Positions 1 to 64,000 of a DNA stretch of 64,000 nt are shown piece by piece. The DNA is from a virus. The notes under the pieces were generated by a model. That model did not search any database. It saw nothing but the letters and a program-made list of their open reading frames with translations, and was not told where the DNA came from. Both the position numbers and the translations under genes were made by a program. The DNA lies in IMG/VR virus record IMGVR_UViG_3300028874_000010, positions 48,369 through 112,368 of that record. One strand, 5' to 3'. Position 1 is the first letter of the stretch; the number at the start of each line of letters is the position of its first letter.

Positions 1-524
1 GCTTTATACTTACTCTCATCATACGATGGACTATAAAATGACCATGCTGCATATTTAAGATCATCAACTGGCATTAAATCAAGTTGAACAATTTTGTCTT
101 CTTGTTTGCCATCAGAGTTTGAAATAGGATAGGCTACACTGACGACATCAAGGCCAGGAAATGCTTTGACATCAGAGTAATCTTTTCCTATCTTGGTTAA
201 GAATTCAAAGACCTCGGCTTTGTCCTTGAGATTATTAGCTTTCATTAAAGCCTTCATTGATATCCCGAAATCAATATCCCCAGAGGATCCTTGTTCTGTT
301 CCATTTTTTTCTGGGTTTCTTTTACCAGTGGACCCGAGTAAAACAGTATCAGATTTCTTGAGGCCAAGTTTTGGAAGAAGTTCTGAATAGATAGAGGCTA
401 ATGTATCTTTAACATTAAGCTGATTAATCCTAGAAGAAGTCTTTATTGCGGCACCGCCCTCTAAAAGTTGGCGTCTGGTTGGAGTCTTTACTGACTCTTC
501 TAGGTATTGTTTAAATGTCTTCAT
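1..524 (-). CDS. Pol-beta-superfamily nucleotidyltransferase-like protein; C-terminus runs off the window
   Basis: Not in ORF track. ATG at 524 overlaps the upstream stop (TAATG). Reads MKTFKQYLEE...LLGSTGK...SSGDIDF...VQLDLM, i.e. GS + DxD + third Asp pattern. Confidence 0.6.
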   Translation of the reverse strand, partial: MKTFKQYLEESVKTPTRRQLLEGGAAIKTSSRINQLNVKDTLASIYSELLPKLGLKKSDTVLLGSTGKRNPEKNGTEQGSSGDIDFGISMKALMKANNLKDKAEVFEFLTKIGKDYSDVKAFPGLDVVSVAYPISNSDGKQEDKIVQLDLMPVDDLKYAAWSFYSPSYDESKYK

Positions 525-961
525 TAGTCAAGCGTTTTTGATAGGGTTATTTTTGGTTCGAAATCTTTATACGCATTTTGATACGATTTGAACTTAGGCC
601 CATGACCAACTTTAAGCATCTCTTCATACCCAGATCGTTCAGCAATGGCTTCATGAACCATCTCATGACCAACGGTTTGCCAGAGATCAAATTTAGAATT
701 AATGTGCTTAGAGAAGCGCAGAACTATTTTGCCACCTTCATAATCACAGAACCCGAGGATCTGTGCAGCTGGATTCTTTTCAAGATACTCGGTGTCGCTA
801 GGAAAAGCCTTGTGATTTAAGCTATCTTCGATGACAAACGTTGGCTCTTCAAGTTCGCCATCATACACGCCTTTGTTGATCGCATGCCAGATGGCTTCGA
901 TATCATGTACAGATGGTGTGTACATCTGTTGTTCTTTCATAAATCCTTTAAAGCTGAGCAT
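524..961 (-). CDS. SprT-like zinc metalloprotease
   Basis: HEMVH zincin motif followed by GHGPKF. Confidence 0.7.
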   Translation of the reverse strand: MLSFKGFMKEQQMYTPSVHDIEAIWHAINKGVYDGELEEPTFVIEDSLNHKAFPSDTEYLEKNPAAQILGFCDYEGGKIVLRFSKHINSKFDLWQTVGHEMVHEAIAERSGYEEMLKVGHGPKFKSYQNAYKDFEPKITLSKTLD

Positions 962-1024
962 AATTTGTCCGGATGCGATGATGGACGACCATTGCGTCGT
1001 CCATCTGTATTTATCATCGAGTAC

Positions 1025-1387
1025 CTAATGCTTATGTTTTGTCAGTAATATGGAAGCTTGTCCTGCTTTGAATGCTTTTTTGATCGAACTGATCGGATAC
1101 GTAGCATGTTCACATGAAGCGATCGATCCGAGATGTTTAGCTCGATATTGAGCGAACGTCATGGCCGGTTCGCCTGCGATCATGACACACGGGAGTGCTG
1201 CATCAACCAGATCAAGGTCTTCTTGACGGATAGTGACTTGGAACTCGGTATCACCAGCCATCTTTCCTGCACGCCGATGGATTTCTTCCATGATAGGGTT
1301 CCAAGCGATTGGAACAAGCATATAACCTTCAGGGATTTTTATAGTTATGTTCATTGGGTTACTTTGTGTTAGATGTATACTTTGCAA
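1025..1387 (-). CDS. hypothetical protein
   Basis: ORF in co-directional gene run. Confidence 0.5.
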   Translation of the reverse strand: MQSIHLTQSNPMNITIKIPEGYMLVPIAWNPIMEEIHRRAGKMAGDTEFQVTIRQEDLDLVDAALPCVMIAGEPAMTFAQYRAKHLGSIASCEHATYPISSIKKAFKAGQASILLTKHKH

Positions 1388-1775
1388 GACTTATGATTGC
1401 ATCGACTGTGAACCGATATGTCTTGCCATCATTAGCAGACTTAGCCAAGACTGGTGTTTTCCACGCTTTTGCATTCCAGCCAACGATCATGATATCACCA
1501 AGAGTCCGATGCTTAAGAGGCTTCTTGATATCAATATCTTTGAGATAGATTGCTGCATAATCTTCAAGAGCATCAGTGGTTCGTTGTTGACGAACCGTAC
1601 CTGTTCCGGCGATGGTAACTTCCAGCTTCAAAGTGCAGGCGGTATCCGTTGCCAATTTACCGCCGTTTATGCGGAGAGCAATTCCGTATTTCTCTCCAAT
1701 AGCTTTCAGATCTTCATTAAGCAAACTGGTCAAATTCATCGTCGAAGTACGATCGAGAGAAGTAATCTTGGTCAT
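1359..1775 (-). CDS. hypothetical phage protein
   Basis: ORF with AGGA RBS. Confidence 0.6.
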   Translation of the reverse strand: MTKITSLDRTSTMNLTSLLNEDLKAIGEKYGIALRINGGKLATDTACTLKLEVTIAGTGTVRQQRTTDALEDYAAIYLKDIDIKKPLKHRTLGDIMIVGWNAKAWKTPVLAKSANDGKTYRFTVDAIISLAKYTSNTK

Positions 1776-1824
1776 GATTTTGTTTCCTAGCTGGTTGACG
1801 TTAGAATCATTTTAACCCAATCTT

Positions 1825-2586
1825 TTAAGTTTGTACACTATTTTCTTTAAGATTGGCATTATTTATTCTTTCGACCATTTCTTGGATTCGGTCTATTGCT
1901 TCAGAGGCTGGTTTAAACATACACACATCAAATAATCTAGTATCAATATGACCGCCTCGGTCATATTCTTTATTATTTAAGATAGTGTATGATTTGTTTG
2001 GTGAATATCTATTTCCGGCAATATACTTCAATGGAACAACTTCACCTGATGTTCCAATTACTATAATGATATCATTTCTGGATTTGCCGAAAGTTGAAAA
2101 CATTTCTGCATACTTAGGCGCGGGTTCACCGAAGAATACTACACCCGGTTTCACATCTTCTAGAGAACCGCACCTCAGGCAGGGCATATTTAGTTCATAT
2201 GGCGAATACCCTACATCCCAAGTATGCTCGCAGTTTAGACAAGTCATATCTGTAAATTTACCATGGACATGAACTACGTCTTCGCATCCAGCCCGTTCTA
2301 GAAAATCGTCAATGTTCTGGGTATAAATCTTGACATTGTCTTTACCATATTTCTTTTGGATCTCAGCTATCCCTAAGTGGGCCTTATTAGGACTTAAACT
2401 AGGTAACCCTATCCGACGTTCATTATAGAAATCAAATACCAAATTCCTATTTTTCTTGAATACATGGATATTACAAACTATGTCTGGATTATATTTCGTC
2501 CAAAGCCCATCTTCATTATCACGAAATGTAGAAATACCAGATTCAGCTGAAAGTCCAGCACCAGTAAAAATAAGAATTTTATTCAT
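1825..2586 (-). CDS. cobB: Sir2/CobB-family NAD-dependent deacylase
   Basis: GAGLSAESGISTFR, TQNIDD, HVHG, CxxC..CxxC, KPGVVFFGE, IGTSG motifs. Confidence 0.9.
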   Translation of the reverse strand: MNKILIFTGAGLSAESGISTFRDNEDGLWTKYNPDIVCNIHVFKKNRNLVFDFYNERRIGLPSLSPNKAHLGIAEIQKKYGKDNVKIYTQNIDDFLERAGCEDVVHVHGKFTDMTCLNCEHTWDVGYSPYELNMPCLRCGSLEDVKPGVVFFGEPAPKYAEMFSTFGKSRNDIIIVIGTSGEVVPLKYIAGNRYSPNKSYTILNNKEYDRGGHIDTRLFDVCMFKPASEAIDRIQEMVERINNANLKENSVQT

Positions 2587-2597
2587 TATGTTTTAAG

Positions 2598-2789
2598 TTA
2601 TCCAAACAGAACCTGGGCGCCGCCTGGCGTCTTAGGGATGATTAGTGGAGGTGTATCACCCTCACTGAGTGGCATGGTCGCTGCGGAGATCCTAGCTTGT
2701 TCTGCCGACCCATATGGGCCAATTTCTTGGCCGCTTGATAACCTAACGAAGAATTGAACTGCTGCTTGATCTGAATTTGTGAGTAACAT
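2598..2789 (-). CDS. small hypothetical protein
   Basis: ORF with AGGA RBS and upstream ATAAATA. Confidence 0.5.
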   Translation of the reverse strand: MLLTNSDQAAVQFFVRLSSGQEIGPYGSAEQARISAATMPLSEGDTPPLIIPKTPGGAQVLFG

Positions 2790-2826
2790 AAATATATTCC
2801 TGTTGATTTAAATATATTTATGTTAC

Positions 2827-2860
2827 AAAAAAGGCCTCTTTAGATTAGAGGCCTTTTTTT
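2827..2860. terminator. bidirectional intrinsic terminator
   Basis: AAAAAAGGCCTCT-N7-AGAGGCCTTTTTTT. Confidence 0.8.
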
Positions 2861-2862
2861 GT

Positions 2863-3519
2863 TTATTGCGGGTTTTGGATTTCGGTTGGGGTGTAGACGA
2901 AAGTTCCAGTATCTTTATCCTTTGTGATCGGCATAACAAATCGATCTTTTGGATTTCGGAGTATCGACAAGTAAACATGAACGATACGTTCAGATAGCTC
3001 CGAATTTTCTTTACTGCAGGTTTCCATGAGTTCCTTGACGGTCCACGGTTTGTAGTTCCCATTGGCATCTTTAACACGGAAAGCTGCCGCCATCCGTTGG
3101 AGCTTCGAGTCGCGAACTTTCCGGACTTTGGGGCCTGCGACTACTGGAGGAACTTGGTCAACCGCAGGTTGGATTTCGGCAGATGCAGCAATTTCTTGCT
3201 TATCGATCTCCAGAGCGGCTTCTTCGATTTTGGCTTCTTCAATCTTGTCCAATTGAACAAGAGCTGAAAGATCGAGTGCTTCGAGAGCCGACCAAACTTT
3301 CTGCATTGATTCTGTTTTGGAGGTCTTGAACAAATTCCGGGTTTCGCCGGTGATGGCGTTATATATTGATGTCAATTCGGCGCTCGAAAAATCATAGGCG
3401 GCCAAAGTATCAAGCGAAGAAACACAAAAATCTTTTGGATATTTCTCAGCGGCGATTGTCTGATCTTGGACATACCCGATGACCTTAGTCATATCTGCAT
3501 CAATAATAAACAATGACAT
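2863..3519 (-). CDS. hypothetical protein, possible C-terminal winged-helix DNA-binding domain
   Basis: Start moved to MSLFIIDAD (AGGAG RBS); early-type promoter upstream. Confidence 0.55.
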   Translation of the reverse strand: MSLFIIDADMTKVIGYVQDQTIAAEKYPKDFCVSSLDTLAAYDFSSAELTSIYNAITGETRNLFKTSKTESMQKVWSALEALDLSALVQLDKIEEAKIEEAALEIDKQEIAASAEIQPAVDQVPPVVAGPKVRKVRDSKLQRMAAAFRVKDANGNYKPWTVKELMETCSKENSELSERIVHVYLSILRNPKDRFVMPITKDKDTGTFVYTPTEIQNPQ

Positions 3520-3668
3520 TGCAACATCTCCTGAATAGGTAATCATATTGAACTTAACTCTCACCAAAACTTGGCAGCGACTAAATCCATCCAGTATTTT
3601 GAATCATGCCAGTTTATTTAAGTAGGCATGATTCTATATTGTTCTTGACTTCACAAGACCATGAGAAC

Positions 3669-3697
3669 ATTATACCAAGATCCTGATAATAGTAAAC
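3669..3697 (-). promoter_or_regulatory. T4-early-like sigma70 promoter
   Basis: Minus strand GTTTACT-N17-TATAAT. Similar motifs near 23000, 40430, 53360, 54240, 54810 and 57360. Confidence 0.6.
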
Positions 3698-3720
3698 AGT
3701 TTTAACCAAATAGACCAAAT

Positions 3721-5244
3721 TTAGTTATTTTTGGTCCCGTTGGCAATGTATTCAGTATCCATTTCACCAATGATTGTACTGGGTGACTCGATGACTACAT
3801 CAAATTCCCAGAGATTAGCAAGATGACCGATAGTCTCTTTAACCGAGTCATCATCAAGTGGCCTATTCAAATACGGAGTATGAACGATGGTTAGAGTTCG
3901 GTCACCAAGAATATCTACATTATCAACTTGAAGATCCGGAACCCAGTTTGCTCGGTTATAACTTTCAGAAAGTGAATTCCGGACTTTGATATAACCATCA
4001 TCATTATGGATTGCAGAAATCTCGACAAAATTCTCTTCTTGAATATCCGTAATAGAAAAGAATTTAAAATCACGAATTACTTTTGGAGACAAAAACTGTG
4101 CTATGAATGAATCATCTTTATAATTCTCCATTGCATCTTTAACAACAGGAAGCCATGGTGTCCCAGCAAACTTTGGAAACCAATGACGGTCTTCTTCTGT
4201 AGGGTTTTCACAGATTCGTTTGATATCCATGAAGATAGCAAACCCGAGTGCATACGGATTAATTCCGCTGAACCAGCGCTTATCAAATTCTGGTTGATAC
4301 ACCACATTGGTATGTGATGCTAAAAATTCTATATATGACCCAGATGAAACAAGACCTTTTTCATATAGCCGTGTCATAATGAAGTAATGCGTGAATGTTG
4401 CAAATCCTTCATTTAAGACTTTGGTTGATCCTTGTGGATAAAAGTACTGAGAGACTTTACGAACAATGCGGATGATTTCACGTTTCCAAGATGGTAAATC
4501 TGGTGCATATTTTTCAATGAAGTACAAGATATTATCTTCCCGATCTGCTGGGAATTTTTCATCTTTGGCGTTTTCTAACGTGTTATTTTTCGGGACTGTT
4601 TTATCCCAGATAGGATTGAAATCAATACGGGCTTGTTCAAGCCGTTCCATCGCCCGCTTTTCTTCATCACTTGCACTGATAGATGGAGGGCGCTTATATC
4701 GATCAATCCCATAATTCATTAATGCATGGCAACTATCTAAAAAGGCTTCAACTTCAGCAACCCCATATTTTTCTTCACACTTTGCAATATAGTTCTTGGC
4801 AAACAACAAATAATCAATAATTGCTGAAGCATCAGTAAATTGTTTGAACATGAAATTGTTCTTGAACACTGCTGAATGTCCAGCCGATGCGTGAGCCATG
4901 ACCAAACATTGCATAGTCATGTTGTTTTCTTCCATGAGATATGCGATACATGGATCTGAATTAATCACGATTTCATACGCTAGACCCATTTGGCCATGTT
5001 GGTATGATTTATAATTCTTCAGGAATTCTTTTCCAAACGACCAATGCTTATACATGATTGGAAGACCAGTTGATGCATAGGCATCAATCATTTGCTCGGC
5101 TGAAATGACTTCCATTTGAGGCCGATAATAATCAAGCTGAAGTTCTTCCTTAGCGATCTTTTCGATTTCAATCCAAGTCTTTTCAAGAAGATCAAAAGAC
5201 CAATCTTGACCTGGCCCAAACAGCGGTTTATTTTTCTTAGCCAT
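3721..5244 (-). CDS. ycgB: SpoVR/YcgB family protein
   Basis: HWSFGK, GLAYEIVINSDPCIAYLMEEN, TKVLNEGFATFTHY, INPYALGF. Confidence 0.9.
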   Translation of the reverse strand: MAKKNKPLFGPGQDWSFDLLEKTWIEIEKIAKEELQLDYYRPQMEVISAEQMIDAYASTGLPIMYKHWSFGKEFLKNYKSYQHGQMGLAYEIVINSDPCIAYLMEENNMTMQCLVMAHASAGHSAVFKNNFMFKQFTDASAIIDYLLFAKNYIAKCEEKYGVAEVEAFLDSCHALMNYGIDRYKRPPSISASDEEKRAMERLEQARIDFNPIWDKTVPKNNTLENAKDEKFPADREDNILYFIEKYAPDLPSWKREIIRIVRKVSQYFYPQGSTKVLNEGFATFTHYFIMTRLYEKGLVSSGSYIEFLASHTNVVYQPEFDKRWFSGINPYALGFAIFMDIKRICENPTEEDRHWFPKFAGTPWLPVVKDAMENYKDDSFIAQFLSPKVIRDFKFFSITDIQEENFVEISAIHNDDGYIKVRNSLSESYNRANWVPDLQVDNVDILGDRTLTIVHTPYLNRPLDDDSVKETIGHLANLWEFDVVIESPSTIIGEMDTEYIANGTKNN

Positions 5245-5443
5245 TATTCTTTCCAATTAACGTGCAAATTTTATTGCACTATCTACTTCATCACCAAAGG
5301 CCACTTTATCACAATCCGGATAAAACCACGCGATACACCCAGTAGGTAGTTCGATTTTGAATTCATCTATTTTATCAGCTATGAATTCATAACGAGCTAG
5401 AATTATTTCTAACTCTTCCTGAGTATATTTTGTGCTAAGCCTG

Positions 5444-6751
5444 TCATTTAGTTTTCTTTTCAAACAATTTTTTGAACACTGGATAGATCTCAGCATCTTC
5501 ATAGACATTAGCCATTTGAAAATTCTCAAAATCTTTCTTTACATTTTCATAGGTCGTCCAAATATCACTTTGATATCCTGGTGTTGTTCCAACTTGGATG
5601 TACCCAAAATATTGGACATAAGGCATAATATCATCGCAGAGCAATTCATAGCACGTGCCATTGTCGGTGTCCCAATTATCACCGTCCGAACATTGGCAAA
5701 TATACACGTTTGTTGAATTATCAGAATAATCATCCTTGATAATCTTAGATGCCAAATCCAATGCAGACGAAACCATTGTCCCGCCACTATCTCGAGTATT
5801 AAAGAATGTATCTTCATCAACTTCAAAAGCTTCAGTGGTATGGTAAATAAACCTAAGTGAAACCTTTTCATACTTACGAACTAAAAACATATACAACAAA
5901 GCAAAGAATTTTCTAGACAATGTCTTTTCATGAGGGCCCATAGATCCAGAATTGTCCATAATGCAGATCATCACAGCATTTATTGCTGGGTGTTCAACTG
6001 CAACAGTTGAATGATACCTAAGATCCAATGGATCAAGAAATGGAACATTTTCCATCTTCACTTTATACCCAGTAATCTTCTTCTGAAGTTCTACTTTACG
6101 ATTCTGTAATTCTTGATCTTCTTCGGCAGATCTAACAACAGCTTGAATCAATATAGCTTCAATTTGATTCAATTCATCTTGCGCGGCCTTCAATCGTTTC
6201 TTATAAGGGGCACGCTGTGAGATCCTACGTGAATGTGAATTTCGGAGTGATTTACTCCGATCCAATTTTGCTGGCGTCCCATTTGTAGTGTGTCCAGCAT
6301 TATGATGTTTAATTTCAATAACTTCTTTTAGACCTTCCTTAACAAGATCTGGAAGCTCCAAATCTTCAAAGAAATATTCCAGAAATTCATCACGTGTAAT
6401 TTCTACTACAAAGTCATCTTCACCAGACCCATCAGGCGAACCCTTCTTGCCAAAGCCACCTCCAGTCTTTGGCGGCTTTCTGAATTTATCACCGGCATTA
6501 AAATCTTGGTTACCAGGTCTAACGGCTTCATATGTCCCGCCTTCACCATGCCTAAAATTTGGTTCGCTGATACTTTTTTGTGGGATATGGATTACTCCAC
6601 CATCAGAATCAATATCTTCAATTTTACGAGAATTGATAATATCCGGCAAAGATTTTTTAACAGATTCACGAATTCGTTTTAGAAACTTTTGACGGTTATC
6701 TAATGACTTTCCCTTACCGTTTGGGCGCCGATCTACAATAGAGAAGCTCAT
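5444..6751 (-). CDS. yeaH: YeaH/YhbH (DUF444) vWA-domain protein
   Basis: IVDRR..GKS..NRQKF, FFEDLELP, MDNSGSM MIDAS, SGGTMVSSAL, SDGDNW. Confidence 0.9.
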   Translation of the reverse strand: MSFSIVDRRPNGKGKSLDNRQKFLKRIRESVKKSLPDIINSRKIEDIDSDGGVIHIPQKSISEPNFRHGEGGTYEAVRPGNQDFNAGDKFRKPPKTGGGFGKKGSPDGSGEDDFVVEITRDEFLEYFFEDLELPDLVKEGLKEVIEIKHHNAGHTTNGTPAKLDRSKSLRNSHSRRISQRAPYKKRLKAAQDELNQIEAILIQAVVRSAEEDQELQNRKVELQKKITGYKVKMENVPFLDPLDLRYHSTVAVEHPAINAVMICIMDNSGSMGPHEKTLSRKFFALLYMFLVRKYEKVSLRFIYHTTEAFEVDEDTFFNTRDSGGTMVSSALDLASKIIKDDYSDNSTNVYICQCSDGDNWDTDNGTCYELLCDDIMPYVQYFGYIQVGTTPGYQSDIWTTYENVKKDFENFQMANVYEDAEIYPVFKKLFEKKTK

Positions 6752-6752
6752 A

Positions 6753-6977
6753 TTATTCTTTTCCTGAAGTAGGAGTTATTTTAATTCTACAAGCAAATAA
6801 CTGATTGGTGACGTTAGCTGATGGCCCATTATTTTCCAAGAGCACAGCTTGTTCACATGTCTGAGCATGAGCTATTGCATCATTTGCTTTGACATTGTAA
6901 CTCCAAATGAAGAAACCAAGCCCAAGAATAACACTTGCAACCGCTATCCAAAATGCGCACCAAACATTATCTCTCAT
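6753..6977 (-). CDS. small membrane protein
   Basis: N-terminal hydrophobic helix. Confidence 0.55.
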   Translation of the reverse strand: MRDNVWCAFWIAVASVILGLGFFIWSYNVKANDAIAHAQTCEQAVLLENNGPSANVTNQLFACRIKITPTSGKE

Positions 6978-7085
6978 AATACTTTCTCATTATCAAATTA
7001 TATGCGATCTCTAGAAATTAATCTAGAGGCCTCTTCTCTCTACTTATATTAAATTTTAGGAAAATCTTTATAACATATATCTAAG

Positions 7086-7115
7086 AAGGTTACTCCGTAA
7101 TATGGAGTAACCTTC
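7086..7115. terminator. hairpin / probable terminator after yeaG
   Basis: GAAGGTTACTCC...GGAGTAACCTTC inverted repeat. Confidence 0.55.
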
Positions 7116-7135
7116 CTCAAATTCTATTGCGAGAA

Positions 7136-9076
7136 TTACTGATTTTTACGGATACGTAGCCACCATTCAACAAGTAGACGGGTTTGGCGTTGCGTATAAC
7201 CCTTATCGGCCATCCGCTTGACAAATGATTCATGAGCTTCTTGATCCTTCTTTGATCCTTTAGAAGTGAAGCTGATCACTGGTAGAATTTCTTCTGTCCC
7301 AGCGAACATTTTCTTTTCAATAACTTGGCGCATCTTTTCAAAGTCGTTCCAGGCAGGCATATTGCCTTTATGGCCGGCTTTATGGCGAAGCACAAAGTTA
7401 ACAACTTCATTCCGGAAATCTTTCGGGTTCACAATACCTGCAGGCTTTTCAACTTTTTCTAGCTCAGCATTCAATGTCGAGCGATCAAATTGTTCGCCAG
7501 TATCAGCATCACGGAAATCTTCATCGCGGATCCAGAAATCTGCATATTGGACATATCGATCAAAAATGGTTTGGCCATAATCGCTGTATGAATCCATAAA
7601 GGCAATCCGGATTTCCTTTTCAACGAACTCAGCATACTTGTCGCCAAGTTGGTGCTTAATCAAATTGATCAGGTGTTCTTCACGATCTGATGGAAATTGT
7701 TCCTTGACGATTTCATTTTCCAAGACATACATCAAGTGAACCGGGTTAGCACCGATTTCTTCAGTATCAAAGTTAAATACCTTTGATAGGATCTTGAATG
7801 CAAATCGGGTCGAGATTCCGTCCATGCCTTCATTGACACCAGCAACATCCTTATATTCTTGGAGCGGCTTAGCACGTGGATCAACATCTTTGATATTTTC
7901 GCCATCATAGACGCGCATCTTGGAATATAGATTCGAATTGGCTGGTTCAACCAACCGGGACATGACTGCAAACTTGGCAAGCATTTCAAGAGTTTCTGGT
8001 GCAAATGGAGACTTGGCCAATTTACTTTTCGCCAACATCTTTTTATAGATGCCGACTTCTTCACTAGCACGTAGGCAATATGGAATCTTGACAATGTTAA
8101 CACGATCCAAGAACGCTTCATTGTTCTTGTTGTTACGGAAGGTCTTCCATTCACTTTCATTGGAGTGAGCAAGAACAATGCCATCGAAAGGAATACTGGA
8201 AATAGAATCTGTTCCGTTGTAATTCTTTTCTTGAGTTGCTGTCAAGAGTGGATGAAGCATCTTGATTGGGGCTTTGAACATTTCGACAAAGTCCAAGATC
8301 CCTTGATTAGCATTACATAGACCACCGGAGAAGCTATATGAATACGGGTTATCTGCAGCGTATTCTTCTAACATCCGGATATCAGTTTTACCAACCAGTG
8401 TCGTAATGTCTTGGTTGTTTTCATCACCAGGTTCTACTTTAGCAATCGCAATATTATTCAGAATGGAAGGATATTGCTTGATTACAGTCAATGACGAATG
8501 ATCACCTTTCAGGTCTTCAAGCTTTTGCGCCAGCCAAGGAGACATTTTGACTCGAAATGCACTTGCCGGAATATCATATTCTTCTTCAAGGGCAGCACTG
8601 TGAAGATCGACATCAAAGATGGAAAGAGGATTATCATGAATTGGAGAACCTTTGATGAAATAGATTGGTTCCTTTTCCATCAGTTCTTTCAACTTTTCGG
8701 CGATCGACGATTTACCACCACCGACGGGTCCGAGTAGATAAAGAATTTGTTTACTTTCTTCAAGGCCTTGAGCACTATGCCGGAAGTAAGAAACAATTGA
8801 TTCGATTGCATCTTCCATGCCAAAGAAATCTTTGAAGGCTGGATAGATTTTGATGATGCGATTTGAAAAAATGCGGCTGAGGCGAGCATCAGTTTTTGTA
8901 TCAACGAATTCCGGTTCGCCGATTGCCTTGAGCATACGCTCGGCTGGCGAAGCATAAACCGAAGGATCACTTTTGCAAAGATTCAAATATTCTTGAATCG
9001 ACATTTCTTCCTGGGTGTTACGCTTAGCGTAATCATTGGAAAATCTCGCCAGTACGCCCGAGTGTGCTTTGGACAT
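7136..9076 (-). CDS. yeaG: PrkA/YeaG AAA+ serine protein kinase
   Basis: LLGPVGGGKSS Walker A, EPGDENNQDI, FVEMFKAPIK, NNEAFLDR. Confidence 0.93.
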   Translation of the reverse strand: MSKAHSGVLARFSNDYAKRNTQEEMSIQEYLNLCKSDPSVYASPAERMLKAIGEPEFVDTKTDARLSRIFSNRIIKIYPAFKDFFGMEDAIESIVSYFRHSAQGLEESKQILYLLGPVGGGKSSIAEKLKELMEKEPIYFIKGSPIHDNPLSIFDVDLHSAALEEEYDIPASAFRVKMSPWLAQKLEDLKGDHSSLTVIKQYPSILNNIAIAKVEPGDENNQDITTLVGKTDIRMLEEYAADNPYSYSFSGGLCNANQGILDFVEMFKAPIKMLHPLLTATQEKNYNGTDSISSIPFDGIVLAHSNESEWKTFRNNKNNEAFLDRVNIVKIPYCLRASEEVGIYKKMLAKSKLAKSPFAPETLEMLAKFAVMSRLVEPANSNLYSKMRVYDGENIKDVDPRAKPLQEYKDVAGVNEGMDGISTRFAFKILSKVFNFDTEEIGANPVHLMYVLENEIVKEQFPSDREEHLINLIKHQLGDKYAEFVEKEIRIAFMDSYSDYGQTIFDRYVQYADFWIRDEDFRDADTGEQFDRSTLNAELEKVEKPAGIVNPKDFRNEVVNFVLRHKAGHKGNMPAWNDFEKMRQVIEKKMFAGTEEILPVISFTSKGSKKDQEAHESFVKRMADKGYTQRQTRLLVEWWLRIRKNQ

Positions 9077-9223
9077 TAACAACTCCTATTATTTTCAAAG
9101 TTTTGATTGAGAGAAACTACTGGTGAATCTACTACTATTATTTTGTGGTTCAGCATAAATACGATTTTTACACACAAGTTTTTTATTGTAAATCAAATTA
9201 GACTTGTTATTATGCTTTGCAGC

Positions 9224-9871
9224 TTATTGCATATAATCAAACTTCGATTTTTCTGTATTAAACATTTCCAAAAATCTTTCATACACTATCGAAGAATTCA
9301 ATGGCATCTCAAATTCTTGTAATTTCAATATTGAAACTTCTGGCGAATTAGACCAATTTTGTCCTCGCGAGACCATAAAATTATAAGCCTCTATTCTCTG
9401 TGCTAATACATCCGCAGCCTTAACAATTTGTTCTTCTATGTCATTAAGAGGAAGAAGTCCCAATGCTTCTAATATTGCATCTTGAATTTTCTTTTCTATT
9501 GTCTTAATGATAGGCCTGAACTCAGGAATCTTCTTTAGAGGCCCTGAAACATCCCCAGTGTACGCCTCACTGGCATCGTGAGTTAACCCTATTAGTTTCC
9601 ATCTCGCGACTTCAGGCGGCGTTAGAACGTATCCTTGAAACTGGTCTTGGTAATATTTGGCGGCTAGGTTAGCCGATTCATTGGCAACAACAATTGAATG
9701 TTGTGCTACGCTATATGGGATGGTGTTGATTGTATGGCCATTGAATCTAGCTAGGCGGGATAATGACCAAGCGATATCAATAAGGCAAATGTCGCTTGGG
9801 TTTGGATCAACCAGGTTGATAAACCGACCTGTGATGGTTTCTAGTGTTGTTTGGTTATTTGGGCTTGCCAT
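9224..9871 (-). CDS. HD-domain 5'-deoxynucleotidase (YfbR/YfdR-like)
   Basis: RFNGH..YSVAQHS...HDASEAYTGD...KAAD. Confidence 0.8.
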   Translation of the reverse strand: MASPNNQTTLETITGRFINLVDPNPSDICLIDIAWSLSRLARFNGHTINTIPYSVAQHSIVVANESANLAAKYYQDQFQGYVLTPPEVARWKLIGLTHDASEAYTGDVSGPLKKIPEFRPIIKTIEKKIQDAILEALGLLPLNDIEEQIVKAADVLAQRIEAYNFMVSRGQNWSNSPEVSILKLQEFEMPLNSSIVYERFLEMFNTEKSKFDYMQ

Positions 9872-10280
9872 TTTCTAGAGGAATTGGTGTTGTTGTGGTT
9901 TTACGTTTAACTAGGTGGCCATGAACTGTTGCACCTGGTTCGATCTTGAGAATATCATATGTGATAGTACAGCCTTCACTGAGTTCAGCATTACCAGAAA
10001 TACAAACCGATTTAGCTGAAATGTTTCCATTCACTGTCCCACTGATTATCACGTTATCAGCTTCGATGTTGCCGGTCACACCACCCGGAAATTCAATGTC
10101 GACTGTAGTCGGTGAATTTTTATCGATATCTTTACCGGTAATATCACCAATAACGGATCCAGAAATTTTCAATGAACCAGAAAAATCGATTGGGCCAAAT
10201 ACACTGGTCTTAGTTGCAATCAACGAATCGAAATGGTTGATTGTAGAAACCAATTTAACTTTCTTGTCAAAAATGCCCAT
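9855..10280 (-). CDS. bactofilin (polymer-forming cytoskeletal protein)
   Basis: Beta-helix repeats GPIDFSGSLKISGSVIGDI...GNIEADNVIISGTVNGNISA...LKIEPGATVHG; start at MGIFDKK. Confidence 0.85.
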   Translation of the reverse strand: MGIFDKKVKLVSTINHFDSLIATKTSVFGPIDFSGSLKISGSVIGDITGKDIDKNSPTTVDIEFPGGVTGNIEADNVIISGTVNGNISAKSVCISGNAELSEGCTITYDILKIEPGATVHGHLVKRKTTTTPIPLENGKPK

Positions 10281-10439
10281 GATGAAATCCTGAATGATTT
10301 GAGTGGATAAATAAACAGATTGAATCATACCAAACAAACCGATTTTTGTAAACAAACATTGTGGTATAATTTACTCCATGCGTGAAGTAGCAGAATCGCA
10401 CTCACTCAAAAATAAAAATAATAAAGAAGAGGAAATAAA

Positions 10440-11024
10440 ATGGAACGCCCATTTTCAAAAGTATTAGCACTAGATCCGGGCGGAACTCCAAAAGACTGGA
10501 TCTCATACAGACAAGCAATTCTTTATGCTGTCACTGATTCAATTTCTTGGGTACCCCCAACAGCACAAAAAGTCACGGTTTATGGTGGAACAAATTCCAA
10601 AACCGGAGAACTCTCATCAGTTGAAATCGCCTCAATGGTTGCGATCCATGGTCCTATGGCGGCCAAAATTGCTAATGGAGGGTATCGAACACCACGAGTC
10701 TCCAATAAAGCATTGTTTGCTAGAGACTTTCATAGATGTGCATATTGTGGAGAATATTTTGATATCGAATATTTAACCAAAGATCATATTCTTCCTAAGA
10801 AATTGAAAGGTAAAAACACTTGGCTAAATTTAATCACCTCGTGTAAACCATGTAACGGAAGGAAAGCTGATAGAACACCAGAAAAAGCAGGGATGAAACT
10901 AAAGTATCAACCCTATGTTCCATCAAGGATCGAATATCTTTGTTTTGCTAATAGAAAAATTTCAGATGACCAACTAGATTATATAGAAGCATTCACTACA
11001 AAAAGTGCTAAACGGAAAGCTTAA
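10440..11024 (+). CDS. HNH endonuclease (McrA/HNH_5-like)
   Basis: LFARD..RCAYCG, TKDHILP..G..TWLNLITSCKPCNGRK; own TATAAT promoter at about 10365. Confidence 0.85.
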   Translation: MERPFSKVLALDPGGTPKDWISYRQAILYAVTDSISWVPPTAQKVTVYGGTNSKTGELSSVEIASMVAIHGPMAAKIANGGYRTPRVSNKALFARDFHRCAYCGEYFDIEYLTKDHILPKKLKGKNTWLNLITSCKPCNGRKADRTPEKAGMKLKYQPYVPSRIEYLCFANRKISDDQLDYIEAFTTKSAKRKA

Positions 11025-11025
11025 T

Positions 11026-11060
11026 AAAAAAAAGGAGACTCATTGCGAGTCTCCTTTTTT
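11026..11060. terminator. bidirectional terminator between convergent HNH and cca
   Basis: A-tract GGAGACT-N7-AGTCTCC T-tract. Confidence 0.85.
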
Positions 11061-12159
11061 ATAGTGCATTAATTCTGGCATTAAAGATTAAATCTTTAAT
11101 TTTTGTTTTATCTTCTGTTGATAACGCAATCTCGGCAACATCGACATTCAAAATCTTATCAATATCACTATAAATTAATTCATGCGGCATCAGCCCAACT
11201 CCTTTAACATGTTCGCCGATATATCGACAAGCAGTTAGAACAACTTTGAATCTTTCAGGTCTCCTGAATAAATCAACTCTATTAAACAATTGGACCCGTT
11301 CTCTCTTACTTAATATTTGATATTTAGCAAGAGCCCCGCATTCGTTATTTACCAATGTAGAGACTTGTTCACAATCAACTGAGATAGTCCAACGTTTGTA
11401 ATCTTCTTTATTTTTAAATCCATTTGCTATGATAGCAAATCGAACTTCAAGCGGAGCATTATTCTGAGCTGCTTCATTTAATGAGTGTAGCCCACTGTCA
11501 CGAAGCCACTGACCTGTTGTACGAGTTCCGCCCCCAAACCATTCATTTAAATGATGATTAGCGCCAACATACGACAGTATTACAAACATCGCTGAAGGTC
11601 TTGCTTCCATCAGACCTTTCTTAAATTCCATCCAAACTCGTTCCGGGGTTAATGACTTGAATTCGCCAGAATCTACTATTTGACGCATAAGTTCTATAGT
11701 ATCTTCGTGGATAGTGAACTCGGTATATCTTGCAGCAAATCTGGCGATTCTGAGAACCCGAACCGGATCTTCAGCAAAGGCTTCTGATGTGTGTCGAAGA
11801 ATTTTATTCTTTAAATCTTCTTGGCCACCATACGGGTCAATGACGTTATTGTTTTCATCCATCGCCATCGAGTTGATTGTTAAGTCGCGCCGAAAAAGAT
11901 CTTGCGCTAATGTAACAGTCGGATCAAAGTCAACTTTAAACCCGTTGTACCCAGGAGAAACCTTACGTTCATTTCTGGCTAATGCATATTCTTCACCAGT
12001 GATTGGATGGAGGAAGACCGGAAAGTCTGCACCAACTTGCTGGAAATTAAGTTCCAACATGGCTTCAGTTGTGGCGCCAGTTACCACATAATCTCGATCT
12101 CTGGATTCTATTCCGAGCAGCCGATCCCTAACTGCGCCACCAACTAAATATGTTTTCAT
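11059..12159 (-). CDS. cca: tRNA nucleotidyltransferase (CCA-adding enzyme)
   Basis: [50 protein letters not shown]. Confidence 0.93.
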
Positions 12160-12169
12160 TATATCCCCT

Positions 12170-12352
12170 TTAATTTATTAATTCTTTAAATCCTGTAATT
12201 GGACCCCAAATACCGACCATTCGGTGATTAAAGCTAATGGCAGTTTCAAACCCTTTATCTTTTGAATATTGGATGGCTAGATCAATGGTATCGAATTCTT
12301 GATCGGCCCAATACCGCATGTTAGTATAATACACTCGGTATTTGTTAGACAT
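12170..12352 (-). CDS. small hypothetical protein
   Basis: ORF with AGGA RBS. Confidence 0.5.
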
Positions 12353-12422
12353 GATTTTATCCTAGTTCGTTGCCATTGACCCTATTATACTATAACTTTT
12401 TAGAAATATGAAATACTATATT

Positions 12423-12914
12423 TCAAGAATAATAAAGAACTTGGCCACGCACCATCTCAATTTGATCGCCATCTGGCAAGATCAAAAGCAAAGAATTTTT
12501 TCGGATGATTGGTTTGATCTGTGTTGGAATAAACTTTGATGTACAAACATGGCTATTCCATTCAACACATGGATAGAATAAAGTTTGGATTCCGCGAGGG
12601 AGAGTATGACTGTCGATGATAGTATCGATAGAAATTTCTTTAACTTGACTGGCTAAAAGCTGGAAAGCTTTTTCTGATTCTGGATCAACCAAGTTAAAGA
12701 ATTTACCTTTGTCTCGGATGAAACAAAAAGCTTGATACGCAGCAAGAATGCTGGTCTTAGTAATGCGGAAGGTGTGGGTCATGATATTAGTCAATGCTAA
12801 TTCAATTGGGCCTTCATAGAGTGTAAACCCTTGGCCAGGTTCTCCGATCTCCATATTCTTTACTTCGCAATGGAGATGTCCACCGATTTCCTTTACGCAT
12901 GACAATTCTAGCAT
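12423..12914 (-). CDS. hypothetical protein
   Basis: ORF with AAGG RBS. Confidence 0.55.
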   Translation of the reverse strand: MLELSCVKEIGGHLHCEVKNMEIGEPGQGFTLYEGPIELALTNIMTHTFRITKTSILAAYQAFCFIRDKGKFFNLVDPESEKAFQLLASQVKEISIDTIIDSHTLPRGIQTLFYPCVEWNSHVCTSKFIPTQIKPIIRKNSLLLILPDGDQIEMVRGQVLYYS

Positions 12915-12993
12915 ATGGCACCTTTCAAGTTGTTACAACGTTGAAAATCCCATCTGCACTTATCCTATCTCAAAAATGGCAATAAAGAAACAA

Positions 12994-13851
12994 TTATTTT
13001 GTGGTCTTTATTAATGAAACCAATTCAGCCATTACTTGTTTAAATTCTGGACCAACAAACTGTGGTGCTGCATTAATCTCCATAACATACCACTTACCAG
13101 TTTTGCTGTGCTGGATCAAATCAACACCAGTAATCCCAAACCCCATAGCCTTACAAGCTTTGTTAGCTAATGATTCAGCCTCTTTAGATAGGTCAATAAA
13201 TTCTTGAGATCCACCGAGCGAAACATTATTTCTAAATTCGCTCTTACTTGCAGTAATACGTTTAATTGAATAGATCAATTTATCTTTTAAGTAAAAAGTT
13301 CTGAAGTCACCATCATTAGGAATAAATTCCTGAAAGATAAAAGATTCATCTTTATTCTTGTTTAAGAAAGCAGATAAACTATCTTTGGTATCATGTTTGA
13401 CGATCCCTTTACCTTGAGACCCATTTACAATCTTTGAAACAATCGGAAGATTCAAAGCTTTAATAAGTTCGGAACAAGAAACTTTTCCTGCATGACCAAT
13501 GATTGTTTTTATTTGTGAGACCCCTTCCATTTTCATGATAACACTCTGAACTAATTTATTTTCTAGTTCATGAGGAGTTCCATATGAAAGAAATCCAATC
13601 TTGTATTTGTTAATGTATTTTATGACGCATGAATACATATCAGTATTATCATGAATTGCACCTGCCATGATAAATTTGAATTTGGATATAGGAATATTTT
13701 TAGCAAAGACTTCACCATCTTCAATAACTAACTCATTCCATGAAACAAAATATGGCCTATCAAGTTCTTTTTCTAGGAAAGCTTGTTTGCCTTCAGCTGC
13801 AAATCCTATGAATAGATATTTGAGACTGATTTCTTCTAAGAACATTGACAT
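12994..13851 (-). CDS. RimK-family ATP-grasp ligase
   Basis: PIVSK..GSQGKGI, FQEFIP..GDFR, FRNNVSLGG, GVDLI, VMEINAAP. Start moved because the track N-terminus runs into a tRNA. Confidence 0.85.
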   Translation of the reverse strand: MSMFLEEISLKYLFIGFAAEGKQAFLEKELDRPYFVSWNELVIEDGEVFAKNIPISKFKFIMAGAIHDNTDMYSCVIKYINKYKIGFLSYGTPHELENKLVQSVIMKMEGVSQIKTIIGHAGKVSCSELIKALNLPIVSKIVNGSQGKGIVKHDTKDSLSAFLNKNKDESFIFQEFIPNDGDFRTFYLKDKLIYSIKRITASKSEFRNNVSLGGSQEFIDLSKEAESLANKACKAMGFGITGVDLIQHSKTGKWYVMEINAAPQFVGPEFKQVMAELVSLIKTTK

Positions 13852-13869
13852 TGTATTTTCTTTTAGATT

Positions 13870-13964
13870 TGGAGGAAGAAACGGGATTCGAACCCGTGGA
13901 CCTAGGGTTTGCCTAGATCTATAGCTTTCCAAGCTATCGCAATCGGCCGCTCTGCCACTCTTCC
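13870..13964 (-). tRNA. tRNA-Ser(GGA)
   Basis: Cloverleaf, ATAGC-TTGGAAA-GCTAT, long variable arm, encoded CCA. Confidence 0.93.
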
Positions 13965-14143
13965 ATTTGTTATTTATTAATCTAAAAACCTTTTATAAAA
14001 TGATTCGAATAATTTATCAAGGTCGAGTTCAACTCTTTGATATTCATCAGGTTTACCTTTCAAGGATTTCCGTCTAACCCGAATTGCTTCATATTCAACT
14101 AGCATCTTTTTATAGAATGTTTCATCGAAGAAATCTCTATTCT

Positions 14144-14539
14144 TCATTCCATTCTTCCAATAGTAATATGAAAATTTTTATTAGTAGGCAAACCTAGTTC
14201 CTGCCTAATTTCTTTTAATCTTTTACTTTCTACTGGCAATACCCAAAACTTCCAATGCTGTTCAATCTCATTGTTATATTCAAAATGTATTCTTTCGTGT
14301 TGATGCTTATTCCATAAAGCCATTTGTTCTTTAGATAATGGCGTTTTACCATCGAACACCGTTATATGCGGAAGCCATGCAGTATTTTGTAGCTTTAAAT
14401 GAAGTTGTTTATCGACCCACCAACGATAATATTTCGCAATATTGGGATCAACATCTGCAACGATCAATGAACCAGGACGAATCTTGCGGAGACCAGGACG
14501 ATATGGATCGTACAGCACCTTAGCTGTAGATTTAAACAT
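14144..14539 (-). CDS. 2H phosphoesterase
   Basis: Two HxT motifs (PHITV, FHITI). Confidence 0.75.
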   Translation of the reverse strand: MFKSTAKVLYDPYRPGLRKIRPGSLIVADVDPNIAKYYRWWVDKQLHLKLQNTAWLPHITVFDGKTPLSKEQMALWNKHQHERIHFEYNNEIEQHWKFWVLPVESKRLKEIRQELGLPTNKNFHITIGRME

Positions 14540-14613
14540 AATATTTTTATTTTTTGTATACTTTACAAATATGGATACAGAGAATTCTCTATATCCATAT
14601 TATACTTTAGATA

Positions 14614-14904
14614 TTACGCGAGTTGCGTATAAGTGTTAGTAATTCCAGCAGCATTCCGACGTGCTGTTTCGTTAGCTAAAGCTGTTGCATATGTAATACC
14701 GAGTGCATCAATTGTAGGCTGAACTGAATCATCATAAGTCAATGTTCGTGTACGAGTCAATCCATCAGCTGAAACTGTTGTCACTGCCGACATGCCTGGG
14801 ATATTAGTAAATGCTGTTCCGTATGCACCCAGACCAACACCATCAACGAAATTAAGACCAACTGAAGGCAAAACTGTAACCATTTGGTATGAAACTGTAG
14901 TCAT
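14614..14904 (-). CDS. small Thr/Ala/Gly-rich protein under a late promoter
   Basis: AAGGA RBS; TATAAATA at 14930-14937. Confidence 0.65.
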   Translation of the reverse strand: MTTVSYQMVTVLPSVGLNFVDGVGLGAYGTAFTNIPGMSAVTTVSADGLTRTRTLTYDDSVQPTIDALGITYATALANETARRNAAGITNTYTQLA

Positions 14905-14932
14905 GATAAAAATCCTTTATTGTTTTGTTTAT

Positions 14933-15556
14933 TTATAATTCTGTAAATGCTTCATGTGTTTCATATTCTACACAATCTTGTAAACCTAATTTATTGAACG
15001 CCCACCATCTTTCTCTACATGCGAAACATAGACCACAGTGACTATCTATTTTTTCTGTGCATGTATGAGTTAGTTTAAGCAAATCAAATAATTGTTCTTG
15101 GTAATATAGATCAACTATATTTGTCTTTAAAGAAGTACCAAATGGCATATGCATATTTTTCCATTCAGTCTTGATATATCGATAAGGCTTTTGACCTTCC
15201 GGGATTTTATCGGCCCATTCTGGATTCATTGTTGTTCCAGTATAGAAGTAATCGACTTCATCCAAAGCTTTGGTAAATATTGGAGACAATACACCATTTG
15301 GATTCTTTGGATTATTAATTAATCTAACTTCACATATAACATTCAATTCATCCAAGATCCTATTGACATATTCATAACTGTTTCCTAAATCAACCGTATA
15401 CACTACAACTTTTTTATGATCGATTTCTTTAAGTAGATAATATGCAAGTAATGTACTATCCATTCCTCCGCTCATTGCAATTCCGATCTTGTTATATTTG
15501 ATCGGAATATGGATATGAAGAATTTTGTCTAACAGATGTAAATCAAGAGTTGTCAT
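14933..15556 (-). CDS. QueC-like PP-loop ATPase
   Basis: SGGMDS; C-terminal THTC..HCGLCFACRER Zn motif. Confidence 0.7.
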   Translation of the reverse strand: MTTLDLHLLDKILHIHIPIKYNKIGIAMSGGMDSTLLAYYLLKEIDHKKVVVYTVDLGNSYEYVNRILDELNVICEVRLINNPKNPNGVLSPIFTKALDEVDYFYTGTTMNPEWADKIPEGQKPYRYIKTEWKNMHMPFGTSLKTNIVDLYYQEQLFDLLKLTHTCTEKIDSHCGLCFACRERWWAFNKLGLQDCVEYETHEAFTEL

Positions 15557-16377
15557 TTGAATAGTAATCCTCTTTTCAATAAATCAAATGGTTGAATTCC
15601 AAAGAATTCATTTTTACTAAATTCTTCTCCAACTACATTGATCCATGGCATAACACCAAGCACTATATGAATTCTAGGTAATTGCGAAGTAGGTTTTTCT
15701 TTAGCATAAACACGATGCGGAATTCTGGTGTTCCAAACATAGCACTTACCAACTTCTAAATGCTGTTCGTGGACTAATGCATTCCCGTTTTCATCTGATC
15801 CATTAATTTCTAAGACGTACGAAGGATCGCTTTGCAGTGGAATATTAATTCGTAAATTCTGAAACGTAAATTCATCTCGATGAAAATTGAATCCATGAAT
15901 CCCATCGTTAATTGGAAATATATAAGACACCCTAGAACGAGTTAATTGGCAATTCAATTTAGATAACAGAGATGAATAATGTTCTAGTACTAATGGATGA
16001 ACTTTAGAAAATCGATATGTGTCATGATACGAATTTTTAAGAACACTAATATTGCCAAGACCTTCGGCTCTTGAGAAATTTTGAGTTAGTTTTGGGTCGC
16101 CTAGAGTAGCATATGGATCAATGCCAAGATTAGGATTATATGTAAGACTAAATCCTTTATAGATTTCACTAGCTTTATTATTTGATCTCCAGCCTTGAAG
16201 ATGTCCTAATTCTTTTTCAATTTCTAATGTACTAACCAATAATTCTTCGGCTGTCGGAAGACCAAAATCAGAAAGATTAAATTCAAAAAATTGTTTTTCT
16301 ATTTTAGTATTGTAATACTTAGAAATCTGAAAAGCATTCTCGACTTCTTCAAGCATTGTTAGATCAGGCAATGACAT
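15553..16377 (-). CDS. 2OG-Fe(II) oxygenase (Asp/Asn beta-hydroxylase-like)
   Basis: HRD...RINIPL...WNT.IPHRV...RIHIV. Confidence 0.7.
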   Translation of the reverse strand: MSLPDLTMLEEVENAFQISKYYNTKIEKQFFEFNLSDFGLPTAEELLVSTLEIEKELGHLQGWRSNNKASEIYKGFSLTYNPNLGIDPYATLGDPKLTQNFSRAEGLGNISVLKNSYHDTYRFSKVHPLVLEHYSSLLSKLNCQLTRSRVSYIFPINDGIHGFNFHRDEFTFQNLRINIPLQSDPSYVLEINGSDENGNALVHEQHLEVGKCYVWNTRIPHRVYAKEKPTSQLPRIHIVLGVMPWINVVGEEFSKNEFFGIQPFDLLKRGLLFK

Positions 16378-16822
16378 AATAATTAGTTTTGTTTTCGATT
16401 AGATCAAATATTGGTGATGATAATTCTATAAACCCAGCTCGTTTGTAAGTACTCAACGCTTCTTGTTTTGGATAACTCCAAATAACTTTACCCGGATACA
16501 AATCTCGAGTCATCTGTAATGTTAACTTTAATAAGCATTCACCAAGCTTGTGTCCTCTTTTTTCAGGGATAACATAAAGGCCTCGTGATCTAACTGTATT
16601 TTCTACCAAATGAAAACTATTAACAGCCACCATTTTCTTGGTACTATAATCATAAGTCCCAAGAAAAACAGGATCGGAATATTTGTCAGTAAAAGACATT
16701 GTCCAAGGTGGTTCTGGTAAGACCATCGCAGACATTGGCTCTATAGGAGAAACCCTATCCTTCCATAATTCTTTCCAATATGGTAAAATTTCTTCGTAAG
16801 TCAGAGCGAATGTATAAATCAT
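16364..16822 (-). CDS. GNAT acetyltransferase
   Basis: RSRGLYV.PEKRGHKLG..LL, ALSTYKRAGF. Confidence 0.8.
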   Translation of the reverse strand: MIYTFALTYEEILPYWKELWKDRVSPIEPMSAMVLPEPPWTMSFTDKYSDPVFLGTYDYSTKKMVAVNSFHLVENTVRSRGLYVIPEKRGHKLGECLLKLTLQMTRDLYPGKVIWSYPKQEALSTYKRAGFIELSSPIFDLIENKTNYYVIA

Positions 16823-17718
16823 TGTGCAGGCCCTATCATATGACATTCATCATACATGATTTTCAAATATTTATCAGATGAATAAGTGAACTCTCCGGCC
16901 TTCATATTTTCCAACATTTCATTTGCTGGAATATACATATGAACTTCACTGTGTTTATATTTGTCCCAAATCTTTTGTCGCATCCCATTATCTAAATCTT
17001 CACTACCTTCAAAACCATGATACTTAGGACGAGGTTTAACTTCAATATCAAAATATTCTTTGTATTGTTGAGGTTTTCTAGATCTACCATCAACTAAGCC
17101 ATATGTGTGAAAGTTTTTAAATTCATTAGAATTTAAAATTGATGCGATAATACCAGGTGATGATTTTAACGGCGAGACCAAAACATTACTTTTGCCAAAG
17201 GCTTGAGCTATGGCATAATCTTTTTCCCGTTCTTGAACAAATGTGGTATCACGAAAATGTTTTGGCTCTGGGTGAATAGATGGAAGAATAACTAATTTTT
17301 TAGATGTGGCTGCCCACCATCTAGCAATATATAAATGAATCGGGAGTTGAGGACTTGTACATTTGAAATTTTTAACAATCATATCAAATTCTTTACCTTC
17401 CCAGAACTCCTTTAAATTAAAATACTTATATTTTAGTTCACAGTGTCCACTAAGTTCTTCAACCCAAGCAATATCATGTTCATTGACTGTTTTATTTTCA
17501 TACCTCAAATTGTATGCTACTGCTGTTACATTCTTTCCAGCTTCAATAAGTAAACGAGCCATGACCTCACTATCTATGCCACCACTAGCCATAACAATCA
17601 AATCTTGCGGAAGTTTATCAAAAATCTTCTGAAGTTCTTCTTTGGGCGTTCCAAATGAATCAACCTTAGGATAGGAGACTGAAAAATCATGAGGGCCAAG
17701 GCTTGAATATTTAATCAT
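16819..17718 (-). CDS. PP-loop (asparagine-synthase-like) adenine nucleotide alpha-hydrolase
   Basis: SGGIDSE; RPKYHGFE motif. Confidence 0.6.
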   Translation of the reverse strand: MIKYSSLGPHDFSVSYPKVDSFGTPKEELQKIFDKLPQDLIVMASGGIDSEVMARLLIEAGKNVTAVAYNLRYENKTVNEHDIAWVEELSGHCELKYKYFNLKEFWEGKEFDMIVKNFKCTSPQLPIHLYIARWWAATSKKLVILPSIHPEPKHFRDTTFVQEREKDYAIAQAFGKSNVLVSPLKSSPGIIASILNSNEFKNFHTYGLVDGRSRKPQQYKEYFDIEVKPRPKYHGFEGSEDLDNGMRQKIWDKYKHSEVHMYIPANEMLENMKAGEFTYSSDKYLKIMYDECHMIGPAQ

Positions 17719-17987
17719 TACTGTTTAATTGGCTTTTGTAAAGCATCTTTAATAATAACAGAGCCGTCAGACATGATTTGACATGATTGTGATTGCGGTG
17801 TAAATGGATCGGATTGGTGAGAAACCCGGCCATCTGAATACATTAAAATTATAGACATATGTCCGGTCTGATCACACCCAATGCCATATCCGTAATCAGT
17901 CCCAGTCACCCCATGTTGAGCGGTGCATCCTACTATAGATAAAATTACACTACATAGTAGTCCTATAAACAATGTAGACTTAATCAT
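17718..17987 (-). CDS. putative lipoprotein
   Basis: Signal peptide with IVGC lipobox. Confidence 0.55.
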   Translation of the reverse strand: MIKSTLFIGLLCSVILSIVGCTAQHGVTGTDYGYGIGCDQTGHMSIILMYSDGRVSHQSDPFTPQSQSCQIMSDGSVIIKDALQKPIKQ

Positions 17988-18337
17988 GCTTCCCTCACAA
18001 ATTTGATAAAATATTTATTATTGGCCCTCTTAAATGTAAATCGTCCAGTGATCACACCAAACCTAAAGTATTGCATCATAGCTGGAAAATCTCTCATTGT
18101 GACATGATATGTTTTTCCAGTATCTTGATCTTTTAGTACCATCTTATCCGAATAAGGACCACGGTCAATACCAATATACACCATACTTGAATAAAATTCA
18201 TAGTTGGTCTTCCATTCGATCCCATGAGTACTATCGTAATCTTGTATCAATTGCGCCCAGTAAGGGCGCCTATATTGTTTGAGAAGATTGCCATCTTTAT
18301 CAAATGGGATCTGGATATTCTTTTGATTCTTTGACAT
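17984..18337 (-). CDS. hypothetical phage protein
   Basis: Tightly packed ORF. Confidence 0.6.
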   Translation of the reverse strand: MSKNQKNIQIPFDKDGNLLKQYRRPYWAQLIQDYDSTHGIEWKTNYEFYSSMVYIGIDRGPYSDKMVLKDQDTGKTYHVTMRDFPAMMQYFRFGVITGRFTFKRANNKYFIKFVREA

Positions 18338-18826
18338 TTATTTTTCCGTTAAAGTGTTAATCCATTTAACTAATTTTTTAGCTACGATTTCTTGTATTTG
18401 ATCTTCAGTGATTGAGTTGTCCATACCGTAAATCATATCTACCATACAAACTATGACATCAACTGCTTCACCAATCACACCATCTTTACCTTTAGGTTTG
18501 TAGTGATCACCTTCGTCAATCATCACCTCTTGGGCGAGCTCGCCCATTTCTTCCATGGCTTTAGATAATACTGCATATTTAGAACGGGGCCCACTGACCG
18601 CCCTAGATGTCGCCAGGATTTGCTTTACGACAGAACCCGGAGATGGTTCTTGGAATATTGCCCATTCATCACCAGGCATCATTCTAAACGGTTGGCTTCC
18701 GGCTGTTAAAAAATATTTACCGTCAAATGTTAGGAGTCCAATATACCCAGATGAAAATTTATATTGATAAATCCCTGGTTCAATCGGTGACTGATATTCT
18801 GGATCTCTCCATACAATTTCGGTCAT
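18338..18826 (-). CDS. MazG-like nucleotide pyrophosphohydrolase
   Basis: KAMEEMGELAQ...GEAVDVIVC; start at ATGA overlap. Confidence 0.75.
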   Translation of the reverse strand: MTEIVWRDPEYQSPIEPGIYQYKFSSGYIGLLTFDGKYFLTAGSQPFRMMPGDEWAIFQEPSPGSVVKQILATSRAVSGPRSKYAVLSKAMEEMGELAQEVMIDEGDHYKPKGKDGVIGEAVDVIVCMVDMIYGMDNSITEDQIQEIVAKKLVKWINTLTEK

Positions 18827-19902
18827 CTCCCGCAACCACCGCCACCAAAGGCTCCAGATCCACCGCAACCACCGCCGCCATAAGACACGTCTGGTTTCTT
18901 TTTAACAGTCTCTTTATAAGATGGGTCTTTGATGACTATACTTTCAGTAGGTAATAACTTGCTATTATTACTAACTGCTTCAGCCAATCCGGTTTGTTTT
19001 AACGGCGTCGTTTTTGGAACTATCTTCGGGATAGTAACCGGCATAGCTTTTGCAACATGCTGTTTAAGCGGCTGGTTTTTATATTCTTCTAAATACGTAT
19101 CATGTAAAACTTCATTAAATTCTATATTGCCTTCCCAATCAGTTGAAAGTTTGCCAGTGATATGATAGATTAATTCATACACATCAGAAATTGCCACTGA
19201 TGGTTCAGCATAACTAGCCTTAAATACAACAGGCATTCCATCAATCAAGATTGTATGATTTCGGCATACTGCGCAAGCTCCAGCTGAGATGATTGTATAA
19301 TCGGCATATAACTTTTCAAGATATGTATTACCCATCTGATTATTATTTTGATCATACCTAAAGCTCACACTTGATGCGCCAACAATTTTCGCATATTCGA
19401 TAAACTGAGAAACATAATCTTTGTTCAGAAGATCTTTATCGGTATAGACATGATTCAAATTCATATCTATACCGTTCCGATTTAATTCAGCCGCACAAAC
19501 TTTTAAAGCTTCATCTTTGATAATTTCTTTAGTCTGGAATACTGCCGTATTAGCTTCATACCCTATCGCGTGCCGACTGACATTCAGGTGATTAATCCCT
19601 CTACTAATCAAACCAAGTTTTTCTTCTAACTTGGTACCATTTGTAGTTAGAACAATCTTATCAAATCGGTTTGATAGTTTAAGCAATCCAAGAATAGCAG
19701 AAAGATCTGGTGATAATGTTGGTTCTCCACCGCTAATACTGACTTGTCTGAAATGCGATGGAAGACGATTGAATAAAACGTCTTCCAGATTTTTTAGATA
19801 ATTTGAACTAGCTTTCCGCTTGAACGGATCTGTGCAGAATGAACAAAAAGAATTACAGCCGCCCGATGTTATAATCGTGAAATTAGGATCTAAATATGTC
19901 AT
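18823..19902 (-). CDS. radical SAM protein with Gly/Cys-rich C-terminal tail
   Basis: CNSFCSFC, ISGGEPT, TTNGT, NVSRH. Confidence 0.85.
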   Translation of the reverse strand: MTYLDPNFTIITSGGCNSFCSFCTDPFKRKASSNYLKNLEDVLFNRLPSHFRQVSISGGEPTLSPDLSAILGLLKLSNRFDKIVLTTNGTKLEEKLGLISRGINHLNVSRHAIGYEANTAVFQTKEIIKDEALKVCAAELNRNGIDMNLNHVYTDKDLLNKDYVSQFIEYAKIVGASSVSFRYDQNNNQMGNTYLEKLYADYTIISAGACAVCRNHTILIDGMPVVFKASYAEPSVAISDVYELIYHITGKLSTDWEGNIEFNEVLHDTYLEEYKNQPLKQHVAKAMPVTIPKIVPKTTPLKQTGLAEAVSNNSKLLPTESIVIKDPSYKETVKKKPDVSYGGGGCGGSGAFGGGGCGR

Positions 19903-19910
19903 GTTTAACT

Positions 19911-20177
19911 TTATGGCCAGTTTGATGATGCATTATGTTGCATATTATGCATACAGTTTACAATATTTTGCATATTAGTAATATGTTTCTCGAGTGTAGC
20001 AAATTCGTCCCTGAGCAATTCATCTTCGGTAAACAAAGGGCCATTGATACCATGATGTCTAATTCGAGTCTTGTAAATACCTGATTGAATCCTAGATTGA
20101 AACAACAAAATATATGATTGGGAAATAGTCATTTGGCCCTGAAGAATGGCCAACTCAATAGACAGTTTTTCACTCAT
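19911..20177 (-). CDS. hypothetical protein
   Basis: ORF in gene run. Confidence 0.5.
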   Translation of the reverse strand: MSEKLSIELAILQGQMTISQSYILLFQSRIQSGIYKTRIRHHGINGPLFTEDELLRDEFATLEKHITNMQNIVNCMHNMQHNASSNWP

Positions 20178-20260
20178 GATGGATCACTCAAAGTTGGAAG
20201 ATTTGACGGTTACGTTAATCCGTCGTCACGAGGACCGTACATCGCGGCTAGACGATTTAT

Positions 20261-20734
20261 TCAAAATGGCATGATTAAATGTTCAACAATAGATTCGCCA
20301 GTCTCTTTATAATCAAGCTTTAAAACCAAATCAAATGTTTCGGAATTCCATGGCTTTGGATACTCACTAGACTTTGCGCCAAGTTCATGCATGAGATGTG
20401 GAATTCTTCCATGATGCCAACACACTACAACAATTTTGTTTTCATACACCGGGCTATGGCAAATAAGAGTAGCAAGTTTATCATACTCTGCATTTTCATA
20501 TCTCATATCGATTAGCTTATCAAATGCACTAGCTAGAGGCATCACTGTTTGGTACGGCCTCTGACTATTTTTATTTGGTTGAGCCGCAAAAATATAATCG
20601 GGAACACCTATATTAGTTCTAAACCAATCTACCAAAGCCTCAGCACGAGAAAAACCAGCAATAGATAAAAATGAATCTCTTTGATCTATTGGCTTTTCAG
20701 CATGCCTAAGAATGTAAATTGTTGGTGTATTCAT
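20261..20734 (-). CDS. histidine phosphatase family protein
   Basis: RHAEK, R..QT, CWHH..IP. Confidence 0.8.
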   Translation of the reverse strand: MNTPTIYILRHAEKPIDQRDSFLSIAGFSRAEALVDWFRTNIGVPDYIFAAQPNKNSQRPYQTVMPLASAFDKLIDMRYENAEYDKLATLICHSPVYENKIVVVCWHHGRIPHLMHELGAKSSEYPKPWNSETFDLVLKLDYKETGESIVEHLIMPF

Positions 20735-20758
20735 ATTATTCTATTTTTAAATATCGGG

Positions 20759-20843
20759 CGGAAACAGTAGGATTCGAACCCACGGAGCTGTTACACTCTC
20801 CAGATTTCAAGTCTGGCGCATTAGACCACTCTGCCATGCTTCC
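20759..20843 (-). tRNA. tRNA-Ser(TGA); CCA not fully encoded
   Basis: CCAGA-CTTGAAA-TCTGG, long variable arm, ends G-CC-C. Confidence 0.9.
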
Positions 20844-20853
20844 ATATTTCTAT

Positions 20854-21177
20854 TTATCCTATATACTTGCCATCAACAAAAATTCCATTTCCTCTATTGT
20901 AGAGTCGACTATTTCTTGCCAAGTTTCTTTTAAATTCGCCATCGAGATATAATGCTTTACTTTTGATTTCAATATCAGGAATTCGTTTACTTCCATACAC
21001 CAATCCAGATAATGAATAGTTTTCATTACCAATAAGTATAATAGAAGGACTCGCATTATCATTGATAGACTGTAGCTTAATTTTTTTAGCTACATTCCTA
21101 CGATTCATGATATACCAGACAACAATAAAAACACAAAGAAATCGTGAAAAACTTGGTGTTAAAAGCCAGTGTAACAT
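20854..21177 (-). CDS. hypothetical membrane-anchored protein
   Basis: N-terminal hydrophobic segment. Confidence 0.5.
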   Translation of the reverse strand: MLHWLLTPSFSRFLCVFIVVWYIMNRRNVAKKIKLQSINDNASPSIILIGNENYSLSGLVYGSKRIPDIEIKSKALYLDGEFKRNLARNSRLYNRGNGIFVDGKYIG

Positions 21178-21186
21178 TTTTATTCC

Positions 21187-21525
21187 TTATACTATGATCA
21201 TGCCTTTACTTTCAATCCATCTTGCAAGTTTAATACAATCTTGCATTACGAAGTCTTCTGGTGTAACTAAAGCAAATCCCAAATACAGATTACCTTTACA
21301 TACATGTGCAAGATTCTGGGGCAATATTGAATCAACAATAATTTTATATGGAATCATGCACCAGTTCATCATCGAAATACAGGCATTATATCCATCATGC
21401 TCTGATAGATCTTCTTCTGTTTTAAATACCCGAATCAAAAATGGATTGTTTGGATAATCCGGATCTGCAAATCCGGTTGCAGCAACAAGTTCAATAGTCT
21501 TATTTTGTTCTTTTTGTAATACCAT
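21187..21525 (-). CDS. hypothetical protein
   Basis: ORF in gene run. Confidence 0.55.
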   Translation of the reverse strand: MVLQKEQNKTIELVAATGFADPDYPNNPFLIRVFKTEEDLSEHDGYNACISMMNWCMIPYKIIVDSILPQNLAHVCKGNLYLGFALVTPEDFVMQDCIKLARWIESKGMIIV

Positions 21526-21581
21526 ATCATTCTCTATTCGAGTTTCAATTATACAATAGTTTTATTATTTTTGCTCTTGAA

Positions 21582-21830
21582 TTAAATCAATGGAGTTATT
21601 TCATAAAATGGATATTCACTCCAATTATTTTTAATAACCTCACTATCAGACCCAAACCAAATTACAGCTTTAAGACCACGTTCAAAATCAATCTGACTTG
21701 AATCATATTCTGACTTTAACTCTACGACTTTACCAATTCCACCGGGAGTTCTAACGTCCATAAACATCTTAATCCATGTTGCTACATATCGGTTGTGATG
21801 AATCTGTTTATCAAAAAGTAAAGGGATCAT
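21582..21830 (-). CDS. hypothetical protein
   Basis: ORF in gene run. Confidence 0.5.
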   Translation of the reverse strand: MIPLLFDKQIHHNRYVATWIKMFMDVRTPGGIGKVVELKSEYDSSQIDFERGLKAVIWFGSDSEVIKNNWSEYPFYEITPLI

Positions 21831-21878
21831 TAGAACACCGTATTAAAGAATTTTTCCTATAGTACCCGGAACATAATT

Positions 21879-22226
21879 TTATTGTCGTGTATTAATTTTA
21901 ACAGCAAACTCGAATCGGGCAACCCGGCCTGGATAACCTTCAGCTGGTAGATATTCGACGAGCCACCCGGCTTTACGATAGAAATGTTCGATATCAAGAT
22001 AGCAGCCATCAATAATATCTTGGCTTGTGATACGCGTTGGTGAACGTTGTTGTATTTCTAAAATTATTTCTTCTTGTGTAAAAACAGAAGAAGCACCAGT
22101 CCGATCTTCAAACTTAATCAAATTATCCGAAATCAGTTTATTGAATGCTTGAATCACAAAGCCCGGCAAATGTAAACCATTTTCTTTTGATGCTAATGCT
22201 TCCTGAGGTGTTATTGCTTTTTCCAT
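21879..22226 (-). CDS. conserved phage protein, paralog of 22236-22550
   Basis: Shared ITP.EA...P.FV..AFN...LDIE..Y..AGW.V. Confidence 0.7.
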   Translation of the reverse strand: MEKAITPQEALASKENGLHLPGFVIQAFNKLISDNLIKFEDRTGASSVFTQEEIILEIQQRSPTRITSQDIIDGCYLDIEHFYRKAGWLVEYLPAEGYPGRVARFEFAVKINTRQ

Positions 22227-22235
22227 ATATTCCTA

Positions 22236-22550
22236 TTATTGTGTTTTAAACATGAAGTAATGCGGCTGACGCTCCGGATGAGGTTGCTTGATGAACTTTA
22301 CATCCCATCCAGCTTGTTGATAGTGTGGTTCGATATCAAGCATATTCTCGTTGAAGATTTTATTGCGATCTACTAAATCCCCGCCATGCTTAAGAATCAC
22401 TGGAACGATTTCATCAAACGTAATCATAAATGAACAATGCTGGCTACCTTTCTTACCAATGACTTCATTAAAAGCTTCAAAAACGAAATCTGGAATATTG
22501 GCGCCATAAAGAGATTTTGCTTCTGCTGGAGTAATGGGCTTAACTGTCAT
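22236..22550 (-). CDS. conserved phage protein, paralog of 21879-22226
   Basis: Tandem paralog motif. Confidence 0.7.
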   Translation of the reverse strand: MTVKPITPAEAKSLYGANIPDFVFEAFNEVIGKKGSQHCSFMITFDEIVPVILKHGGDLVDRNKIFNENMLDIEPHYQQAGWDVKFIKQPHPERQPHYFMFKTQ

Positions 22551-22551
22551 A

Positions 22552-22839
22552 TTATCCTTTATTTTCAGAATTCTTTCCTATATGAAAGCCATCGCAATGA
22601 ACACATTTATAATTGCTAAAATATAAATCACGTTTCTTCATCATTGCTTTTGCGGCTTTCTCTGCGGACACCTTAGTATTATACTTCACTTTAGGTTTGC
22701 CGTTTGCATTATAATGCGACCGTTTACTAAACAATCCAACAAAATGGCCTTTGAAAAGATTGCGAATAAACCGAGTAAATGGGCCTTGATCAAGTAATAC
22801 AAACCATAAATTTCTCAGTTTTATATTATTCCATTTCAT
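22552..22839 (-). CDS. small zinc-ribbon protein
   Basis: YKCVHCDGFHIG. Confidence 0.6.
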   Translation of the reverse strand: MKWNNIKLRNLWFVLLDQGPFTRFIRNLFKGHFVGLFSKRSHYNANGKPKVKYNTKVSAEKAAKAMMKKRDLYFSNYKCVHCDGFHIGKNSENKG

Positions 22840-23025
22840 ATTTTGGTGTTGCATATTTCGGCGGCGCATTTTCAAGCTGATTCAAGAGTCGAAGGAGTTG
22901 GCTCTTTGGGGTATTTACCGCATGAACAATCTCACTTCGTTTTTCTTGACTTTTGGTCATGATCATTCTCTAGAACATATTGAACATGAAAACCATTATA
23001 TACCAAACTTAAAGTAAGTGAACAA

Positions 23026-23250
23026 TTATTGACGACGTTTCTTCCAATCATAATCAGGACCGGTTTCATCAACACCCGGATGTCCTACCGAATTTGGATT
23101 TTCTGAACATATAGTGACAAATGAAATATTACACCCTATTTGTTTTAGTTTACGAAGCTCTTCACTATATGTCAAAGCAAACTTCATTTCATCTGATCCG
23201 AATTTCTTTGATTTGGGACCTTGTTCATCAGTCCAATAAACTACATACAA
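23026..23250 (-). CDS. hypothetical protein
   Basis: C-terminal SENPNSVG.PGVD..YDWKKRR; start uncertain. Confidence 0.5.
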   Translation of the reverse strand: MYVVYWTDEQGPKSKKFGSDEMKFALTYSEELRKLKQIGCNISFVTICSENPNSVGHPGVDETGPDYDWKKRRQ

Positions 23251-23552
23251 AGTGAATTTTCCTTTTCTTCGAATGATTTTGGACGTATTGGCATAGGCTG
23301 CCAATGAGTTACGTTTCGATATGTTCCCGCTGGTCCTCCACCAACATAACAAAGATACCAATCAGGATATCCCTCGCTATCTATGGATCGCATCTTAGCT
23401 GGTTTGACCCGATAATTATCACATGGCGGATTAACCATACTGTTGATGAATTTGGTTTGCAGACTCTCTGTATCATCTTCAAACACTATGACCCATTGAT
23501 TAATTTCCGGCAATCGATCATCAACGGAAATCCATTCAGGTGAATTTGACAT
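23241..23552 (-). CDS. DUF551-like protein
   Basis: WISVDDRLPE...VTHWQPMP. Confidence 0.75.
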   Translation of the reverse strand: MSNSPEWISVDDRLPEINQWVIVFEDDTESLQTKFINSMVNPPCDNYRVKPAKMRSIDSEGYPDWYLCYVGGGPAGTYRNVTHWQPMPIRPKSFEEKENSLCM

Positions 23553-23573
23553 ATTTTATCGGTGAATTTGGGA

Positions 23574-23649
23574 TGGAGTCTCGAGACGGAATCGAACCGC
23601 CATAGATGGGTTTGCAAGCCATTGCCTAATGCCATTCGGCCATCGAGAC
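23574..23649 (-). tRNA. tRNA-Cys(GCA)
   Basis: TTGCAAA loop, U73, CCA. Confidence 0.88.
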
Positions 23650-23705
23650 ATTTTCTAAGGTAGATGATAACCCACCTTAGAATTTATTTATCTTATATTC
23701 CCGTA

Positions 23706-24236
23706 TTACCGAGAAATTTTATTAGCGGTCATGCGTTGAATTGGGCCACCTGGTGGTTTGCCACTTGCTGCTTTAATTGGTGGCGTGATGGTCTTTGCAA
23801 TACCATCATTGACTTTCTTGACTCGTTGAATAGGCAATTGCGAAACCAGTGCATTTGTTGTTTCTGGTTTCTTTGGATCGACCTTACCTATCACAAAAAA
23901 AGCAACACATCCGTTCATATATGTGATCTTTTCGATTGCGGTGCCAATCATGCCGGTCACGATATCTTCAACAGTATTACCGATAATCACATCAGTCGTT
24001 GCAGTCACTTCAGTAACACGGTCCGATTGACCTTTTCCAACAACATCTAAAACATGTTGATCGATTGCTATACAGTCTGGATAACGACCAGATTCATCAG
24101 GCACACAAGCGGGTTGAACTCCATATTGCGTATTGCCATTAAGCTGTTCGACTTTTGATGTTGCAATGCCTCGGAACCCGGTTGTCACATCAATGACTTC
24201 CATGCCAAGCCCAAGTTCCAATTTTTTACTAGCCAT
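23706..24236 (-). CDS. hypothetical protein with internal duplicated domain
   Basis: Two copies of G..V.D..TG..G.A..K....NG. Confidence 0.65.
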   Translation of the reverse strand: MASKKLELGLGMEVIDVTTGFRGIATSKVEQLNGNTQYGVQPACVPDESGRYPDCIAIDQHVLDVVGKGQSDRVTEVTATTDVIIGNTVEDIVTGMIGTAIEKITYMNGCVAFFVIGKVDPKKPETTNALVSQLPIQRVKKVNDGIAKTITPPIKAASGKPPGGPIQRMTANKISR

Positions 24237-24471
24237 GATGATATCCTTTTATATTGCGTTAACTACGGTTGAAATCTAATAAAATTATTTAACATGCCAA
24301 GGCCCATCACAACCAGTTTGTTCTTGTATACTATCAGAATGTCGCATACAAAAACTATAGATTGGATAAAGCCAATATGCAATAAAATCAAACCTACAGA
24401 AAAATTTCGAAACAAAATCGCCTATCCAGTATAAGGACCAAGATAAAACATAACCCGCCATTTTCGACATA

Positions 24472-25107
24472 TTATCCTTTTTTCTTTGTATAAACAAGTA
24501 AAACAAATTTCTTTAGGTCTGAATTATCGCTCCAGATTTCTTCTTCTGGAACATTCTCACCGTCATACAAAACCGGTTTGCCATCTTTATCTAGTATCAG
24601 ATGACCATGATCAAGAATATAGACTGCTTCGTTTGCCAAATGAGAACGAGCAATTTTCTTCCAAAGCTTGTATCCACCTTCATATTGCAAAGTATCCGAG
24701 ATGATTGTATAACCATCCTGAACCAAAGATGAATACAGAAAGGTTCCAAGGCCTTCGAATTTATTTTGTCTTGCTACTTCAACGAGATCAACTTGTAAAA
24801 TCTTATCCATCAATGGCTTAACATCAGCCCCAATCTTCAAGGTCAACTTAAATAATAGTTGACCGAAAATCATGATTCCATCAGTCCCATCATGGCGCTT
24901 TTGTCTTGTCCCAATAATTGCTGTTTCCAGATCGTTGGTCAACTGAACTTCAACATCGCCTCGCTTAGCAACAAGTTTATATCCTCGTTCTTTCAAGGCA
25001 TCATTGGAAGAAAAGAAAGGTTCCATTGGACCTTCTTCCTCAGTATCAGCAAGTTCAGCACGACTTCGGTGTGGCATTTCATTAAGATATAATTCTTCTA
25101 GTTTCAT
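24472..25107 (-). CDS. putative virion-packaged GNAT-like protein
   Basis: MKLEEL N-terminus; LQVD.VEV..GLG.FLY..ISD..QY.GG.KLWKK; paralog of 32309. Confidence 0.55.
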   Translation of the reverse strand: MKLEELYLNEMPHRSRAELADTEEEGPMEPFFSSNDALKERGYKLVAKRGDVEVQLTNDLETAIIGTRQKRHDGTDGIMIFGQLLFKLTLKIGADVKPLMDKILQVDLVEVARQNKFEGLGTFLYSSLVQDGYTIISDTLQYEGGYKLWKKIARSHLANEAVYILDHGHLILDKDGKPVLYDGENVPEEEIWSDNSDLKKFVLLVYTKKKG

Positions 25108-25187
25108 GGCAAATTCTCCTAAGATTCTTCTGAGGCTATTTATCTCTCTCTCATAGTACTCCAGGAGTGAAGGCTAGTACATTATTA

Positions 25188-25673
25188 TTACTTTATACTT
25201 CTATGATATGCAGCCGATAAAAAATCTGGATCTTTTGCAGTCTTTGTACATAGGAATTGCGGGTCTGGGATAATTCCAACTCGCCCAAGATCTAATCTAT
25301 CAGCATCCCAACATGTTCTAATTGTTAGGCTTGATTGTGTTAACCCATCACTATGATAAGACATTGCGTAACATAGTTCATCAAACCCAGCATCATCAAT
25401 TCTAAAATATCCACCATGGCGTCTAAGCCATATTGCATTTTCTTTAGCTAATAAGCCATGTTCAAAATCTTCACCTTCATGAGTTCGTTTATGATCATGA
25501 AGAAAAGAAAATAGCCAAACTACATCTTCGCGGGCACCTTCAGATCTAGCAATTAAGAGGCCATTCTTTAACACTCTTGACCAATGCCCCGCACCATGAA
25601 TACCTTTCCAATCGAGTTCAAAATTATCTCTAAGGTAATTGAATATTGCTCGTTTGTTGATTTGTGTTTCCAT
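25188..25673 (-). CDS. HD-domain phosphohydrolase
   Basis: HG..HW.RV, LHDHKR, HG, H..G, DADRLD. Confidence 0.8.
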   Translation of the reverse strand: METQINKRAIFNYLRDNFELDWKGIHGAGHWSRVLKNGLLIARSEGAREDVVWLFSFLHDHKRTHEGEDFEHGLLAKENAIWLRRHGGYFRIDDAGFDELCYAMSYHSDGLTQSSLTIRTCWDADRLDLGRVGIIPDPQFLCTKTAKDPDFLSAAYHRSIK

Positions 25674-25677
25674 TGAC

Positions 25678-26121
25678 CTATTTTACTTCCTTTGCGTCAG
25701 AACCAGCCTGGAATTTGTACAACAAAGTCGTGGTGCGATGGCCATAAAACCCGTTATCGATAATTTCAGTGATTGCATCGTCGAACAATACTTCAAACGC
25801 ATCAAATGCATCAACGTAAAATTCTGGGATTTGTGCCAATACTTCAGCAATCGTAGGCTTGAAAAATCCATGATACGCACACGTATGAAATGTCGGGATG
25901 CACCCAATCAATTTCAAACTGTTCATATCTACTTTTTCAGTGAATTTAGGACCCCAGTGAAATGAATCAGTGAACAGATTCGGAAGCTCAATCTTCCACA
26001 AAAGTCCATCCGTACCCCGAACTAACGGAGTGTATTTCCGGATCCTCTCATTAGCAGCTTCTTCAGATATTTCAAGAAGCTCATTTATTTCTTCTTTAGA
26101 TTTAAGACGGAACCAGGTCAT
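25678..26121 (-). CDS. hypothetical phage protein
   Basis: FHTCAYHGFFKPTIAEVLAQIP motif; AAGGA RBS. Confidence 0.6.
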   Translation of the reverse strand: MTWFRLKSKEEINELLEISEEAANERIRKYTPLVRGTDGLLWKIELPNLFTDSFHWGPKFTEKVDMNSLKLIGCIPTFHTCAYHGFFKPTIAEVLAQIPEFYVDAFDAFEVLFDDAITEIIDNGFYGHRTTTLLYKFQAGSDAKEVK

Positions 26122-26337
26122 TATCTTTCCTTTTACGTTCATCCGCAAGTTTATCAAAAAACCCTTTATTCGTAGCGTCAGACCAGGTATCAAGACGTTG
26201 CTCTACAGTCAGAGAACCTCCAGTATTAATCCGCCAGCCTCATAATCAATTAGGTAATTAAAGAATATTATATTCCAATTACCTAATCATGTACAATCAA
26301 TTATGCAGCTTTTTTGATGGTGTGACCTTTAGAATCA

Positions 26338-27633
26338 TCAAACCATGTAGATTAATGTAGCTTTCTTACCACGCTTTGCCTTTTCGATTTCTTGGATAGC
26401 TTCAGAAATAGAATCAACTTCTTTTACAAATACGCCATCTTTCTTTCGAAGCAAACGAATTTTACCAGGAATAGTAATAGGACTGAGTACTTGTGCAATT
26501 GCTGGGCTATGTGCTTGAACAACTGGGGCTACTGCAGCCGCTTGAGCAGCAACTACAGCTTTTGGTTGATATGAAGGACCTTCAGTAAAGGCCTTACCAA
26601 CATGTGGCCAATACATCACACAGGAACCCGTCACGAGCTTCCGATTGACCGAGGTTGATTGGATATAAATCTCCCAATTGCCATGGGCGCCTGGAACGAC
26701 TCGCGCATTCCCAACAGTAGGAAGACCAATCATCTGGCGAGCAGCAGGGCCATAATAAACGGTTCCATCTTTTGAATCACGAATGATAATCAGTTTGTTT
26801 TCTTGGACCTTACTTTCCGTTTTATTCAACAGATAGAAAGCCGAACCTTTAAGCATAGGCTTGTTCAAACGCTTTTCAACGAATGGACGAATTTCTGCGC
26901 CATTTTCATTGTGAAGAACCGGCCACATTGTGATTTCAGCCGAAATATCTTTTAGCTGAGCTTTTGCTTCGGCCACAGTAACATTAGCCGCGCTTGCATA
27001 GAAGGTCGAAGTGCTTTTTACGCCGCGCGACCGTTCTGTGTAATAATCATTGAACGCTGCTGTTGTGGCTTGTGTAGAGACTGTTACACCATGAGCGGTT
27101 TGGTCCCATTCTTGAATATTACCAGACGGGATTCCGAAACGTGTTAGGTTTCGTGTTTCGCCACGAGGAACTCGAAATACGAAAGTCCAACGATCGGTAT
27201 TTTGAAGTTCACGAATTTTGTTGCTGAGAGAAACACCAGTCCATTTCTTAGACGAATTTTCGCCGCCATCTGTTGTTACAATGATTAAGAAAGAAACATC
27301 TGGATCATTCGCATCCGGAACCGATTGAAGCAAATCGATTAGTTCACCAACAGAGTCGAATAGAGGAGTTGAACCGCCAGTTGTTGCATATTCATTTACA
27401 GCAATTGGCTTGATGATATGGATATTCGAATTAACGATTTGGCGCTTGACACCAGTCGATCCACTAGGAAGACGAAGACCGCATTGAATAACACTGACGA
27501 TAGTGTCGAGATTATTCATTCTTGCTGCTTGTTGAATTGCTGAGATATTTGTGTTGAAGTCTTTAGCCGCGTAACGACCGATACCACTCATTGAACCAGA
27601 ATGGTCATTGGAAAAGCCGATATAATTTTTCAT
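26338..27633 (-). CDS. von Willebrand factor A domain protein
   Basis: DHSGSM MIDAS, TPLFDS, TTDGGENSS. Confidence 0.8.
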   Translation of the reverse strand: MKNYIGFSNDHSGSMSGIGRYAAKDFNTNISAIQQAARMNNLDTIVSVIQCGLRLPSGSTGVKRQIVNSNIHIIKPIAVNEYATTGGSTPLFDSVGELIDLLQSVPDANDPDVSFLIIVTTDGGENSSKKWTGVSLSNKIRELQNTDRWTFVFRVPRGETRNLTRFGIPSGNIQEWDQTAHGVTVSTQATTAAFNDYYTERSRGVKSTSTFYASAANVTVAEAKAQLKDISAEITMWPVLHNENGAEIRPFVEKRLNKPMLKGSAFYLLNKTESKVQENKLIIIRDSKDGTVYYGPAARQMIGLPTVGNARVVPGAHGNWEIYIQSTSVNRKLVTGSCVMYWPHVGKAFTEGPSYQPKAVVAAQAAAVAPVVQAHSPAIAQVLSPITIPGKIRLLRKKDGVFVKEVDSISEAIQEIEKAKRGKKATLIYMV

Positions 27634-28218
27634 AAAATTGATGCTCCAAAATATTATTTTTTTAAAGGTACTACAAATTATTTTCAAAGTCGTCGCTTCG
27701 TAATCGCGACATACTTATTTATAGTACAAAAAAGTCACCGCGATTGCAGTGCCTATCATAATGCAAATGACAAATTTTTAAACTGGATTATTTCCGACCT
27801 AACGCTTGATTAATCATTTGTTGGCTACGTGATATTTCTGGCTGCCGAAAATAATCCAACATTGCGGTCATGATTTCCTGAGGACGAACCATATAATGGA
27901 ACGCACGAATCTCATCGCCTTTCTCGTCGACCAATGAAAGGAATTCTTTATTCCGTCCATTGTGATGCACATAGACCTTGAGCATCTAGCCGCCTGTGAC
28001 ATCACTGACATCGCGTGAAATACCTGTGAATCTGTATCTACATCAGTGTCCCACTCGCCGAATGGCGTGACTTCATTGTTGGGGATCTTGATAGGGCTAG
28101 TGCCTAGAAATAACTGTGCTTGATCGAACTTGAGCTTTGGCATATTGAGTCTCAAAAATTACGATGGATGCGTTTGACCGCAATATCAATCTATCACGCC
28201 CATCCATCATGGTACACC

Positions 28219-29424
28219 TTAATAAGCTAAAAGTTTGAAAGCATTATCCCGATTCATTTTAAGAACCTTGCCATAGGTTAATCCAAGTGCACTGCACGAT
28301 TGAACATAGTTATTAGGACTTTGGCCATCCATTCCTAAAAGATCAAACGTATTAATGATTGTGTTTAATGCTGCCAAACCAGTCGGCGATTCGTAAAATA
28401 CTTTACTGGCATAATACATCCGAGCACGATTAGGCATAATGCCTGTTTCGTTAAGTTGCTTAATCAGGAAATCTAGATCCTGATCACCAGTATCGCTAAT
28501 TTTTACTTTATCCCAGGTAACCTTGCCATCAGGATTTCTGTGAGCCATCATGTTATCGAATGCAGAACTATGCATTAAAGCTTTAGCCCATTTGACAGGT
28601 TCATCCTCGAGAGTGAGGCCAGTCCGACGAGCACGGATGATTGATATCTCCCGGAATGCTTGCTGGCGTAGTATAGCGGCGAGAGGGCTTCCCGAGTTGC
28701 TGCCATCATCAGAACCATCACCGAACGATGTCTCGATATCGTAGAACGTATTACACGGATCTAGGACGCCGTTATGCAACGCAGTGGACATACGAGTTTG
28801 ACCATCGTGCCGATCTCTGGTAAGATGGTAATCATAGATCTTGCTTTTCATGTAATGATTGACGAGGCCAGTATCCACGAGACTCGGAACATTAACCAAT
28901 GGATAAAGATCGCCGCCCATATAGGCATGCATTTTGAAAGGCTTGATGGTTTTAGAAAAGCGATTAAAGATGACATTGCGATTGTCGAGGTGCGCGGTGT
29001 ACCTGGACTTTGCTGTCATTTTAGTATTGGCTGGATCAATAAGATCCGAATCAACGAATTCGACGCGTGTTTGAATGTCGTTAACATTGATGCCATGCCA
29101 CATAGAAAATAGTGGTTGGTCAATAACAACTTTATCGAATTTGAATTGGCGAATCAGCATGTTGATATGCTCAATGACTTTAAAGCCACGATAGATGTAA
29201 AGCTTTACGCCGAGTTTGTTTTTGAGCATGGCATCGAATGAGTTGATGCTGCTATAGAAGGCGTTGAGGTTGTCTTGAGAACAAGCGCGATAGATTTCGA
29301 GTTCGCGTTGTCCAGCAAAATAGAATGGAGAGTAATAGACGAATGCACATTCGTCATTGAGGCTGGAGGTTAATCTTGAATCTTCACGGAACGAATGCGT
29401 CATCCATACAAGAGTGCGCGACAT
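28219..29424 (-). CDS. divergent photolyase/cryptochrome-family protein
   Basis: LVWM..SFREDSRL N-terminus, T.MSTALHNG, QLNETG.MPNRARMY.AS. Confidence 0.65.
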   Translation of the reverse strand: MSRTLVWMTHSFREDSRLTSSLNDECAFVYYSPFYFAGQRELEIYRACSQDNLNAFYSSINSFDAMLKNKLGVKLYIYRGFKVIEHINMLIRQFKFDKVVIDQPLFSMWHGINVNDIQTRVEFVDSDLIDPANTKMTAKSRYTAHLDNRNVIFNRFSKTIKPFKMHAYMGGDLYPLVNVPSLVDTGLVNHYMKSKIYDYHLTRDRHDGQTRMSTALHNGVLDPCNTFYDIETSFGDGSDDGSNSGSPLAAILRQQAFREISIIRARRTGLTLEDEPVKWAKALMHSSAFDNMMAHRNPDGKVTWDKVKISDTGDQDLDFLIKQLNETGIMPNRARMYYASKVFYESPTGLAALNTIINTFDLLGMDGQSPNNYVQSCSALGLTYGKVLKMNRDNAFKLLAY

Positions 29425-29477
29425 GATATGCCTCCAAGAATTGGTGTAATTGATTATACACCAATTCTATAAAGACA

Positions 29478-30068
29478 TTACTTAAAGATTACAACGATCA
29501 TACGTTGGAACCAATTTGCGTTGCCCCAAGTAGATGGAATTTGTTTCTTAAACTCGGCATTTGATTTAACATCAATAAATGTTTTGTCATTGGTATTAAT
29601 GACGCGAACAGTTAATTTTTTGTCAAGTGCTTCTTTCACGACAAATGACCAAAAATTCTTACCTTTTTCAGTTTGTTGACTGTCGCTAGCCAAACATTTA
29701 TATTTTGGCCAAAGAATATCCCAAAATACTTTGTTAGCTACTTTTGTTGAAGCATGGTTATCTTTATTACGCCATACTAAAACCTGTCTAATAGCTTTCG
29801 ACGGGGATAGTGATTGGTCAAACTCGACTACATGGTACTTCACAAAATATACAACCCGAGATTTAACTGGTTCTGAAATATCATATACAAAATAATATCC
29901 AGTCCCGCCATCCTCTAATTGGTACAAACTTGCATCATCATCTAGTTTTTCTATTTCTTTTGCAGAGTTAATGTTCTGCAAACAATAATTAGATGCTTTT
30001 TGTACCTCATTTCTATCCAGTGAAGGAATGCTTTGAGGTTCTTCTTCAAGTACTTCAGCAAGTTTCAT
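29478..30068 (-). CDS. putative virion-packaged protein (GNAT-like tail)
   Basis: MKLAEVLEE; ASDSQQT.KGK.FW. Confidence 0.5.
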   Translation of the reverse strand: MKLAEVLEEEPQSIPSLDRNEVQKASNYCLQNINSAKEIEKLDDDASLYQLEDGGTGYYFVYDISEPVKSRVVYFVKYHVVEFDQSLSPSKAIRQVLVWRNKDNHASTKVANKVFWDILWPKYKCLASDSQQTEKGKNFWSFVVKEALDKKLTVRVINTNDKTFIDVKSNAEFKKQIPSTWGNANWFQRMIVVIFK

Positions 30069-30112
30069 GATATGCTCCTTTTTACTATAGTATCACAGGA
30101 TGTGATAGAGCA

Positions 30113-30376
30113 TTAATTCTTTGGCTTCTGTCCCTTGACAACGATACAGCAATCAAGTTCCTTTGGATCCCATTCCTTGACCTTACCGTTTTGACCAATC
30201 AATCCAATGAGTGAGCCATCATCAGAGACCTTGATAAACTCTCCGGCAAAATTGCCGTCTTCATCAGTCAAAACGACACCACGTTCGATTGGTTCTTTTT
30301 CCCAACCATTACCGTATGGGTCTTGAGCGTACACGTCGTAGCTTTGCTTGTTTGGTGCGAATTCTTGAAGTTTCAT
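30113..30376 (-). CDS. small late protein
   Basis: MKLQEF start; ATAAATA upstream. Confidence 0.55.
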   Translation of the reverse strand: MKLQEFAPNKQSYDVYAQDPYGNGWEKEPIERGVVLTDEDGNFAGEFIKVSDDGSLIGLIGQNGKVKEWDPKELDCCIVVKGQKPKN

Positions 30377-30415
30377 GTTAAATCCTTAGATTGTTTCTCT
30401 ATTTATGCCGAACAC

Positions 30416-30690
30416 TTATTTCTTTTTCAACATTAACAAAACATACCGAGTTGCTTCTTTTGCATTTTTCGCTGGCGCCTTCCAAATCTTTTCATCGGCT
30501 AGATTTTTGCCATTGTATTTCAATGGCTTATCTCCATCCATCACTACATTGCCGTTATCGATCACATACACATCAAAGTGAGATGCTTCAGATAATTTAG
30601 CAAGCTTTTCCCACAATTTCTTTCCGCCAATGTATTGCGTGTGATAGGAAATTAAAACATATCCAAATTCAATCAAACTCAAATATAGAT
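30416..30690 (-). pseudogene. 5'-truncated duplicate of the C-terminal part of 32309-32950
   Basis: HTQYIGG.KLWEKLA...FDVYVIDNGNV...PLKY.GKN..DEKIWK.PAK.AK..TRYVLL nearly identical. Confidence 0.7.
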
Positions 30691-30726
30691 TACTCCTTTA
30701 ATTCTTATTTTTATTATACCACAATT

Positions 30727-31488
30727 TTAGCACCAAATTCCTTGGCCCAAGAATAACTTTTCAAGTATGCTAGGATTCTTTTCGTATTTAGACCAGGCAT
30801 TTTCTAGTTGAGCCAATCTATCAGTAACTATTTTTAATGCTGAAATATTCAAGACCATGCCCAAATGACTTGAAAAAATTTCAATGTTTTCAGATTGACT
30901 TGATTCTTTTTCTTGACTCGATACCCAAGGAACAACACCATCAGTTTTGCTATACACCGAAGTCGTAGGAACCGGAGGAGTATTGTGTGGATAATATTGT
31001 TCGTGACGCCCAGATTCTTTTGACACTAAATTAAATAAAGCGGTTGCTTTAGTACATTCGGTAATGTCAGAGAAAGGAGTTCCTAAAGTAATAACTAAAC
31101 GAGTTTCGTCTGGACATAACTTAGATAATTCCCTAGCAAATACTCCGCCAAGAGAATGACCAACCAATGAAACTTTGCGACCGGTTTGTTGATATGTTGT
31201 GTTGATTAGTTGGATGCATTTTTCTACGACACCTGGCTCTGGTCCTTTATTAATACCAAGACCCCAAGGAATAACCTGATACCCGAGACTCTTTAAAAGA
31301 GAACGAAGATAGATAGTAGAAAAATCGCCGTATCCATATCCAGGAAATACTATAACTGGATGACCATCGCCTATTTGATAATCTGTATAAGGACGTAGAA
31401 TTAAAGATGTGATGAATTCAAACATCAATCTTGATTCTAGTAGAATAGGAATAATCCCTGGTGTGGAAACTTCTTTTGTATCATTCAT
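30727..31488 (-). CDS. alpha/beta hydrolase (lipase/esterase-like)
   Basis: GHSLGG nucleophile elbow, DGVVPW, SSHLG. Confidence 0.85.
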   Translation of the reverse strand: MNDTKEVSTPGIIPILLESRLMFEFITSLILRPYTDYQIGDGHPVIVFPGYGYGDFSTIYLRSLLKSLGYQVIPWGLGINKGPEPGVVEKCIQLINTTYQQTGRKVSLVGHSLGGVFARELSKLCPDETRLVITLGTPFSDITECTKATALFNLVSKESGRHEQYYPHNTPPVPTTSVYSKTDGVVPWVSSQEKESSQSENIEIFSSHLGMVLNISALKIVTDRLAQLENAWSKYEKNPSILEKLFLGQGIWC

Positions 31489-31665
31489 ATAATCCCGAAG
31501 GTAATAAACCGTGTTAGATATTTATTACTTTAACCCCGTTCATACTTGATCAAATAATCAATCCGATTTTAGCTTCATTCAATGCAGAAACTATAGCTGA
31601 AAATGTTATTATTCTCTAATATGGTGTTAGAGAATAATAACATAGGGTGTTTATATAGAGTAAGA

Positions 31666-31986
31666 TTAGCTTCGGAAGTAATCGAGAATTTTTTGTTTGA
31701 TTTCTTGAGTTGTTGCAGTGTAATGAAATGTAGCGAGTTCATCACCCTTGTCATCGAGAATCGTCATGAATTGCTTTGAACGGCCTTGATGATGGACGTA
31801 AAACTTAATTCGCTTACCCATACATCGCATATACACCACAGATCGACCAACCTCGATAGTGGACATTCGTTTCAAATCTTGATCTTCAAACAAAGCTTTT
31901 GCATGTTCAAAGAATAAAGAAGAAGACCAACCACCAGCTTGAAGATACTCATCGATTGATTTTGTGAGTTGCATGAGAATTTTCAC
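31666..31986 (-). CDS. hypothetical protein
   Basis: Paralogous to the 27788-27985 fragment. Confidence 0.6.
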   Translation of the reverse strand: MKILMQLTKSIDEYLQAGGWSSSLFFEHAKALFEDQDLKRMSTIEVGRSVVYMRCMGKRIKFYVHHQGRSKQFMTILDDKGDELATFHYTATTQEIKQKILDYFRS

Positions 31987-32046
31987 CTCTAGTACAATAA
32001 GTTAAGTTAATTGTACCACATTCTGTGAAAAGTGTAAAACTATAAT

Positions 32047-32124
32047 TGGTACCCAATCTCGGATTCGAACCGAGAACATTAAGCTTTTGAAGCTTACGCG
32101 TCTACCAGATTGCGCCAATTGGGC
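32047..32124 (-). tRNA. tRNA-Leu(CAA), short variable loop
   Basis: TAAGC-TTCAAAA-GCTTA, Leu-type D arm, A73, CCA. Confidence 0.88.
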
Positions 32125-32215
32125 AGTGTAATACGAAAAATTATTTCAATTCTTTAGAAGTCCCAACCAATAGAATTGGCTTATGTAATTATTCATGAAA
32201 TTAATTTGGCAGCGG

Positions 32216-32304
32216 AGGAAGATATGGGATTCGAACCCATGGGCCACCATAAGGCGACCTCCTGTTTAGCAAACAGGTATAATTAACCGCTCTACCAATC
32301 TTCC
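32216..32304 (-). tRNA. tRNA-Ser(GCT); CCA not fully encoded
   Basis: CCTGT-TTGCTAA-ACAGG, long variable arm. Confidence 0.9.
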
Positions 32305-32308
32305 TTTG

Positions 32309-32950
32309 TTACTTCTTTTTCATAGCTAGTAATACATATCTGGTTGAATCTTTAGCTGACTTTGCTGGAGTCTTCCAAATCTTTTCATCTGTAATATTCT
32401 TGCCATCATATTTCAATGGACTTCCGGAATCATCAAGGATTACATTTCCGTTGTCAATCACGTATACATCAAATTTATCACCAGAGAACCTCGCTAACTT
32501 TTCCCACAACTTCCTACCACCAATATATTGAGTGTGATCAGAAATCAAAACAAAACCATATTCGACTAAACTTAAATACAAATTGTAGCCGAAGCCATTG
32601 GCTTTTTCTTTACTGTATACTTCAACTACATCTACTTGAAGTACATTCTTAGAAGTTAAAATTTCTTCATCATAAGACAAATCCAGCTTACTTTTAAATT
32701 CTAATTTTCCAATTAGGTTAAGGCCGATTTTTTTATCTTCCTTACGAACAGATAATATGCCAATTACAGCAAAGCTTTTATCTTTTTTCAGGATAGACCA
32801 TACTTCTTCATCATTGACTTTGACCTTCCCGATACTATCAAAATCTCGTTTGATAGTATCTTCAGAATAAAATCGCATAGTACCAGACATTACAACAGGC
32901 ATTTCTTTGTCGATAAATTCTGGCATTTCAAATAGCTCTTCTATTTTCAT
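32309..32950 (-). CDS. putative virion-packaged GNAT-like protein
   Basis: MKIEELFEMP; paralog of 24472. Confidence 0.55.
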   Translation of the reverse strand: MKIEELFEMPEFIDKEMPVVMSGTMRFYSEDTIKRDFDSIGKVKVNDEEVWSILKKDKSFAVIGILSVRKEDKKIGLNLIGKLEFKSKLDLSYDEEILTSKNVLQVDVVEVYSKEKANGFGYNLYLSLVEYGFVLISDHTQYIGGRKLWEKLARFSGDKFDVYVIDNGNVILDDSGSPLKYDGKNITDEKIWKTPAKSAKDSTRYVLLAMKKK

Positions 32951-32954
32951 AATC

Positions 32955-33395
32955 TTATAGTTTCTTGGTTTCAGACAATAGAAGTTTATCAATATAAATC
33001 ACAACTTCTTGTTCATCACCATAACCTTCTTCTAATTCTTGATCGGCTAATTTATGTAATTCTTCAGGAGTGAATTCATTTACACCTTTAACAAATTCCA
33101 ACCAATCTTCTTTATCCATCCCAGTCACATGGACTAATAATGAATTTTTTTCAAGCCAATCAAGATTGTATTCGACCTTCACAATCTTAGCGTGTCGTTT
33201 CAATAATTTTTTGACATTAAGCTCTAATAAAATATTGCCGAAATCTTCTGTCTGATTTGCTTCTTTATCTGGAGTCGCACACAATGTACCGCGTTTAAAA
33301 GTCAATTCTCCTGTACTAGTTAATGTATGATATTGAGCATCACCCATGCGATGGTACAATTTAGTATACGGCGAAGCAAGTTCATATAATTTCAT
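32955..33395 (-). CDS. hypothetical protein
   Basis: MKLYEL start; LYH..EQEVVI is weakly reminiscent of ADP-ribosyltransferase folds (unverified). Confidence 0.55.
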   Translation of the reverse strand: MKLYELASPYTKLYHRMGDAQYHTLTSTGELTFKRGTLCATPDKEANQTEDFGNILLELNVKKLLKRHAKIVKVEYNLDWLEKNSLLVHVTGMDKEDWLEFVKGVNEFTPEELHKLADQELEEGYGDEQEVVIYIDKLLLSETKKL

Positions 33396-33429
33396 TTTAT
33401 ACATCTGATTTCATTTTATTGATATGAAC

Positions 33430-33524
33430 TGGCGGAGGACCGGGGTCTCGAACCCCGACGTCTTATTAGGGACACACTACGTTCGAAGTAGTTTCCGCTA
33501 GGCCAAAACTCGGATAAGTCCTCC
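33430..33524 (-). tRNA. tRNA-Ser(CGA), atypical D arm
   Basis: ACTAC-TTCGAAC-GTAGT, variable arm, G73-CCA. Confidence 0.82.
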
Positions 33525-33529
33525 AATCT

Positions 33530-33787
33530 TTAATCTTCAATGAAAATCGTAAGGTCATCACTGCTCCAATCGAAATTCAAAAGCTCGACTTTATACTTCT
33601 TAGCCAATGTCCTTGCATCGGCTTCAAATGCATCCATATCATGTTCAGCAGCTTGGTTAGTGAGATATAGCTTAATTTCATCGTCACTGGTTTCAGCTGT
33701 ATCGGCTGGGATATGATGCTTCTTTGCTAACTCTTCAAGAGCCACAACAAAACTCTTTTTACCTTCAAAAATCTCTGCTATTTTCAT
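33530..33787 (-). CDS. small acidic late protein
   Basis: MKIAEIFEG; AAGGA RBS; ATAAATA upstream. Confidence 0.6.
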   Translation of the reverse strand: MKIAEIFEGKKSFVVALEELAKKHHIPADTAETSDDEIKLYLTNQAAEHDMDAFEADARTLAKKYKVELLNFDWSSDDLTIFIED

Positions 33788-33847
33788 TACTATCCTTGAA
33801 ATAAATGGTTACTTTATTTATCTCCATTCTATCATAAAAACAAGGTA

Positions 33848-33924
33848 TGGTCCCCATCCTCAGCTTCGAACTGAGAACATTATCCTTTTAAGGGATACGC
33901 GTCTTCCAATTGCGCCAGATGGGG
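33848..33924 (-). tRNA. tRNA-Leu(TAA), short variable loop
   Basis: TATCC-CTTAAAA-GGATA, A73, CCA. Confidence 0.88.
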
Positions 33925-33925
33925 A

Positions 33926-34017
33926 TGGAGGAAAAGATGGGATTCGAACCCATGGACCCACTTTCGCGAGCCGTTAGTTTTCAAGACTAATGCAATAACC
34001 CGCTCTGCCACTCTTCC
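33926..34017 (-). tRNA. tRNA-Ser(TGA)
   Basis: TTAGT-CTTGAAA-ACTAA, long variable arm, CCA. Confidence 0.92.
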
Positions 34018-34142
34018 ATTTGTTATAATAAATACCGTCTATGACGGCACCTCACTTCTATTCACTGCAGCTATCACTTATGAAGGCCTTGGTGAAATGT
34101 ATAAAGAGTTTTTGAAGTAATATCAATACTTCATAAAACATT

Positions 34143-34228
34143 TGGTGCACGTTATAGGATTCGAACCTATTCAGGCACAAGGCCCACGCGTTTACAGCGC
34201 GCTTATCTCTCCAGAGGATTGAACGTAC
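34143..34228 (-). tRNA. tRNA-Tyr(GTA), atypical D arm
   Basis: GCGCG-CTGTAAA-CGCGT, variable arm, ACCA. Confidence 0.82.
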
Positions 34229-34238
34229 ATTATAAAAC

Positions 34239-34265
34239 TGGTGGACCACCTAGGTAACGATCCTT
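34239..34265 (-). pseudogene. tRNA 3' fragment (T arm + acceptor strand + CCA only)
   Basis: AGGATCGTTACCTAGGTGGTCCACCA with no 5' half. Confidence 0.55.
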
Positions 34266-34276
34266 CCATTTATTAC

Positions 34277-34366
34277 TGGTGAATGTCGATAGGAATTGAA
34301 CCTTCTTTGGCCTATTAAGGCATCAGCTTATCGGCTGACCGCGCTACCATTACGCACTACACATTC
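34277..34366 (-). tRNA. atypical tRNA (GAT in a 6-nt loop, long variable arm); possibly a pseudogene
   Basis: TCAGC-CGATAA-GCTGA; GCCT-TAAT-AGGC extra arm; ACCA. Confidence 0.55.
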
Positions 34367-34395
34367 ATTACTTCTTATCTACAACTTAGCAATTT

Positions 34396-34470
34396 TGGAG
34401 ACGCTACGGAGAATTGAACTCGCGATTTATTCCTTGAAAGGGAATTTTCCTACCTTTAGAAGATAGCGTC
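34396..34470 (-). tRNA. tRNA-Glu(TTC)
   Basis: ATTCC-CTTTCAA-GGAAT, CCA. Confidence 0.85.
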
Positions 34471-34482
34471 ATAATAAAACTT

Positions 34483-34556
34483 TGGCAGGCTTGCGGGGAA
34501 TCAAACCCCAGTCAGCGGTTTTGGAGACCGTTATGTTATCACTACACTACAAACCT
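34483..34556 (-). tRNA. tRNA-Trp(CCA)
   Basis: CTCCAAA loop, AGG 5' end, G73-CCA; D and T loops slightly degenerate. Confidence 0.82.
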
Positions 34557-34568
34557 ATTAAAACATTT

Positions 34569-34659
34569 TGGTGGGTTGGAAAGGAATTGAACCTATACAG
34601 ACTTATTGACATCGCGTCGCGTTTACAGCGCGGGGAGCTCACCAGTGCTCAGCCAACCC
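34569..34659 (-). tRNA. tRNA-Tyr(GTA)
   Basis: CGCG-CTGTAAA-CGCG, long variable region, ACCA. Confidence 0.82.
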
Positions 34660-34722
34660 ATTTACTAAGTGCATTCAGATAAAAACTCTGGCATGTATTC
34701 CTATTCCATCACATGTGCATTC

Positions 34723-34920
34723 GTAATTAATTTAAAGTTGAAGTCTACAAAATTTGTATGAGGATTCGAACCCATGTCTCCGACTTTCAAGATCGGCGCC
34801 TTACCACTTGGCCAACAAATTCAGAAATTTCAAATCTTGGCGCGTCAACACCAAGATCACTTATTCAGGTAGACTCAACTGTCGAAACAGTTGACGCTAT
34901 TTCAACTTTAAATTAACTAC
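34723..34920 (-). ncRNA. about 200-nt structured RNA containing an embedded tRNA-like domain (TGA anticodon)
   Basis: 20-bp terminal stem 34723-34742/34901-34920, internal stems, cloverleaf at 34750-34822 without CCA. Confidence 0.65.
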
Positions 34921-34923
34921 TCG

Positions 34924-35000
34924 TGGTGGCCATCCTCGGACTCGAACCGAGAACATTTACGCTCTAAACGTAACGCGTCTTCCAATTGCGCCAGACGGCC
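34924..35000 (-). tRNA. tRNA-Leu(TAG), short variable loop
   Basis: TTACG-TTTAGAG-CGTAA, A73, CCA. Confidence 0.88.
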
Positions 35001-35025
35001 AAAATATTACATTTACCGGATTCAG

Positions 35026-35060
35026 AAAACAAAAAAGGCGAATCGTTTAGGATTCGCCTT
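35026..35060 (-). terminator. intrinsic terminator (attenuator) upstream of the tRNA array
   Basis: AAGGCGAATC-CTAAAC-GATTCGCCTT-TTTTGTTTT. Confidence 0.85.
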
Positions 35061-35086
35061 GATGTTAGGATCTGAAGAGTATGTAT

Positions 35087-35185
35087 TTACATACTGTGTC
35101 CAGCTCTTACATTCAAGGCGTGTGCCCACTCATACGATAAACTCTCGTATGAATAAGACAACAGGCTGAGTGATGAACTGAACAT
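35087..35185 (-). CDS. putative attenuator leader peptide MFSSSLSLLSYSYESLSYEWAHALNVRAGHSM
   Basis: AAGGA RBS; 18 consecutive Ser/Leu/Tyr/Glu/Trp codons; its 3' part pairs with the terminator 5' arm. Confidence 0.75.
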   Translation of the reverse strand: MFSSSLSLLSYSYESLSYEWAHALNVRAGHSM

Positions 35186-35220
35186 TTTAAATCCTTAATT
35201 AGTGTTTTGTGCTACAAAAG

Positions 35221-35228
35221 TATTTATA
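35221..35228 (-). promoter_or_regulatory. T4-type late promoter TATAAATA upstream of the leader
   Basis: Exact consensus; also at 14930, 27716, 47395, 51903, 53197, 54391, 55271. Confidence 0.65.
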
Positions 35229-35310
35229 GCAGGTTTTGAATCAATATGAAGATTATATGCTGTTTTTTGATATTTTAATACTACCAAATTGTAACAACAT
35301 ATTACGAGGC

Positions 35311-35991
35311 TTATTCTAGGTATAACCAGTTTGCTACTTCGATGCTGAGTTCCATCTCTTTGACTGCAGCCGGAATATTCTTAGCTACATTGATAAGTTT
35401 TTGTAGGCTGTCTTGTTTAGTTCCAACAAATTCTGACGAAGTGAACCAATATTCTTCGGAAGCAAAGTCATCATTGGCAATCAATGCGATTGCTTCTTCA
35501 CGATTTTTAGCTTTTGGTTTCTTCATAAAGCCAAAGAACCCTTTTTGTGGTGTCATATAATAAGCGATAAGCCTATCTTGACACGTTTTTTTAGAAACTT
35601 CAATTTGTTCTAGGGCCAAAATAGATTTACTAATAACAAGTTCTTTTGGAATTAATACAAAGCCTAGTTTAGTGGAGGACATATATTTTTCTACGTTATT
35701 TTTAGGTGGGTAATCATCGAAATGATCTATATTTAATGTGAAGATGTCGGGGCACGATGGATCATATGCGGTGACCCAAACACCAAATAACTTAATATCT
35801 TCTACAACATATTCTAACAACTTTGGGCTTGGCAAAGGTAAGAGTGAGCCCATCCATTCTTCAAGGTCCTTAATTCGACTAATGAAAAATTCTCTAGTCG
35901 CAAGATCATCTTCGCAATCTATAATGATAGGATTATTAATCCCATGAGGCGCCCCTCTTGTTTTGCTAGGCCTAACTACAAATTTTGTCAT
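35311..35991 (-). CDS. hypothetical protein
   Basis: ORF, 226 aa. Confidence 0.55.
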   Translation of the reverse strand: MTKFVVRPSKTRGAPHGINNPIIIDCEDDLATREFFISRIKDLEEWMGSLLPLPSPKLLEYVVEDIKLFGVWVTAYDPSCPDIFTLNIDHFDDYPPKNNVEKYMSSTKLGFVLIPKELVISKSILALEQIEVSKKTCQDRLIAYYMTPQKGFFGFMKKPKAKNREEAIALIANDDFASEEYWFTSSEFVGTKQDSLQKLINVAKNIPAAVKEMELSIEVANWLYLE

Positions 35992-36123
35992 TGTTTTATA
36001 TTGTGCTGTACGCCGCCAGGACGTTTAGTGGTGTTTAGTGGTCTTGGATATATCCAGCTAATATCTTGATCACACTCGCGGCGTCCTGGTTATTATAGCG
36101 AGGACTATACGATTCTTTCTATG

Positions 36124-36402
36124 TTATTGCCTGGTTGCTCTTTTCAGGTACACATAAAATGGAGCTAAGAGATGGGTTGACTTTAATTTTTCAATCCACT
36201 CTGGAGTCCAGATAAAATCTGGATTTGTGTTTATGCATTTTCGCCACCCAAGCCTAACTAATTCGGCTTCCATTTCATATGACATGTGGGTGCCAAAAAT
36301 TAGTTTAAGCAAATCGCCTTGATCGAGACGTTCATATATTTCGACTTGGGCGTCAGATAAATCTGTTGCAATGGACTGAAACTCATGAGCTTGGGTATTC
36401 AT
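36124..36402 (-). CDS. hypothetical protein
   Basis: ORF in gene run. Confidence 0.5.
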   Translation of the reverse strand: MNTQAHEFQSIATDLSDAQVEIYERLDQGDLLKLIFGTHMSYEMEAELVRLGWRKCINTNPDFIWTPEWIEKLKSTHLLAPFYVYLKRATRQ

Positions 36403-36405
36403 GGT

Positions 36406-36687
36406 TTATTCTCCCGGTACATTTAAAACAGGGAGGACTGCATAGGCCTCCCAATTAGCCCACCATTGATATCGACACTGGACTTGATTTCTACCATGGC
36501 CTGAAACATAATCACCAAATTTAGTTGAATCAATTCGCCAATGATCAACATCAATTTTTGACATAGTCCCAATCATCTCACCATCAAGATAGATTTCAAA
36601 CATTTCGAGAATTGAGCAATTCCGACTAACTGGAATAGAAACAAACTTGATGTTAGTTGGAAAATCTATGTCAGGTGTCGCCATCAT
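36406..36687 (-). CDS. hypothetical protein
   Basis: ORF with AGGA RBS. Confidence 0.5.
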   Translation of the reverse strand: MMATPDIDFPTNIKFVSIPVSRNCSILEMFEIYLDGEMIGTMSKIDVDHWRIDSTKFGDYVSGHGRNQVQCRYQWWANWEAYAVLPVLNVPGE

Positions 36688-36751
36688 GGTGTCCTGAATG
36701 AAGACGTAGTTAATCTGATTATACTACCAACTCATTAAACCAATACTTGAA

Positions 36752-37267
36752 TTAGCGTCGTTTACTAAACCCACCGTAACTGGCTGTTGGCCGTGGCGCC
36801 GAAAAACTTGTAGGACGTGGTGCTACATAACTTGGCTTTGGAGGGATATACATCGAGGTCGATGGCCGCACTGGTACTGCAATAATAGGAGCCGGATGAT
36901 TGTGAACATTGATGATTGTCCGATTATCATGGTAACTTCCAGAACCACCATAATATCCATTATTCATTGGATGTGCGAGCATTCCAATTGCAACACCGGT
37001 TGCAAGAGCTGCGCCAGAATTATCAACCACTACTGGTTGTTGAACAATAACTGGAGATGATTGATACACTTGTTGAGGTTGTTGATATTGCGGTTGTTGA
37101 ACTTGTTGAGCGATTTGGCTTTGCGGGACCATAACGCAATTAGCGTTTCCATTTTGGTCTTGGCCACATTGCTGAACCATCGGTTGTTGATACGCTTGTT
37201 GCTGATGATTATTACACGCGGCCAAAGCAAAAGTTGCAACAATAGCTAATGCAAATTTGTAATTCAT
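36752..37267 (-). CDS. Gln/Pro-rich lipoprotein
   Basis: LAAC lipobox; low-complexity body. Confidence 0.7.
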   Translation of the reverse strand: MNYKFALAIVATFALAACNNHQQQAYQQPMVQQCGQDQNGNANCVMVPQSQIAQQVQQPQYQQPQQVYQSSPVIVQQPVVVDNSGAALATGVAIGMLAHPMNNGYYGGSGSYHDNRTIINVHNHPAPIIAVPVRPSTSMYIPPKPSYVAPRPTSFSAPRPTASYGGFSKRR

Positions 37268-37341
37268 TATGTTTCCTTTTATTTGTGTAGAAGCATTTTA
37301 TAATAAATCCTATCGAGATATCCTGGATATTACCAAATCGA

Positions 37342-37749
37342 TTATTGGAATAGCTTAGATCCTTCTGGAGTATTATGTTCATCACATAATACACGAATCC
37401 AGCCAGTCGGTGCGCTAGATATACCCGGAACTCCACAAACCTCGCAGGCCACACCAGATTTGATTTCTGCTATACTAACAAATTCACTTATTTGATCTGA
37501 ACAATTTTGGTCTGATCCTTCATATTGATAATATACACGAAGACACCCAAATTTTTCTTTGATCTGATGCCATGTAAAATTGCTATCATTGGTCTTACTT
37601 TTATTTAAAGCCCCTTGGATAGACTCACATAATTCTTCAAATAATCCAAGCCAACCAGGCCCAATACCTAAATAGGCTCTAGAAGTAAATTGGTTAGGAT
37701 ATTTTTGTTTTATTTCAAGTTCTTTATTTCTAAATTCTTCATTAATCAT
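37342..37749 (-). CDS. conserved phage protein
   Basis: GW..L...QIKEKFG.LRVY...CEVCG.PG..GWIRVLC..H. Confidence 0.7.
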   Translation of the reverse strand: MINEEFRNKELEIKQKYPNQFTSRAYLGIGPGWLGLFEELCESIQGALNKSKTNDSNFTWHQIKEKFGCLRVYYQYEGSDQNCSDQISEFVSIAEIKSGVACEVCGVPGISSAPTGWIRVLCDEHNTPEGSKLFQ

Positions 37750-37750
37750 T

Positions 37751-38119
37751 TTATTTTTTACTTCTAAAATATGATGTCAAGTACCCATTAATATTTAAGG
37801 CGCCAGCGGGATTACTTGAATGAACACTCCAAGTAAAATTATTTGGCAGTTCATGAAGGCCATCCAATTCACCATCAACTAGCCACTTAGCGAAATCATA
37901 TCCGGATTTCGCTTCTTGACCGAGATCTGTGATCAAACCTTCGGGACCCGGTTGAAGCATATCCCACCCCAAATCATGATCGAATGCAACATGCAATGGC
38001 GGGCCGTAATTTTTACAGAACATAACGGCTTCATCAAAACTTCTAGCGACTAGATATTTCCGGCCATCATTAACATATTCCGGATTTCGTATGTCGTCAA
38101 TAAATAAATTCCAGTTCAA
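37751..38119 (-). CDS. cyclic-phosphate-processing receiver-domain protein
   Basis: LFIDDIRNP, FDHDLG, SGYDFAKWL, VHSSNPAG; probable TTG start. Confidence 0.7.
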   Translation of the reverse strand: MNWNLFIDDIRNPEYVNDGRKYLVARSFDEAVMFCKNYGPPLHVAFDHDLGWDMLQPGPEGLITDLGQEAKSGYDFAKWLVDGELDGLHELPNNFTWSVHSSNPAGALNINGYLTSYFRSKK

Positions 38120-38120
38120 A

Positions 38121-38360
38121 TTAGCCGCCCAATACCAAAAATGTTTTGTTGTAATGCAGTTGACCTGGCTTAATGAATCTGGAGCCACGAAGATCAGTAA
38201 ATTCGACATTGCTATCATCGCCATCAAGAATCAAATCTACAGTAGAAACAGAAGTATGCCAGTCACCGCGGTGTTCTTTGAGAACTTCCAAGATCACATC
38301 TTCCGGAAGTGTTTGAAGATATGCGATCAATTCATCACGAGTTGCTCTTTTATTTTTCAT
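38121..38360 (-). CDS. hypothetical protein
   Basis: ORF, ATGA overlap. Confidence 0.5.
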   Translation of the reverse strand: MKNKRATRDELIAYLQTLPEDVILEVLKEHRGDWHTSVSTVDLILDGDDSNVEFTDLRGSRFIKPGQLHYNKTFLVLGG

Positions 38361-38644
38361 GATTTTCCGACCCATGTCCCAGGAAGATGTAGATAAGCCA
38401 TGACGCGCTCAAAAAGAGATTCTTTAAGATCGCTGCATTCATTTTGTGTATGGAATAAAACTTCATCCATGTCCGTAGTTCTGATTGTGATCGAGAACCA
38501 CTCTCCAGTCCTATTGTCATAATTTGGATGAACATACTTAACGGCTTTAAGCTGGGACCTTGGAAAAACTTTAAGCGGGTTGTGGTACTTCTGGATATGC
38601 TCCATTAGCTTGTTAAGCTCTTCCTGTGACATTGGTCGACTCAT
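38357..38644 (-). CDS. hypothetical protein
   Basis: ORF with AAGGA RBS. Confidence 0.55.
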   Translation of the reverse strand: MSRPMSQEELNKLMEHIQKYHNPLKVFPRSQLKAVKYVHPNYDNRTGEWFSITIRTTDMDEVLFHTQNECSDLKESLFERVMAYLHLPGTWVGKS

Positions 38645-38656
38645 TTTATTTTCCTT

Positions 38657-38830
38657 TTACCGACGACGAAACCCGCCACTAATAATCACAGATGGGGCTA
38701 CGTAATACGGCGTTGCATAATATGGAGCTGCATAATATGGTGTTGCATAGACATTACCATATGGAACAGGTGCGACAACGCAACCACTCATGGTTGCTAG
38801 TAAAGCTAATGTGATTAAAATACGTTTCAA
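38657..38830 (-). CDS. small Tyr/Pro-repeat lipoprotein (57 aa)
   Basis: Not in track. MKRILITLALLATMSGCVVAPVPYGNVYATPYYAAPYYATPYYVAPSVIISGGFRRR; TTG start with AAGGA RBS. Confidence 0.65.
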   Translation of the reverse strand: MKRILITLALLATMSGCVVAPVPYGNVYATPYYAAPYYATPYYVAPSVIISGGFRRR

Positions 38831-38888
38831 AATTTAATTCCTTTGTAAGTTAATGGATCAGGCTATAATTAGCCTGATCCATTTGTCA

Positions 38889-39551
38889 TCACCAGACTCC
38901 ACCTTGGCGAATTATGGTCGGTTGATAATATGATACACGGCGAGGTGCATATGTTCTGGTATAATCTTGGGTGTATCCGCGAGGTGCACCATATGATCCC
39001 GGTTGAACATAACCTTGCGGCAATGGAGGCTGAACCGGAGTCGGAACATAAACTGGTGGCGGTGGCGCATATTGTGGTGGCTGCACATACACTTGTGGCT
39101 GAACAATATGCGGTTGCACATACACATTTGTACTGGGTGGCGGATCATCAGAAGAGTCTTCTGATGAATCCGAATCATGTTTGGCGGCCAATTCAGCATC
39201 GATTCTGGCATTCAACTTGTTCATCGCCGCATCCATTTTGTCAAACAACTCTTGTGCACTCGGGCCAGGAGGCGGTTCATATCGTTGTGGCTGATATCCA
39301 CCAATGACATTGTTAATGATCACTGGTGTCGGTGGCGCAGGCATATTGTTATTGATGACGACTACGGGTTGTTGTGCAGGCTGTTGAACTTGCACATATT
39401 GTGGCTGTTGAATCGGTTGAGCCGAAACGTATTGCTGTTGTGCCTGTGTGGTCTCTTGATCCGGATGTATTCTGGTGTAAGCTTGTTGTGGTTGAACTGC
39501 ACACCCTGACAAAATTGCGATGAATCCAAACACGGCAAATATCTTTTTCAT
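38889..39551 (-). CDS. Pro/Gln-rich lipoprotein
   Basis: LSGC lipobox; GAGGAG RBS. Confidence 0.7.
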   Translation of the reverse strand: MKKIFAVFGFIAILSGCAVQPQQAYTRIHPDQETTQAQQQYVSAQPIQQPQYVQVQQPAQQPVVVINNNMPAPPTPVIINNVIGGYQPQRYEPPPGPSAQELFDKMDAAMNKLNARIDAELAAKHDSDSSEDSSDDPPPSTNVYVQPHIVQPQVYVQPPQYAPPPPVYVPTPVQPPLPQGYVQPGSYGAPRGYTQDYTRTYAPRRVSYYQPTIIRQGGVW

Positions 39552-39648
39552 GTTTTTCTCCTCGATCGGTATGTGATCACTTTTAGTTATAATGCATAAA
39601 AGTGGACAGTTTTACTATAACACAGAAAGCTCCAACAGTAAATAACTA

Positions 39649-39996
39649 TTATACGGATTTATTGTTAAGGCGGTGCATCAACTCAAAACCGACAAAGGTA
39701 TGCCGAGTGTCAGCATGAAAATATTGCTGCAATTGGTCATCCCACGGAACTCGATAAAAATCAAAATATCCCGGATATGCTTTTTCAATCTCTTCTTCAA
39801 ATTGAACTTGAAGCTCAGTGCGGTCTTTTAAAGCTATAACACGACTAATAAATGCATCCTCTTGGCCATGAATGACTTTATTAATCAATGGATCTTTTTC
39901 ATCTTGGCCCAATTCGGTCCATTGATTATAACTATCGGCCTCGGCATTCCAGGCTGCACTTGCAATAACTTCTGCTTCTTCTCTAGAAATAGACAT
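39649..39996 (-). CDS. hypothetical protein
   Basis: GGAG RBS. Confidence 0.55.
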   Translation of the reverse strand: MSISREEAEVIASAAWNAEADSYNQWTELGQDEKDPLINKVIHGQEDAFISRVIALKDRTELQVQFEEEIEKAYPGYFDFYRVPWDDQLQQYFHADTRHTFVGFELMHRLNNKSV

Positions 39997-40053
39997 GATA
40001 TCTCTCCACAGTTATAGTACAGTTAAAAGCGCCATTTCCAGTGTTTCATTTCC

Positions 40054-40395
40054 TCAATCGTTGATGATAAGCACATGAGTACCTTTGCATTCCGGAACCC
40101 GGCGGATCGAATCACGAGTCGGGACGAGGCGCCAACCTAGAATTTCATTTTCGCCATCACGATCTTCATTTTCGCCATCACGATCTTCACTATCGACGAC
40201 GTAGTACACTGCTTTGCCAGTCGCCTTCGAAATCATCTTGAAGCCTTCATCACAAGCATCGTCATACACTTGGGAGAAGACTTGGCGTTTGCCACCTTTA
40301 TCTAACATCGACATTTCCTGAGAAAACATTTTGTTTTCAGCCGAGTAATCAAAGTCTTTACTGGAGAAGGTTGTGTTTGCGATATCCATTTTCAT
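40054..40395 (-). CDS. hypothetical phage protein
   Basis: YDDACDEGF motif; early promoter upstream. Confidence 0.6.
   Translation of the reverse strand: MKMDIANTTFSSKDFDYSAENKMFSQEMSMLDKGGKRQVFSQVYDDACDEGFKMISKATGKAVYYVVDSEDRDGENEDRDGENEILGWRLVPTRDSIRRVPECKGTHVLIIND
40144..40185. repeat. 21-bp perfect tandem duplication (in frame)
   Basis: TTCATTTTCGCCATCACGATC x2, giving EDRDGEN x2. Confidence 0.9.
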
Positions 40396-40468
40396 TACTC
40401 TGCATGTTTGTTGACGTTAGAGTAATTATATCAAGTTCCTAGGAAATGTACATCTTTCTTAAAGAAAT

Positions 40469-40750
40469 TTATCCATTTCGTCTAGCAATATACCCAACTG
40501 GTTCATCATCACCGGATTGCAATTTATTCACTTCAGCTATAGCTAGTTCTTTATCTTGAAAACAAAATCTCTTTTCCCAGCCGTGTCTATTTAAGTCTAT
40601 GTACACGGCCGTGGTGTACAAGAGCTTTGAAGTTCCTACGATTGTTCCATCATCAAGCATCCGGAGATTCTCATACCCATCATCACTGAGGACTTCAATC
40701 AAACTGCCGGAATGTTCGTCTATTTTATAAGTCATATCTTTAATATTCAT
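40469..40750 (-). CDS. hypothetical protein
   Basis: ORF in gene run. Confidence 0.55.
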   Translation of the reverse strand: MNIKDMTYKIDEHSGSLIEVLSDDGYENLRMLDDGTIVGTSKLLYTTAVYIDLNRHGWEKRFCFQDKELAIAEVNKLQSGDDEPVGYIARRNG

Positions 40751-40780
40751 CGATCTACGGTAGAATGAAAATAAATTATA

Positions 40781-41221
40781 TCACTTTTGGTGAAGTGTAT
40801 CCCAAAACTTTTCCATGATTTTCATTGAGGCTTCATCTGGGTGAACCCACTCTGGTACCGCTGGATGATTTACTTCCCACAATCGATATGTGTTTCTAAT
40901 CGTTCTTCCAACAGTCGAATGCAATTTAATCAAATCTTCTTTTTTAATACTAGTCCAAGCCTCTATACCTTTATCATCCATATTATTTTTTAAATCGGCC
41001 ACAATTTCGTCGACCGTCATAAAGGCTTTCTCTTCAATAACTTCTTCGTATGGTTCTAAATCTTCATCACTAAGCTTCTTATCAGCCACATCATAAATAT
41101 CACTGACAAATTGTGAAATTTCAATATAGTCACCACTCCAGCCATATCTCTTAGCTACTTCAAGAAGTGTTGTTAAGAATTCCGGAGTTGCTAAAGTTTT
41201 AATTATTGCTGTATTATTCAT
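40781..41221 (-). CDS. hypothetical protein
   Basis: ORF, ATGA overlap. Confidence 0.55.
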   Translation of the reverse strand: MNNTAIIKTLATPEFLTTLLEVAKRYGWSGDYIEISQFVSDIYDVADKKLSDEDLEPYEEVIEEKAFMTVDEIVADLKNNMDDKGIEAWTSIKKEDLIKLHSTVGRTIRNTYRLWEVNHPAVPEWVHPDEASMKIMEKFWDTLHQK

Positions 41222-41898
41222 CCTTCCCTCAATGTGTTTTTGTCAGTTTTAAAAAACCAATGGCCATCTTCAGTCTTAACATGATTTGCTCTAACACATT
41301 TCGCCGCATTCTTTTTCATATCATTGTAATGAAAAGATTGAGCATTAGAGATAACATACCCTTCATCTTTTTCTGGATCTAATCCAAACCCAAGATGCTT
41401 GACTGGAACTATACTCAAAGCAAGATGCATCAAGTTCAAATCTTTGAATGATCCTCTTTTTAAAACAGGGACCATACTCAAATCAAGACATTCACAAAAT
41501 TCTTGCATATCATCTAGTGACAATCTAGTATTTGTTTCATCCCAGATGGCAAACACATAAAAGAAAGACTCTAGATCATGATAAGGAATTGAGTGAAGAG
41601 CTAACATATTCTCGCCGCAGATTCTCCAACCATCGGGAATATCTCTATAAAGTAATGCAGCTAGTTGTTTGATATGATGGCGTGACCAATGATCTTTTGA
41701 ATCTAATGATCTTGCGTGGGAATATCCTCTGCCAATAGTGGTATTCTCACCATCCATTTTTAAGGATGCATAACAGTCTTCCATCGGAATGAAATATTCT
41801 ATCAATTCTTGATTAGTCAGAATTTTGTCATCTGATGTAGAAGATTGAGTCCATGGCAAATGGAAAGTCGTTGGGAATTTATATTCTGGTGTATTCAT
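41218..41898 (-). CDS. ATP-dependent RNA ligase family protein
   Basis: K.P.T.HLPW, motif I KMDGEN, ICGEN, FYVF, EGYV, K.VR. Confidence 0.8.
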   Translation of the reverse strand: MNTPEYKFPTTFHLPWTQSSTSDDKILTNQELIEYFIPMEDCYASLKMDGENTTIGRGYSHARSLDSKDHWSRHHIKQLAALLYRDIPDGWRICGENMLALHSIPYHDLESFFYVFAIWDETNTRLSLDDMQEFCECLDLSMVPVLKRGSFKDLNLMHLALSIVPVKHLGFGLDPEKDEGYVISNAQSFHYNDMKKNAAKCVRANHVKTEDGHWFFKTDKNTLREG

Positions 41899-42383
41899 GC
41901 TTGTATGTTGATCATCTCAATAAAATCATTGCGGTCATATTTTCTAATTTCGCAATTAAGTGCATTACCTTTTTTATAATCTAAATTACCCATAAACATC
42001 CCGTGTGTAAAACATACCAAATTAAATGGGTACGTGTACAACACTGATCTCATTCGTTCCAGAGCCGATAAAACTGGTTCAATTGGACCTGTCAAATCAT
42101 GAACAATTTCATTGATCCGTCTATCTTCAATAACCTGATGGGCCATTTCAGCCATAACAATCTGAGCTGTTAATTTTGCTCGTTGATATACCGATGAAAG
42201 TATTGTTGTATGAGTATTATGAAAATCCTCTGACATCATTTCCCTAAGAGGTTCAATGATGTCTATACATTGATCAACGCCTTTTTTAGAAAGAATATTT
42301 GCTGCATCCGGCAAACCGTAATACGCTGGATCTGTATTTCCTAAACTTTCACCGTGTCTAATTAATATAATGCTATTTTTCAT
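41895..42383 (-). CDS. histidine phosphatase (PGM-like)
   Basis: RHGESLGN, S.Y.RA..T, THG. Confidence 0.8.
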   Translation of the reverse strand: MKNSIILIRHGESLGNTDPAYYGLPDAANILSKKGVDQCIDIIEPLREMMSEDFHNTHTTILSSVYQRAKLTAQIVMAEMAHQVIEDRRINEIVHDLTGPIEPVLSALERMRSVLYTYPFNLVCFTHGMFMGNLDYKKGNALNCEIRKYDRNDFIEMINIQA

Positions 42384-42393
42384 TTTTCTTATT

Positions 42394-42798
42394 TTATTTT
42401 TGTGTTGATGCTAGCGCAGCTAACCCTTTTTCTGTGATATTCCACATCCCATCGATTGCTATAATCAATCCGCGTTTTTCCAAGAAAAATTCACATCCAG
42501 TGTAAGTCATAACTCCACTAGGCATAGTTCCGGTCTCGGAGAATATTGCAACTGCTCCCAATGCGGCAATTTCATCTTTCCTGTGGGTACCTTGTTCTTT
42601 AACAATACCAAACTCATCTAAAGGCGTTTGGCGTCTGTATGCAAGGCTCATAAAGAAATGTCCAGATCTGTTACTATTGATCTGGCACATCTCATAACCC
42701 TGTTGTTCCATTTCATACTGGAATTCTCTAGCTGCCAAATCACTATAGAAAGATCCAACTTCATATTCAAATGGAGATAGCAAAATTTCAGTAGTCAT
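42394..42798 (-). CDS. hypothetical protein
   Basis: ORF in gene run. Confidence 0.55.
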   Translation of the reverse strand: MTTEILLSPFEYEVGSFYSDLAAREFQYEMEQQGYEMCQINSNRSGHFFMSLAYRRQTPLDEFGIVKEQGTHRKDEIAALGAVAIFSETGTMPSGVMTYTGCEFFLEKRGLIIAIDGMWNITEKGLAALASTQK

Positions 42799-43529
42799 TT
42801 ATGTTTACTCTTTGGTTTACGAAATGAGAATTTGTCGAAGCCATGTTGTGGAATTCTGTACTTATCTTCGATTTCTATAGGCATCTGTGTACTTGTCGGC
42901 AAGACACCAGAAATAAACATATCAAGTTCTTGATATGCCATTTGATGATCAAACATTTTATAAAACTGAAAATCTTTTAAATTCGAACCATTCAAAATAA
43001 TCTGGTATTCAAAATATCCTTCATGACTAGAAGTTGAAACAATCCAACGATTCTCAATACAGAAATCCATCAACTCTGAAGTTCCTTGTTTTTCAAGAAA
43101 ATCATGAATTTTTAAACTCTTAAGACATTCAACAATCTTTAAAGTCTTTGGCTTCCAATATCGATCGCTAAGAACTTCTTCATGCCCATATGACACCAAA
43201 AAATCTACAAGCTCATCAAAATTATAGAATGTTTTAAATTCATGTCTAACGCCATAAAACTGAGAAGAATCCTGGACTGTTATTTTAGCTCTAATCCCAT
43301 GATACAAATTGCCACAAAAAAGAATATTGACACCATCAATTTTGATTTCAATATCATTTTTCTTAAATGTTTTTGTACACTTATTACCTGTTGTAAGTAT
43401 ATTAGCAACGAAACCTGGTAATTGGGCTGCATACAATTGTTCACCAAGGCGCATGAAAGTCACAGACATGTCTTGTCCGTGTTGCATCATGCAATCATAA
43501 TAATCTCGAACTTTCGCGATGATATGCAC
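42795..43529 (-). CDS. conserved phage protein
   Basis: DYYD N-terminus; FYK..D...AYQE..MF...HGFDK.SFR C-terminus. Confidence 0.65.
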   Translation of the reverse strand: MHIIAKVRDYYDCMMQHGQDMSVTFMRLGEQLYAAQLPGFVANILTTGNKCTKTFKKNDIEIKIDGVNILFCGNLYHGIRAKITVQDSSQFYGVRHEFKTFYNFDELVDFLVSYGHEEVLSDRYWKPKTLKIVECLKSLKIHDFLEKQGTSELMDFCIENRWIVSTSSHEGYFEYQIILNGSNLKDFQFYKMFDHQMAYQELDMFISGVLPTSTQMPIEIEDKYRIPQHGFDKFSFRKPKSKHK

Positions 43530-43532
43530 AAT

Positions 43533-44888
43533 TCACCTCTTAAATTTATACTCATGTCCATTATACCCAACTTTTAGGAATGCAGGCCTGGCAATATTTG
43601 ATATGCTATATAATGTTCTAACCATCTCGTAATCTTGGGCACGACTCCATGAATAGCGTGAAGAATCTGATCCGTATTTTGGATTTTTCTCTAATCTGAT
43701 CCGCTCACCACACTTGAGTCTAGTAACGGCAGTTTCATCTTGAATAATCTTTACAATCGAAAGTGGTGGAACAGGACCTTTTCCATCAAGCCATTCTGGA
43801 TATGGAAAAGAGTCAGGCCAATCTTTAGCATTATACCCGTACTTATTAAATTGCGCACGATTTCCATACCAATGATTTGTATTGGTATTAGCATCAGGAA
43901 AAGCTTTTAACTTTGATAATGACCCATCAGTGTGAATCAATACAATCGGCCCAAAGTAATATTCTAAATCACCACCATGACTATAATCAGTATTTTTCTT
44001 TTTAGTTAATAGATCATCTCGAAGTTCATCAAAAGTAAAACTATCAATAATAAATTCCATTTTGACTTCTGTAGGTTCTTTACAAGTGAAGAACAAAAGA
44101 TCATTAGGATTATCTGAATTGCCAGCCACAGTAATACTACAATTTTTTCTAGCTTTACTATTTAAGAATTCTTCTGCTTCTTCAGAAGTATAAATCTTTT
44201 TGCCATCTGATGCATTGATAATCTTAGGCCCAGCAACAAAATACAATTGGCCAGAATCGGTGAAAATGATATATGAAGAATCAAACTTGATTTCCGCATA
44301 TGTTTCAGGTTCTAAACTGGTATATGCATAATAAAATTTACCGAAGAAAGTTCCTTTTATACCATTCTTAAGATCAACATGATCACCAAGTTTCAAATCT
44401 TTAAGAGATAAAGACTTCGCATAATGCCGTTCTGTTGTCTTTTGAGATGCTGTATAAATTTCCGAATTGACCGGAAGTAAAACAATTTTAGATCCATTTC
44501 CTTTATCCCAACCAAAGACACATTCGCCTTGAATTTCGCCTTTTAGAATATCAGTATACTGAAATAATTTTGCTACATTACCAGACGAGATTTCGATTTC
44601 AAACCCACGAGGATCAACAACACGCCACCAAGTCGTTGTATCATTCCACCCACCGCCATGTGTAACGTTCTTAGACATCCGGTATCCAGAACGAGACTCA
44701 TTGTCAAAAATATCGGACGGCTTCTTGGTCTTATGATTTGACCATCCATCTATTGTAGATTGGCGTTTGCGAAAAGCCGCATTGTCTTCCTTGTATGTTG
44801 CAAAACCAAGATACTTGGCTTCCGTATTAGGAAGAATTGAGTAGCCGACATAAAGCTCGGCTGGTACAACAATATTTTCTTTGCCCAT
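43533..44888 (-). CDS. conserved phage protein
   Basis: LGFAT, DPRGFEIEISSGN motif. Confidence 0.65.
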   Translation of the reverse strand: MGKENIVVPAELYVGYSILPNTEAKYLGFATYKEDNAAFRKRQSTIDGWSNHKTKKPSDIFDNESRSGYRMSKNVTHGGGWNDTTTWWRVVDPRGFEIEISSGNVAKLFQYTDILKGEIQGECVFGWDKGNGSKIVLLPVNSEIYTASQKTTERHYAKSLSLKDLKLGDHVDLKNGIKGTFFGKFYYAYTSLEPETYAEIKFDSSYIIFTDSGQLYFVAGPKIINASDGKKIYTSEEAEEFLNSKARKNCSITVAGNSDNPNDLLFFTCKEPTEVKMEFIIDSFTFDELRDDLLTKKKNTDYSHGGDLEYYFGPIVLIHTDGSLSKLKAFPDANTNTNHWYGNRAQFNKYGYNAKDWPDSFPYPEWLDGKGPVPPLSIVKIIQDETAVTRLKCGERIRLEKNPKYGSDSSRYSWSRAQDYEMVRTLYSISNIARPAFLKVGYNGHEYKFKR

Positions 44889-44898
44889 TTTATAATGA

Positions 44899-45279
44899 TC
44901 AATATGTCTCTAACAATTTTTTAATCCGAATAGCTTCTTTAGCTTCTTTAATTCGGATGCCTTCGTCTTTTACTTCTAGACGTTTTTTCTCTTCTGCTAT
45001 TTTTTCTTGGAGTAATACTTCAAAATCGTCAGCCCATTTACCTAAATGGAGCCAACCGTATTCTTCAGACCACCCTGGTTGACCACTGATAACGCCATAT
45101 ACTTCGATAGCATCAGTGTTCAGCGGAGGATTGTTTGGGCCATTAAAGATCGCATCCTCACCTTTAGGCAAGATGAAAATCCTGAACGTCTTGCCTCGAG
45201 CATGAAACCCGGAAACAATACATAGTCTTCCATATTGTCCAGTCTTAAAAAGACCAGCATATTCACATGCACCTTTCAT
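44899..45279 (-). CDS. hypothetical phage protein
   Basis: ORF with AAGGA RBS. Confidence 0.6.
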   Translation of the reverse strand: MKGACEYAGLFKTGQYGRLCIVSGFHARGKTFRIFILPKGEDAIFNGPNNPPLNTDAIEVYGVISGQPGWSEEYGWLHLGKWADDFEVLLQEKIAEEKKRLEVKDEGIRIKEAKEAIRIKKLLETY

Positions 45280-45280
45280 A

Positions 45281-45838
45281 TTATCCTTTTATTAAATTCA
45301 AAAGTTGTCGACCACGTTTATCAATATGCTTAAATTTGATCTTAAAGGATGTCGATTCTATCCCGCCAAACATAGCAGCGTTGGAATGAATCTCACACAA
45401 TCCAGTGATCATCAACGAGATAGCTTCAGGACGTCGCGAGAACTCTTCCAGGGCCTCTGCCTTGAGAAGATGAATATCCATATCCATTCTAATCAGGCGC
45501 CCTATAGCGGCGTTCCTGGGGTTCTGGACGGTATGTAAAGTCCATTGATCGTATGAGGCTTCTGCATGATTTGGAAAGCGTTGTTTTCCATCAGCATCTA
45601 TCGTAACACAAATCGGTTTCCCTGAATCGTGAAAGGTGTGGTAGTCACGCATAATATCCAATTCAAATAAATTAGCTTTGATGAATTCTTTGTTAGCGAT
45701 TAACCAATCTGGTAATCTCCATTCATACGATAATGGTTGATCATCAAAAAGATAGTTATGAAGATCAAGATAATAATTATGAACTGATTGACCATGTTCC
45801 AAGATCGATTGACCTTTAGATTGGAAACATGTCTTCAT
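45281..45838 (-). CDS. HD-domain protein
   Basis: EHG, HDSGKP, F.NHA, NAAMFGG..STSFK. Confidence 0.65.
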   Translation of the reverse strand: MKTCFQSKGQSILEHGQSVHNYYLDLHNYLFDDQPLSYEWRLPDWLIANKEFIKANLFELDIMRDYHTFHDSGKPICVTIDADGKQRFPNHAEASYDQWTLHTVQNPRNAAIGRLIRMDMDIHLLKAEALEEFSRRPEAISLMITGLCEIHSNAAMFGGIESTSFKIKFKHIDKRGRQLLNLIKG

Positions 45839-45865
45839 TGGTTCTTCAAGCAGGGCGTAATTAAC

Positions 45866-46264
45866 TCATGACATGATACTCTCCAATTCGATTTTAAGTT
45901 TAGCAATAGCCTCTTCTTTATATGTCACGTTCTTCTTTGCATCTTCAAGTTCAAATTCATACTTCGTAATTTGTTTCTCCACACCCCATATTTTTACAGC
46001 TTTGATAGGGTCTTCAGATCTGATAAGCTTCATTGGGATTCTGTATGAACTAGAATTAGAACAGCCTCTGGCTGACCAACTAGTTTCAATGTGTAATATG
46101 TCATGATCTATTTCTAGAGATTCTATCTGGTCATTCATGAGACCACCATAGCCTGCAGCTTCCACAAGTTCAGAAAGTTTGCGTTGGCACTCGTTGATAT
46201 CGGGGTTTTTGTATTTGCTGATATCAAATGATGCTTGTTCTATAAGTTCGATGATGGTAGTCAT
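45866..46264 (-). CDS. hypothetical protein
   Basis: GAGG RBS. Confidence 0.55.
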   Translation of the reverse strand: MTTIIELIEQASFDISKYKNPDINECQRKLSELVEAAGYGGLMNDQIESLEIDHDILHIETSWSARGCSNSSSYRIPMKLIRSEDPIKAVKIWGVEKQITKYEFELEDAKKNVTYKEEAIAKLKIELESIMS

Positions 46265-46273
46265 TTATTCACC

Positions 46274-46570
46274 TCAGTAGGATAAAAGTTTATTGGTGTA
46301 TTTCTTGGTAAGCTTAATTAAAACATCGCCATGGCAACGGGATGGTGAGCACCAACACCCAAGAGTTTTGCCTAGCAATTCCGGCAAACTACTTAAAAGT
46401 TCTGGCATCATTTCAATATATTCTTCATACATCGAAATGACTTCTTCTCTGGTACCATCTATTCCAATAACGAATGGATTAGCCTACTTAGAGGCAGGAA
46501 GATTGTGATGGTCATTCTTCCTACCTATGTAGACATCATATGGATGTTTAAGGCAATGAACTACTTTCAT
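46274..46570 (-). pseudogene. DUF4326-family gene with in-frame TAG
   Basis: MKVVHC..YDVYIGR...SK*ANPF...LGCWCSP..CHGDVL; TAG at 46484-46486 where Trp is expected. Confidence 0.75.
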
Positions 46571-46892
46571 AGGTTGGTTTATAAAGGTTATACTTAGTCA
46601 TGATTCTTCGTGTCTTCATATCTTTGATAGGCATTGTCGCAATTGCAGAATGTCCCATATCAAAATCCGGTTCTTTGAACATTGTATACTTGATGTCATA
46701 CCGTTCAAGCCGTTGTGCAATCTCATGGAGTTCAGCTTTGTTTTTAGCTGGCAACATAATGATGCTAGAGATCGGATCATCAGAACCATGAAGAGTTTTT
46801 CCGGCTTCTAGCGCGGCATGAGAAAGCTGAACCATTTGCTGAGCGAGAGAAAGATCGGTTCGGATGAACACATAAGTGTATGGGTGATCCAT
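46548..46892 (-). CDS. PTH2-like peptidyl-tRNA hydrolase
   Basis: YVFIRTDL..AQQMVQ..HAA, F.EPD, SAIAT.P. Confidence 0.7.
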   Translation of the reverse strand: MDHPYTYVFIRTDLSLAQQMVQLSHAALEAGKTLHGSDDPISSIIMLPAKNKAELHEIAQRLERYDIKYTMFKEPDFDMGHSAIATMPIKDMKTRRIMTKYNLYKPTYESSSLP

Positions 46893-46894
46893 GA

Positions 46895-47245
46895 TTATGC
46901 ACCTCCAAGCTTGGTCAGATCATGATGGAGACTATCAAGGATCAATAGGAATCGGGTCCATTGCTCTGGTGTCAATTCAAGCCCATATGTCCAAGTATTG
47001 GATTTCTGTTTAGTCCAATAGATCAGACCTCGGAGTGCAGCATCATACGCGTTAAACGGAGGAGTTTTGTGCTTGCAAGGAGAGAATGCTTTGGTAGCTT
47101 TAGCCTTAATATCAGGCACAGCCGAAGCAAAGATTGCGTGAGTGAGATAATCAGCAGAGTCAAATGTATGTTTGTCTGCGTGCGATTTTTTCCAGGCAGC
47201 GATGAAAGATTCGTGCTGGGTCTTGCTAAGAATAAAGTCGAACAT
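46895..47245 (-). CDS. hypothetical protein, first gene of the PTH2 operon
   Basis: AAAGGA RBS before MFDFIL. Confidence 0.6.
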   Translation of the reverse strand: MFDFILSKTQHESFIAAWKKSHADKHTFDSADYLTHAIFASAVPDIKAKATKAFSPCKHKTPPFNAYDAALRGLIYWTKQKSNTWTYGLELTPEQWTRFLLILDSLHHDLTKLGGA

Positions 47246-47251
47246 GATATT

Positions 47252-47357
47252 TCCTTTGAATGTATTTTGTGGGTACTGTGAATAATTGCTATTCTGGATG
47301 TAGCCACACATTCAAGGAGATTGGGATTTAACTCATAACATGATAGTATTTCCTTTT
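47252..47357 (-). promoter_or_regulatory. minigene ATG-TTA-TGA plus RBS-sequestering hairpin
   Basis: SD AAAAGGA; minigene 47333-47341; 47304-47318 pairs with 47252-47272. Confidence 0.55.
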
Positions 47358-47627
47358 AAAATAATTACTGGTGAAATGGCACCAGTACCAAAAGTATTTA
47401 TAAGCGTTTTAGATCATTAATACAAATCCCAAACGCTGTACCTATGAACCAATTGTATAACACTTCATCATCGCCATACAACTTTTTTTTCTTGAAATTT
47501 ATCACAAGTTCTTCTTTCAAGTTTGGATCCGATTTAAGATTCATAACTATTGGTTTATCCCAAGACAACATTTGGATTGTCTTGGACCATAGCGAATCAA
47601 TCAAATCTTGATAAGTACCAACACACA

Positions 47628-48305
47628 TTATTGAACTACCAAATTGATACCGTATTTTTGTTTTGCATCAAGTTGAATAGCTCGGAGTTCAGCTTGTGAA
47701 GCGCGATTTGTTGTAGCCACAGTTAGTATAGGCTGAACCACAACTGGTTCAATTGGTGTCACAAGAATATTAAGCTTGGCTGGTTGATTAGTGATGATAT
47801 CAATAACCGGTCGACCTGCAGCAATCCATTCTTTTTCAGTCATTGGACATCCAACCATATAATATGAACCTTTAGTTGGTCCCGGAATTTGAATGCCACC
47901 AGCCATACTGATTGCATATCGATAATGATCATTAGTACAAACCATCACAACAGCAGCGCGATATTGACCCATGTTCCAAAGTTGACTGGAGTCTTTGACC
48001 AACTTACAATCCTCATCAGACCAAGTTGTTCCCATTGAGAAACTAAACATTGAACTGCCACCGCCTACACTTGAGGATCCCATACATGGCGCGGAAGCAG
48101 TTAAAGCTGGTGCGATTGCAGTTGATGCCGGATATTTAACAGTGCTATTTGTCACTGGGTCATATTCAAGAGCACCACCTAGAGCCTGTGATGTCGAACC
48201 AACTGTTTGTGTTTGGGCTGTATTTGTTGCCGCGGATTGAGCAATTACACTTCCGGAAAACAACAAAGTAATGCATACCAATGATGCAGAAATAAACTTT
48301 TTCAT
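47628..48305 (-). CDS. secreted Cys-containing protein
   Basis: Signal peptide; AIAPAL...CMGS.S.G...G.T..D.DC. Confidence 0.65.
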   Translation of the reverse strand: MKKFISASLVCITLLFSGSVIAQSAATNTAQTQTVGSTSQALGGALEYDPVTNSTVKYPASTAIAPALTASAPCMGSSSVGGGSSMFSFSMGTTWSDEDCKLVKDSSQLWNMGQYRAAVVMVCTNDHYRYAISMAGGIQIPGPTKGSYYMVGCPMTEKEWIAAGRPVIDIITNQPAKLNILVTPIEPVVVQPILTVATTNRASQAELRAIQLDAKQKYGINLVVQ

Positions 48306-48330
48306 TATTATCTTTTAGAGAAATTCTAGG

Positions 48331-48363
48331 AGTCAAGTAAAACAGAAACTGTTTTACTTGACT
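48331..48363. terminator. long perfect hairpin
   Basis: AGTCAAGTAAAACAG-AAA-CTGTTTTACTTGACT. Confidence 0.6.
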
Positions 48364-48381
48364 TAATTACTTCAATATCGA

Positions 48382-49194
48382 TTACTGAGCAATCGACGCA
48401 ACAGCGGGATCGTTGAACGCGCCATCAACATTAACAGAGTTATTAGCAGAAGCATTACCGCTAACATTGTTGGTGTTTGTTTGGAACGGTGTTACACCTG
48501 CACCCATGCCAACGGATAGGGTATTGGTCACATCAACATTCGACACCGAAGTCTTGGTGTCATTGATTTGGCCAACAACATTAACACCGGTCGTTGTACC
48601 ATCATTTGTCGTATCAGCACCAATGGAACCATTGACATTGAATGCATCAGCAGTATTGGCTGTTACAGCACCACCGCCATTTGTTGTAGCGTTTACACCA
48701 ATACTTGTACCTTGGCTACCGGTTCCCTTGCCACCATCAAGACTTGTTCCGATTGAACCATTTAGGGTCAATGTTTGTTCAGTTTGATAACCATTGCCGA
48801 TGTTGGCTCCAGCATTATTATATGAACCCGCTACATCAAGTCCAGCTGCAGCCGAACCATTTGTGCTTGCCGAACCAACGCCATTACCAGTAGAAACGTT
48901 GAACGCATTACCGGAATTAGCTGTTGCGGTTTGACCAGAAAGATTGATCGAAGCACCAACACCGCCAGCACCTGGAGCAACTTGGTTGAATGAAGCTTGG
49001 CCATTCGACATTGTACTTGCAATGCCGGTTGCCGAACTGTATGAACTACCAGCTTGACCAAGATTGGTTTGTGCCGATGTTGAGATTGTATTGTTGATCG
49101 AACCAACGTTTGTCAAATTGACTGTTGGGGCACCAGCAAAAGCTGATGTCGAAAAAATGAGTGCAGCCGATACAGCGAAAAGAGTCTTATTCAT
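48382..49194 (-). CDS. secreted Gly/Asn/Ser/Thr-rich beta-rich protein
   Basis: Signal peptide ending AFA; low-complexity body nearly free of charged residues. Confidence 0.7.
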   Translation of the reverse strand: MNKTLFAVSAALIFSTSAFAGAPTVNLTNVGSINNTISTSAQTNLGQAGSSYSSATGIASTMSNGQASFNQVAPGAGGVGASINLSGQTATANSGNAFNVSTGNGVGSASTNGSAAAGLDVAGSYNNAGANIGNGYQTEQTLTLNGSIGTSLDGGKGTGSQGTSIGVNATTNGGGAVTANTADAFNVNGSIGADTTNDGTTTGVNVVGQINDTKTSVSNVDVTNTLSVGMGAGVTPFQTNTNNVSGNASANNSVNVDGAFNDPAVASIAQ

Positions 49195-49558
49195 ATGGTC
49201 TTATTAATAGTTTGAAAAGTGTAAACGGAATGTTTACATGAGTTAGAACTTAATCAGTTGGACGTAAAACGTCTCTTGACTTAAGAGATGATATTCTACT
49301 TCATTGATAGGAAATGTACATTGATATTTTGCAAAATCATCAATATTGAGTTAAATATTCTCTAGATAAAAATCAGTGAGTACTGATTACACAAACCTGC
49401 TGGACATGCGTAGTAATGATAATTTTATGGTTTGGGAATCTATCTTTAAATTGATGTTCAATTTTACCGATACTAAAGTCGCTTAGATCTGGATCCACTT
49501 TAACCCAGATAACATCGTTTGGAAGAAGTGGCCCAATTACATTTTGATTGTCATATAG

Positions 49559-49774
49559 TTATAAGATGGTAGCAATTAAAGTAATTTGTCTTGGTTGATC
49601 ACCATCTTCTGTTGTTTTGGTGTAGCGAATATCAAATTTAACTTTACTGGTATCAGTAGGATCTAAATCTTCAATAGCATAACTAGTAACTTGGTTGTTG
49701 CTTTGATCTACCAGAATAGCAAGAAGAGCATCAAGAGTTTCTTGACCTAAAGTGAATTGGTATTTAGTTGTCAT
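49559..49774 (-). CDS. small hypothetical protein
   Basis: ORF. Confidence 0.45.
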   Translation of the reverse strand: MTTKYQFTLGQETLDALLAILVDQSNNQVTSYAIEDLDPTDTSKVKFDIRYTKTTEDGDQPRQITLIATIL

Positions 49775-49799
49775 TTTATGAAGTTGTTGTTCTATTACT

Positions 49800-49916
49800 T
49801 GGTGGGTGGTTAGGAAATCGAATCCATTTGCAGTTTATGTAGTATCAGGAAGAACCGACGCCTGTTTGATAGCTTCCCTGCATCACCTATACTATGGCCA
49901 CCTTCGGCAACCACCC
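49800..49916 (-). ncRNA. tRNA-like RNA with acceptor stem, T arm and ACCA but no canonical anticodon arm
   Basis: GGGTGGTT/AACCACCC-ACCA; GGA-TTCGATT-TCC; expanded centre. Confidence 0.6.
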
Positions 49917-49927
49917 AGTGTTTTAAA

Positions 49928-50215
49928 TTACCAACCAGCAATAGCTGTTACATCTTTATAATGTCGTTTTCTAAGGCGTGTTGGTTTTGCTGGACCGACC
50001 ATGATTGGATACACAAAACAATTGAAAAATGTTTTATGGACCTTCCAGCCTACGACCCAAACACCAGGTTTAAGTTGATATGGGAGTTTTTCGTTGTTCC
50101 ATGCATCCTCTACATACTTCTTAACTACCTCTTTGGTCTGTGTATCGGGATCACCAAATGCAAACCTAACACTATTTAGAGCAGACAGTAGGCCGCCCGA
50201 TAATTCAGCAATCAT
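49928..50215 (-). CDS. hypothetical protein
   Basis: ATGA overlap. Confidence 0.5.
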   Translation of the reverse strand: MIAELSGGLLSALNSVRFAFGDPDTQTKEVVKKYVEDAWNNEKLPYQLKPGVWVVGWKVHKTFFNCFVYPIMVGPAKPTRLRKRHYKDVTAIAGW

Positions 50216-50736
50216 GCAACTAACCCGAGTGCGGCTCGACCAAGTTCATGATTGCCATAAGTCTTTGACAATGCATCCGATGTTGTCATACTCCGAAATG
50301 CACGTTCATGAAATTGTTCATCTACTAAAATTTTAGTAAACACTTCGCGAATATCCCGAGGAGCTGTTTGATCTTCACTAATAACTTGAATGCGTTCTAG
50401 ACGCATTGCTTCAGCATGAGTAGTGACAGCAGTACCGGTTTCGAAACTATCAATTCCTGGTAGTGTAGAAGCCCAATAGCGGTTCTCTGCATTCTCGGTT
50501 GAAGGTGTTATACCACGAGATGTTAAAAGCCCTAGGACCCATGAAGCATGAGTTTCTTCTTGTTGCGCAATAACAGAAAGAGTTTTAAGGTCATGACCGT
50601 TAACGTTAAACTGAAGTGCTAATTTGCGAATTCTAGAGGCAGCGGTAAGTTCACCCCGGTATTGTTTGACTAGCCATTCCTTCAGCAATGAAGGAGAAGC
50701 TTTAACTTCATTCCACCAAGTTTGAGATGTTTTCAT
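50212..50736 (-). CDS. ferritin-like di-iron protein
   Basis: E..(EETH)..E..(DEQFH) four-helix ligand pattern. Confidence 0.7.
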   Translation of the reverse strand: MKTSQTWWNEVKASPSLLKEWLVKQYRGELTAASRIRKLALQFNVNGHDLKTLSVIAQQEETHASWVLGLLTSRGITPSTENAENRYWASTLPGIDSFETGTAVTTHAEAMRLERIQVISEDQTAPRDIREVFTKILVDEQFHERAFRSMTTSDALSKTYGNHELGRAALGLVA

Positions 50737-51044
50737 ATTCTATATTTGTTATTGTTTAAAATGGCACATCGTATTTAAAAATAGATAGGGGTTCACCGAA
50801 TTCATTAAGCAGCTACACTTCTAGGTTGGCTCGATAATATTCATAGAAACGTAGCCGGCCTAAAGAGACTAAATCTTTAATTAACCTATGAATATCGCCA
50901 ACGTCTGCCCCACTTACCAGTTGTACATCTTAGGCATCTTGCTGATCTATTTTATTTCTGGTAAAGTTTTATCGAGAGCTTATCCTGAGAAGGATTTACG
51001 GTTAACCAGCTCTCATCATGATATTAAGTAGGTTATCACACTTT

Positions 51045-51323
51045 TTATTTTAATGCTAAGATTGTTAATGCTTGAATTAGTTTTTCACGAGCGAGTTCGA
51101 TTGATCTATCGGTATCTGTAGTCCATCTAGCATCGTTATAGCTTAGTGCTGCACTAAGCTCCCGATTTGCTTGTTCTAAACAGCCACAGAGTTTCTTAAT
51201 AACAGAATCATGATCTGGTTTTGATTCAGCATTCTTACCTAACAACAAACCAAGTTTAGCTTCGCCGATCCCAGACTCAGCTAATCGCTCAAGCACTTGC
51301 TTATAAATCTGTTCTGCCGTCAT
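51045..51323 (-). CDS. hypothetical protein
   Basis: ORF. Confidence 0.5.
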   Translation of the reverse strand: MTAEQIYKQVLERLAESGIGEAKLGLLLGKNAESKPDHDSVIKKLCGCLEQANRELSAALSYNDARWTTDTDRSIELAREKLIQALTILALK

Positions 51324-51416
51324 AAATTAGAACTCACAAAATGTAATAAAAATTATTCTTTCGAAGAACCAATTGTAAACTCAATTTTGCCCATTGAATA
51401 CATATCATTTTCGGAA

Positions 51417-51776
51417 TTAGAACTTTGCCGCAAGAGCTTCCATGATGTCAAGTTCTTCGTTTCTCAAATCACGGACTTGTCCTTCGCGAACTGCTTGACA
51501 GAAGGCCATCATATTGACAACAGCCCGAACAGTCGATGCATCAAACTTCTCAACCTTGTGAGCGGTTGACCCATTATTGAACCAACCATCTGCGCCATCT
51601 GGTCCCTTGATTTCTTCATCATCATCATTCGGACCATAGATAATTTCAAGATTGTCATCTGTCAAACCCTTGAGAGCTTGAACGATTTGGATAACCTGGT
51701 CCTTCTTGATCGATTCTGTAATCGTGGGTTTGGCTAGCTTAACACCAGCCAGTTGGGCAATACGCTTGATGTCCAT
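51417..51776 (-). CDS. hypothetical late protein
   Basis: Start MDIKRIAQLAG; the track N-terminus is tRNA sequence. Confidence 0.6.
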   Translation of the reverse strand: MDIKRIAQLAGVKLAKPTITESIKKDQVIQIVQALKGLTDDNLEIIYGPNDDDEEIKGPDGADGWFNNGSTAHKVEKFDASTVRAVVNMMAFCQAVREGQVRDLRNEELDIMEALAAKF

Positions 51777-51796
51777 TATATTTCCTATGCATTGGG

Positions 51797-51871
51797 TGGC
51801 GCGGGGATGGGAATTCGAATCCCATACTCCTGGGTGGAAGCCAGACATGTAACCGTCAACACTTTCCCCGC
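51797..51871 (-). tRNA. tRNA-Gly(TCC), G73
   Basis: GCGGGGA acceptor, CTGG-CTTCCAC-CCAG, CCA. Confidence 0.82.
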
Positions 51872-51946
51872 AATAATTTGATACTGTAAAATATTACATT
51901 TCTATTTATATCACTTTACAGTATCATGTATAGCTTTTTGCCAAAC

Positions 51947-52318
51947 TTATCTCGTAGGCCTATCTTTATATTCAGCCTTCAAATCTTTAGTAAGTTTTTT
52001 TGCTTCTTTATCAGTTAATTCGCGAGTTAGAAAAATATCATATCCAACACCAAATTCAATTCCTTTTTTCCAATCATAACCTTTCTGAACTTCTACTTTC
52101 TTAATGATTGGTTGGCCGGCTTTCTTTACCACTGATCCAAGAACCAAATGTTCCGGGAATTCGAATGTTACTTCAAATATTACCGTATCACGATTGACTT
52201 CAATAAGGTTAAAAGCAGAATGCCTAACGTTAGTAATCTCTCTAATCGCAGTCTTGATTAACTCAATTACGTCTATTTAGTCAGAAGCGGCCGCTTCAAA
52301 TAATTCTTTGATTTTCAT
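51947..52318 (-). pseudogene. MKIKELFE-type gene with in-frame TAA at codon 14
   Basis: Frame is open on both sides of TAA 52277-52279; TAATG coupling to the upstream gene. Confidence 0.65.
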
Positions 52319-52716
52319 TACATTGGTCCCATTGCACATGTAGCCAATGATTGAAGAGTTTTTGCCAAAGTTTCAGTAATGCTAGGATTTTTTGCTAATA
52401 TCGTAGCAGGTTTAGCAACTCGTTTTAATACTCCGCCATCACCTTCATGTTCAAATATAGAACCCATGTAAAGCAAAGCAAGTTTCATATTTGCTGGAGT
52501 ATTTAAAAATTCTTTCAACTCCGATTTGGCTTTACCTCGAATCAAGTCTGCGGAACTTTTTGCTTGTTCAAGATTTTCCTTTCTTACTTCTTCATCTTTT
52601 TTATCTCTGGTATCAGAGGCCAAATAATATTGGAACATCATATCAACAATTTTATTACTAGATGTCATTGTCGCTACACCTTCATTCAACTGTAGCAATT
52701 CTTGAATTAGACTCAT
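52318..52716 (-). CDS. hypothetical late protein
   Basis: MSLIQELLQLNEG; ATAAATA upstream. Confidence 0.6.
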   Translation of the reverse strand: MSLIQELLQLNEGVATMTSSNKIVDMMFQYYLASDTRDKKDEEVRKENLEQAKSSADLIRGKAKSELKEFLNTPANMKLALLYMGSIFEHEGDGGVLKRVAKPATILAKNPSITETLAKTLQSLATCAMGPM

Positions 52717-52754
52717 AAATAACCTTTAAGTGGATGGTATCTTATTTATCTTAT

Positions 52755-53171
52755 TTATCTAACAATGATCCACTTACGATCATTATGACGTGCTTTCATT
52801 TTATCCCAGAAGGTCGAACTCAAGCTTGCCTTTCCATCACTAACTTTAGTATGATCTTTAACTTTGATGGTTAAGTGTTCTGGAAGACTAGCAACAATGC
52901 ATTCTACAAAAGATGTGCCAAGGCCTTTATCTTTAAGACTTTCATCTAGATAAAAATTATCCAGATAGACATATGTTTCGTGTAGCCATAGATCGAATTC
53001 AATCTGGTCATTGGTATGATGACGTGTAAAGATATGGTCTATCTTGCCAGAGATATCGACAGGCTTTTCAAAAGATTTATGACAGAAATCCTTAATGTTC
53101 TTCACTACTTGCTTGCGCAGAGCATTAAGTTGATCTGGAGATAATTCTTGTTTAATTTCTTTGAGAAGCAT
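52755..53171 (-). CDS. GNAT-like late protein
   Basis: LDNFYL...KGLGT.FV...FWDKM. Confidence 0.55.
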   Translation of the reverse strand: MLLKEIKQELSPDQLNALRKQVVKNIKDFCHKSFEKPVDISGKIDHIFTRHHTNDQIEFDLWLHETYVYLDNFYLDESLKDKGLGTSFVECIVASLPEHLTIKVKDHTKVSDGKASLSSTFWDKMKARHNDRKWIIVR

Positions 53172-53270
53172 TTCGTTACAGTCCTTGTGTTTTTAGTATT
53201 TATAAGCACGAGAACTGTAACGGTATAAAAAGGGAGGCAGCAAAGGGGTTGCGCCAGTCCCATAAACTTG

Positions 53271-53348
53271 TGGTAGTCTGTATCGGATTCGAACCGATGA
53301 CCTACTGTTTTGAAGACAGATGCTCTAACCAGACTAAGCTAACAGACC
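53271..53348 (-). tRNA. tRNA with TCA anticodon (opal/UGA suppressor)
   Basis: CTGT-CTTCAAA-ACAG; standard 7/5 class I body, A73, CCA. Confidence 0.82.
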
Positions 53349-53389
53349 ATAGAAGCATTATACACAAACAAAACAACATTGTACATCTT

Positions 53390-53710
53390 TTAATAATTAA
53401 TCGTTTCACCAAGATGTTCGAGCATACACGCCAAAGTAAAAAACAGAGTGCTCAACTTTGCTGTTGCCTTTCCGTGGCCAATTGCATGAATAGCCAGAGA
53501 ATCCGACATGTTTATAAAAAACTGGCCTTCATTTTCAATTTTATTGCAATTATCATACATATTACCAATAGGTATAAGGTATGATAATTGTTGGGATTTT
53601 GCTTCATCAATAGCGGTTAATAAAGTTTTGAGTTCATACGAAGATCCGTATTTTTTGTGTGCCAAATTATAAAGATCTGAAGCAGTAGTTATTCCAGTAT
53701 TGGATAACAT
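53390..53710 (-). CDS. hypothetical protein
   Basis: GGAG RBS. Confidence 0.5.
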   Translation of the reverse strand: MLSNTGITTASDLYNLAHKKYGSSYELKTLLTAIDEAKSQQLSYLIPIGNMYDNCNKIENEGQFFINMSDSLAIHAIGHGKATAKLSTLFFTLACMLEHLGETINY

Positions 53711-53722
53711 GTCAAAACTCCA

Positions 53723-53956
53723 TTAATAAGCCATTGCGTAAGCATGGAATCCGGTATCTTTATATCCAGATGTTCCCCAGCACACTCGACGATTGCAACA
53801 ATCGCAACGATGGCTCCATCCATCCCAGCCTCGGCAATTCGCCTCAGGATTTACCTCATCGCAATTATGTCCTTCAAACTCAATAAATTCGCCAGGACCA
53901 ACACTAAGTGACGAGTGGGTTATTGCTGCTTCTGGTGTTGAAAAATGAGGTGTCAT
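53723..53956 (-). CDS. small Cys-rich protein
   Basis: C...C.GWDG...RC.C.NRRV.W. Confidence 0.6.
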   Translation of the reverse strand: MTPHFSTPEAAITHSSLSVGPGEFIEFEGHNCDEVNPEANCRGWDGWSHRCDCCNRRVCWGTSGYKDTGFHAYAMAY

Positions 53957-54277
53957 TTTACTATCTCGGAATTAGGTCCTGCCAAAAGTACTATGTATAT
54001 ATGGCAGGACTATATACATAGGATCCAAAACGACGATCATGGATCACTAGCCGATTTTATTACGTCGATTACAACTTCAAGGTCCCGGCTTTTGGTGCTG
54101 GTTTTAAGTAGCTATATCGGGAGAAAGCCAGCAAAAGTCCGATACACGTATCCAAGTCAATAGATATTTCGATGGATCATCCGGTGATGTAAATCATACC
54201 TAAAGAGATTTCTCTCCTCACCGCAAAACCATTGTATTCCAACATAACGAGTTTGTAAACAACAATTTTCACATACG

Positions 54278-54306
54278 AAAAAGCCTCTCAAAAAGAGAGG
54301 CTTTTT
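54278..54306. terminator. bidirectional terminator after tRNA-Met
   Basis: AAAAAGCCTCTC-AAAAA-GAGAGGCTTTTT. Confidence 0.8.
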
Positions 54307-54313
54307 ATTGTAA

Positions 54314-54386
54314 TGGATGCGACCGAAGGTAACGATCCTTCTCCCATCATGGATTATGAGCCCAGAGTCTGCCATCAGAAGTCGCA
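54314..54386 (-). tRNA. tRNA-Met(CAT)-like with minimal D arm
   Basis: TGGG-CTCATAA-TCCA; D arm TCTG-ATGG-CAGA; CCA. Confidence 0.7.
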
Positions 54387-54833
54387 ACTGTATTTATAGC
54401 AGGAAAAAAGTTTCGTATAGGAATTGGTCTTCACCAATGACATTTTTTATAGGCTGTCTGACCTTAAATTGCAACATACTCCGACCTATACCTCAGATGA
54501 CATTTCAGGAAGTCATCTCCTTGCCTCTTTATTCATGATGTTTAGACCTACCGTTTATCCAGTTTATGGTGACGATAACCCGTACGCATCACAACGCTTC
54601 ATTGAAGGATCCTCAGTTATGAGAATCCTTCTCCACTTCTAAAGAATCCCACGGCTCTATTTTCATCCATTGAACAATTGGGAACTACCATTCAACTTCA
54701 GTGTAGCACTTATAAAGGATCAATATCAAAAATTTAATGAACCTTCACTAATGGTCTACAAGCATTACGTTAGAGGTTTGTACCACAACCAACGTGAGAT
54801 GAATTATATATCAATTCTAGGAAAAGTGTAAAA

Positions 54834-55247
54834 TTATTTAATCAATGCCCAATTACGAATATATGAACGAGCACCAGTACAATCACATAAGTACTTGGAG
54901 TTTGTAAATTCCACAACAAACATACCTTCCTTAGGAAGATCCGCATCACCTAGAGGGCCTTCTGGTCTCTTATCAGACCCAAATATTTCTTTGCCTTTAT
55001 ATACTTTAAGTTCATAACCAGATTTCTTTAGTTCACTCTCAACTTTTTTAAAAGTTGCTGCACTAATAGGCTTATATTTTGTATCTGGTTCTGGAGTATC
55101 TATTTCTTCCCAATAGCTCGGTTTCTCAATCAAACTAACTCCGGCATCTTTTAATATATTAAGTTGTGCCGATCCAAATGCTTGCGTTCCGGTAATAGGT
55201 TTAGCACTGGTGGTAAGGTGCTCTTTAAAAATATCTTTTACTTTCAT
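54834..55247 (-). CDS. hypothetical late protein
   Basis: MKVKDIFKE; TATAAATA at 55271. Confidence 0.6.
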   Translation of the reverse strand: MKVKDIFKEHLTTSAKPITGTQAFGSAQLNILKDAGVSLIEKPSYWEEIDTPEPDTKYKPISAATFKKVESELKKSGYELKVYKGKEIFGSDKRPEGPLGDADLPKEGMFVVEFTNSKYLCDCTGARSYIRNWALIK

Positions 55248-55273
55248 AATAATCCTTTATATGTGCTTTATAT

Positions 55274-56608
55274 TTATACCAATTCTAATAATGCTTTGTA
55301 TTCATCAAAATATACCGATTTCTTATGTGTTCCAGCCATGATTGATTCCCAAGAATTATCTCTGAGATAAGCCATTTCATTCCAAATCCCGCCAGATAAA
55401 GAATTGCCATTCATTTCTTTATTTAGCTCTGTTGCTTTTTTGGTAACATCATCAAAGGTAAATAAATCTTTGTATTTCCAAGAGGCATCCAGATTTAATT
55501 CATATCCATATTTGTCTGCATTATTCGCAAACTCGGATCCATATTCTTTATTTGGATTTAGAAATAATGGATAGAACATTGCAAAACTTAATGTATCATT
55601 TGACTTGATCCATTCCACTGTAGCATGATGTTCATCAAGAGTAGAATGAGGAAGCCCAACAATAAAAATCGACATAAGTCTGGTTAAAGGCCATTCTTTC
55701 TGTAACTTAAATAATAATTCTTTAACTTTATCTGGATGCATTCCTTTTCCAATCGCTTTTCCGGATTGATGGTTGAATGTTTCAAGTCCAAATTGAGCAC
55801 CTCGCAGCCCCATATCCCTGAGAATAGGAATTTGCTCAGGAAAAGCATGGAGTAAATCATGCCTGAGATAGCAAACAAAAGAAATTTTTAGATTTCTTTT
55901 AGAAAGCATATTGGCGATCCCTTCTATTTTAGAAGTAGTATCATTAAAGGTATCACATGTAATGTAATAATTGGTCGATCCAAATTTATCTCTATTATAT
56001 TCTATCTGGTCTCCAATCAGTTTAGGATCCCTGTTATAATCAAATTTGTCTCGGCCTCTTAAACTGAAAGAACAGAATTTACAGTTAAAGATACATCCAC
56101 GAGAAATTTCTAATGGGAGTGTTTCTCTAGGTAAAATGAAATCATCATTGGTGTACCTATGTTCCAGTGTTTGGATATCACTTCTGTATTTAGGAACCAA
56201 GATATCAAATGCTTTAAAAATATCTTCTTCATTTTTACCGTTTACATATCTTGCATTTCCGAGTGGGAGCTCTATTGCATTCCCTCCAACTACCACTTTA
56301 CCTGGATTGACTTGTTTTATAAAATGATGAAGCTTAGCAATCTTAGGAGTATTGTAATCAACATCAGAAACATTCAATCTATTAGAGATAGCTTTGAACA
56401 TCCAAGCTGCAGAAATTCCTAAGTAATCAATGTTCTTATATCTTGATGCTAATTGATCAAGTTCGTCATAACTGAAATGTCCAAACCGATCTAGTGTGTA
56501 CGCCCGAAATCCATTCTTTCTTAATAAGAAAGCAATATACGAAGCCGCATAAGTTTTATAATGAATATCTGGTGTATACGTATCCTGGAGGATTAAAGCA
56601 GTCTTCAT
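55274..56608 (-). CDS. B12-binding (class B-like) radical SAM protein
   Basis: N-terminal cobalamin-binding-like domain (LGIS, VVVGG); EISRGCIFNCKFC; DTFND; FGLET; FIVGLP. Confidence 0.8.
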   Translation of the reverse strand: MKTALILQDTYTPDIHYKTYAASYIAFLLRKNGFRAYTLDRFGHFSYDELDQLASRYKNIDYLGISAAWMFKAISNRLNVSDVDYNTPKIAKLHHFIKQVNPGKVVVGGNAIELPLGNARYVNGKNEEDIFKAFDILVPKYRSDIQTLEHRYTNDDFILPRETLPLEISRGCIFNCKFCSFSLRGRDKFDYNRDPKLIGDQIEYNRDKFGSTNYYITCDTFNDTTSKIEGIANMLSKRNLKISFVCYLRHDLLHAFPEQIPILRDMGLRGAQFGLETFNHQSGKAIGKGMHPDKVKELLFKLQKEWPLTRLMSIFIVGLPHSTLDEHHATVEWIKSNDTLSFAMFYPLFLNPNKEYGSEFANNADKYGYELNLDASWKYKDLFTFDDVTKKATELNKEMNGNSLSGGIWNEMAYLRDNSWESIMAGTHKKSVYFDEYKALLELV

Positions 56609-56681
56609 ATATGGTTGTATTAGGTAGGTTATACTAAACGTCCTGGCGGCGAACAAGGGCGGCCAGCGTACTTCTAAATGC

Positions 56682-56714
56682 AAAATGGGCTCACTAATAT
56701 AGTGAGCCCATTTT
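56682..56714. terminator. bidirectional hairpin terminator
   Basis: AAAATGGGCTCACTA-ATA-TAGTGAGCCCATTTT. Confidence 0.75.
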
Positions 56715-56927
56715 AATCAAGAAAGATTTATTCTTTTGGGATATATCTTGTATTCATGGTTTCAAATTCACCAGTTACAACATCATAAGATATAACTTTG
56801 GTTGTTATGACTGGTAAATAATTACAAACATAACGGCTTGGGTGATCTATAGGACAGATCACCGCTCGTTCCCCAACTTTGATGAATACATTTTTCAACG
56901 GATCATATTGGACGAGCAGTTTCATAA

Positions 56928-57326
56928 TTATACTTCGGTTTTGCAAAGTGGAGTAAAGCCAAAATTATCTACAACATACACCTGATAACCATCACGGTCG
57001 GTTTCAAAAATATCACCAACCGACATTGATGTATGTGACAACCCAAGTCTTTGAATCAGATCGTGGGCTTCACCGCGAGGAGACCAAACTTCTCCTTGAA
57101 GGGAAGAATACATTTCTTCCATCGTAAAGCTCGAAGAAATCTCACCTAGCAAAATATGAGTCTTACTGAGATCATTTGGATTTATAAAATATCCATTTGA
57201 TGCAGCATCTTTCAAACCAAAACCAAAGTGGCGGAAATATTCAGGCTTGACATACCAAACCTTGACATTACCTTTAGCTAAACCTGGAAGAACCTCGTAG
57301 TTCGCATCATTCAGAGAAGTGTACAT
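56928..57326 (-). CDS. YodL-like protein
   Basis: HTSMSVGDI...VVDNFGF. Confidence 0.55.
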   Translation of the reverse strand: MYTSLNDANYEVLPGLAKGNVKVWYVKPEYFRHFGFGLKDAASNGYFINPNDLSKTHILLGEISSSFTMEEMYSSLQGEVWSPRGEAHDLIQRLGLSHTSMSVGDIFETDRDGYQVYVVDNFGFTPLCKTEV

Positions 57327-57526
57327 TTTGAAAACTCCATTAAGTTAGACCATGGAATCATTATATCAAAACTTTCAAGATATGTAAAATTTTTATTTTA
57401 TATTGTTCCTAACTCTATCAATAAGTTTTACACCAGTAAATACCTCATATTTTTTGAGCTGGTTTATTGCTTTTTGCTATAATACTCTCAGAATCATGAG
57501 AGTATTTATAGCAAAAATGGTGCGGG

Positions 57527-57600
57527 TGGGCCATACTGGGTTCGAACCAGTAACCTTAGAATTATGAGTTCTCTGCTCTAACCAATTGAGCTAATGGCCC
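57527..57600 (-). tRNA. tRNA(CAT), probably Ile2 (lysidine type)
   Basis: AGAA-CTCATAA-TTCT; C4-G69 and C5-G68 TilS-type pairs; CCA not fully encoded. Confidence 0.85.
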
Positions 57601-57892
57601 TATTCATTACTTGACTGATTTTAAATGATTCTTTTTGATTGGAATCGGTGCAACAACTTCTACTACTATTTGTTTTTCTGGTGATAAGAACTCGGGTCTT
57701 TTACCACCTAAAGGATTGTCCATATCATTAATTGGAAGAATTCCCATCCATGCAGGATTAATCATTTCAAAAAACGGTGGTGTAATTCTCACAGAATAAC
57801 TTAGAATTTTCATCAATACGTCCTATTTATATTCCAGAGGTTCTTTAACTAAAGAACCTCTGGAGGTCTACCACGAATCGTATTAAAGCTTA

Positions 57893-58153
57893 TTAGACAC
57901 CTTTATAGGTTGCGGCCTGAGCAGGTGTCAACTTCTGAATCGAAGGCGTTGTAACCTTCTTAATTGCATGGTGCTTTGCATGCTTCTTAGCATGATGCTT
58001 ACTATGGAAAAAGTGATGATGCTTCTTCACAACCTTCTTGACGACTGGTGCCGAAGAAGCTGCAACTGGTGCTGATGCAACGACCGGAGCTTGAGCGAAT
58101 GCTGTAGCAGACATGAACATAGCTGCGAAAATTGCTAATAGGGTTTTCTTCAT
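57893..58153 (-). CDS. small secreted His/Lys-rich protein
   Basis: Signal peptide; KKHHH..KHHAKKHAKHH. Confidence 0.65.
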   Translation of the reverse strand: MKKTLLAIFAAMFMSATAFAQAPVVASAPVAASSAPVVKKVVKKHHHFFHSKHHAKKHAKHHAIKKVTTPSIQKLTPAQAATYKGV

Positions 58154-58240
58154 GGTATTCCTTATGATTATGTTTTATGAGTTCCGTGATTCATTCACAG
58201 AGAAATATTATACTATATGTTTACAACAAGTGTACTGATT

Positions 58241-59176
58241 TTACTTATTTATTGCTACAGGAACATTGACATTTACCTTACCATCGCTGGATACAACAAA
58301 CAAAGGCATAATCCCGTGTCCGTCCCATTTTTGAGCCATGATCATAGTAATTTCAACTTCTTTCATTTGGATTTCAAGTTGCTGTTTGATCTTAACTGCA
58401 TCAGATGCTTCAGAAATCTTCTTCGCGGCTTGAAGTTGTGCATCAGCAATACTAACTTGTTGATCAGCTTCAAACTTTGCATTGATCGCATCTTGGATCT
58501 TCTTGTCATGAGGAGTCATGCCTTCGGTATACCCAAGTGTATCAATAGTGATCCCCATGGGAGCATAAGCGGCACGAGTTTCTGCTAAAGCAATAGCAAA
58601 GACATCATTCTTTTCTGCTCGACACTGATCATATGTACGTTTACCAAATTCCCGAGCGAGAATTCCGCCGATCGTAGTCTTGATATTAGTATCCATTATT
58701 TCATCAAGCTGCTTACCGGAATACCAATACAAGAATTTAGCAGTGTCTGCTTCAGCAACATGAGCAGTAATCATTCCGCCGATATCAAAATCGATAGACT
58801 CAATAGATTCAACTGAGAAAGCTTGATTTTGTGCAGAGGTTCCGGTTGTGGTAGAAGAAGTCCATTCACGAGAGACCGGTGACCGAGAAATTTTATACAA
58901 TGTCAGAGTCGCAACATCTTGTTGATGGTTATATCCACTACAATCAGGACAGAGATCAATAATCTTGTGCGGAATCAAAACTCTCTTTGCACTGATTTTA
59001 TCAGCTTCAAGAAAATCAACAGAGCCAAGTTTATCTTGATTCTTTTTTGTGTTGCCATCCAGAGCAACAAGAAATGCAGTTTCACTAGGGCCGATATATT
59101 GGACTTCATCAACTGCATGAGCCCCGCAACCGGCAAGTGTAATAGCCAACAACGAGGCCGCAATAATTTTATACAT
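58241..59176 (-). CDS. SPFH/band-7-like lipoprotein
   Basis: LAGC lipobox; GITIDTLG; I.DAINAKF; KWDG coiled-coil end. Confidence 0.65.
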   Translation of the reverse strand: MYKIIAASLLAITLAGCGAHAVDEVQYIGPSETAFLVALDGNTKKNQDKLGSVDFLEADKISAKRVLIPHKIIDLCPDCSGYNHQQDVATLTLYKISRSPVSREWTSSTTTGTSAQNQAFSVESIESIDFDIGGMITAHVAEADTAKFLYWYSGKQLDEIMDTNIKTTIGGILAREFGKRTYDQCRAEKNDVFAIALAETRAAYAPMGITIDTLGYTEGMTPHDKKIQDAINAKFEADQQVSIADAQLQAAKKISEASDAVKIKQQLEIQMKEVEITMIMAQKWDGHGIMPLFVVSSDGKVNVNVPVAINK

Positions 59177-59417
59177 CTTTTACATCCTTTTCGGGTTTCC
59201 ACATCAAATACAATGCGGTTAATACAATTAAAGAAATACAAAGGTCCACCCAGAAAATACCTATTGCTGGCATTTGAACATTTGCAGCTGCAATATTCCC
59301 ACCGCTTAACTGAGCTATGGATATTGAGTTTGCTGCGATAGCTACATACGTGTGTAAATACGAATGGAGTTTTAATCCGCATGCTACAATCAAAACACTA
59401 ATGATAAATTTCTTCAT
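59169..59417 (-). CDS. small membrane protein
   Basis: Two hydrophobic segments; GGAG RBS. Confidence 0.55.
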   Translation of the reverse strand: MKKFIISVLIVACGLKLHSYLHTYVAIAANSISIAQLSGGNIAAANVQMPAIGIFWVDLCISLIVLTALYLMWKPEKDVKDV

Positions 59418-59429
59418 GTTTTACTCCAT

Positions 59430-60125
59430 TTAATATTGCAGTGGAATGAGATTATCTTCATTCGATTCAGACAAGATAGATTTTTGTTCGTCAAACTCTT
59501 TTTCCTGCATAGCACCAATAAAAAGCATGATTAATTCATGTTGACTCTTAAGCATGTTTTCAATGTTGTAATATGCGTCCATCTGTTTAGGAAAGTTCTT
59601 TCTGGCTTTCTTGAGCATAGGAAGAAAATAAACTACGACTTCGTCGGCATACTTGATCTGTTTCGAGATAGTAAACTTGCCACGATTCATAGACTGGAAA
59701 TTGTTGATCCTATCCACGCCCTTAACAAGTGACGCTAGCATATTACCAGCTAGTGAACTAAAATACTGATCGTAATTATCATGGCGATGTTTATTCAACA
59801 TATGGATGGCAAGCATCCTGGGTTCGCCAAAGGCCATCAACACACCAATAGATAGTAGATGCGGGTAATCTTCATCTGTATCATGTAAAAGTGCACAGAT
59901 TATAGAACCTTCTAAATCCTGAACATCTTTCAACGTCATGATGTATAAAGCTATTTCAAGTTGATGCTGGAATTCTGGAGTCTTTCCATCTTTACGAAAC
60001 CCATCATGAATGTCTTTTGCGAGTTCAAGAGCTCGCAAAGCATCATAAAATTCCATTCCTTTAAGACGAAATTTTAATGCAATATACAGCTTATCAAAAT
60101 TAGATGTCATTTTGCAAGCGTACAT
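59430..60125 (-). CDS. RelA/SpoT-type HD hydrolase (Mesh1/SAH-like)
   Basis: H.G.RKDG.TP...H, ALLHDT.ED, VK..DRI.N. Confidence 0.75.
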   Translation of the reverse strand: MYACKMTSNFDKLYIALKFRLKGMEFYDALRALELAKDIHDGFRKDGKTPEFQHQLEIALYIMTLKDVQDLEGSIICALLHDTDEDYPHLLSIGVLMAFGEPRMLAIHMLNKHRHDNYDQYFSSLAGNMLASLVKGVDRINNFQSMNRGKFTISKQIKYADEVVVYFLPMLKKARKNFPKQMDAYYNIENMLKSQHELIMLFIGAMQEKEFDEQKSILSESNEDNLIPLQY

Positions 60126-60592
60126 TTGTTTAGTTTACGAACCAAATCTTCTTCCCACAAAGTCAATGTTGGTCTTGTTGGTTGTAGAAAACTTTCTACA
60201 GAATTACGAGGCAGTCGATCATATTCTGCAGTCTCATAGATATAAGCCGGTAAAACAATCGCAACAGATGTGGCTGCCCCATTCAGTGACTTATGGTCTT
60301 CATGGAAGATTGCATACGGAAACTTACCATGACCTTGTTCAATGAAATGATGAAGATCAACCAAGTCTTGATGATTGCCGCCATTGAGTAAAATCACAGT
60401 TTTATGATTTTTTCGCCAATCATCTAATGCATCCCAAGCTTGATACAATGGCGATGTTGTTTCAATCTGACCTTGTTCCGCTAATTCCCTATATCGCGAA
60501 TAGTGAATTTCCAATTCATCGCCGGAATGCTTGGCTTGTAAACCTTGCTGGAGTGATGAAAGATAATAATTTCCAAAAGCGTAAAAACGCAT
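60107..60592 (-). CDS. PTH2-like phage protein
   Basis: N.YLSS.QQG.QA.H, HKTVILLNGG, F.ED..SL.GA.TSV. Confidence 0.55.
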   Translation of the reverse strand: MRFYAFGNYYLSSLQQGLQAKHSGDELEIHYSRYRELAEQGQIETTSPLYQAWDALDDWRKNHKTVILLNGGNHQDLVDLHHFIEQGHGKFPYAIFHEDHKSLNGAATSVAIVLPAYIYETAEYDRLPRNSVESFLQPTRPTLTLWEEDLVRKLNKCTLAK

Positions 60593-60600
60593 GATTTTCC

Positions 60601-60783
60601 TTATTTGACTTTAACTGTATTGCAGCTAACAACACCAATTCCATAGTGCTGGGTATCTGCATCGATTTCGATTGTTTTACCAGATTCTGTTAGAATAGTA
60701 ACAATATTAATAGCGGTAGCATCTATCTTTTTTATTGTTTCGCCAATCAAGGAATCAAATCCACGGTCTGGTTTATTTTTCAT
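60601..60783 (-). CDS. small hypothetical protein
   Basis: ATGA overlap. Confidence 0.5.
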   Translation of the reverse strand: MKNKPDRGFDSLIGETIKKIDATAINIVTILTESGKTIEIDADTQHYGIGVVSCNTVKVK

Positions 60784-61133
60784 TTGACTCTCATTGCGGA
60801 AGTGATATTCGGGTAATGCGAGAGAAACGGAATGCGGAACCCATAATACGAAATATCAAATGTTCCGCCTTGCATCAGTTGGCCCTGAATATCTGATGAA
60901 TTAAATTTCAGATACGCAAAGGTATCGGTGTTTTCAAATACTCCAGAATTAGTGAAGACTAAATATTTTGATTGGCCTTCGGAGCCGTATTGTTTAACTA
61001 CTGTTCCTGTCACTGTAACAGTTTCTGTTGAGTGAGTCCAGTATGGTAAACTGATCTCAGCAACGGACAACAAAGCCGTTACTACAAAAATCAAAGTAGC
61101 TAAAGATTTAATTGATAAAGATTTCAACATCAT
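60780..61133 (-). CDS. membrane-anchored phage protein (DUF1523-like)
   Basis: TM helix; KYLVFT..GVFENTD...KFNSSD...YG.RIPFLS.YPNI. Confidence 0.65.
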   Translation of the reverse strand: MMLKSLSIKSLATLIFVVTALLSVAEISLPYWTHSTETVTVTGTVVKQYGSEGQSKYLVFTNSGVFENTDTFAYLKFNSSDIQGQLMQGGTFDISYYGFRIPFLSHYPNITSAMRVK

Positions 61134-61602
61134 TGATTGTTCCGTTAAGATGGGTTCTAAGTAACATAAGAAGCTGCCCAAGATGATTTTCACCTACGCC
61201 ATTACATACACCCCAGAAAGTATCACTCCAAGTATTTCCTTCTTCGAGGTATCTATTTCCTGTTGCTAATAGTAAAGCTTTGAGATATGCATTTTGGGAA
61301 AACTTAGCATGCAATATTTCATACATTATTCCGATTTTGACATCTTCCCAATCATCTCGGAGAGCAATATTCCTACCAAGACGTTTAACTTGTCCTGGAG
61401 TTATAGCTGCTTTTATTTGATCTCTAAGATTTTGATCTAATGTCTTTTGTGCTACATATGCGTGTTCGGAGCTATTGTATACCACTCCGTCATATTCAAC
61501 ACTAGAAATCCAAAAATTTGACAGGAAGTCATAGTCATTTTTGAAAAATAATATCGGTTCCTTTAATGAACACCCAAACGCCATTGCTAAATCGATTCTC
61601 AT
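61108..61602 (-). CDS. NADAR (YbiA-like) family protein
   Basis: FLSNFW, SSEH.Y.AQK, KRLGR, KFSQN, LL.TG...L.E.N.W.D.FWG, G.N.LG.LLM. Confidence 0.88.
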   Translation of the reverse strand: MRIDLAMAFGCSLKEPILFFKNDYDFLSNFWISSVEYDGVVYNSSEHAYVAQKTLDQNLRDQIKAAITPGQVKRLGRNIALRDDWEDVKIGIMYEILHAKFSQNAYLKALLLATGNRYLEEGNTWSDTFWGVCNGVGENHLGQLLMLLRTHLNGTINDVEIFIN

Positions 61603-62183
61603 GCTAACTCTAATAGTTCTCTTGTTATGTTTGCTCTTGCGGCTTGTTCATAAATCTGATACATCTCCGGAGTTTGAAATATTCTCGGCTGAGCTAGAAA
61701 ATGATTTAACGCTTTAGTTCTACCGAGCTGCCATTGTCGATCACTATATACCGAATATTCTTTTCTAGTATTTGAAACATAAGAGTCATAAACATCTTGT
61801 GACCGACCTAAGATCATTAAATCCAAATCAACAATACGTAAGGCATCCGGGTTATTGATAATGGCACCACCCAAATGTTTGGTTGATAGAACAAGAACTT
61901 TAGCTTTATCAACCGTCTCTCTTTTCAGAGTTTTGAAATACTTGGGATAATCTTGTTCAATTAAAGCCGCACTATTTTCTTCGTTCAAATCGCTAAAAGT
62001 GTCATGTATTGCATCATGATACAAAATCGCAATATATTCTTCAATAGAAATATCCCCAAAATGGGTTTCATATCCAGAGAGCATAGCATCAATATGATCC
62101 ATTGTATGATAGAACCTATTTTGATCTATGTAATATGGTTTAACCAAAGTCCATAAAGCAATTTTGAACGAAGAAAAATTCAT
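61599..62183 (-). CDS. predicted HD metal-dependent phosphohydrolase
   Basis: RFYHT..H, YHDAI, NEENSA, D.DL.ILG, R.EYS. Confidence 0.8.
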   Translation of the reverse strand: MNFSSFKIALWTLVKPYYIDQNRFYHTMDHIDAMLSGYETHFGDISIEEYIAILYHDAIHDTFSDLNEENSAALIEQDYPKYFKTLKRETVDKAKVLVLSTKHLGGAIINNPDALRIVDLDLMILGRSQDVYDSYVSNTRKEYSVYSDRQWQLGRTKALNHFLAQPRIFQTPEMYQIYEQAARANITRELLELA

Positions 62184-62184
62184 A

Positions 62185-62637
62185 TTATTTACTTTGGAGT
62201 GATTCAAATAATGCGGTTTGGCGTGATTCAAATAATGCGGTTTGAAATACTTGGGCGCGCAGCACTTCATTTTTAGGTTCAACTTGACAATCATGAATAG
62301 GCAATGCACCTTCCAAACCAAGCGGATTTATGAATTCAAAAATTCCGGCAATAATGTCGTCGGATTTATTTGCAAATTCGATCTGTTCATCTTCTGCAAC
62401 CATTTCTTCATGTAATGCAAGACAATATGCCTTACCAATATCGTCTTCACCAGCAAGCCAATTATCATAAATGTGTCTAGTGATATGTGGATTCATATTC
62501 ATGAGCTTCATTACATAAACCGAATCGTACAACGGAACTTCGGTTTCGCCAATCATAACTTTATCATCTTTAATGATAGCTGTAGTATCAATACATTGCT
62601 GAAGTAAATGCTGCCAAATTGTTAAATCATTGTGCAT
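62185..62637 (-). CDS. hypothetical protein
   Basis: AAGGA RBS. Confidence 0.55.
   Translation of the reverse strand: MHNDLTIWQHLLQQCIDTTAIIKDDKVMIGETEVPLYDSVYVMKLMNMNPHITRHIYDNWLAGEDDIGKAYCLALHEEMVAEDEQIEFANKSDDIIAGIFEFINPLGLEGALPIHDCQVEPKNEVLRAQVFQTALFESRQTALFESLQSK
62199..62244. repeat. 24-bp-period tandem duplication
   Basis: GTGATTCAAATAATGCGGTTTG x2. Confidence 0.85.
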
Positions 62638-62648
62638 AATAAATCCTT

Positions 62649-62858
62649 TTATTTTAAACTGTTAATAAATGCATCGAGTATTGCTACCCGGCCATTTATG
62701 CTTTGGAGAACACCATGACATCGTGTGGAGTCAAGAGTTTTATATGGATAAGCAAAGTCATAATCTTTTTTAACGCCAATAATAAACGCATTGATAAATT
62801 TTATAGTATCAAGAGTCATTCCGGTATTAACACCAGGGAATAGTTGAGGGTCAGACAT
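62649..62858 (-). CDS. small hypothetical protein
   Basis: ORF in gene run. Confidence 0.45.
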   Translation of the reverse strand: MSDPQLFPGVNTGMTLDTIKFINAFIIGVKKDYDFAYPYKTLDSTRCHGVLQSINGRVAILDAFINSLK

Positions 62859-63075
62859 TATCTTTGGTCTCGTAAAGTTCTTCAATCTTTTCAATAATGA
62901 GGTCAACAAGCTTTACCTTATTAGTAACAATGAATTTTTGGTTAATAAACTTTGGTTCTATCTGAACACCAAAGTTTCCAAGTTCGATAGTTGAATCAAC
63001 CGGAAGTGTCACAATAATACCACCATGACAGAGTTCAAGATTGATATTTAACTGCAATGAATGTTTTAATTTCAT
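62851..63075 (-). CDS. small hypothetical protein
   Basis: ATGA overlap. Confidence 0.5.
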   Translation of the reverse strand: MKLKHSLQLNINLELCHGGIIVTLPVDSTIELGNFGVQIEPKFINQKFIVTNKVKLVDLIIEKIEELYETKDNV

Positions 63076-63563
63076 AAGCCATATGCCTTAAGCTGTCCGA
63101 TCGTTTCTACTGTACTGCGATGCAAAATAGCAAGGCCGCCAGCATCACGAAAACCAGACACCATATCAGTCCGGTCATCAATCAAGAGTTTGCCTGGGCC
63201 AGCGTGCAAACGCTTTTCCTTCGAAGGCAACACAATTACTTCAACTGTATCACTGAGATGCTTAGCAACAGAACGCCGCTTTTGATTTGCACCATCATTG
63301 ATTGTAGGCAAGCCAGTCAACACACTAGTCTTGATTTGGCCAGACTTAACAAGCTCATGGCCATGAACAAAGTTCCAGAGTTCCAATGCGTCAGGGAGCA
63401 AATCAAGATCTTCAAAAAAAGATCCTGATTTTGAAATGGCTTTCCACATTTCCTTCTTACCTATCTCTTTTGGAAACCCACCGGTCAATTTCTTGACTCC
63501 GCCCTCGAAGTCAAATAAGACTCCATCCAAGTCGAATTTTATTTCAATTATTTTTGTTTTCAT
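63072..63563 (-). CDS. HAD-family 5'(3')-deoxyribonucleotidase
   Basis: FDLDGVLFDF, LTG, K, LIDDR, GG.AILH. Confidence 0.85.
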   Translation of the reverse strand: MKTKIIEIKFDLDGVLFDFEGGVKKLTGGFPKEIGKKEMWKAISKSGSFFEDLDLLPDALELWNFVHGHELVKSGQIKTSVLTGLPTINDGANQKRRSVAKHLSDTVEVIVLPSKEKRLHAGPGKLLIDDRTDMVSGFRDAGGLAILHRSTVETIGQLKAYGL

Positions 63564-63566
63564 TTT

Positions 63567-63935
63567 TTAGTATAGTAATGCTGGTACCGTTTCAATTTCA
63601 AACGGTTCACAAGCTTTGTATTTTTTAGTGCTCAACACTTTATTAGAATCAACAGGACTCCGCCCTTTGGATCGATCCAATGACAGAGTAATATGATACA
63701 GCTTTCCGTCGGGACGGACACTCTCGCCGTTTACGTGTACGACAAGCGCTTCTAATGATTCATCTTCGATGTGTCCAACAACAGTCACAATAGAAGGTAA
63801 TGGTTTTGGGGATGTCCTAGGAAGACCAAATTCAATAGTGACGTGATGTGCAATCACATCCGGAAATTTAGCCGGAAATTTGCTAAGCACAATAGCTCTA
63901 GCTTTATCAGTAAGTACATGAGCAGAAAAGGTCAT
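63567..63935 (-). CDS. 2H phosphodiesterase, T4 gp57B/Acb1-like
   Basis: HHVTIEFG and YHITLSLD, RPDG, PVDSN. Confidence 0.75.
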   Translation of the reverse strand: MTFSAHVLTDKARAIVLSKFPAKFPDVIAHHVTIEFGLPRTSPKPLPSIVTVVGHIEDESLEALVVHVNGESVRPDGKLYHITLSLDRSKGRSPVDSNKVLSTKKYKACEPFEIETVPALLY

Positions 63936-64000
63936 TTTGTTTTTATTTTTATTTTTGTTTTTGTTTTCCATATGAACATAGATCATATGGAGGAATACAA

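What the first reader, a model, noticed from the sequence alone, without database searches (positions are those of the whole stretch)
53271..53385. Opal-suppressor tRNA(UCA) with its own early-type promoter in a genome that still uses TGA as stop
Seen: a canonical class I cloverleaf with loop CT-TCA-AA and A73, lacking the long arm and 8/5 fold of tRNA-Sec and the G73 of Trp. TATAAT lies about 10 nt upstream and a terminator-like hairpin downstream. Many genes here end in TGA (ATGA overlaps), so wholesale recoding is unlikely. Inference: regulated read-through (for example of the 47333 and 47312 UGAs), ribosome rescue when RF2 is inactivated, or a decoy. The charged amino acid cannot be determined from sequence.
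Basis: partly seen in the sequence, partly recalled or inferred. Interest (0 to 1): 0.72.

Follow-up and report, generated by a model that had tools for sequence, protein, structure and literature searches.

The report
Opal-suppressor tRNA keyed to phage operon
A large uncultured peat phage that otherwise uses UGA as a normal stop carries a genuine UGA-reading tRNA, and conserved UGA codons at the start of an operon for two tRNA-end-processing enzymes look like its dedicated targets, which would explain why standard-code jumbo phages keep 'orphan' suppressor tRNAs.

Summary
Window 53271-53348 (minus strand) encodes a canonical class I tRNA with anticodon UCA, A73 and an encoded CCA. It is not tRNA-Sec.

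- **Not an error:** the sequence is identical in four independent peat metagenomes. The closest relative, a 185-kb record of a 349-kb contig, also carries UCA tRNAs.
- **Standard code:** both phages use TGA as an ordinary stop (46 of 183 and 70 of 273 ORF-genes). Wholesale recoding is not seen, although neither fragment samples the capsid or tail genes.
- **Probable targets:** these lie 6-7.5 kb downstream on the same strand, in a Pth2-like operon. A leader reads ATG-TTA-TGA, and its read-through tail pairs with the next gene's Shine-Dalgarno. An HD-domain gene begins ATG-TCA-TGA. Both sites are conserved in the relative.
- **Covariation:** in at least 16 other lineages, including cultured RsoM2USA, XacN1, GAP32 and fHe-Yen9-04, the same two gene families carry in-frame TAG and the phage carries tRNA(CUA). 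An unrelated contig (L092) pairs ATG-ACC-TGA with tRNA(UCA). I saw no mismatched pair.

Best reading (about 0.65): a dedicated suppressor that unlocks this operon. The inserted amino acid and the benefit to the phage are unknown, and nothing here is experimental. The scan noted the amber version before on other DNA. I found no published description.

The parts
53271..53348 (-). tRNA(UCA), class I, A73, G1-U72, encoded CCA; anticodon at 53311-53313
   Evidence: ARAGORN; Rfam 68.4 bits; identical in 4 independent peat runs; UCA tRNAs also in relative G001
53357..53385 (-). sigma-70-like promoter match TGTACA-17-TATAAT, ending 8 nt before the tRNA 5' end
   Evidence: 10 of 12 matches; not statistically supported
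53227..53261 (-). imperfect hairpin followed by U5, terminator-like
   Evidence: fold, -13.3 kcal/mol, z -0.49; not called by the strict scan
47312..47341 (-). leader ORF ATG-TTA-TGA(47335-47333)-GTT-AAA-TCC-CAA-TCT-CCT-TGA, with AGGA 9 nt upstream; candidate UGA gate 1
   Evidence: sequence; relative has GGAG-8nt-ATG-TTG-TGA-GTG-TAC-TTA-CAG-CGT-CCA-CCT-TAA, synonymous differences at V, Q and P; no variant in peat runs
47252..47318 (-). predicted hairpin pairing the 3' end of the read-through leader with the Shine-Dalgarno (AAAGGA, 47258-47253) of the 116-aa gene
   Evidence: MFE folds of the window (z -1.0) and of the relative (z -3.3) give the same arrangement, with a G-C to A-U compensatory change
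46895..47245 (-). 116-aa gene of unknown function, first gene of the operon; true start MFDFILSKTQ
   Evidence: aligned with the relative's MDTKFDFILTKTQ; no Pfam or PHROG hit
46548..46892 (-). Pth2-like peptidyl-tRNA hydrolase, 114 aa, ordinary start with GGAGGT
   Evidence: Pfam PTH2 22.9 bits, just under the cut-off of 23; AF2 model pLDDT 83; top 13 PDB fold hits are all Pth2, probability 1.00, TM 0.60-0.73
45866..46264 (-). 132-aa ORF ending at the TGA that is also codon 3 of the HD-domain gene, same frame
   Evidence: homolog of the same length and frame in the relative
45281..45874 (-). HD-domain phosphohydrolase-like gene (phrog_14850) starting GGAG-6nt-ATG-TCA-TGA(45868-45866)-GTT...; candidate UGA gate 2
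   Evidence: phrog_14850 E 1e-58; codon-level conservation of the 9 codons after the TGA; HD signature in the alignment; AF2 pLDDT 96; best fold hits are class II tRNA nucleotidyltransferase entries 3WFO-3WFS

Best explanation
The gene encodes a functional opal-suppressor tRNA whose conserved job is to read a few UGA codons at the start of one operon, not to recode the genome. The operon lies 6-7.5 kb downstream on the same strand. It encodes a 116-aa protein, a Pth2-fold peptidyl-tRNA-hydrolase-like protein, a 132-aa protein and an HD-domain phosphohydrolase resembling part of class II tRNA nucleotidyltransferases. Gate 1 is a leader ORF, M-L-UGA. A ribosome that stops at codon 3 leaves a hairpin over the Shine-Dalgarno of the first gene. 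A ribosome that reads through continues for six more codons into the 5' arm of that hairpin and frees the site. Gate 2 is the HD gene, which begins M-S-UGA, so the enzyme is made only when UGA is decoded, either from that start or as a read-through fusion with the 132-aa ORF. A stop at codon 3 may favour the suppressor because release factors act poorly on very short nascent chains (established knowledge from minigene studies, applied here by inference). That would let a weak suppressor open these gates without much read-through at the 46 normal TGA stops. What is shown: the tRNA, the conserved UGAs, the protein folds, and the covariation of stop type with anticodon. What is inferred: that the tRNA is expressed and charged, that it reads these UGAs, and the hairpin mechanism. 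What is unknown: the inserted residue and why the phage gates these enzymes.
For: (1) The tRNA is real and canonical and is invariant in 4 independent peat runs. (2) The closest relative, G001 (Pth2-like 67% and HD-like 73% identical), has two tRNA(UCA) genes and no CUA tRNA among 48 tRNAs. One of them shares the D arm, the CU-UCA-AA loop and A73-CCA with the window's tRNA, and its acceptor stem differs by paired changes. (3) Both phages have ATG-NNN-TGA at the start of the HD gene. The 9 following codons differ mainly at synonymous third positions (gtt/gtg, aat/aac, ctt/ttg), and in the window no ATG, GTG or TTG start follows the TGA before the conserved linker. (4) Both phages have an M-L-UGA-V..Q.P leader and the same predicted SD-masking hairpin. 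(5) The Pth2-like and HD-like genes are neighbours in 27 loci. In other lineages they carry in-frame TAG at codon 3-7 or at conserved internal positions. (6) The suppressor type matches the stop type. TAG goes with CUA in 16 lineages, including cultured RsoM2USA, GAP32 and fHe-Yen9-04 (PMC8504454) and XacN1 (PMC5852040). TGA goes with UCA in the window and G001, and in the unrelated L092 (ATG-ACC-TGA plus tRNA-UCA, Rfam 59.5 bits; its analogue L072 has ATG-ACC-TAG plus CUA). There are no mismatches; Fisher p = 0.0065 treating lineages as independent. (7) A suppressor tRNA lies within 10 kb in 33 of 79 Pth2-like loci against 1 of 13 control tRNA-rich loci. (8) TGA is an ordinary stop elsewhere in both phages.
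Against: Nothing is experimental: expression, charging and suppression are all untested. Only two independent opal lineages support the TGA-UCA side of the covariation. Here the tRNA lies 6 kb from the operon rather than adjacent to it, and the Pth2-like gene itself has an ordinary start. Eight loci (the 'MNSYIYT' subgroup) have a CUA tRNA about 40 nt behind an uninterrupted Pth2-like gene. So linkage exists without a visible gate, and gating may not be the whole story. In G001 a GTG follows the TGA, so the HD gene could start there without read-through. Termination followed by reinitiation is not excluded. The window's hairpin is not energetically unusual (z -1.0). Agrobacterium phage Atu_ph07, which has a UCA suppressor (PMC6102473), lacks the HD partner, and its divergent PTH2-like gene has a normal start. 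A suppressor active enough to open the gates should also extend some of the 46 TGA-terminated proteins.
Confidence: 0.65

Rival explanations
1. Late-gene recoding. The tRNA serves a switch to TGA-as-sense in structural and lysis genes, as in TGA-recoded gut phages. Those genes would lie in the roughly 68% of the genome not on this contig.
For: The contig is rated 32% complete and carries only early and auxiliary genes. The mechanism is established for other phages (Borges et al., bioRxiv 10.1101/2021.08.26.457843). The metagenome record holding the relative's remaining DNA could not be searched.
Against: TGA ends 25% of genes in both phages, without the depletion described for relatives of recoded phages. 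Coding density under code 11 is high throughout 112 kb and 185 kb. The relative's large terminase and a baseplate-like gene are intact under code 11. No release-factor domain is encoded in either fragment. The cultured relative RsoM2USA is annotated in the standard code and has an intact Gp23-type capsid gene.
Confidence: 0.1
2. The tRNA's main role lies elsewhere: a counter-defence spare or decoy for a host tRNA-targeting nuclease, or a tool to disturb host termination or rescue ribosomes when RF2 is impaired. In this reading the Pth2-like and HD enzymes handle its by-products, and the in-frame UGAs only couple their synthesis to it.
For: The phage invests heavily in tRNA and translation maintenance: about 16 tRNAs, a tmRNA, a CCA-adding enzyme, an Rnl1-type ligase, a PP-loop ATPase and Pth2-like genes. 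Linkage of suppressor tRNA and Pth2-like gene persists in loci without a gate. Discriminator bases of the suppressors differ between lineages (A, G, U), so the inserted residue seems unimportant.
Against: There is no direct evidence for a nuclease target or for RF2 inactivation. A decoy does not need an anticodon that tracks the stop type of the neighbouring genes.
Confidence: 0.15
3. Neutral or decaying tRNA. It is an elongator tRNA (Arg-UCU-like or other) that drifted to UCA and has no selected function. The in-frame TGAs would then be ordinary gene boundaries bypassed by internal starts or reinitiation.
For: The nearest annotated phage tRNAs by blastn are tRNA-Arg at 76-83% identity, and UCU to UCA is one change. 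The first anticodon-stem pair is a U-U mismatch. G001 has a GTG right after the TGA.
Against: UCA is kept in a relative only about 70% identical in protein, with compensatory acceptor-stem changes. The tRNA lacks A20, the main ArgRS determinant (sequence; identity rule from established knowledge). In the window no standard start codon follows the TGA before the conserved linker. An independent UCA and TGA pairing occurs in L092.
Confidence: 0.05

Closest known systems
Phage-encoded suppressor tRNAs in stop-codon-recoded phages (code 4 and code 15 crAss-like, Lak, Jade, Garnet; Borges et al., bioRxiv 10.1101/2021.08.26.457843)
   Same: A phage tRNA with a stop-reading anticodon, encoded in standard-code DNA, is proposed to switch on genes that contain in-frame stops.
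   Different: There the recoding spans many late, structural and lysis genes, lowers code-11 coding density, goes with depletion of that stop as a terminator, and often comes with RF or aaRS genes. Here TGA remains a normal stop (25% of genes), no RF domain was found, and only one small operon of tRNA-end enzymes carries conserved in-frame UGAs, at codon 3.
'Orphan' suppressor tRNAs of cultured standard-code jumbo phages: XacN1 (CUA, PMC5852040), RsoM2USA (CUA, PMC8504454), Atu_ph07 (UCA, PMC6102473)
   Same: Standard-code jumbo myoviruses with tens of tRNAs, one or two suppressor tRNAs and Pth genes. RsoM2USA is the closest cultured relative of this phage (HD-like 60%, PrkA 60% identical).
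   Different: Those papers report no target; XacN1's authors tested only read-through of terminal amber stops. Here I found candidate targets, and I found them in XacN1, RsoM2USA, GAP32 and fHe-Yen9-04 as well. Atu_ph07 does not share the module.
prfB (RF2) autoregulation through an in-frame UGA
   Same: An early in-frame UGA makes synthesis of a translation factor depend on the balance between termination and an alternative decoding event.
   Different: prfB uses a +1 frameshift and senses RF2 itself. Here a dedicated tRNA would decode the UGA in frame, and the products are a Pth2-like hydrolase and an HD phosphohydrolase.
Leader-ORF translational attenuation with an SD-masking hairpin (ermC / cat type)
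   Same: A short leader ORF with its own SD; its 3' part pairs with the SD of the next gene, so ribosome position in the leader decides downstream initiation.
   Different: The signal would be read-through of a stop at codon 3 by a phage tRNA, not drug-induced stalling.
Lambda bar minigenes (AUG-AUA-stop) and Pth (from established knowledge, not tested here)
   Same: Start, one sense codon, then stop, functionally tied to peptidyl-tRNA hydrolase activity.
   Different: bar minigenes poison Pth-deficient cells by peptidyl-tRNA drop-off. Here the two-codon frames continue in frame into conserved coding sequence.

Membership tests
Canonical class I elongator tRNA (Rfam RF00005) | Cloverleaf with 7/4/5/5-bp stems and a full-length match to the covariance model above the gathering score | tested here: met
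   68.4 bits against the gathering score of 29, model positions 1-71; ARAGORN call; one U27-U43 mismatch
Canonical class I elongator tRNA (Rfam RF00005) | Conserved tertiary nucleotides (U8, A14, G18G19, U33, purine 37, T loop UUCGAAU) and a short variable loop | tested here: met
   Read from the sequence; variable loop AGGUC, 5 nt
tRNA-Sec (selC) | 8/5 acceptor/T-stem geometry, 6-bp D stem, long variable arm | tested here: not met
   7/5 geometry, 4-bp D stem, 5-nt variable loop; ARAGORN's 'SeC' label is by anticodon only
Bacterial tRNA-Trp(UCA) of code 4 organisms | G73 discriminator (main bacterial TrpRS determinant, established knowledge) with a CU-UCA-AA loop | tested here: not met
   Loop matches but the discriminator is A73 and the first pair is G1-U72; the phage's own tRNA-Trp(CCA) has G73
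tRNA-Arg(UCU)-derived suppressor | A20 in the D loop and C35 (ArgRS determinants, established knowledge) | tested here: not met
   C35 present, but the D loop reads GGUUA (U20), whereas G001's tRNA-Arg(UCU) reads GGAUA. Similarity to phage tRNA-Arg is only 76-83%
Genome-wide stop-codon recoding (code 4) with phage suppressor tRNA | Many genes with in-frame TGA; low coding density under code 11 | tested here: not met
   Minus-strand ORF cover 0.82 under code 11 across 112 kb; extensions after TGA are no longer than after TAA; same in the 185-kb relative. Late genes of this phage are not sampled
Genome-wide stop-codon recoding (code 4) with phage suppressor tRNA | Depletion of the recoded stop as a terminator; accompanying RF1 or aaRS 'code change' genes | tested here: not met
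   TGA ends 46 of 183 and 70 of 273 genes; no RF-1 domain in either fragment
Suppressor-tRNA-gated Pth2-like/HD module (no published description found; noted earlier in this scan) | Pth2-fold gene next to a phrog_14850 HD-domain gene | tested here: met
   Fold hits to Pth2; HD signature and fold; adjacent in 27 loci
Suppressor-tRNA-gated Pth2-like/HD module (no published description found; noted earlier in this scan) | Conserved in-frame stop early in (or inside) one of the two genes or their leader | tested here: met
   TGA at codon 3 of the HD gene and of the leader, both conserved in G001. Here the Pth2-like gene itself is not interrupted
Suppressor-tRNA-gated Pth2-like/HD module (no published description found; noted earlier in this scan) | Phage-encoded suppressor tRNA whose anticodon matches that stop | tested here: met
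   UCA with TGA here, in G001 and in L092; CUA with TAG in 16 lineages; no mismatch
Suppressor-tRNA-gated Pth2-like/HD module (no published description found; noted earlier in this scan) | Read-through of the stop by that tRNA actually occurs | not testable with these tools
   Needs reporters, proteomics or ribosome profiling
ermC/cat-type leader attenuation | Leader ORF whose 3' part pairs with the downstream SD | tested here: met
   Predicted in both phages. Prediction only; the window's z-score is -1.0

The most novel reading that the evidence does not exclude
The suppressor tRNA, the Pth2-like hydrolase and the HD phosphohydrolase form a self-contained sensor and repair circuit. The codon-3 stop sets the phage tRNA against the host release factor, so read-through reports the state of the tRNA pool or of termination, for example under attack by tRNA-targeting or translation-targeting defences. 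The output is enzymes that clean tRNA 3' ends, peptidyl- or N-blocked aminoacyl-tRNA in the case of Pth2 and phosphorylated ends in the case of HD. In a stronger form, tRNA plus Pth2-like act together as a release-factor-independent way to resolve ribosomes at that stop codon. Either form would give the orphan suppressor tRNAs of standard-code jumbo phages a general function.
Probability: 0.15. Interest if true: 0.85.

Novelty: new variant of a known kind. Interest (0 to 1): 0.74.

Why it matters
Suppressor tRNAs in phages that plainly use the standard code have been reported repeatedly as unexplained. [quoted passage not shown] A conserved target would turn these tRNAs from curiosities into parts of a defined translational switch. 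That target is an early in-frame stop, matched in type to the tRNA's anticodon, in an operon for two enzymes that act on tRNA 3' ends. The opal case here matters because it supplies the covariation: TAG to TGA together with CUA to UCA, in two independent lineages. That is the strongest sequence-only argument that the tRNA reads those stops. The idea is directly testable in cultured phages (RsoM2USA, XacN1, GAP32, fHe-Yen9-04). It also has a practical consequence: gene callers miss or truncate these genes, and the Pth2-like gene is unannotated in several GenBank records.

Tried and rejected
- **The look-up of encoding contigs closed:** The 159-kb contig carrying an identical Pth2-like protein, and the contigs of its 57-73% identical homologs, could not be fetched.
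- **tRNA pattern scans:** exact-pattern scans of IMG/VR for the tRNA body with a free anticodon found nothing.
- **Single-sequence locus searches:** searches with the Pth2-like and 116-aa proteins found nothing. The profile search worked.
- **Late genes of the opal lineage:** the 349-kb metagenome record behind L049 is not held, so these could not be checked. PF04984 found no sheath gene even in RsoM2USA, so that probe was uninformative.
- **Atu_ph07 as a third opal lineage:** it has no HD partner and no early TGA in its divergent PTH2-like gene. This gives no support. It is also not strong evidence against, because the module is absent there.
- **Amino-acid identity:** nearest-neighbour comparison with 406 tRNAs was inconclusive; the top hits mix Val, Thr, Lys, Met and CUA suppressors. 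The blastn resemblance to tRNA-Arg is generic.
- **Other same-frame ORF pair:** 43533-44888 and 42795-43529 are two different PHROG families, so ordinary neighbours.
- **Generic ATG-NNN-stop scan:** it gives background hits for all three stops, and only the HD gene is conserved between the phages.
- **Pth2-like profile against PDB sequences:** only weak hits (E 0.015 and above); the fold search was needed.
- **Sequencing runs:** no RNA holder listed, so nothing can be said on expression.
- **Promoter and terminator:** matches are not above shuffled expectation.

Full report
**The object**

ARAGORN finds a 78-nt tRNA at 53271-53348 on the minus strand with anticodon UCA. The Rfam tRNA model matches it end to end at 68.4 bits. 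The sequence shows:
- a 7-bp acceptor stem with G1-U72, a 4-bp D stem and G18G19;
- the loop CU-UCA-AA, a 5-nt variable loop and a canonical T loop;
- A73 and an encoded CCA.

It has none of the tRNA-Sec geometry. Such matches are not enriched in the region. The downstream hairpin with a U5 tail is imperfect and energetically unremarkable. So the tRNA is confirmed, and its 'own promoter and terminator' are plausible but not shown.

**Context**

The window is the last 64 kb of a 112,368-bp IMG/VR contig rated 32% complete, with GC 37%.
- Almost all genes are on the minus strand.
- Identifiable genes are early or auxiliary: thymidylate synthase, topoisomerase II subunits, Rnl1-type RNA ligase, NAD salvage, two DnaJ, an FtsH-like protease, PrkA/DUF444/SpoVR, a CCA-adding enzyme, radical SAM enzymes and a PP-loop ATPase.
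- There are also about 16 tRNAs and a tmRNA.
- The nearest cultured relatives are XacN1-like and RsoM2USA-like jumbo myoviruses.

**Code usage**

Under code 11 the minus strand is 82% covered by long ORFs along the whole contig. Of 183 ORF-genes, 126 end in TAA, 46 in TGA and 11 in TAG. The in-frame extension after TGA stops (median 8.5 codons) is no longer than after TAA stops (median 10). TGA is therefore an ordinary stop in the sampled DNA. No structural genes are sampled, so late-gene recoding cannot be excluded from this contig alone.

**Is the anticodon real and conserved?**

- The closest relative is G001, 184,871 bp, part of a 348,873-bp metagenome contig. Its Pth2-like protein is 67% identical and its HD-like protein 73% identical.
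- G001 has 48 tRNAs, including two with anticodon UCA next to a tRNA-Met, and none with CUA.
- One of the two shares the D arm, the anticodon loop, the variable-loop type and A73-CCA with the window's tRNA. Its acceptor stem differs by paired changes.
- G001 also uses TGA as a normal stop (70 of 273). It has an intact large terminase and a baseplate-like gene under code 11.
- Contigs from four independent peat runs are more than 99% identical over 45281-53400. They vary only at 45500, 47279, 50236 and 52180, never in the tRNA or the TGAs discussed below.

The anticodon is not an error, and it is kept in relatives.

**Candidate targets**

I re-examined the region.

The operon on the minus strand reads, in order:
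- a leader ORF at 47341-47312;
- a 116-aa gene at 47245-46895;
- a Pth2-like gene at 46892-46548;
- a 132-aa ORF at 46264-45866;
- a phrog_14850 gene running to 45281.

Three points came out.
1. **HD gene.** The 132-aa ORF ends at a TGA (45868-45866) that lies in frame with the phrog_14850 gene. In both phages the junction reads GGAG, 6 nt, ATG-NNN-TGA, then VNY..L..P-MKTCFQ. The nine codons after the TGA differ mainly at synonymous third positions. In the window, GTT follows the TGA, so no standard start precedes this conserved stretch. The gene therefore appears to begin M-x-UGA, or to be a read-through fusion with the 132-aa ORF.
2. **Leader.** The leader is conserved. The window has ATG TTA TGA GTT AAA TCC CAA TCT CCT TGA, and G001 has ATG TTG TGA GTG TAC TTA CAG CGT CCA CCT TAA. 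V, Q and P are kept through synonymous changes. The second stop is TGA here and TAA in G001, so it is the terminator of the read-through peptide, not a second gate.
3. **Hairpin.** In both phages the minimum-energy fold pairs the last codons of that peptide with the Shine-Dalgarno of the 116-aa gene. The pairing includes a G-C to A-U compensatory change (z -3.3 in G001, -1.0 in the window). A ribosome released at codon 3 would not reach this arm. One that reads through would melt it.

**What the gated genes are**

- The 114-aa protein scores just under Pfam's PTH2 cut-off (22.9 against 23 bits). Its AlphaFold model (pLDDT 83) matches only Pth2 structures at the top of the PDB search: 13 hits, probability 1.00, TM 0.60-0.73.
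- The phrog_14850 family has the invariant pattern H...HDxGK...H...D...H of HD phosphohydrolases. Its model has pLDDT 96. The best structural matches are the class II tRNA nucleotidyltransferase entries 3WFO-3WFS (probability about 1.0, TM 0.55-0.63, E only 0.02-0.1), followed by other HD enzymes.

Both proteins therefore look like enzymes that act on tRNA 3' ends. That is an inference from fold.

**Covariation across phages**

- The two genes are neighbours in 27 fetched loci.
- In other lineages one or both carry an in-frame TAG. Forms seen: ATG-NNN-TAG at the Pth2-like start in many loci; ATG-NNN-TAG or TAG at codon 5-6 at the HD start; and mid-gene TAGs at fixed positions.
- The same holds in cultured phages. 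RsoM2USA has TAG at codon 3 of the Pth2-like gene and codon 4 of the HD gene. XacN1 has TAG at HD codon 3. GAP32 and fHe-Yen9-04 have TAG at Pth2-like codon 4 plus a mid-gene TAG in the HD gene.
- Each of these carries tRNA(CUA) (PMC5852040; PMC8504454).
- Among 79 loci, 33 have a suppressor tRNA within 10 kb, against 1 of 13 tRNA-rich control loci (p = 0.027).
- The stop type and the anticodon never disagree. TAG goes with CUA in 16 lineages. TGA goes with UCA in the window plus G001 and, independently, in L092. L092's Pth2-like gene is only 34% identical, and its analogue L072 has the same M-T-stop start with TAG and CUA. Fisher p = 0.0065 if lineages are taken as independent.

**Limits**

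- Only two opal lineages exist in my sample.
- Eight loci have a CUA tRNA directly behind an uninterrupted Pth2-like gene. So the physical linkage is broader than the gate, and the enzymes may act on the suppressor tRNA or its products.
- Atu_ph07, a cultured phage with a UCA suppressor (PMC6102473), lacks the module.
- The inserted amino acid is undetermined. A73 argues against bacterial TrpRS, U20 argues against ArgRS, and nearest-neighbour analysis is uninformative.
- The discriminator base varies among the suppressors of different lineages, and the gate sits in non-conserved N-terminal tails. This suggests the residue matters little.
- In four amber loci a mid-gene TAG falls on a nearly invariant Trp, hinting at Trp for those CUA tRNAs.
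- No RNA run was listed, so expression is untested.

**Literature**

Papers on XacN1, RsoM2USA and Atu_ph07 report the suppressor tRNAs and Pth genes but no targets. The stop-codon-recoding literature describes genome-wide late-gene recoding and does not mention a hydrolase. I found no description of the pairing in the searched library. This scan has noted the amber version several times on other DNA. I treated those notes as leads and re-derived the evidence here.

**Verdict**

The tRNA is real and conserved. The most likely role, at about 0.65, is a dedicated key for UGA gates in a tRNA-end-maintenance operon of an otherwise standard-code jumbo phage. It is a new variant of phage suppressor-tRNA recoding, confined to one operon.

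Noticed in passing
window 13870-57600 (all tRNA genes): The tRNA set of this fragment reads almost only UNN codons: Ser x5, Leu UAA/CAA/UAG, Tyr x2, Cys, Trp and the UCA suppressor. Gly-UCC and Met are the exceptions. These are the A36-A37 tRNAs that are normally i6A37-modified. The relative G001 keeps the same types in one cluster and the other tRNAs in another.
   Followed up: no
window 55274-56683 (-): A 469-aa radical SAM protein 2 kb from the tRNA. Its homologs (27-39% identity) lie beside tRNA clusters in 8 of 13 huge-phage loci, one of them with a CUA suppressor (L008). It is a candidate tRNA-modifying enzyme.
   Followed up: partly
L028, L029, L037, L038 (HD-like genes); L042, L067 (Pth2-like genes): Mid-gene in-frame TAGs at fixed positions. 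In the HD-like genes the TAG falls on the nearly invariant Trp of an LPxW motif, which suggests those CUA suppressors insert Trp.
   Followed up: partly
GenBank records MG752970 (RsoM2USA), KY630187 (Serratia BF), MT939486-8 (Erwinia), LT960551 (fHe-Yen9-04): The Pth2-like gene has no annotated CDS under the tblastn match, and the HD-like gene is split in GAP32 and fHe-Yen9-04. The early or internal TAG defeats gene callers.
   Followed up: partly
L022, L023, L025, L026, L032, L033, L035, L048: A Pth2-like subgroup starting MNSYIYT or MSYIYT has no in-frame stop, yet a tRNA(CUA) lies about 40 nt (up to about 600 nt) downstream. L032 has CUA and UUA suppressors in tandem.
   Followed up: no
G001 72535-72610 (-): The relative's second tRNA(UCA) is atypical (Rfam 30.3 bits, no CCA). 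It differs from the first and from the window's tRNA.
   Followed up: no
window 34399-34470 (-): Rfam calls a tRNA here (47.9 bits) inside the tRNA array that ARAGORN does not report.
   Followed up: no
window 3721-9082 (-): A PrkA / DUF444 / SpoVR (YeaG-YeaH-YcgB-like) triad in a phage. It is shared with G001, RsoM2USA and uncultured phages of about 640 kb.
   Followed up: no
window 54803-54832, 57360-57388, 54231-54259, 51352-51379, 53357-53385 (-): Several intergenic T(T/G)TACA-N16-18-TA(T/C)AAT sites on the coding strand, including the one before the tRNA. They may be a family of phage early promoters, although the overall count is not above shuffled expectation.
   Followed up: no
window 47279: One of only four population variants in 8.1 kb (T>C, seen in two peat runs). 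It lies in the loop region of the predicted leader hairpin, not in the SD-masking stem.
   Followed up: no
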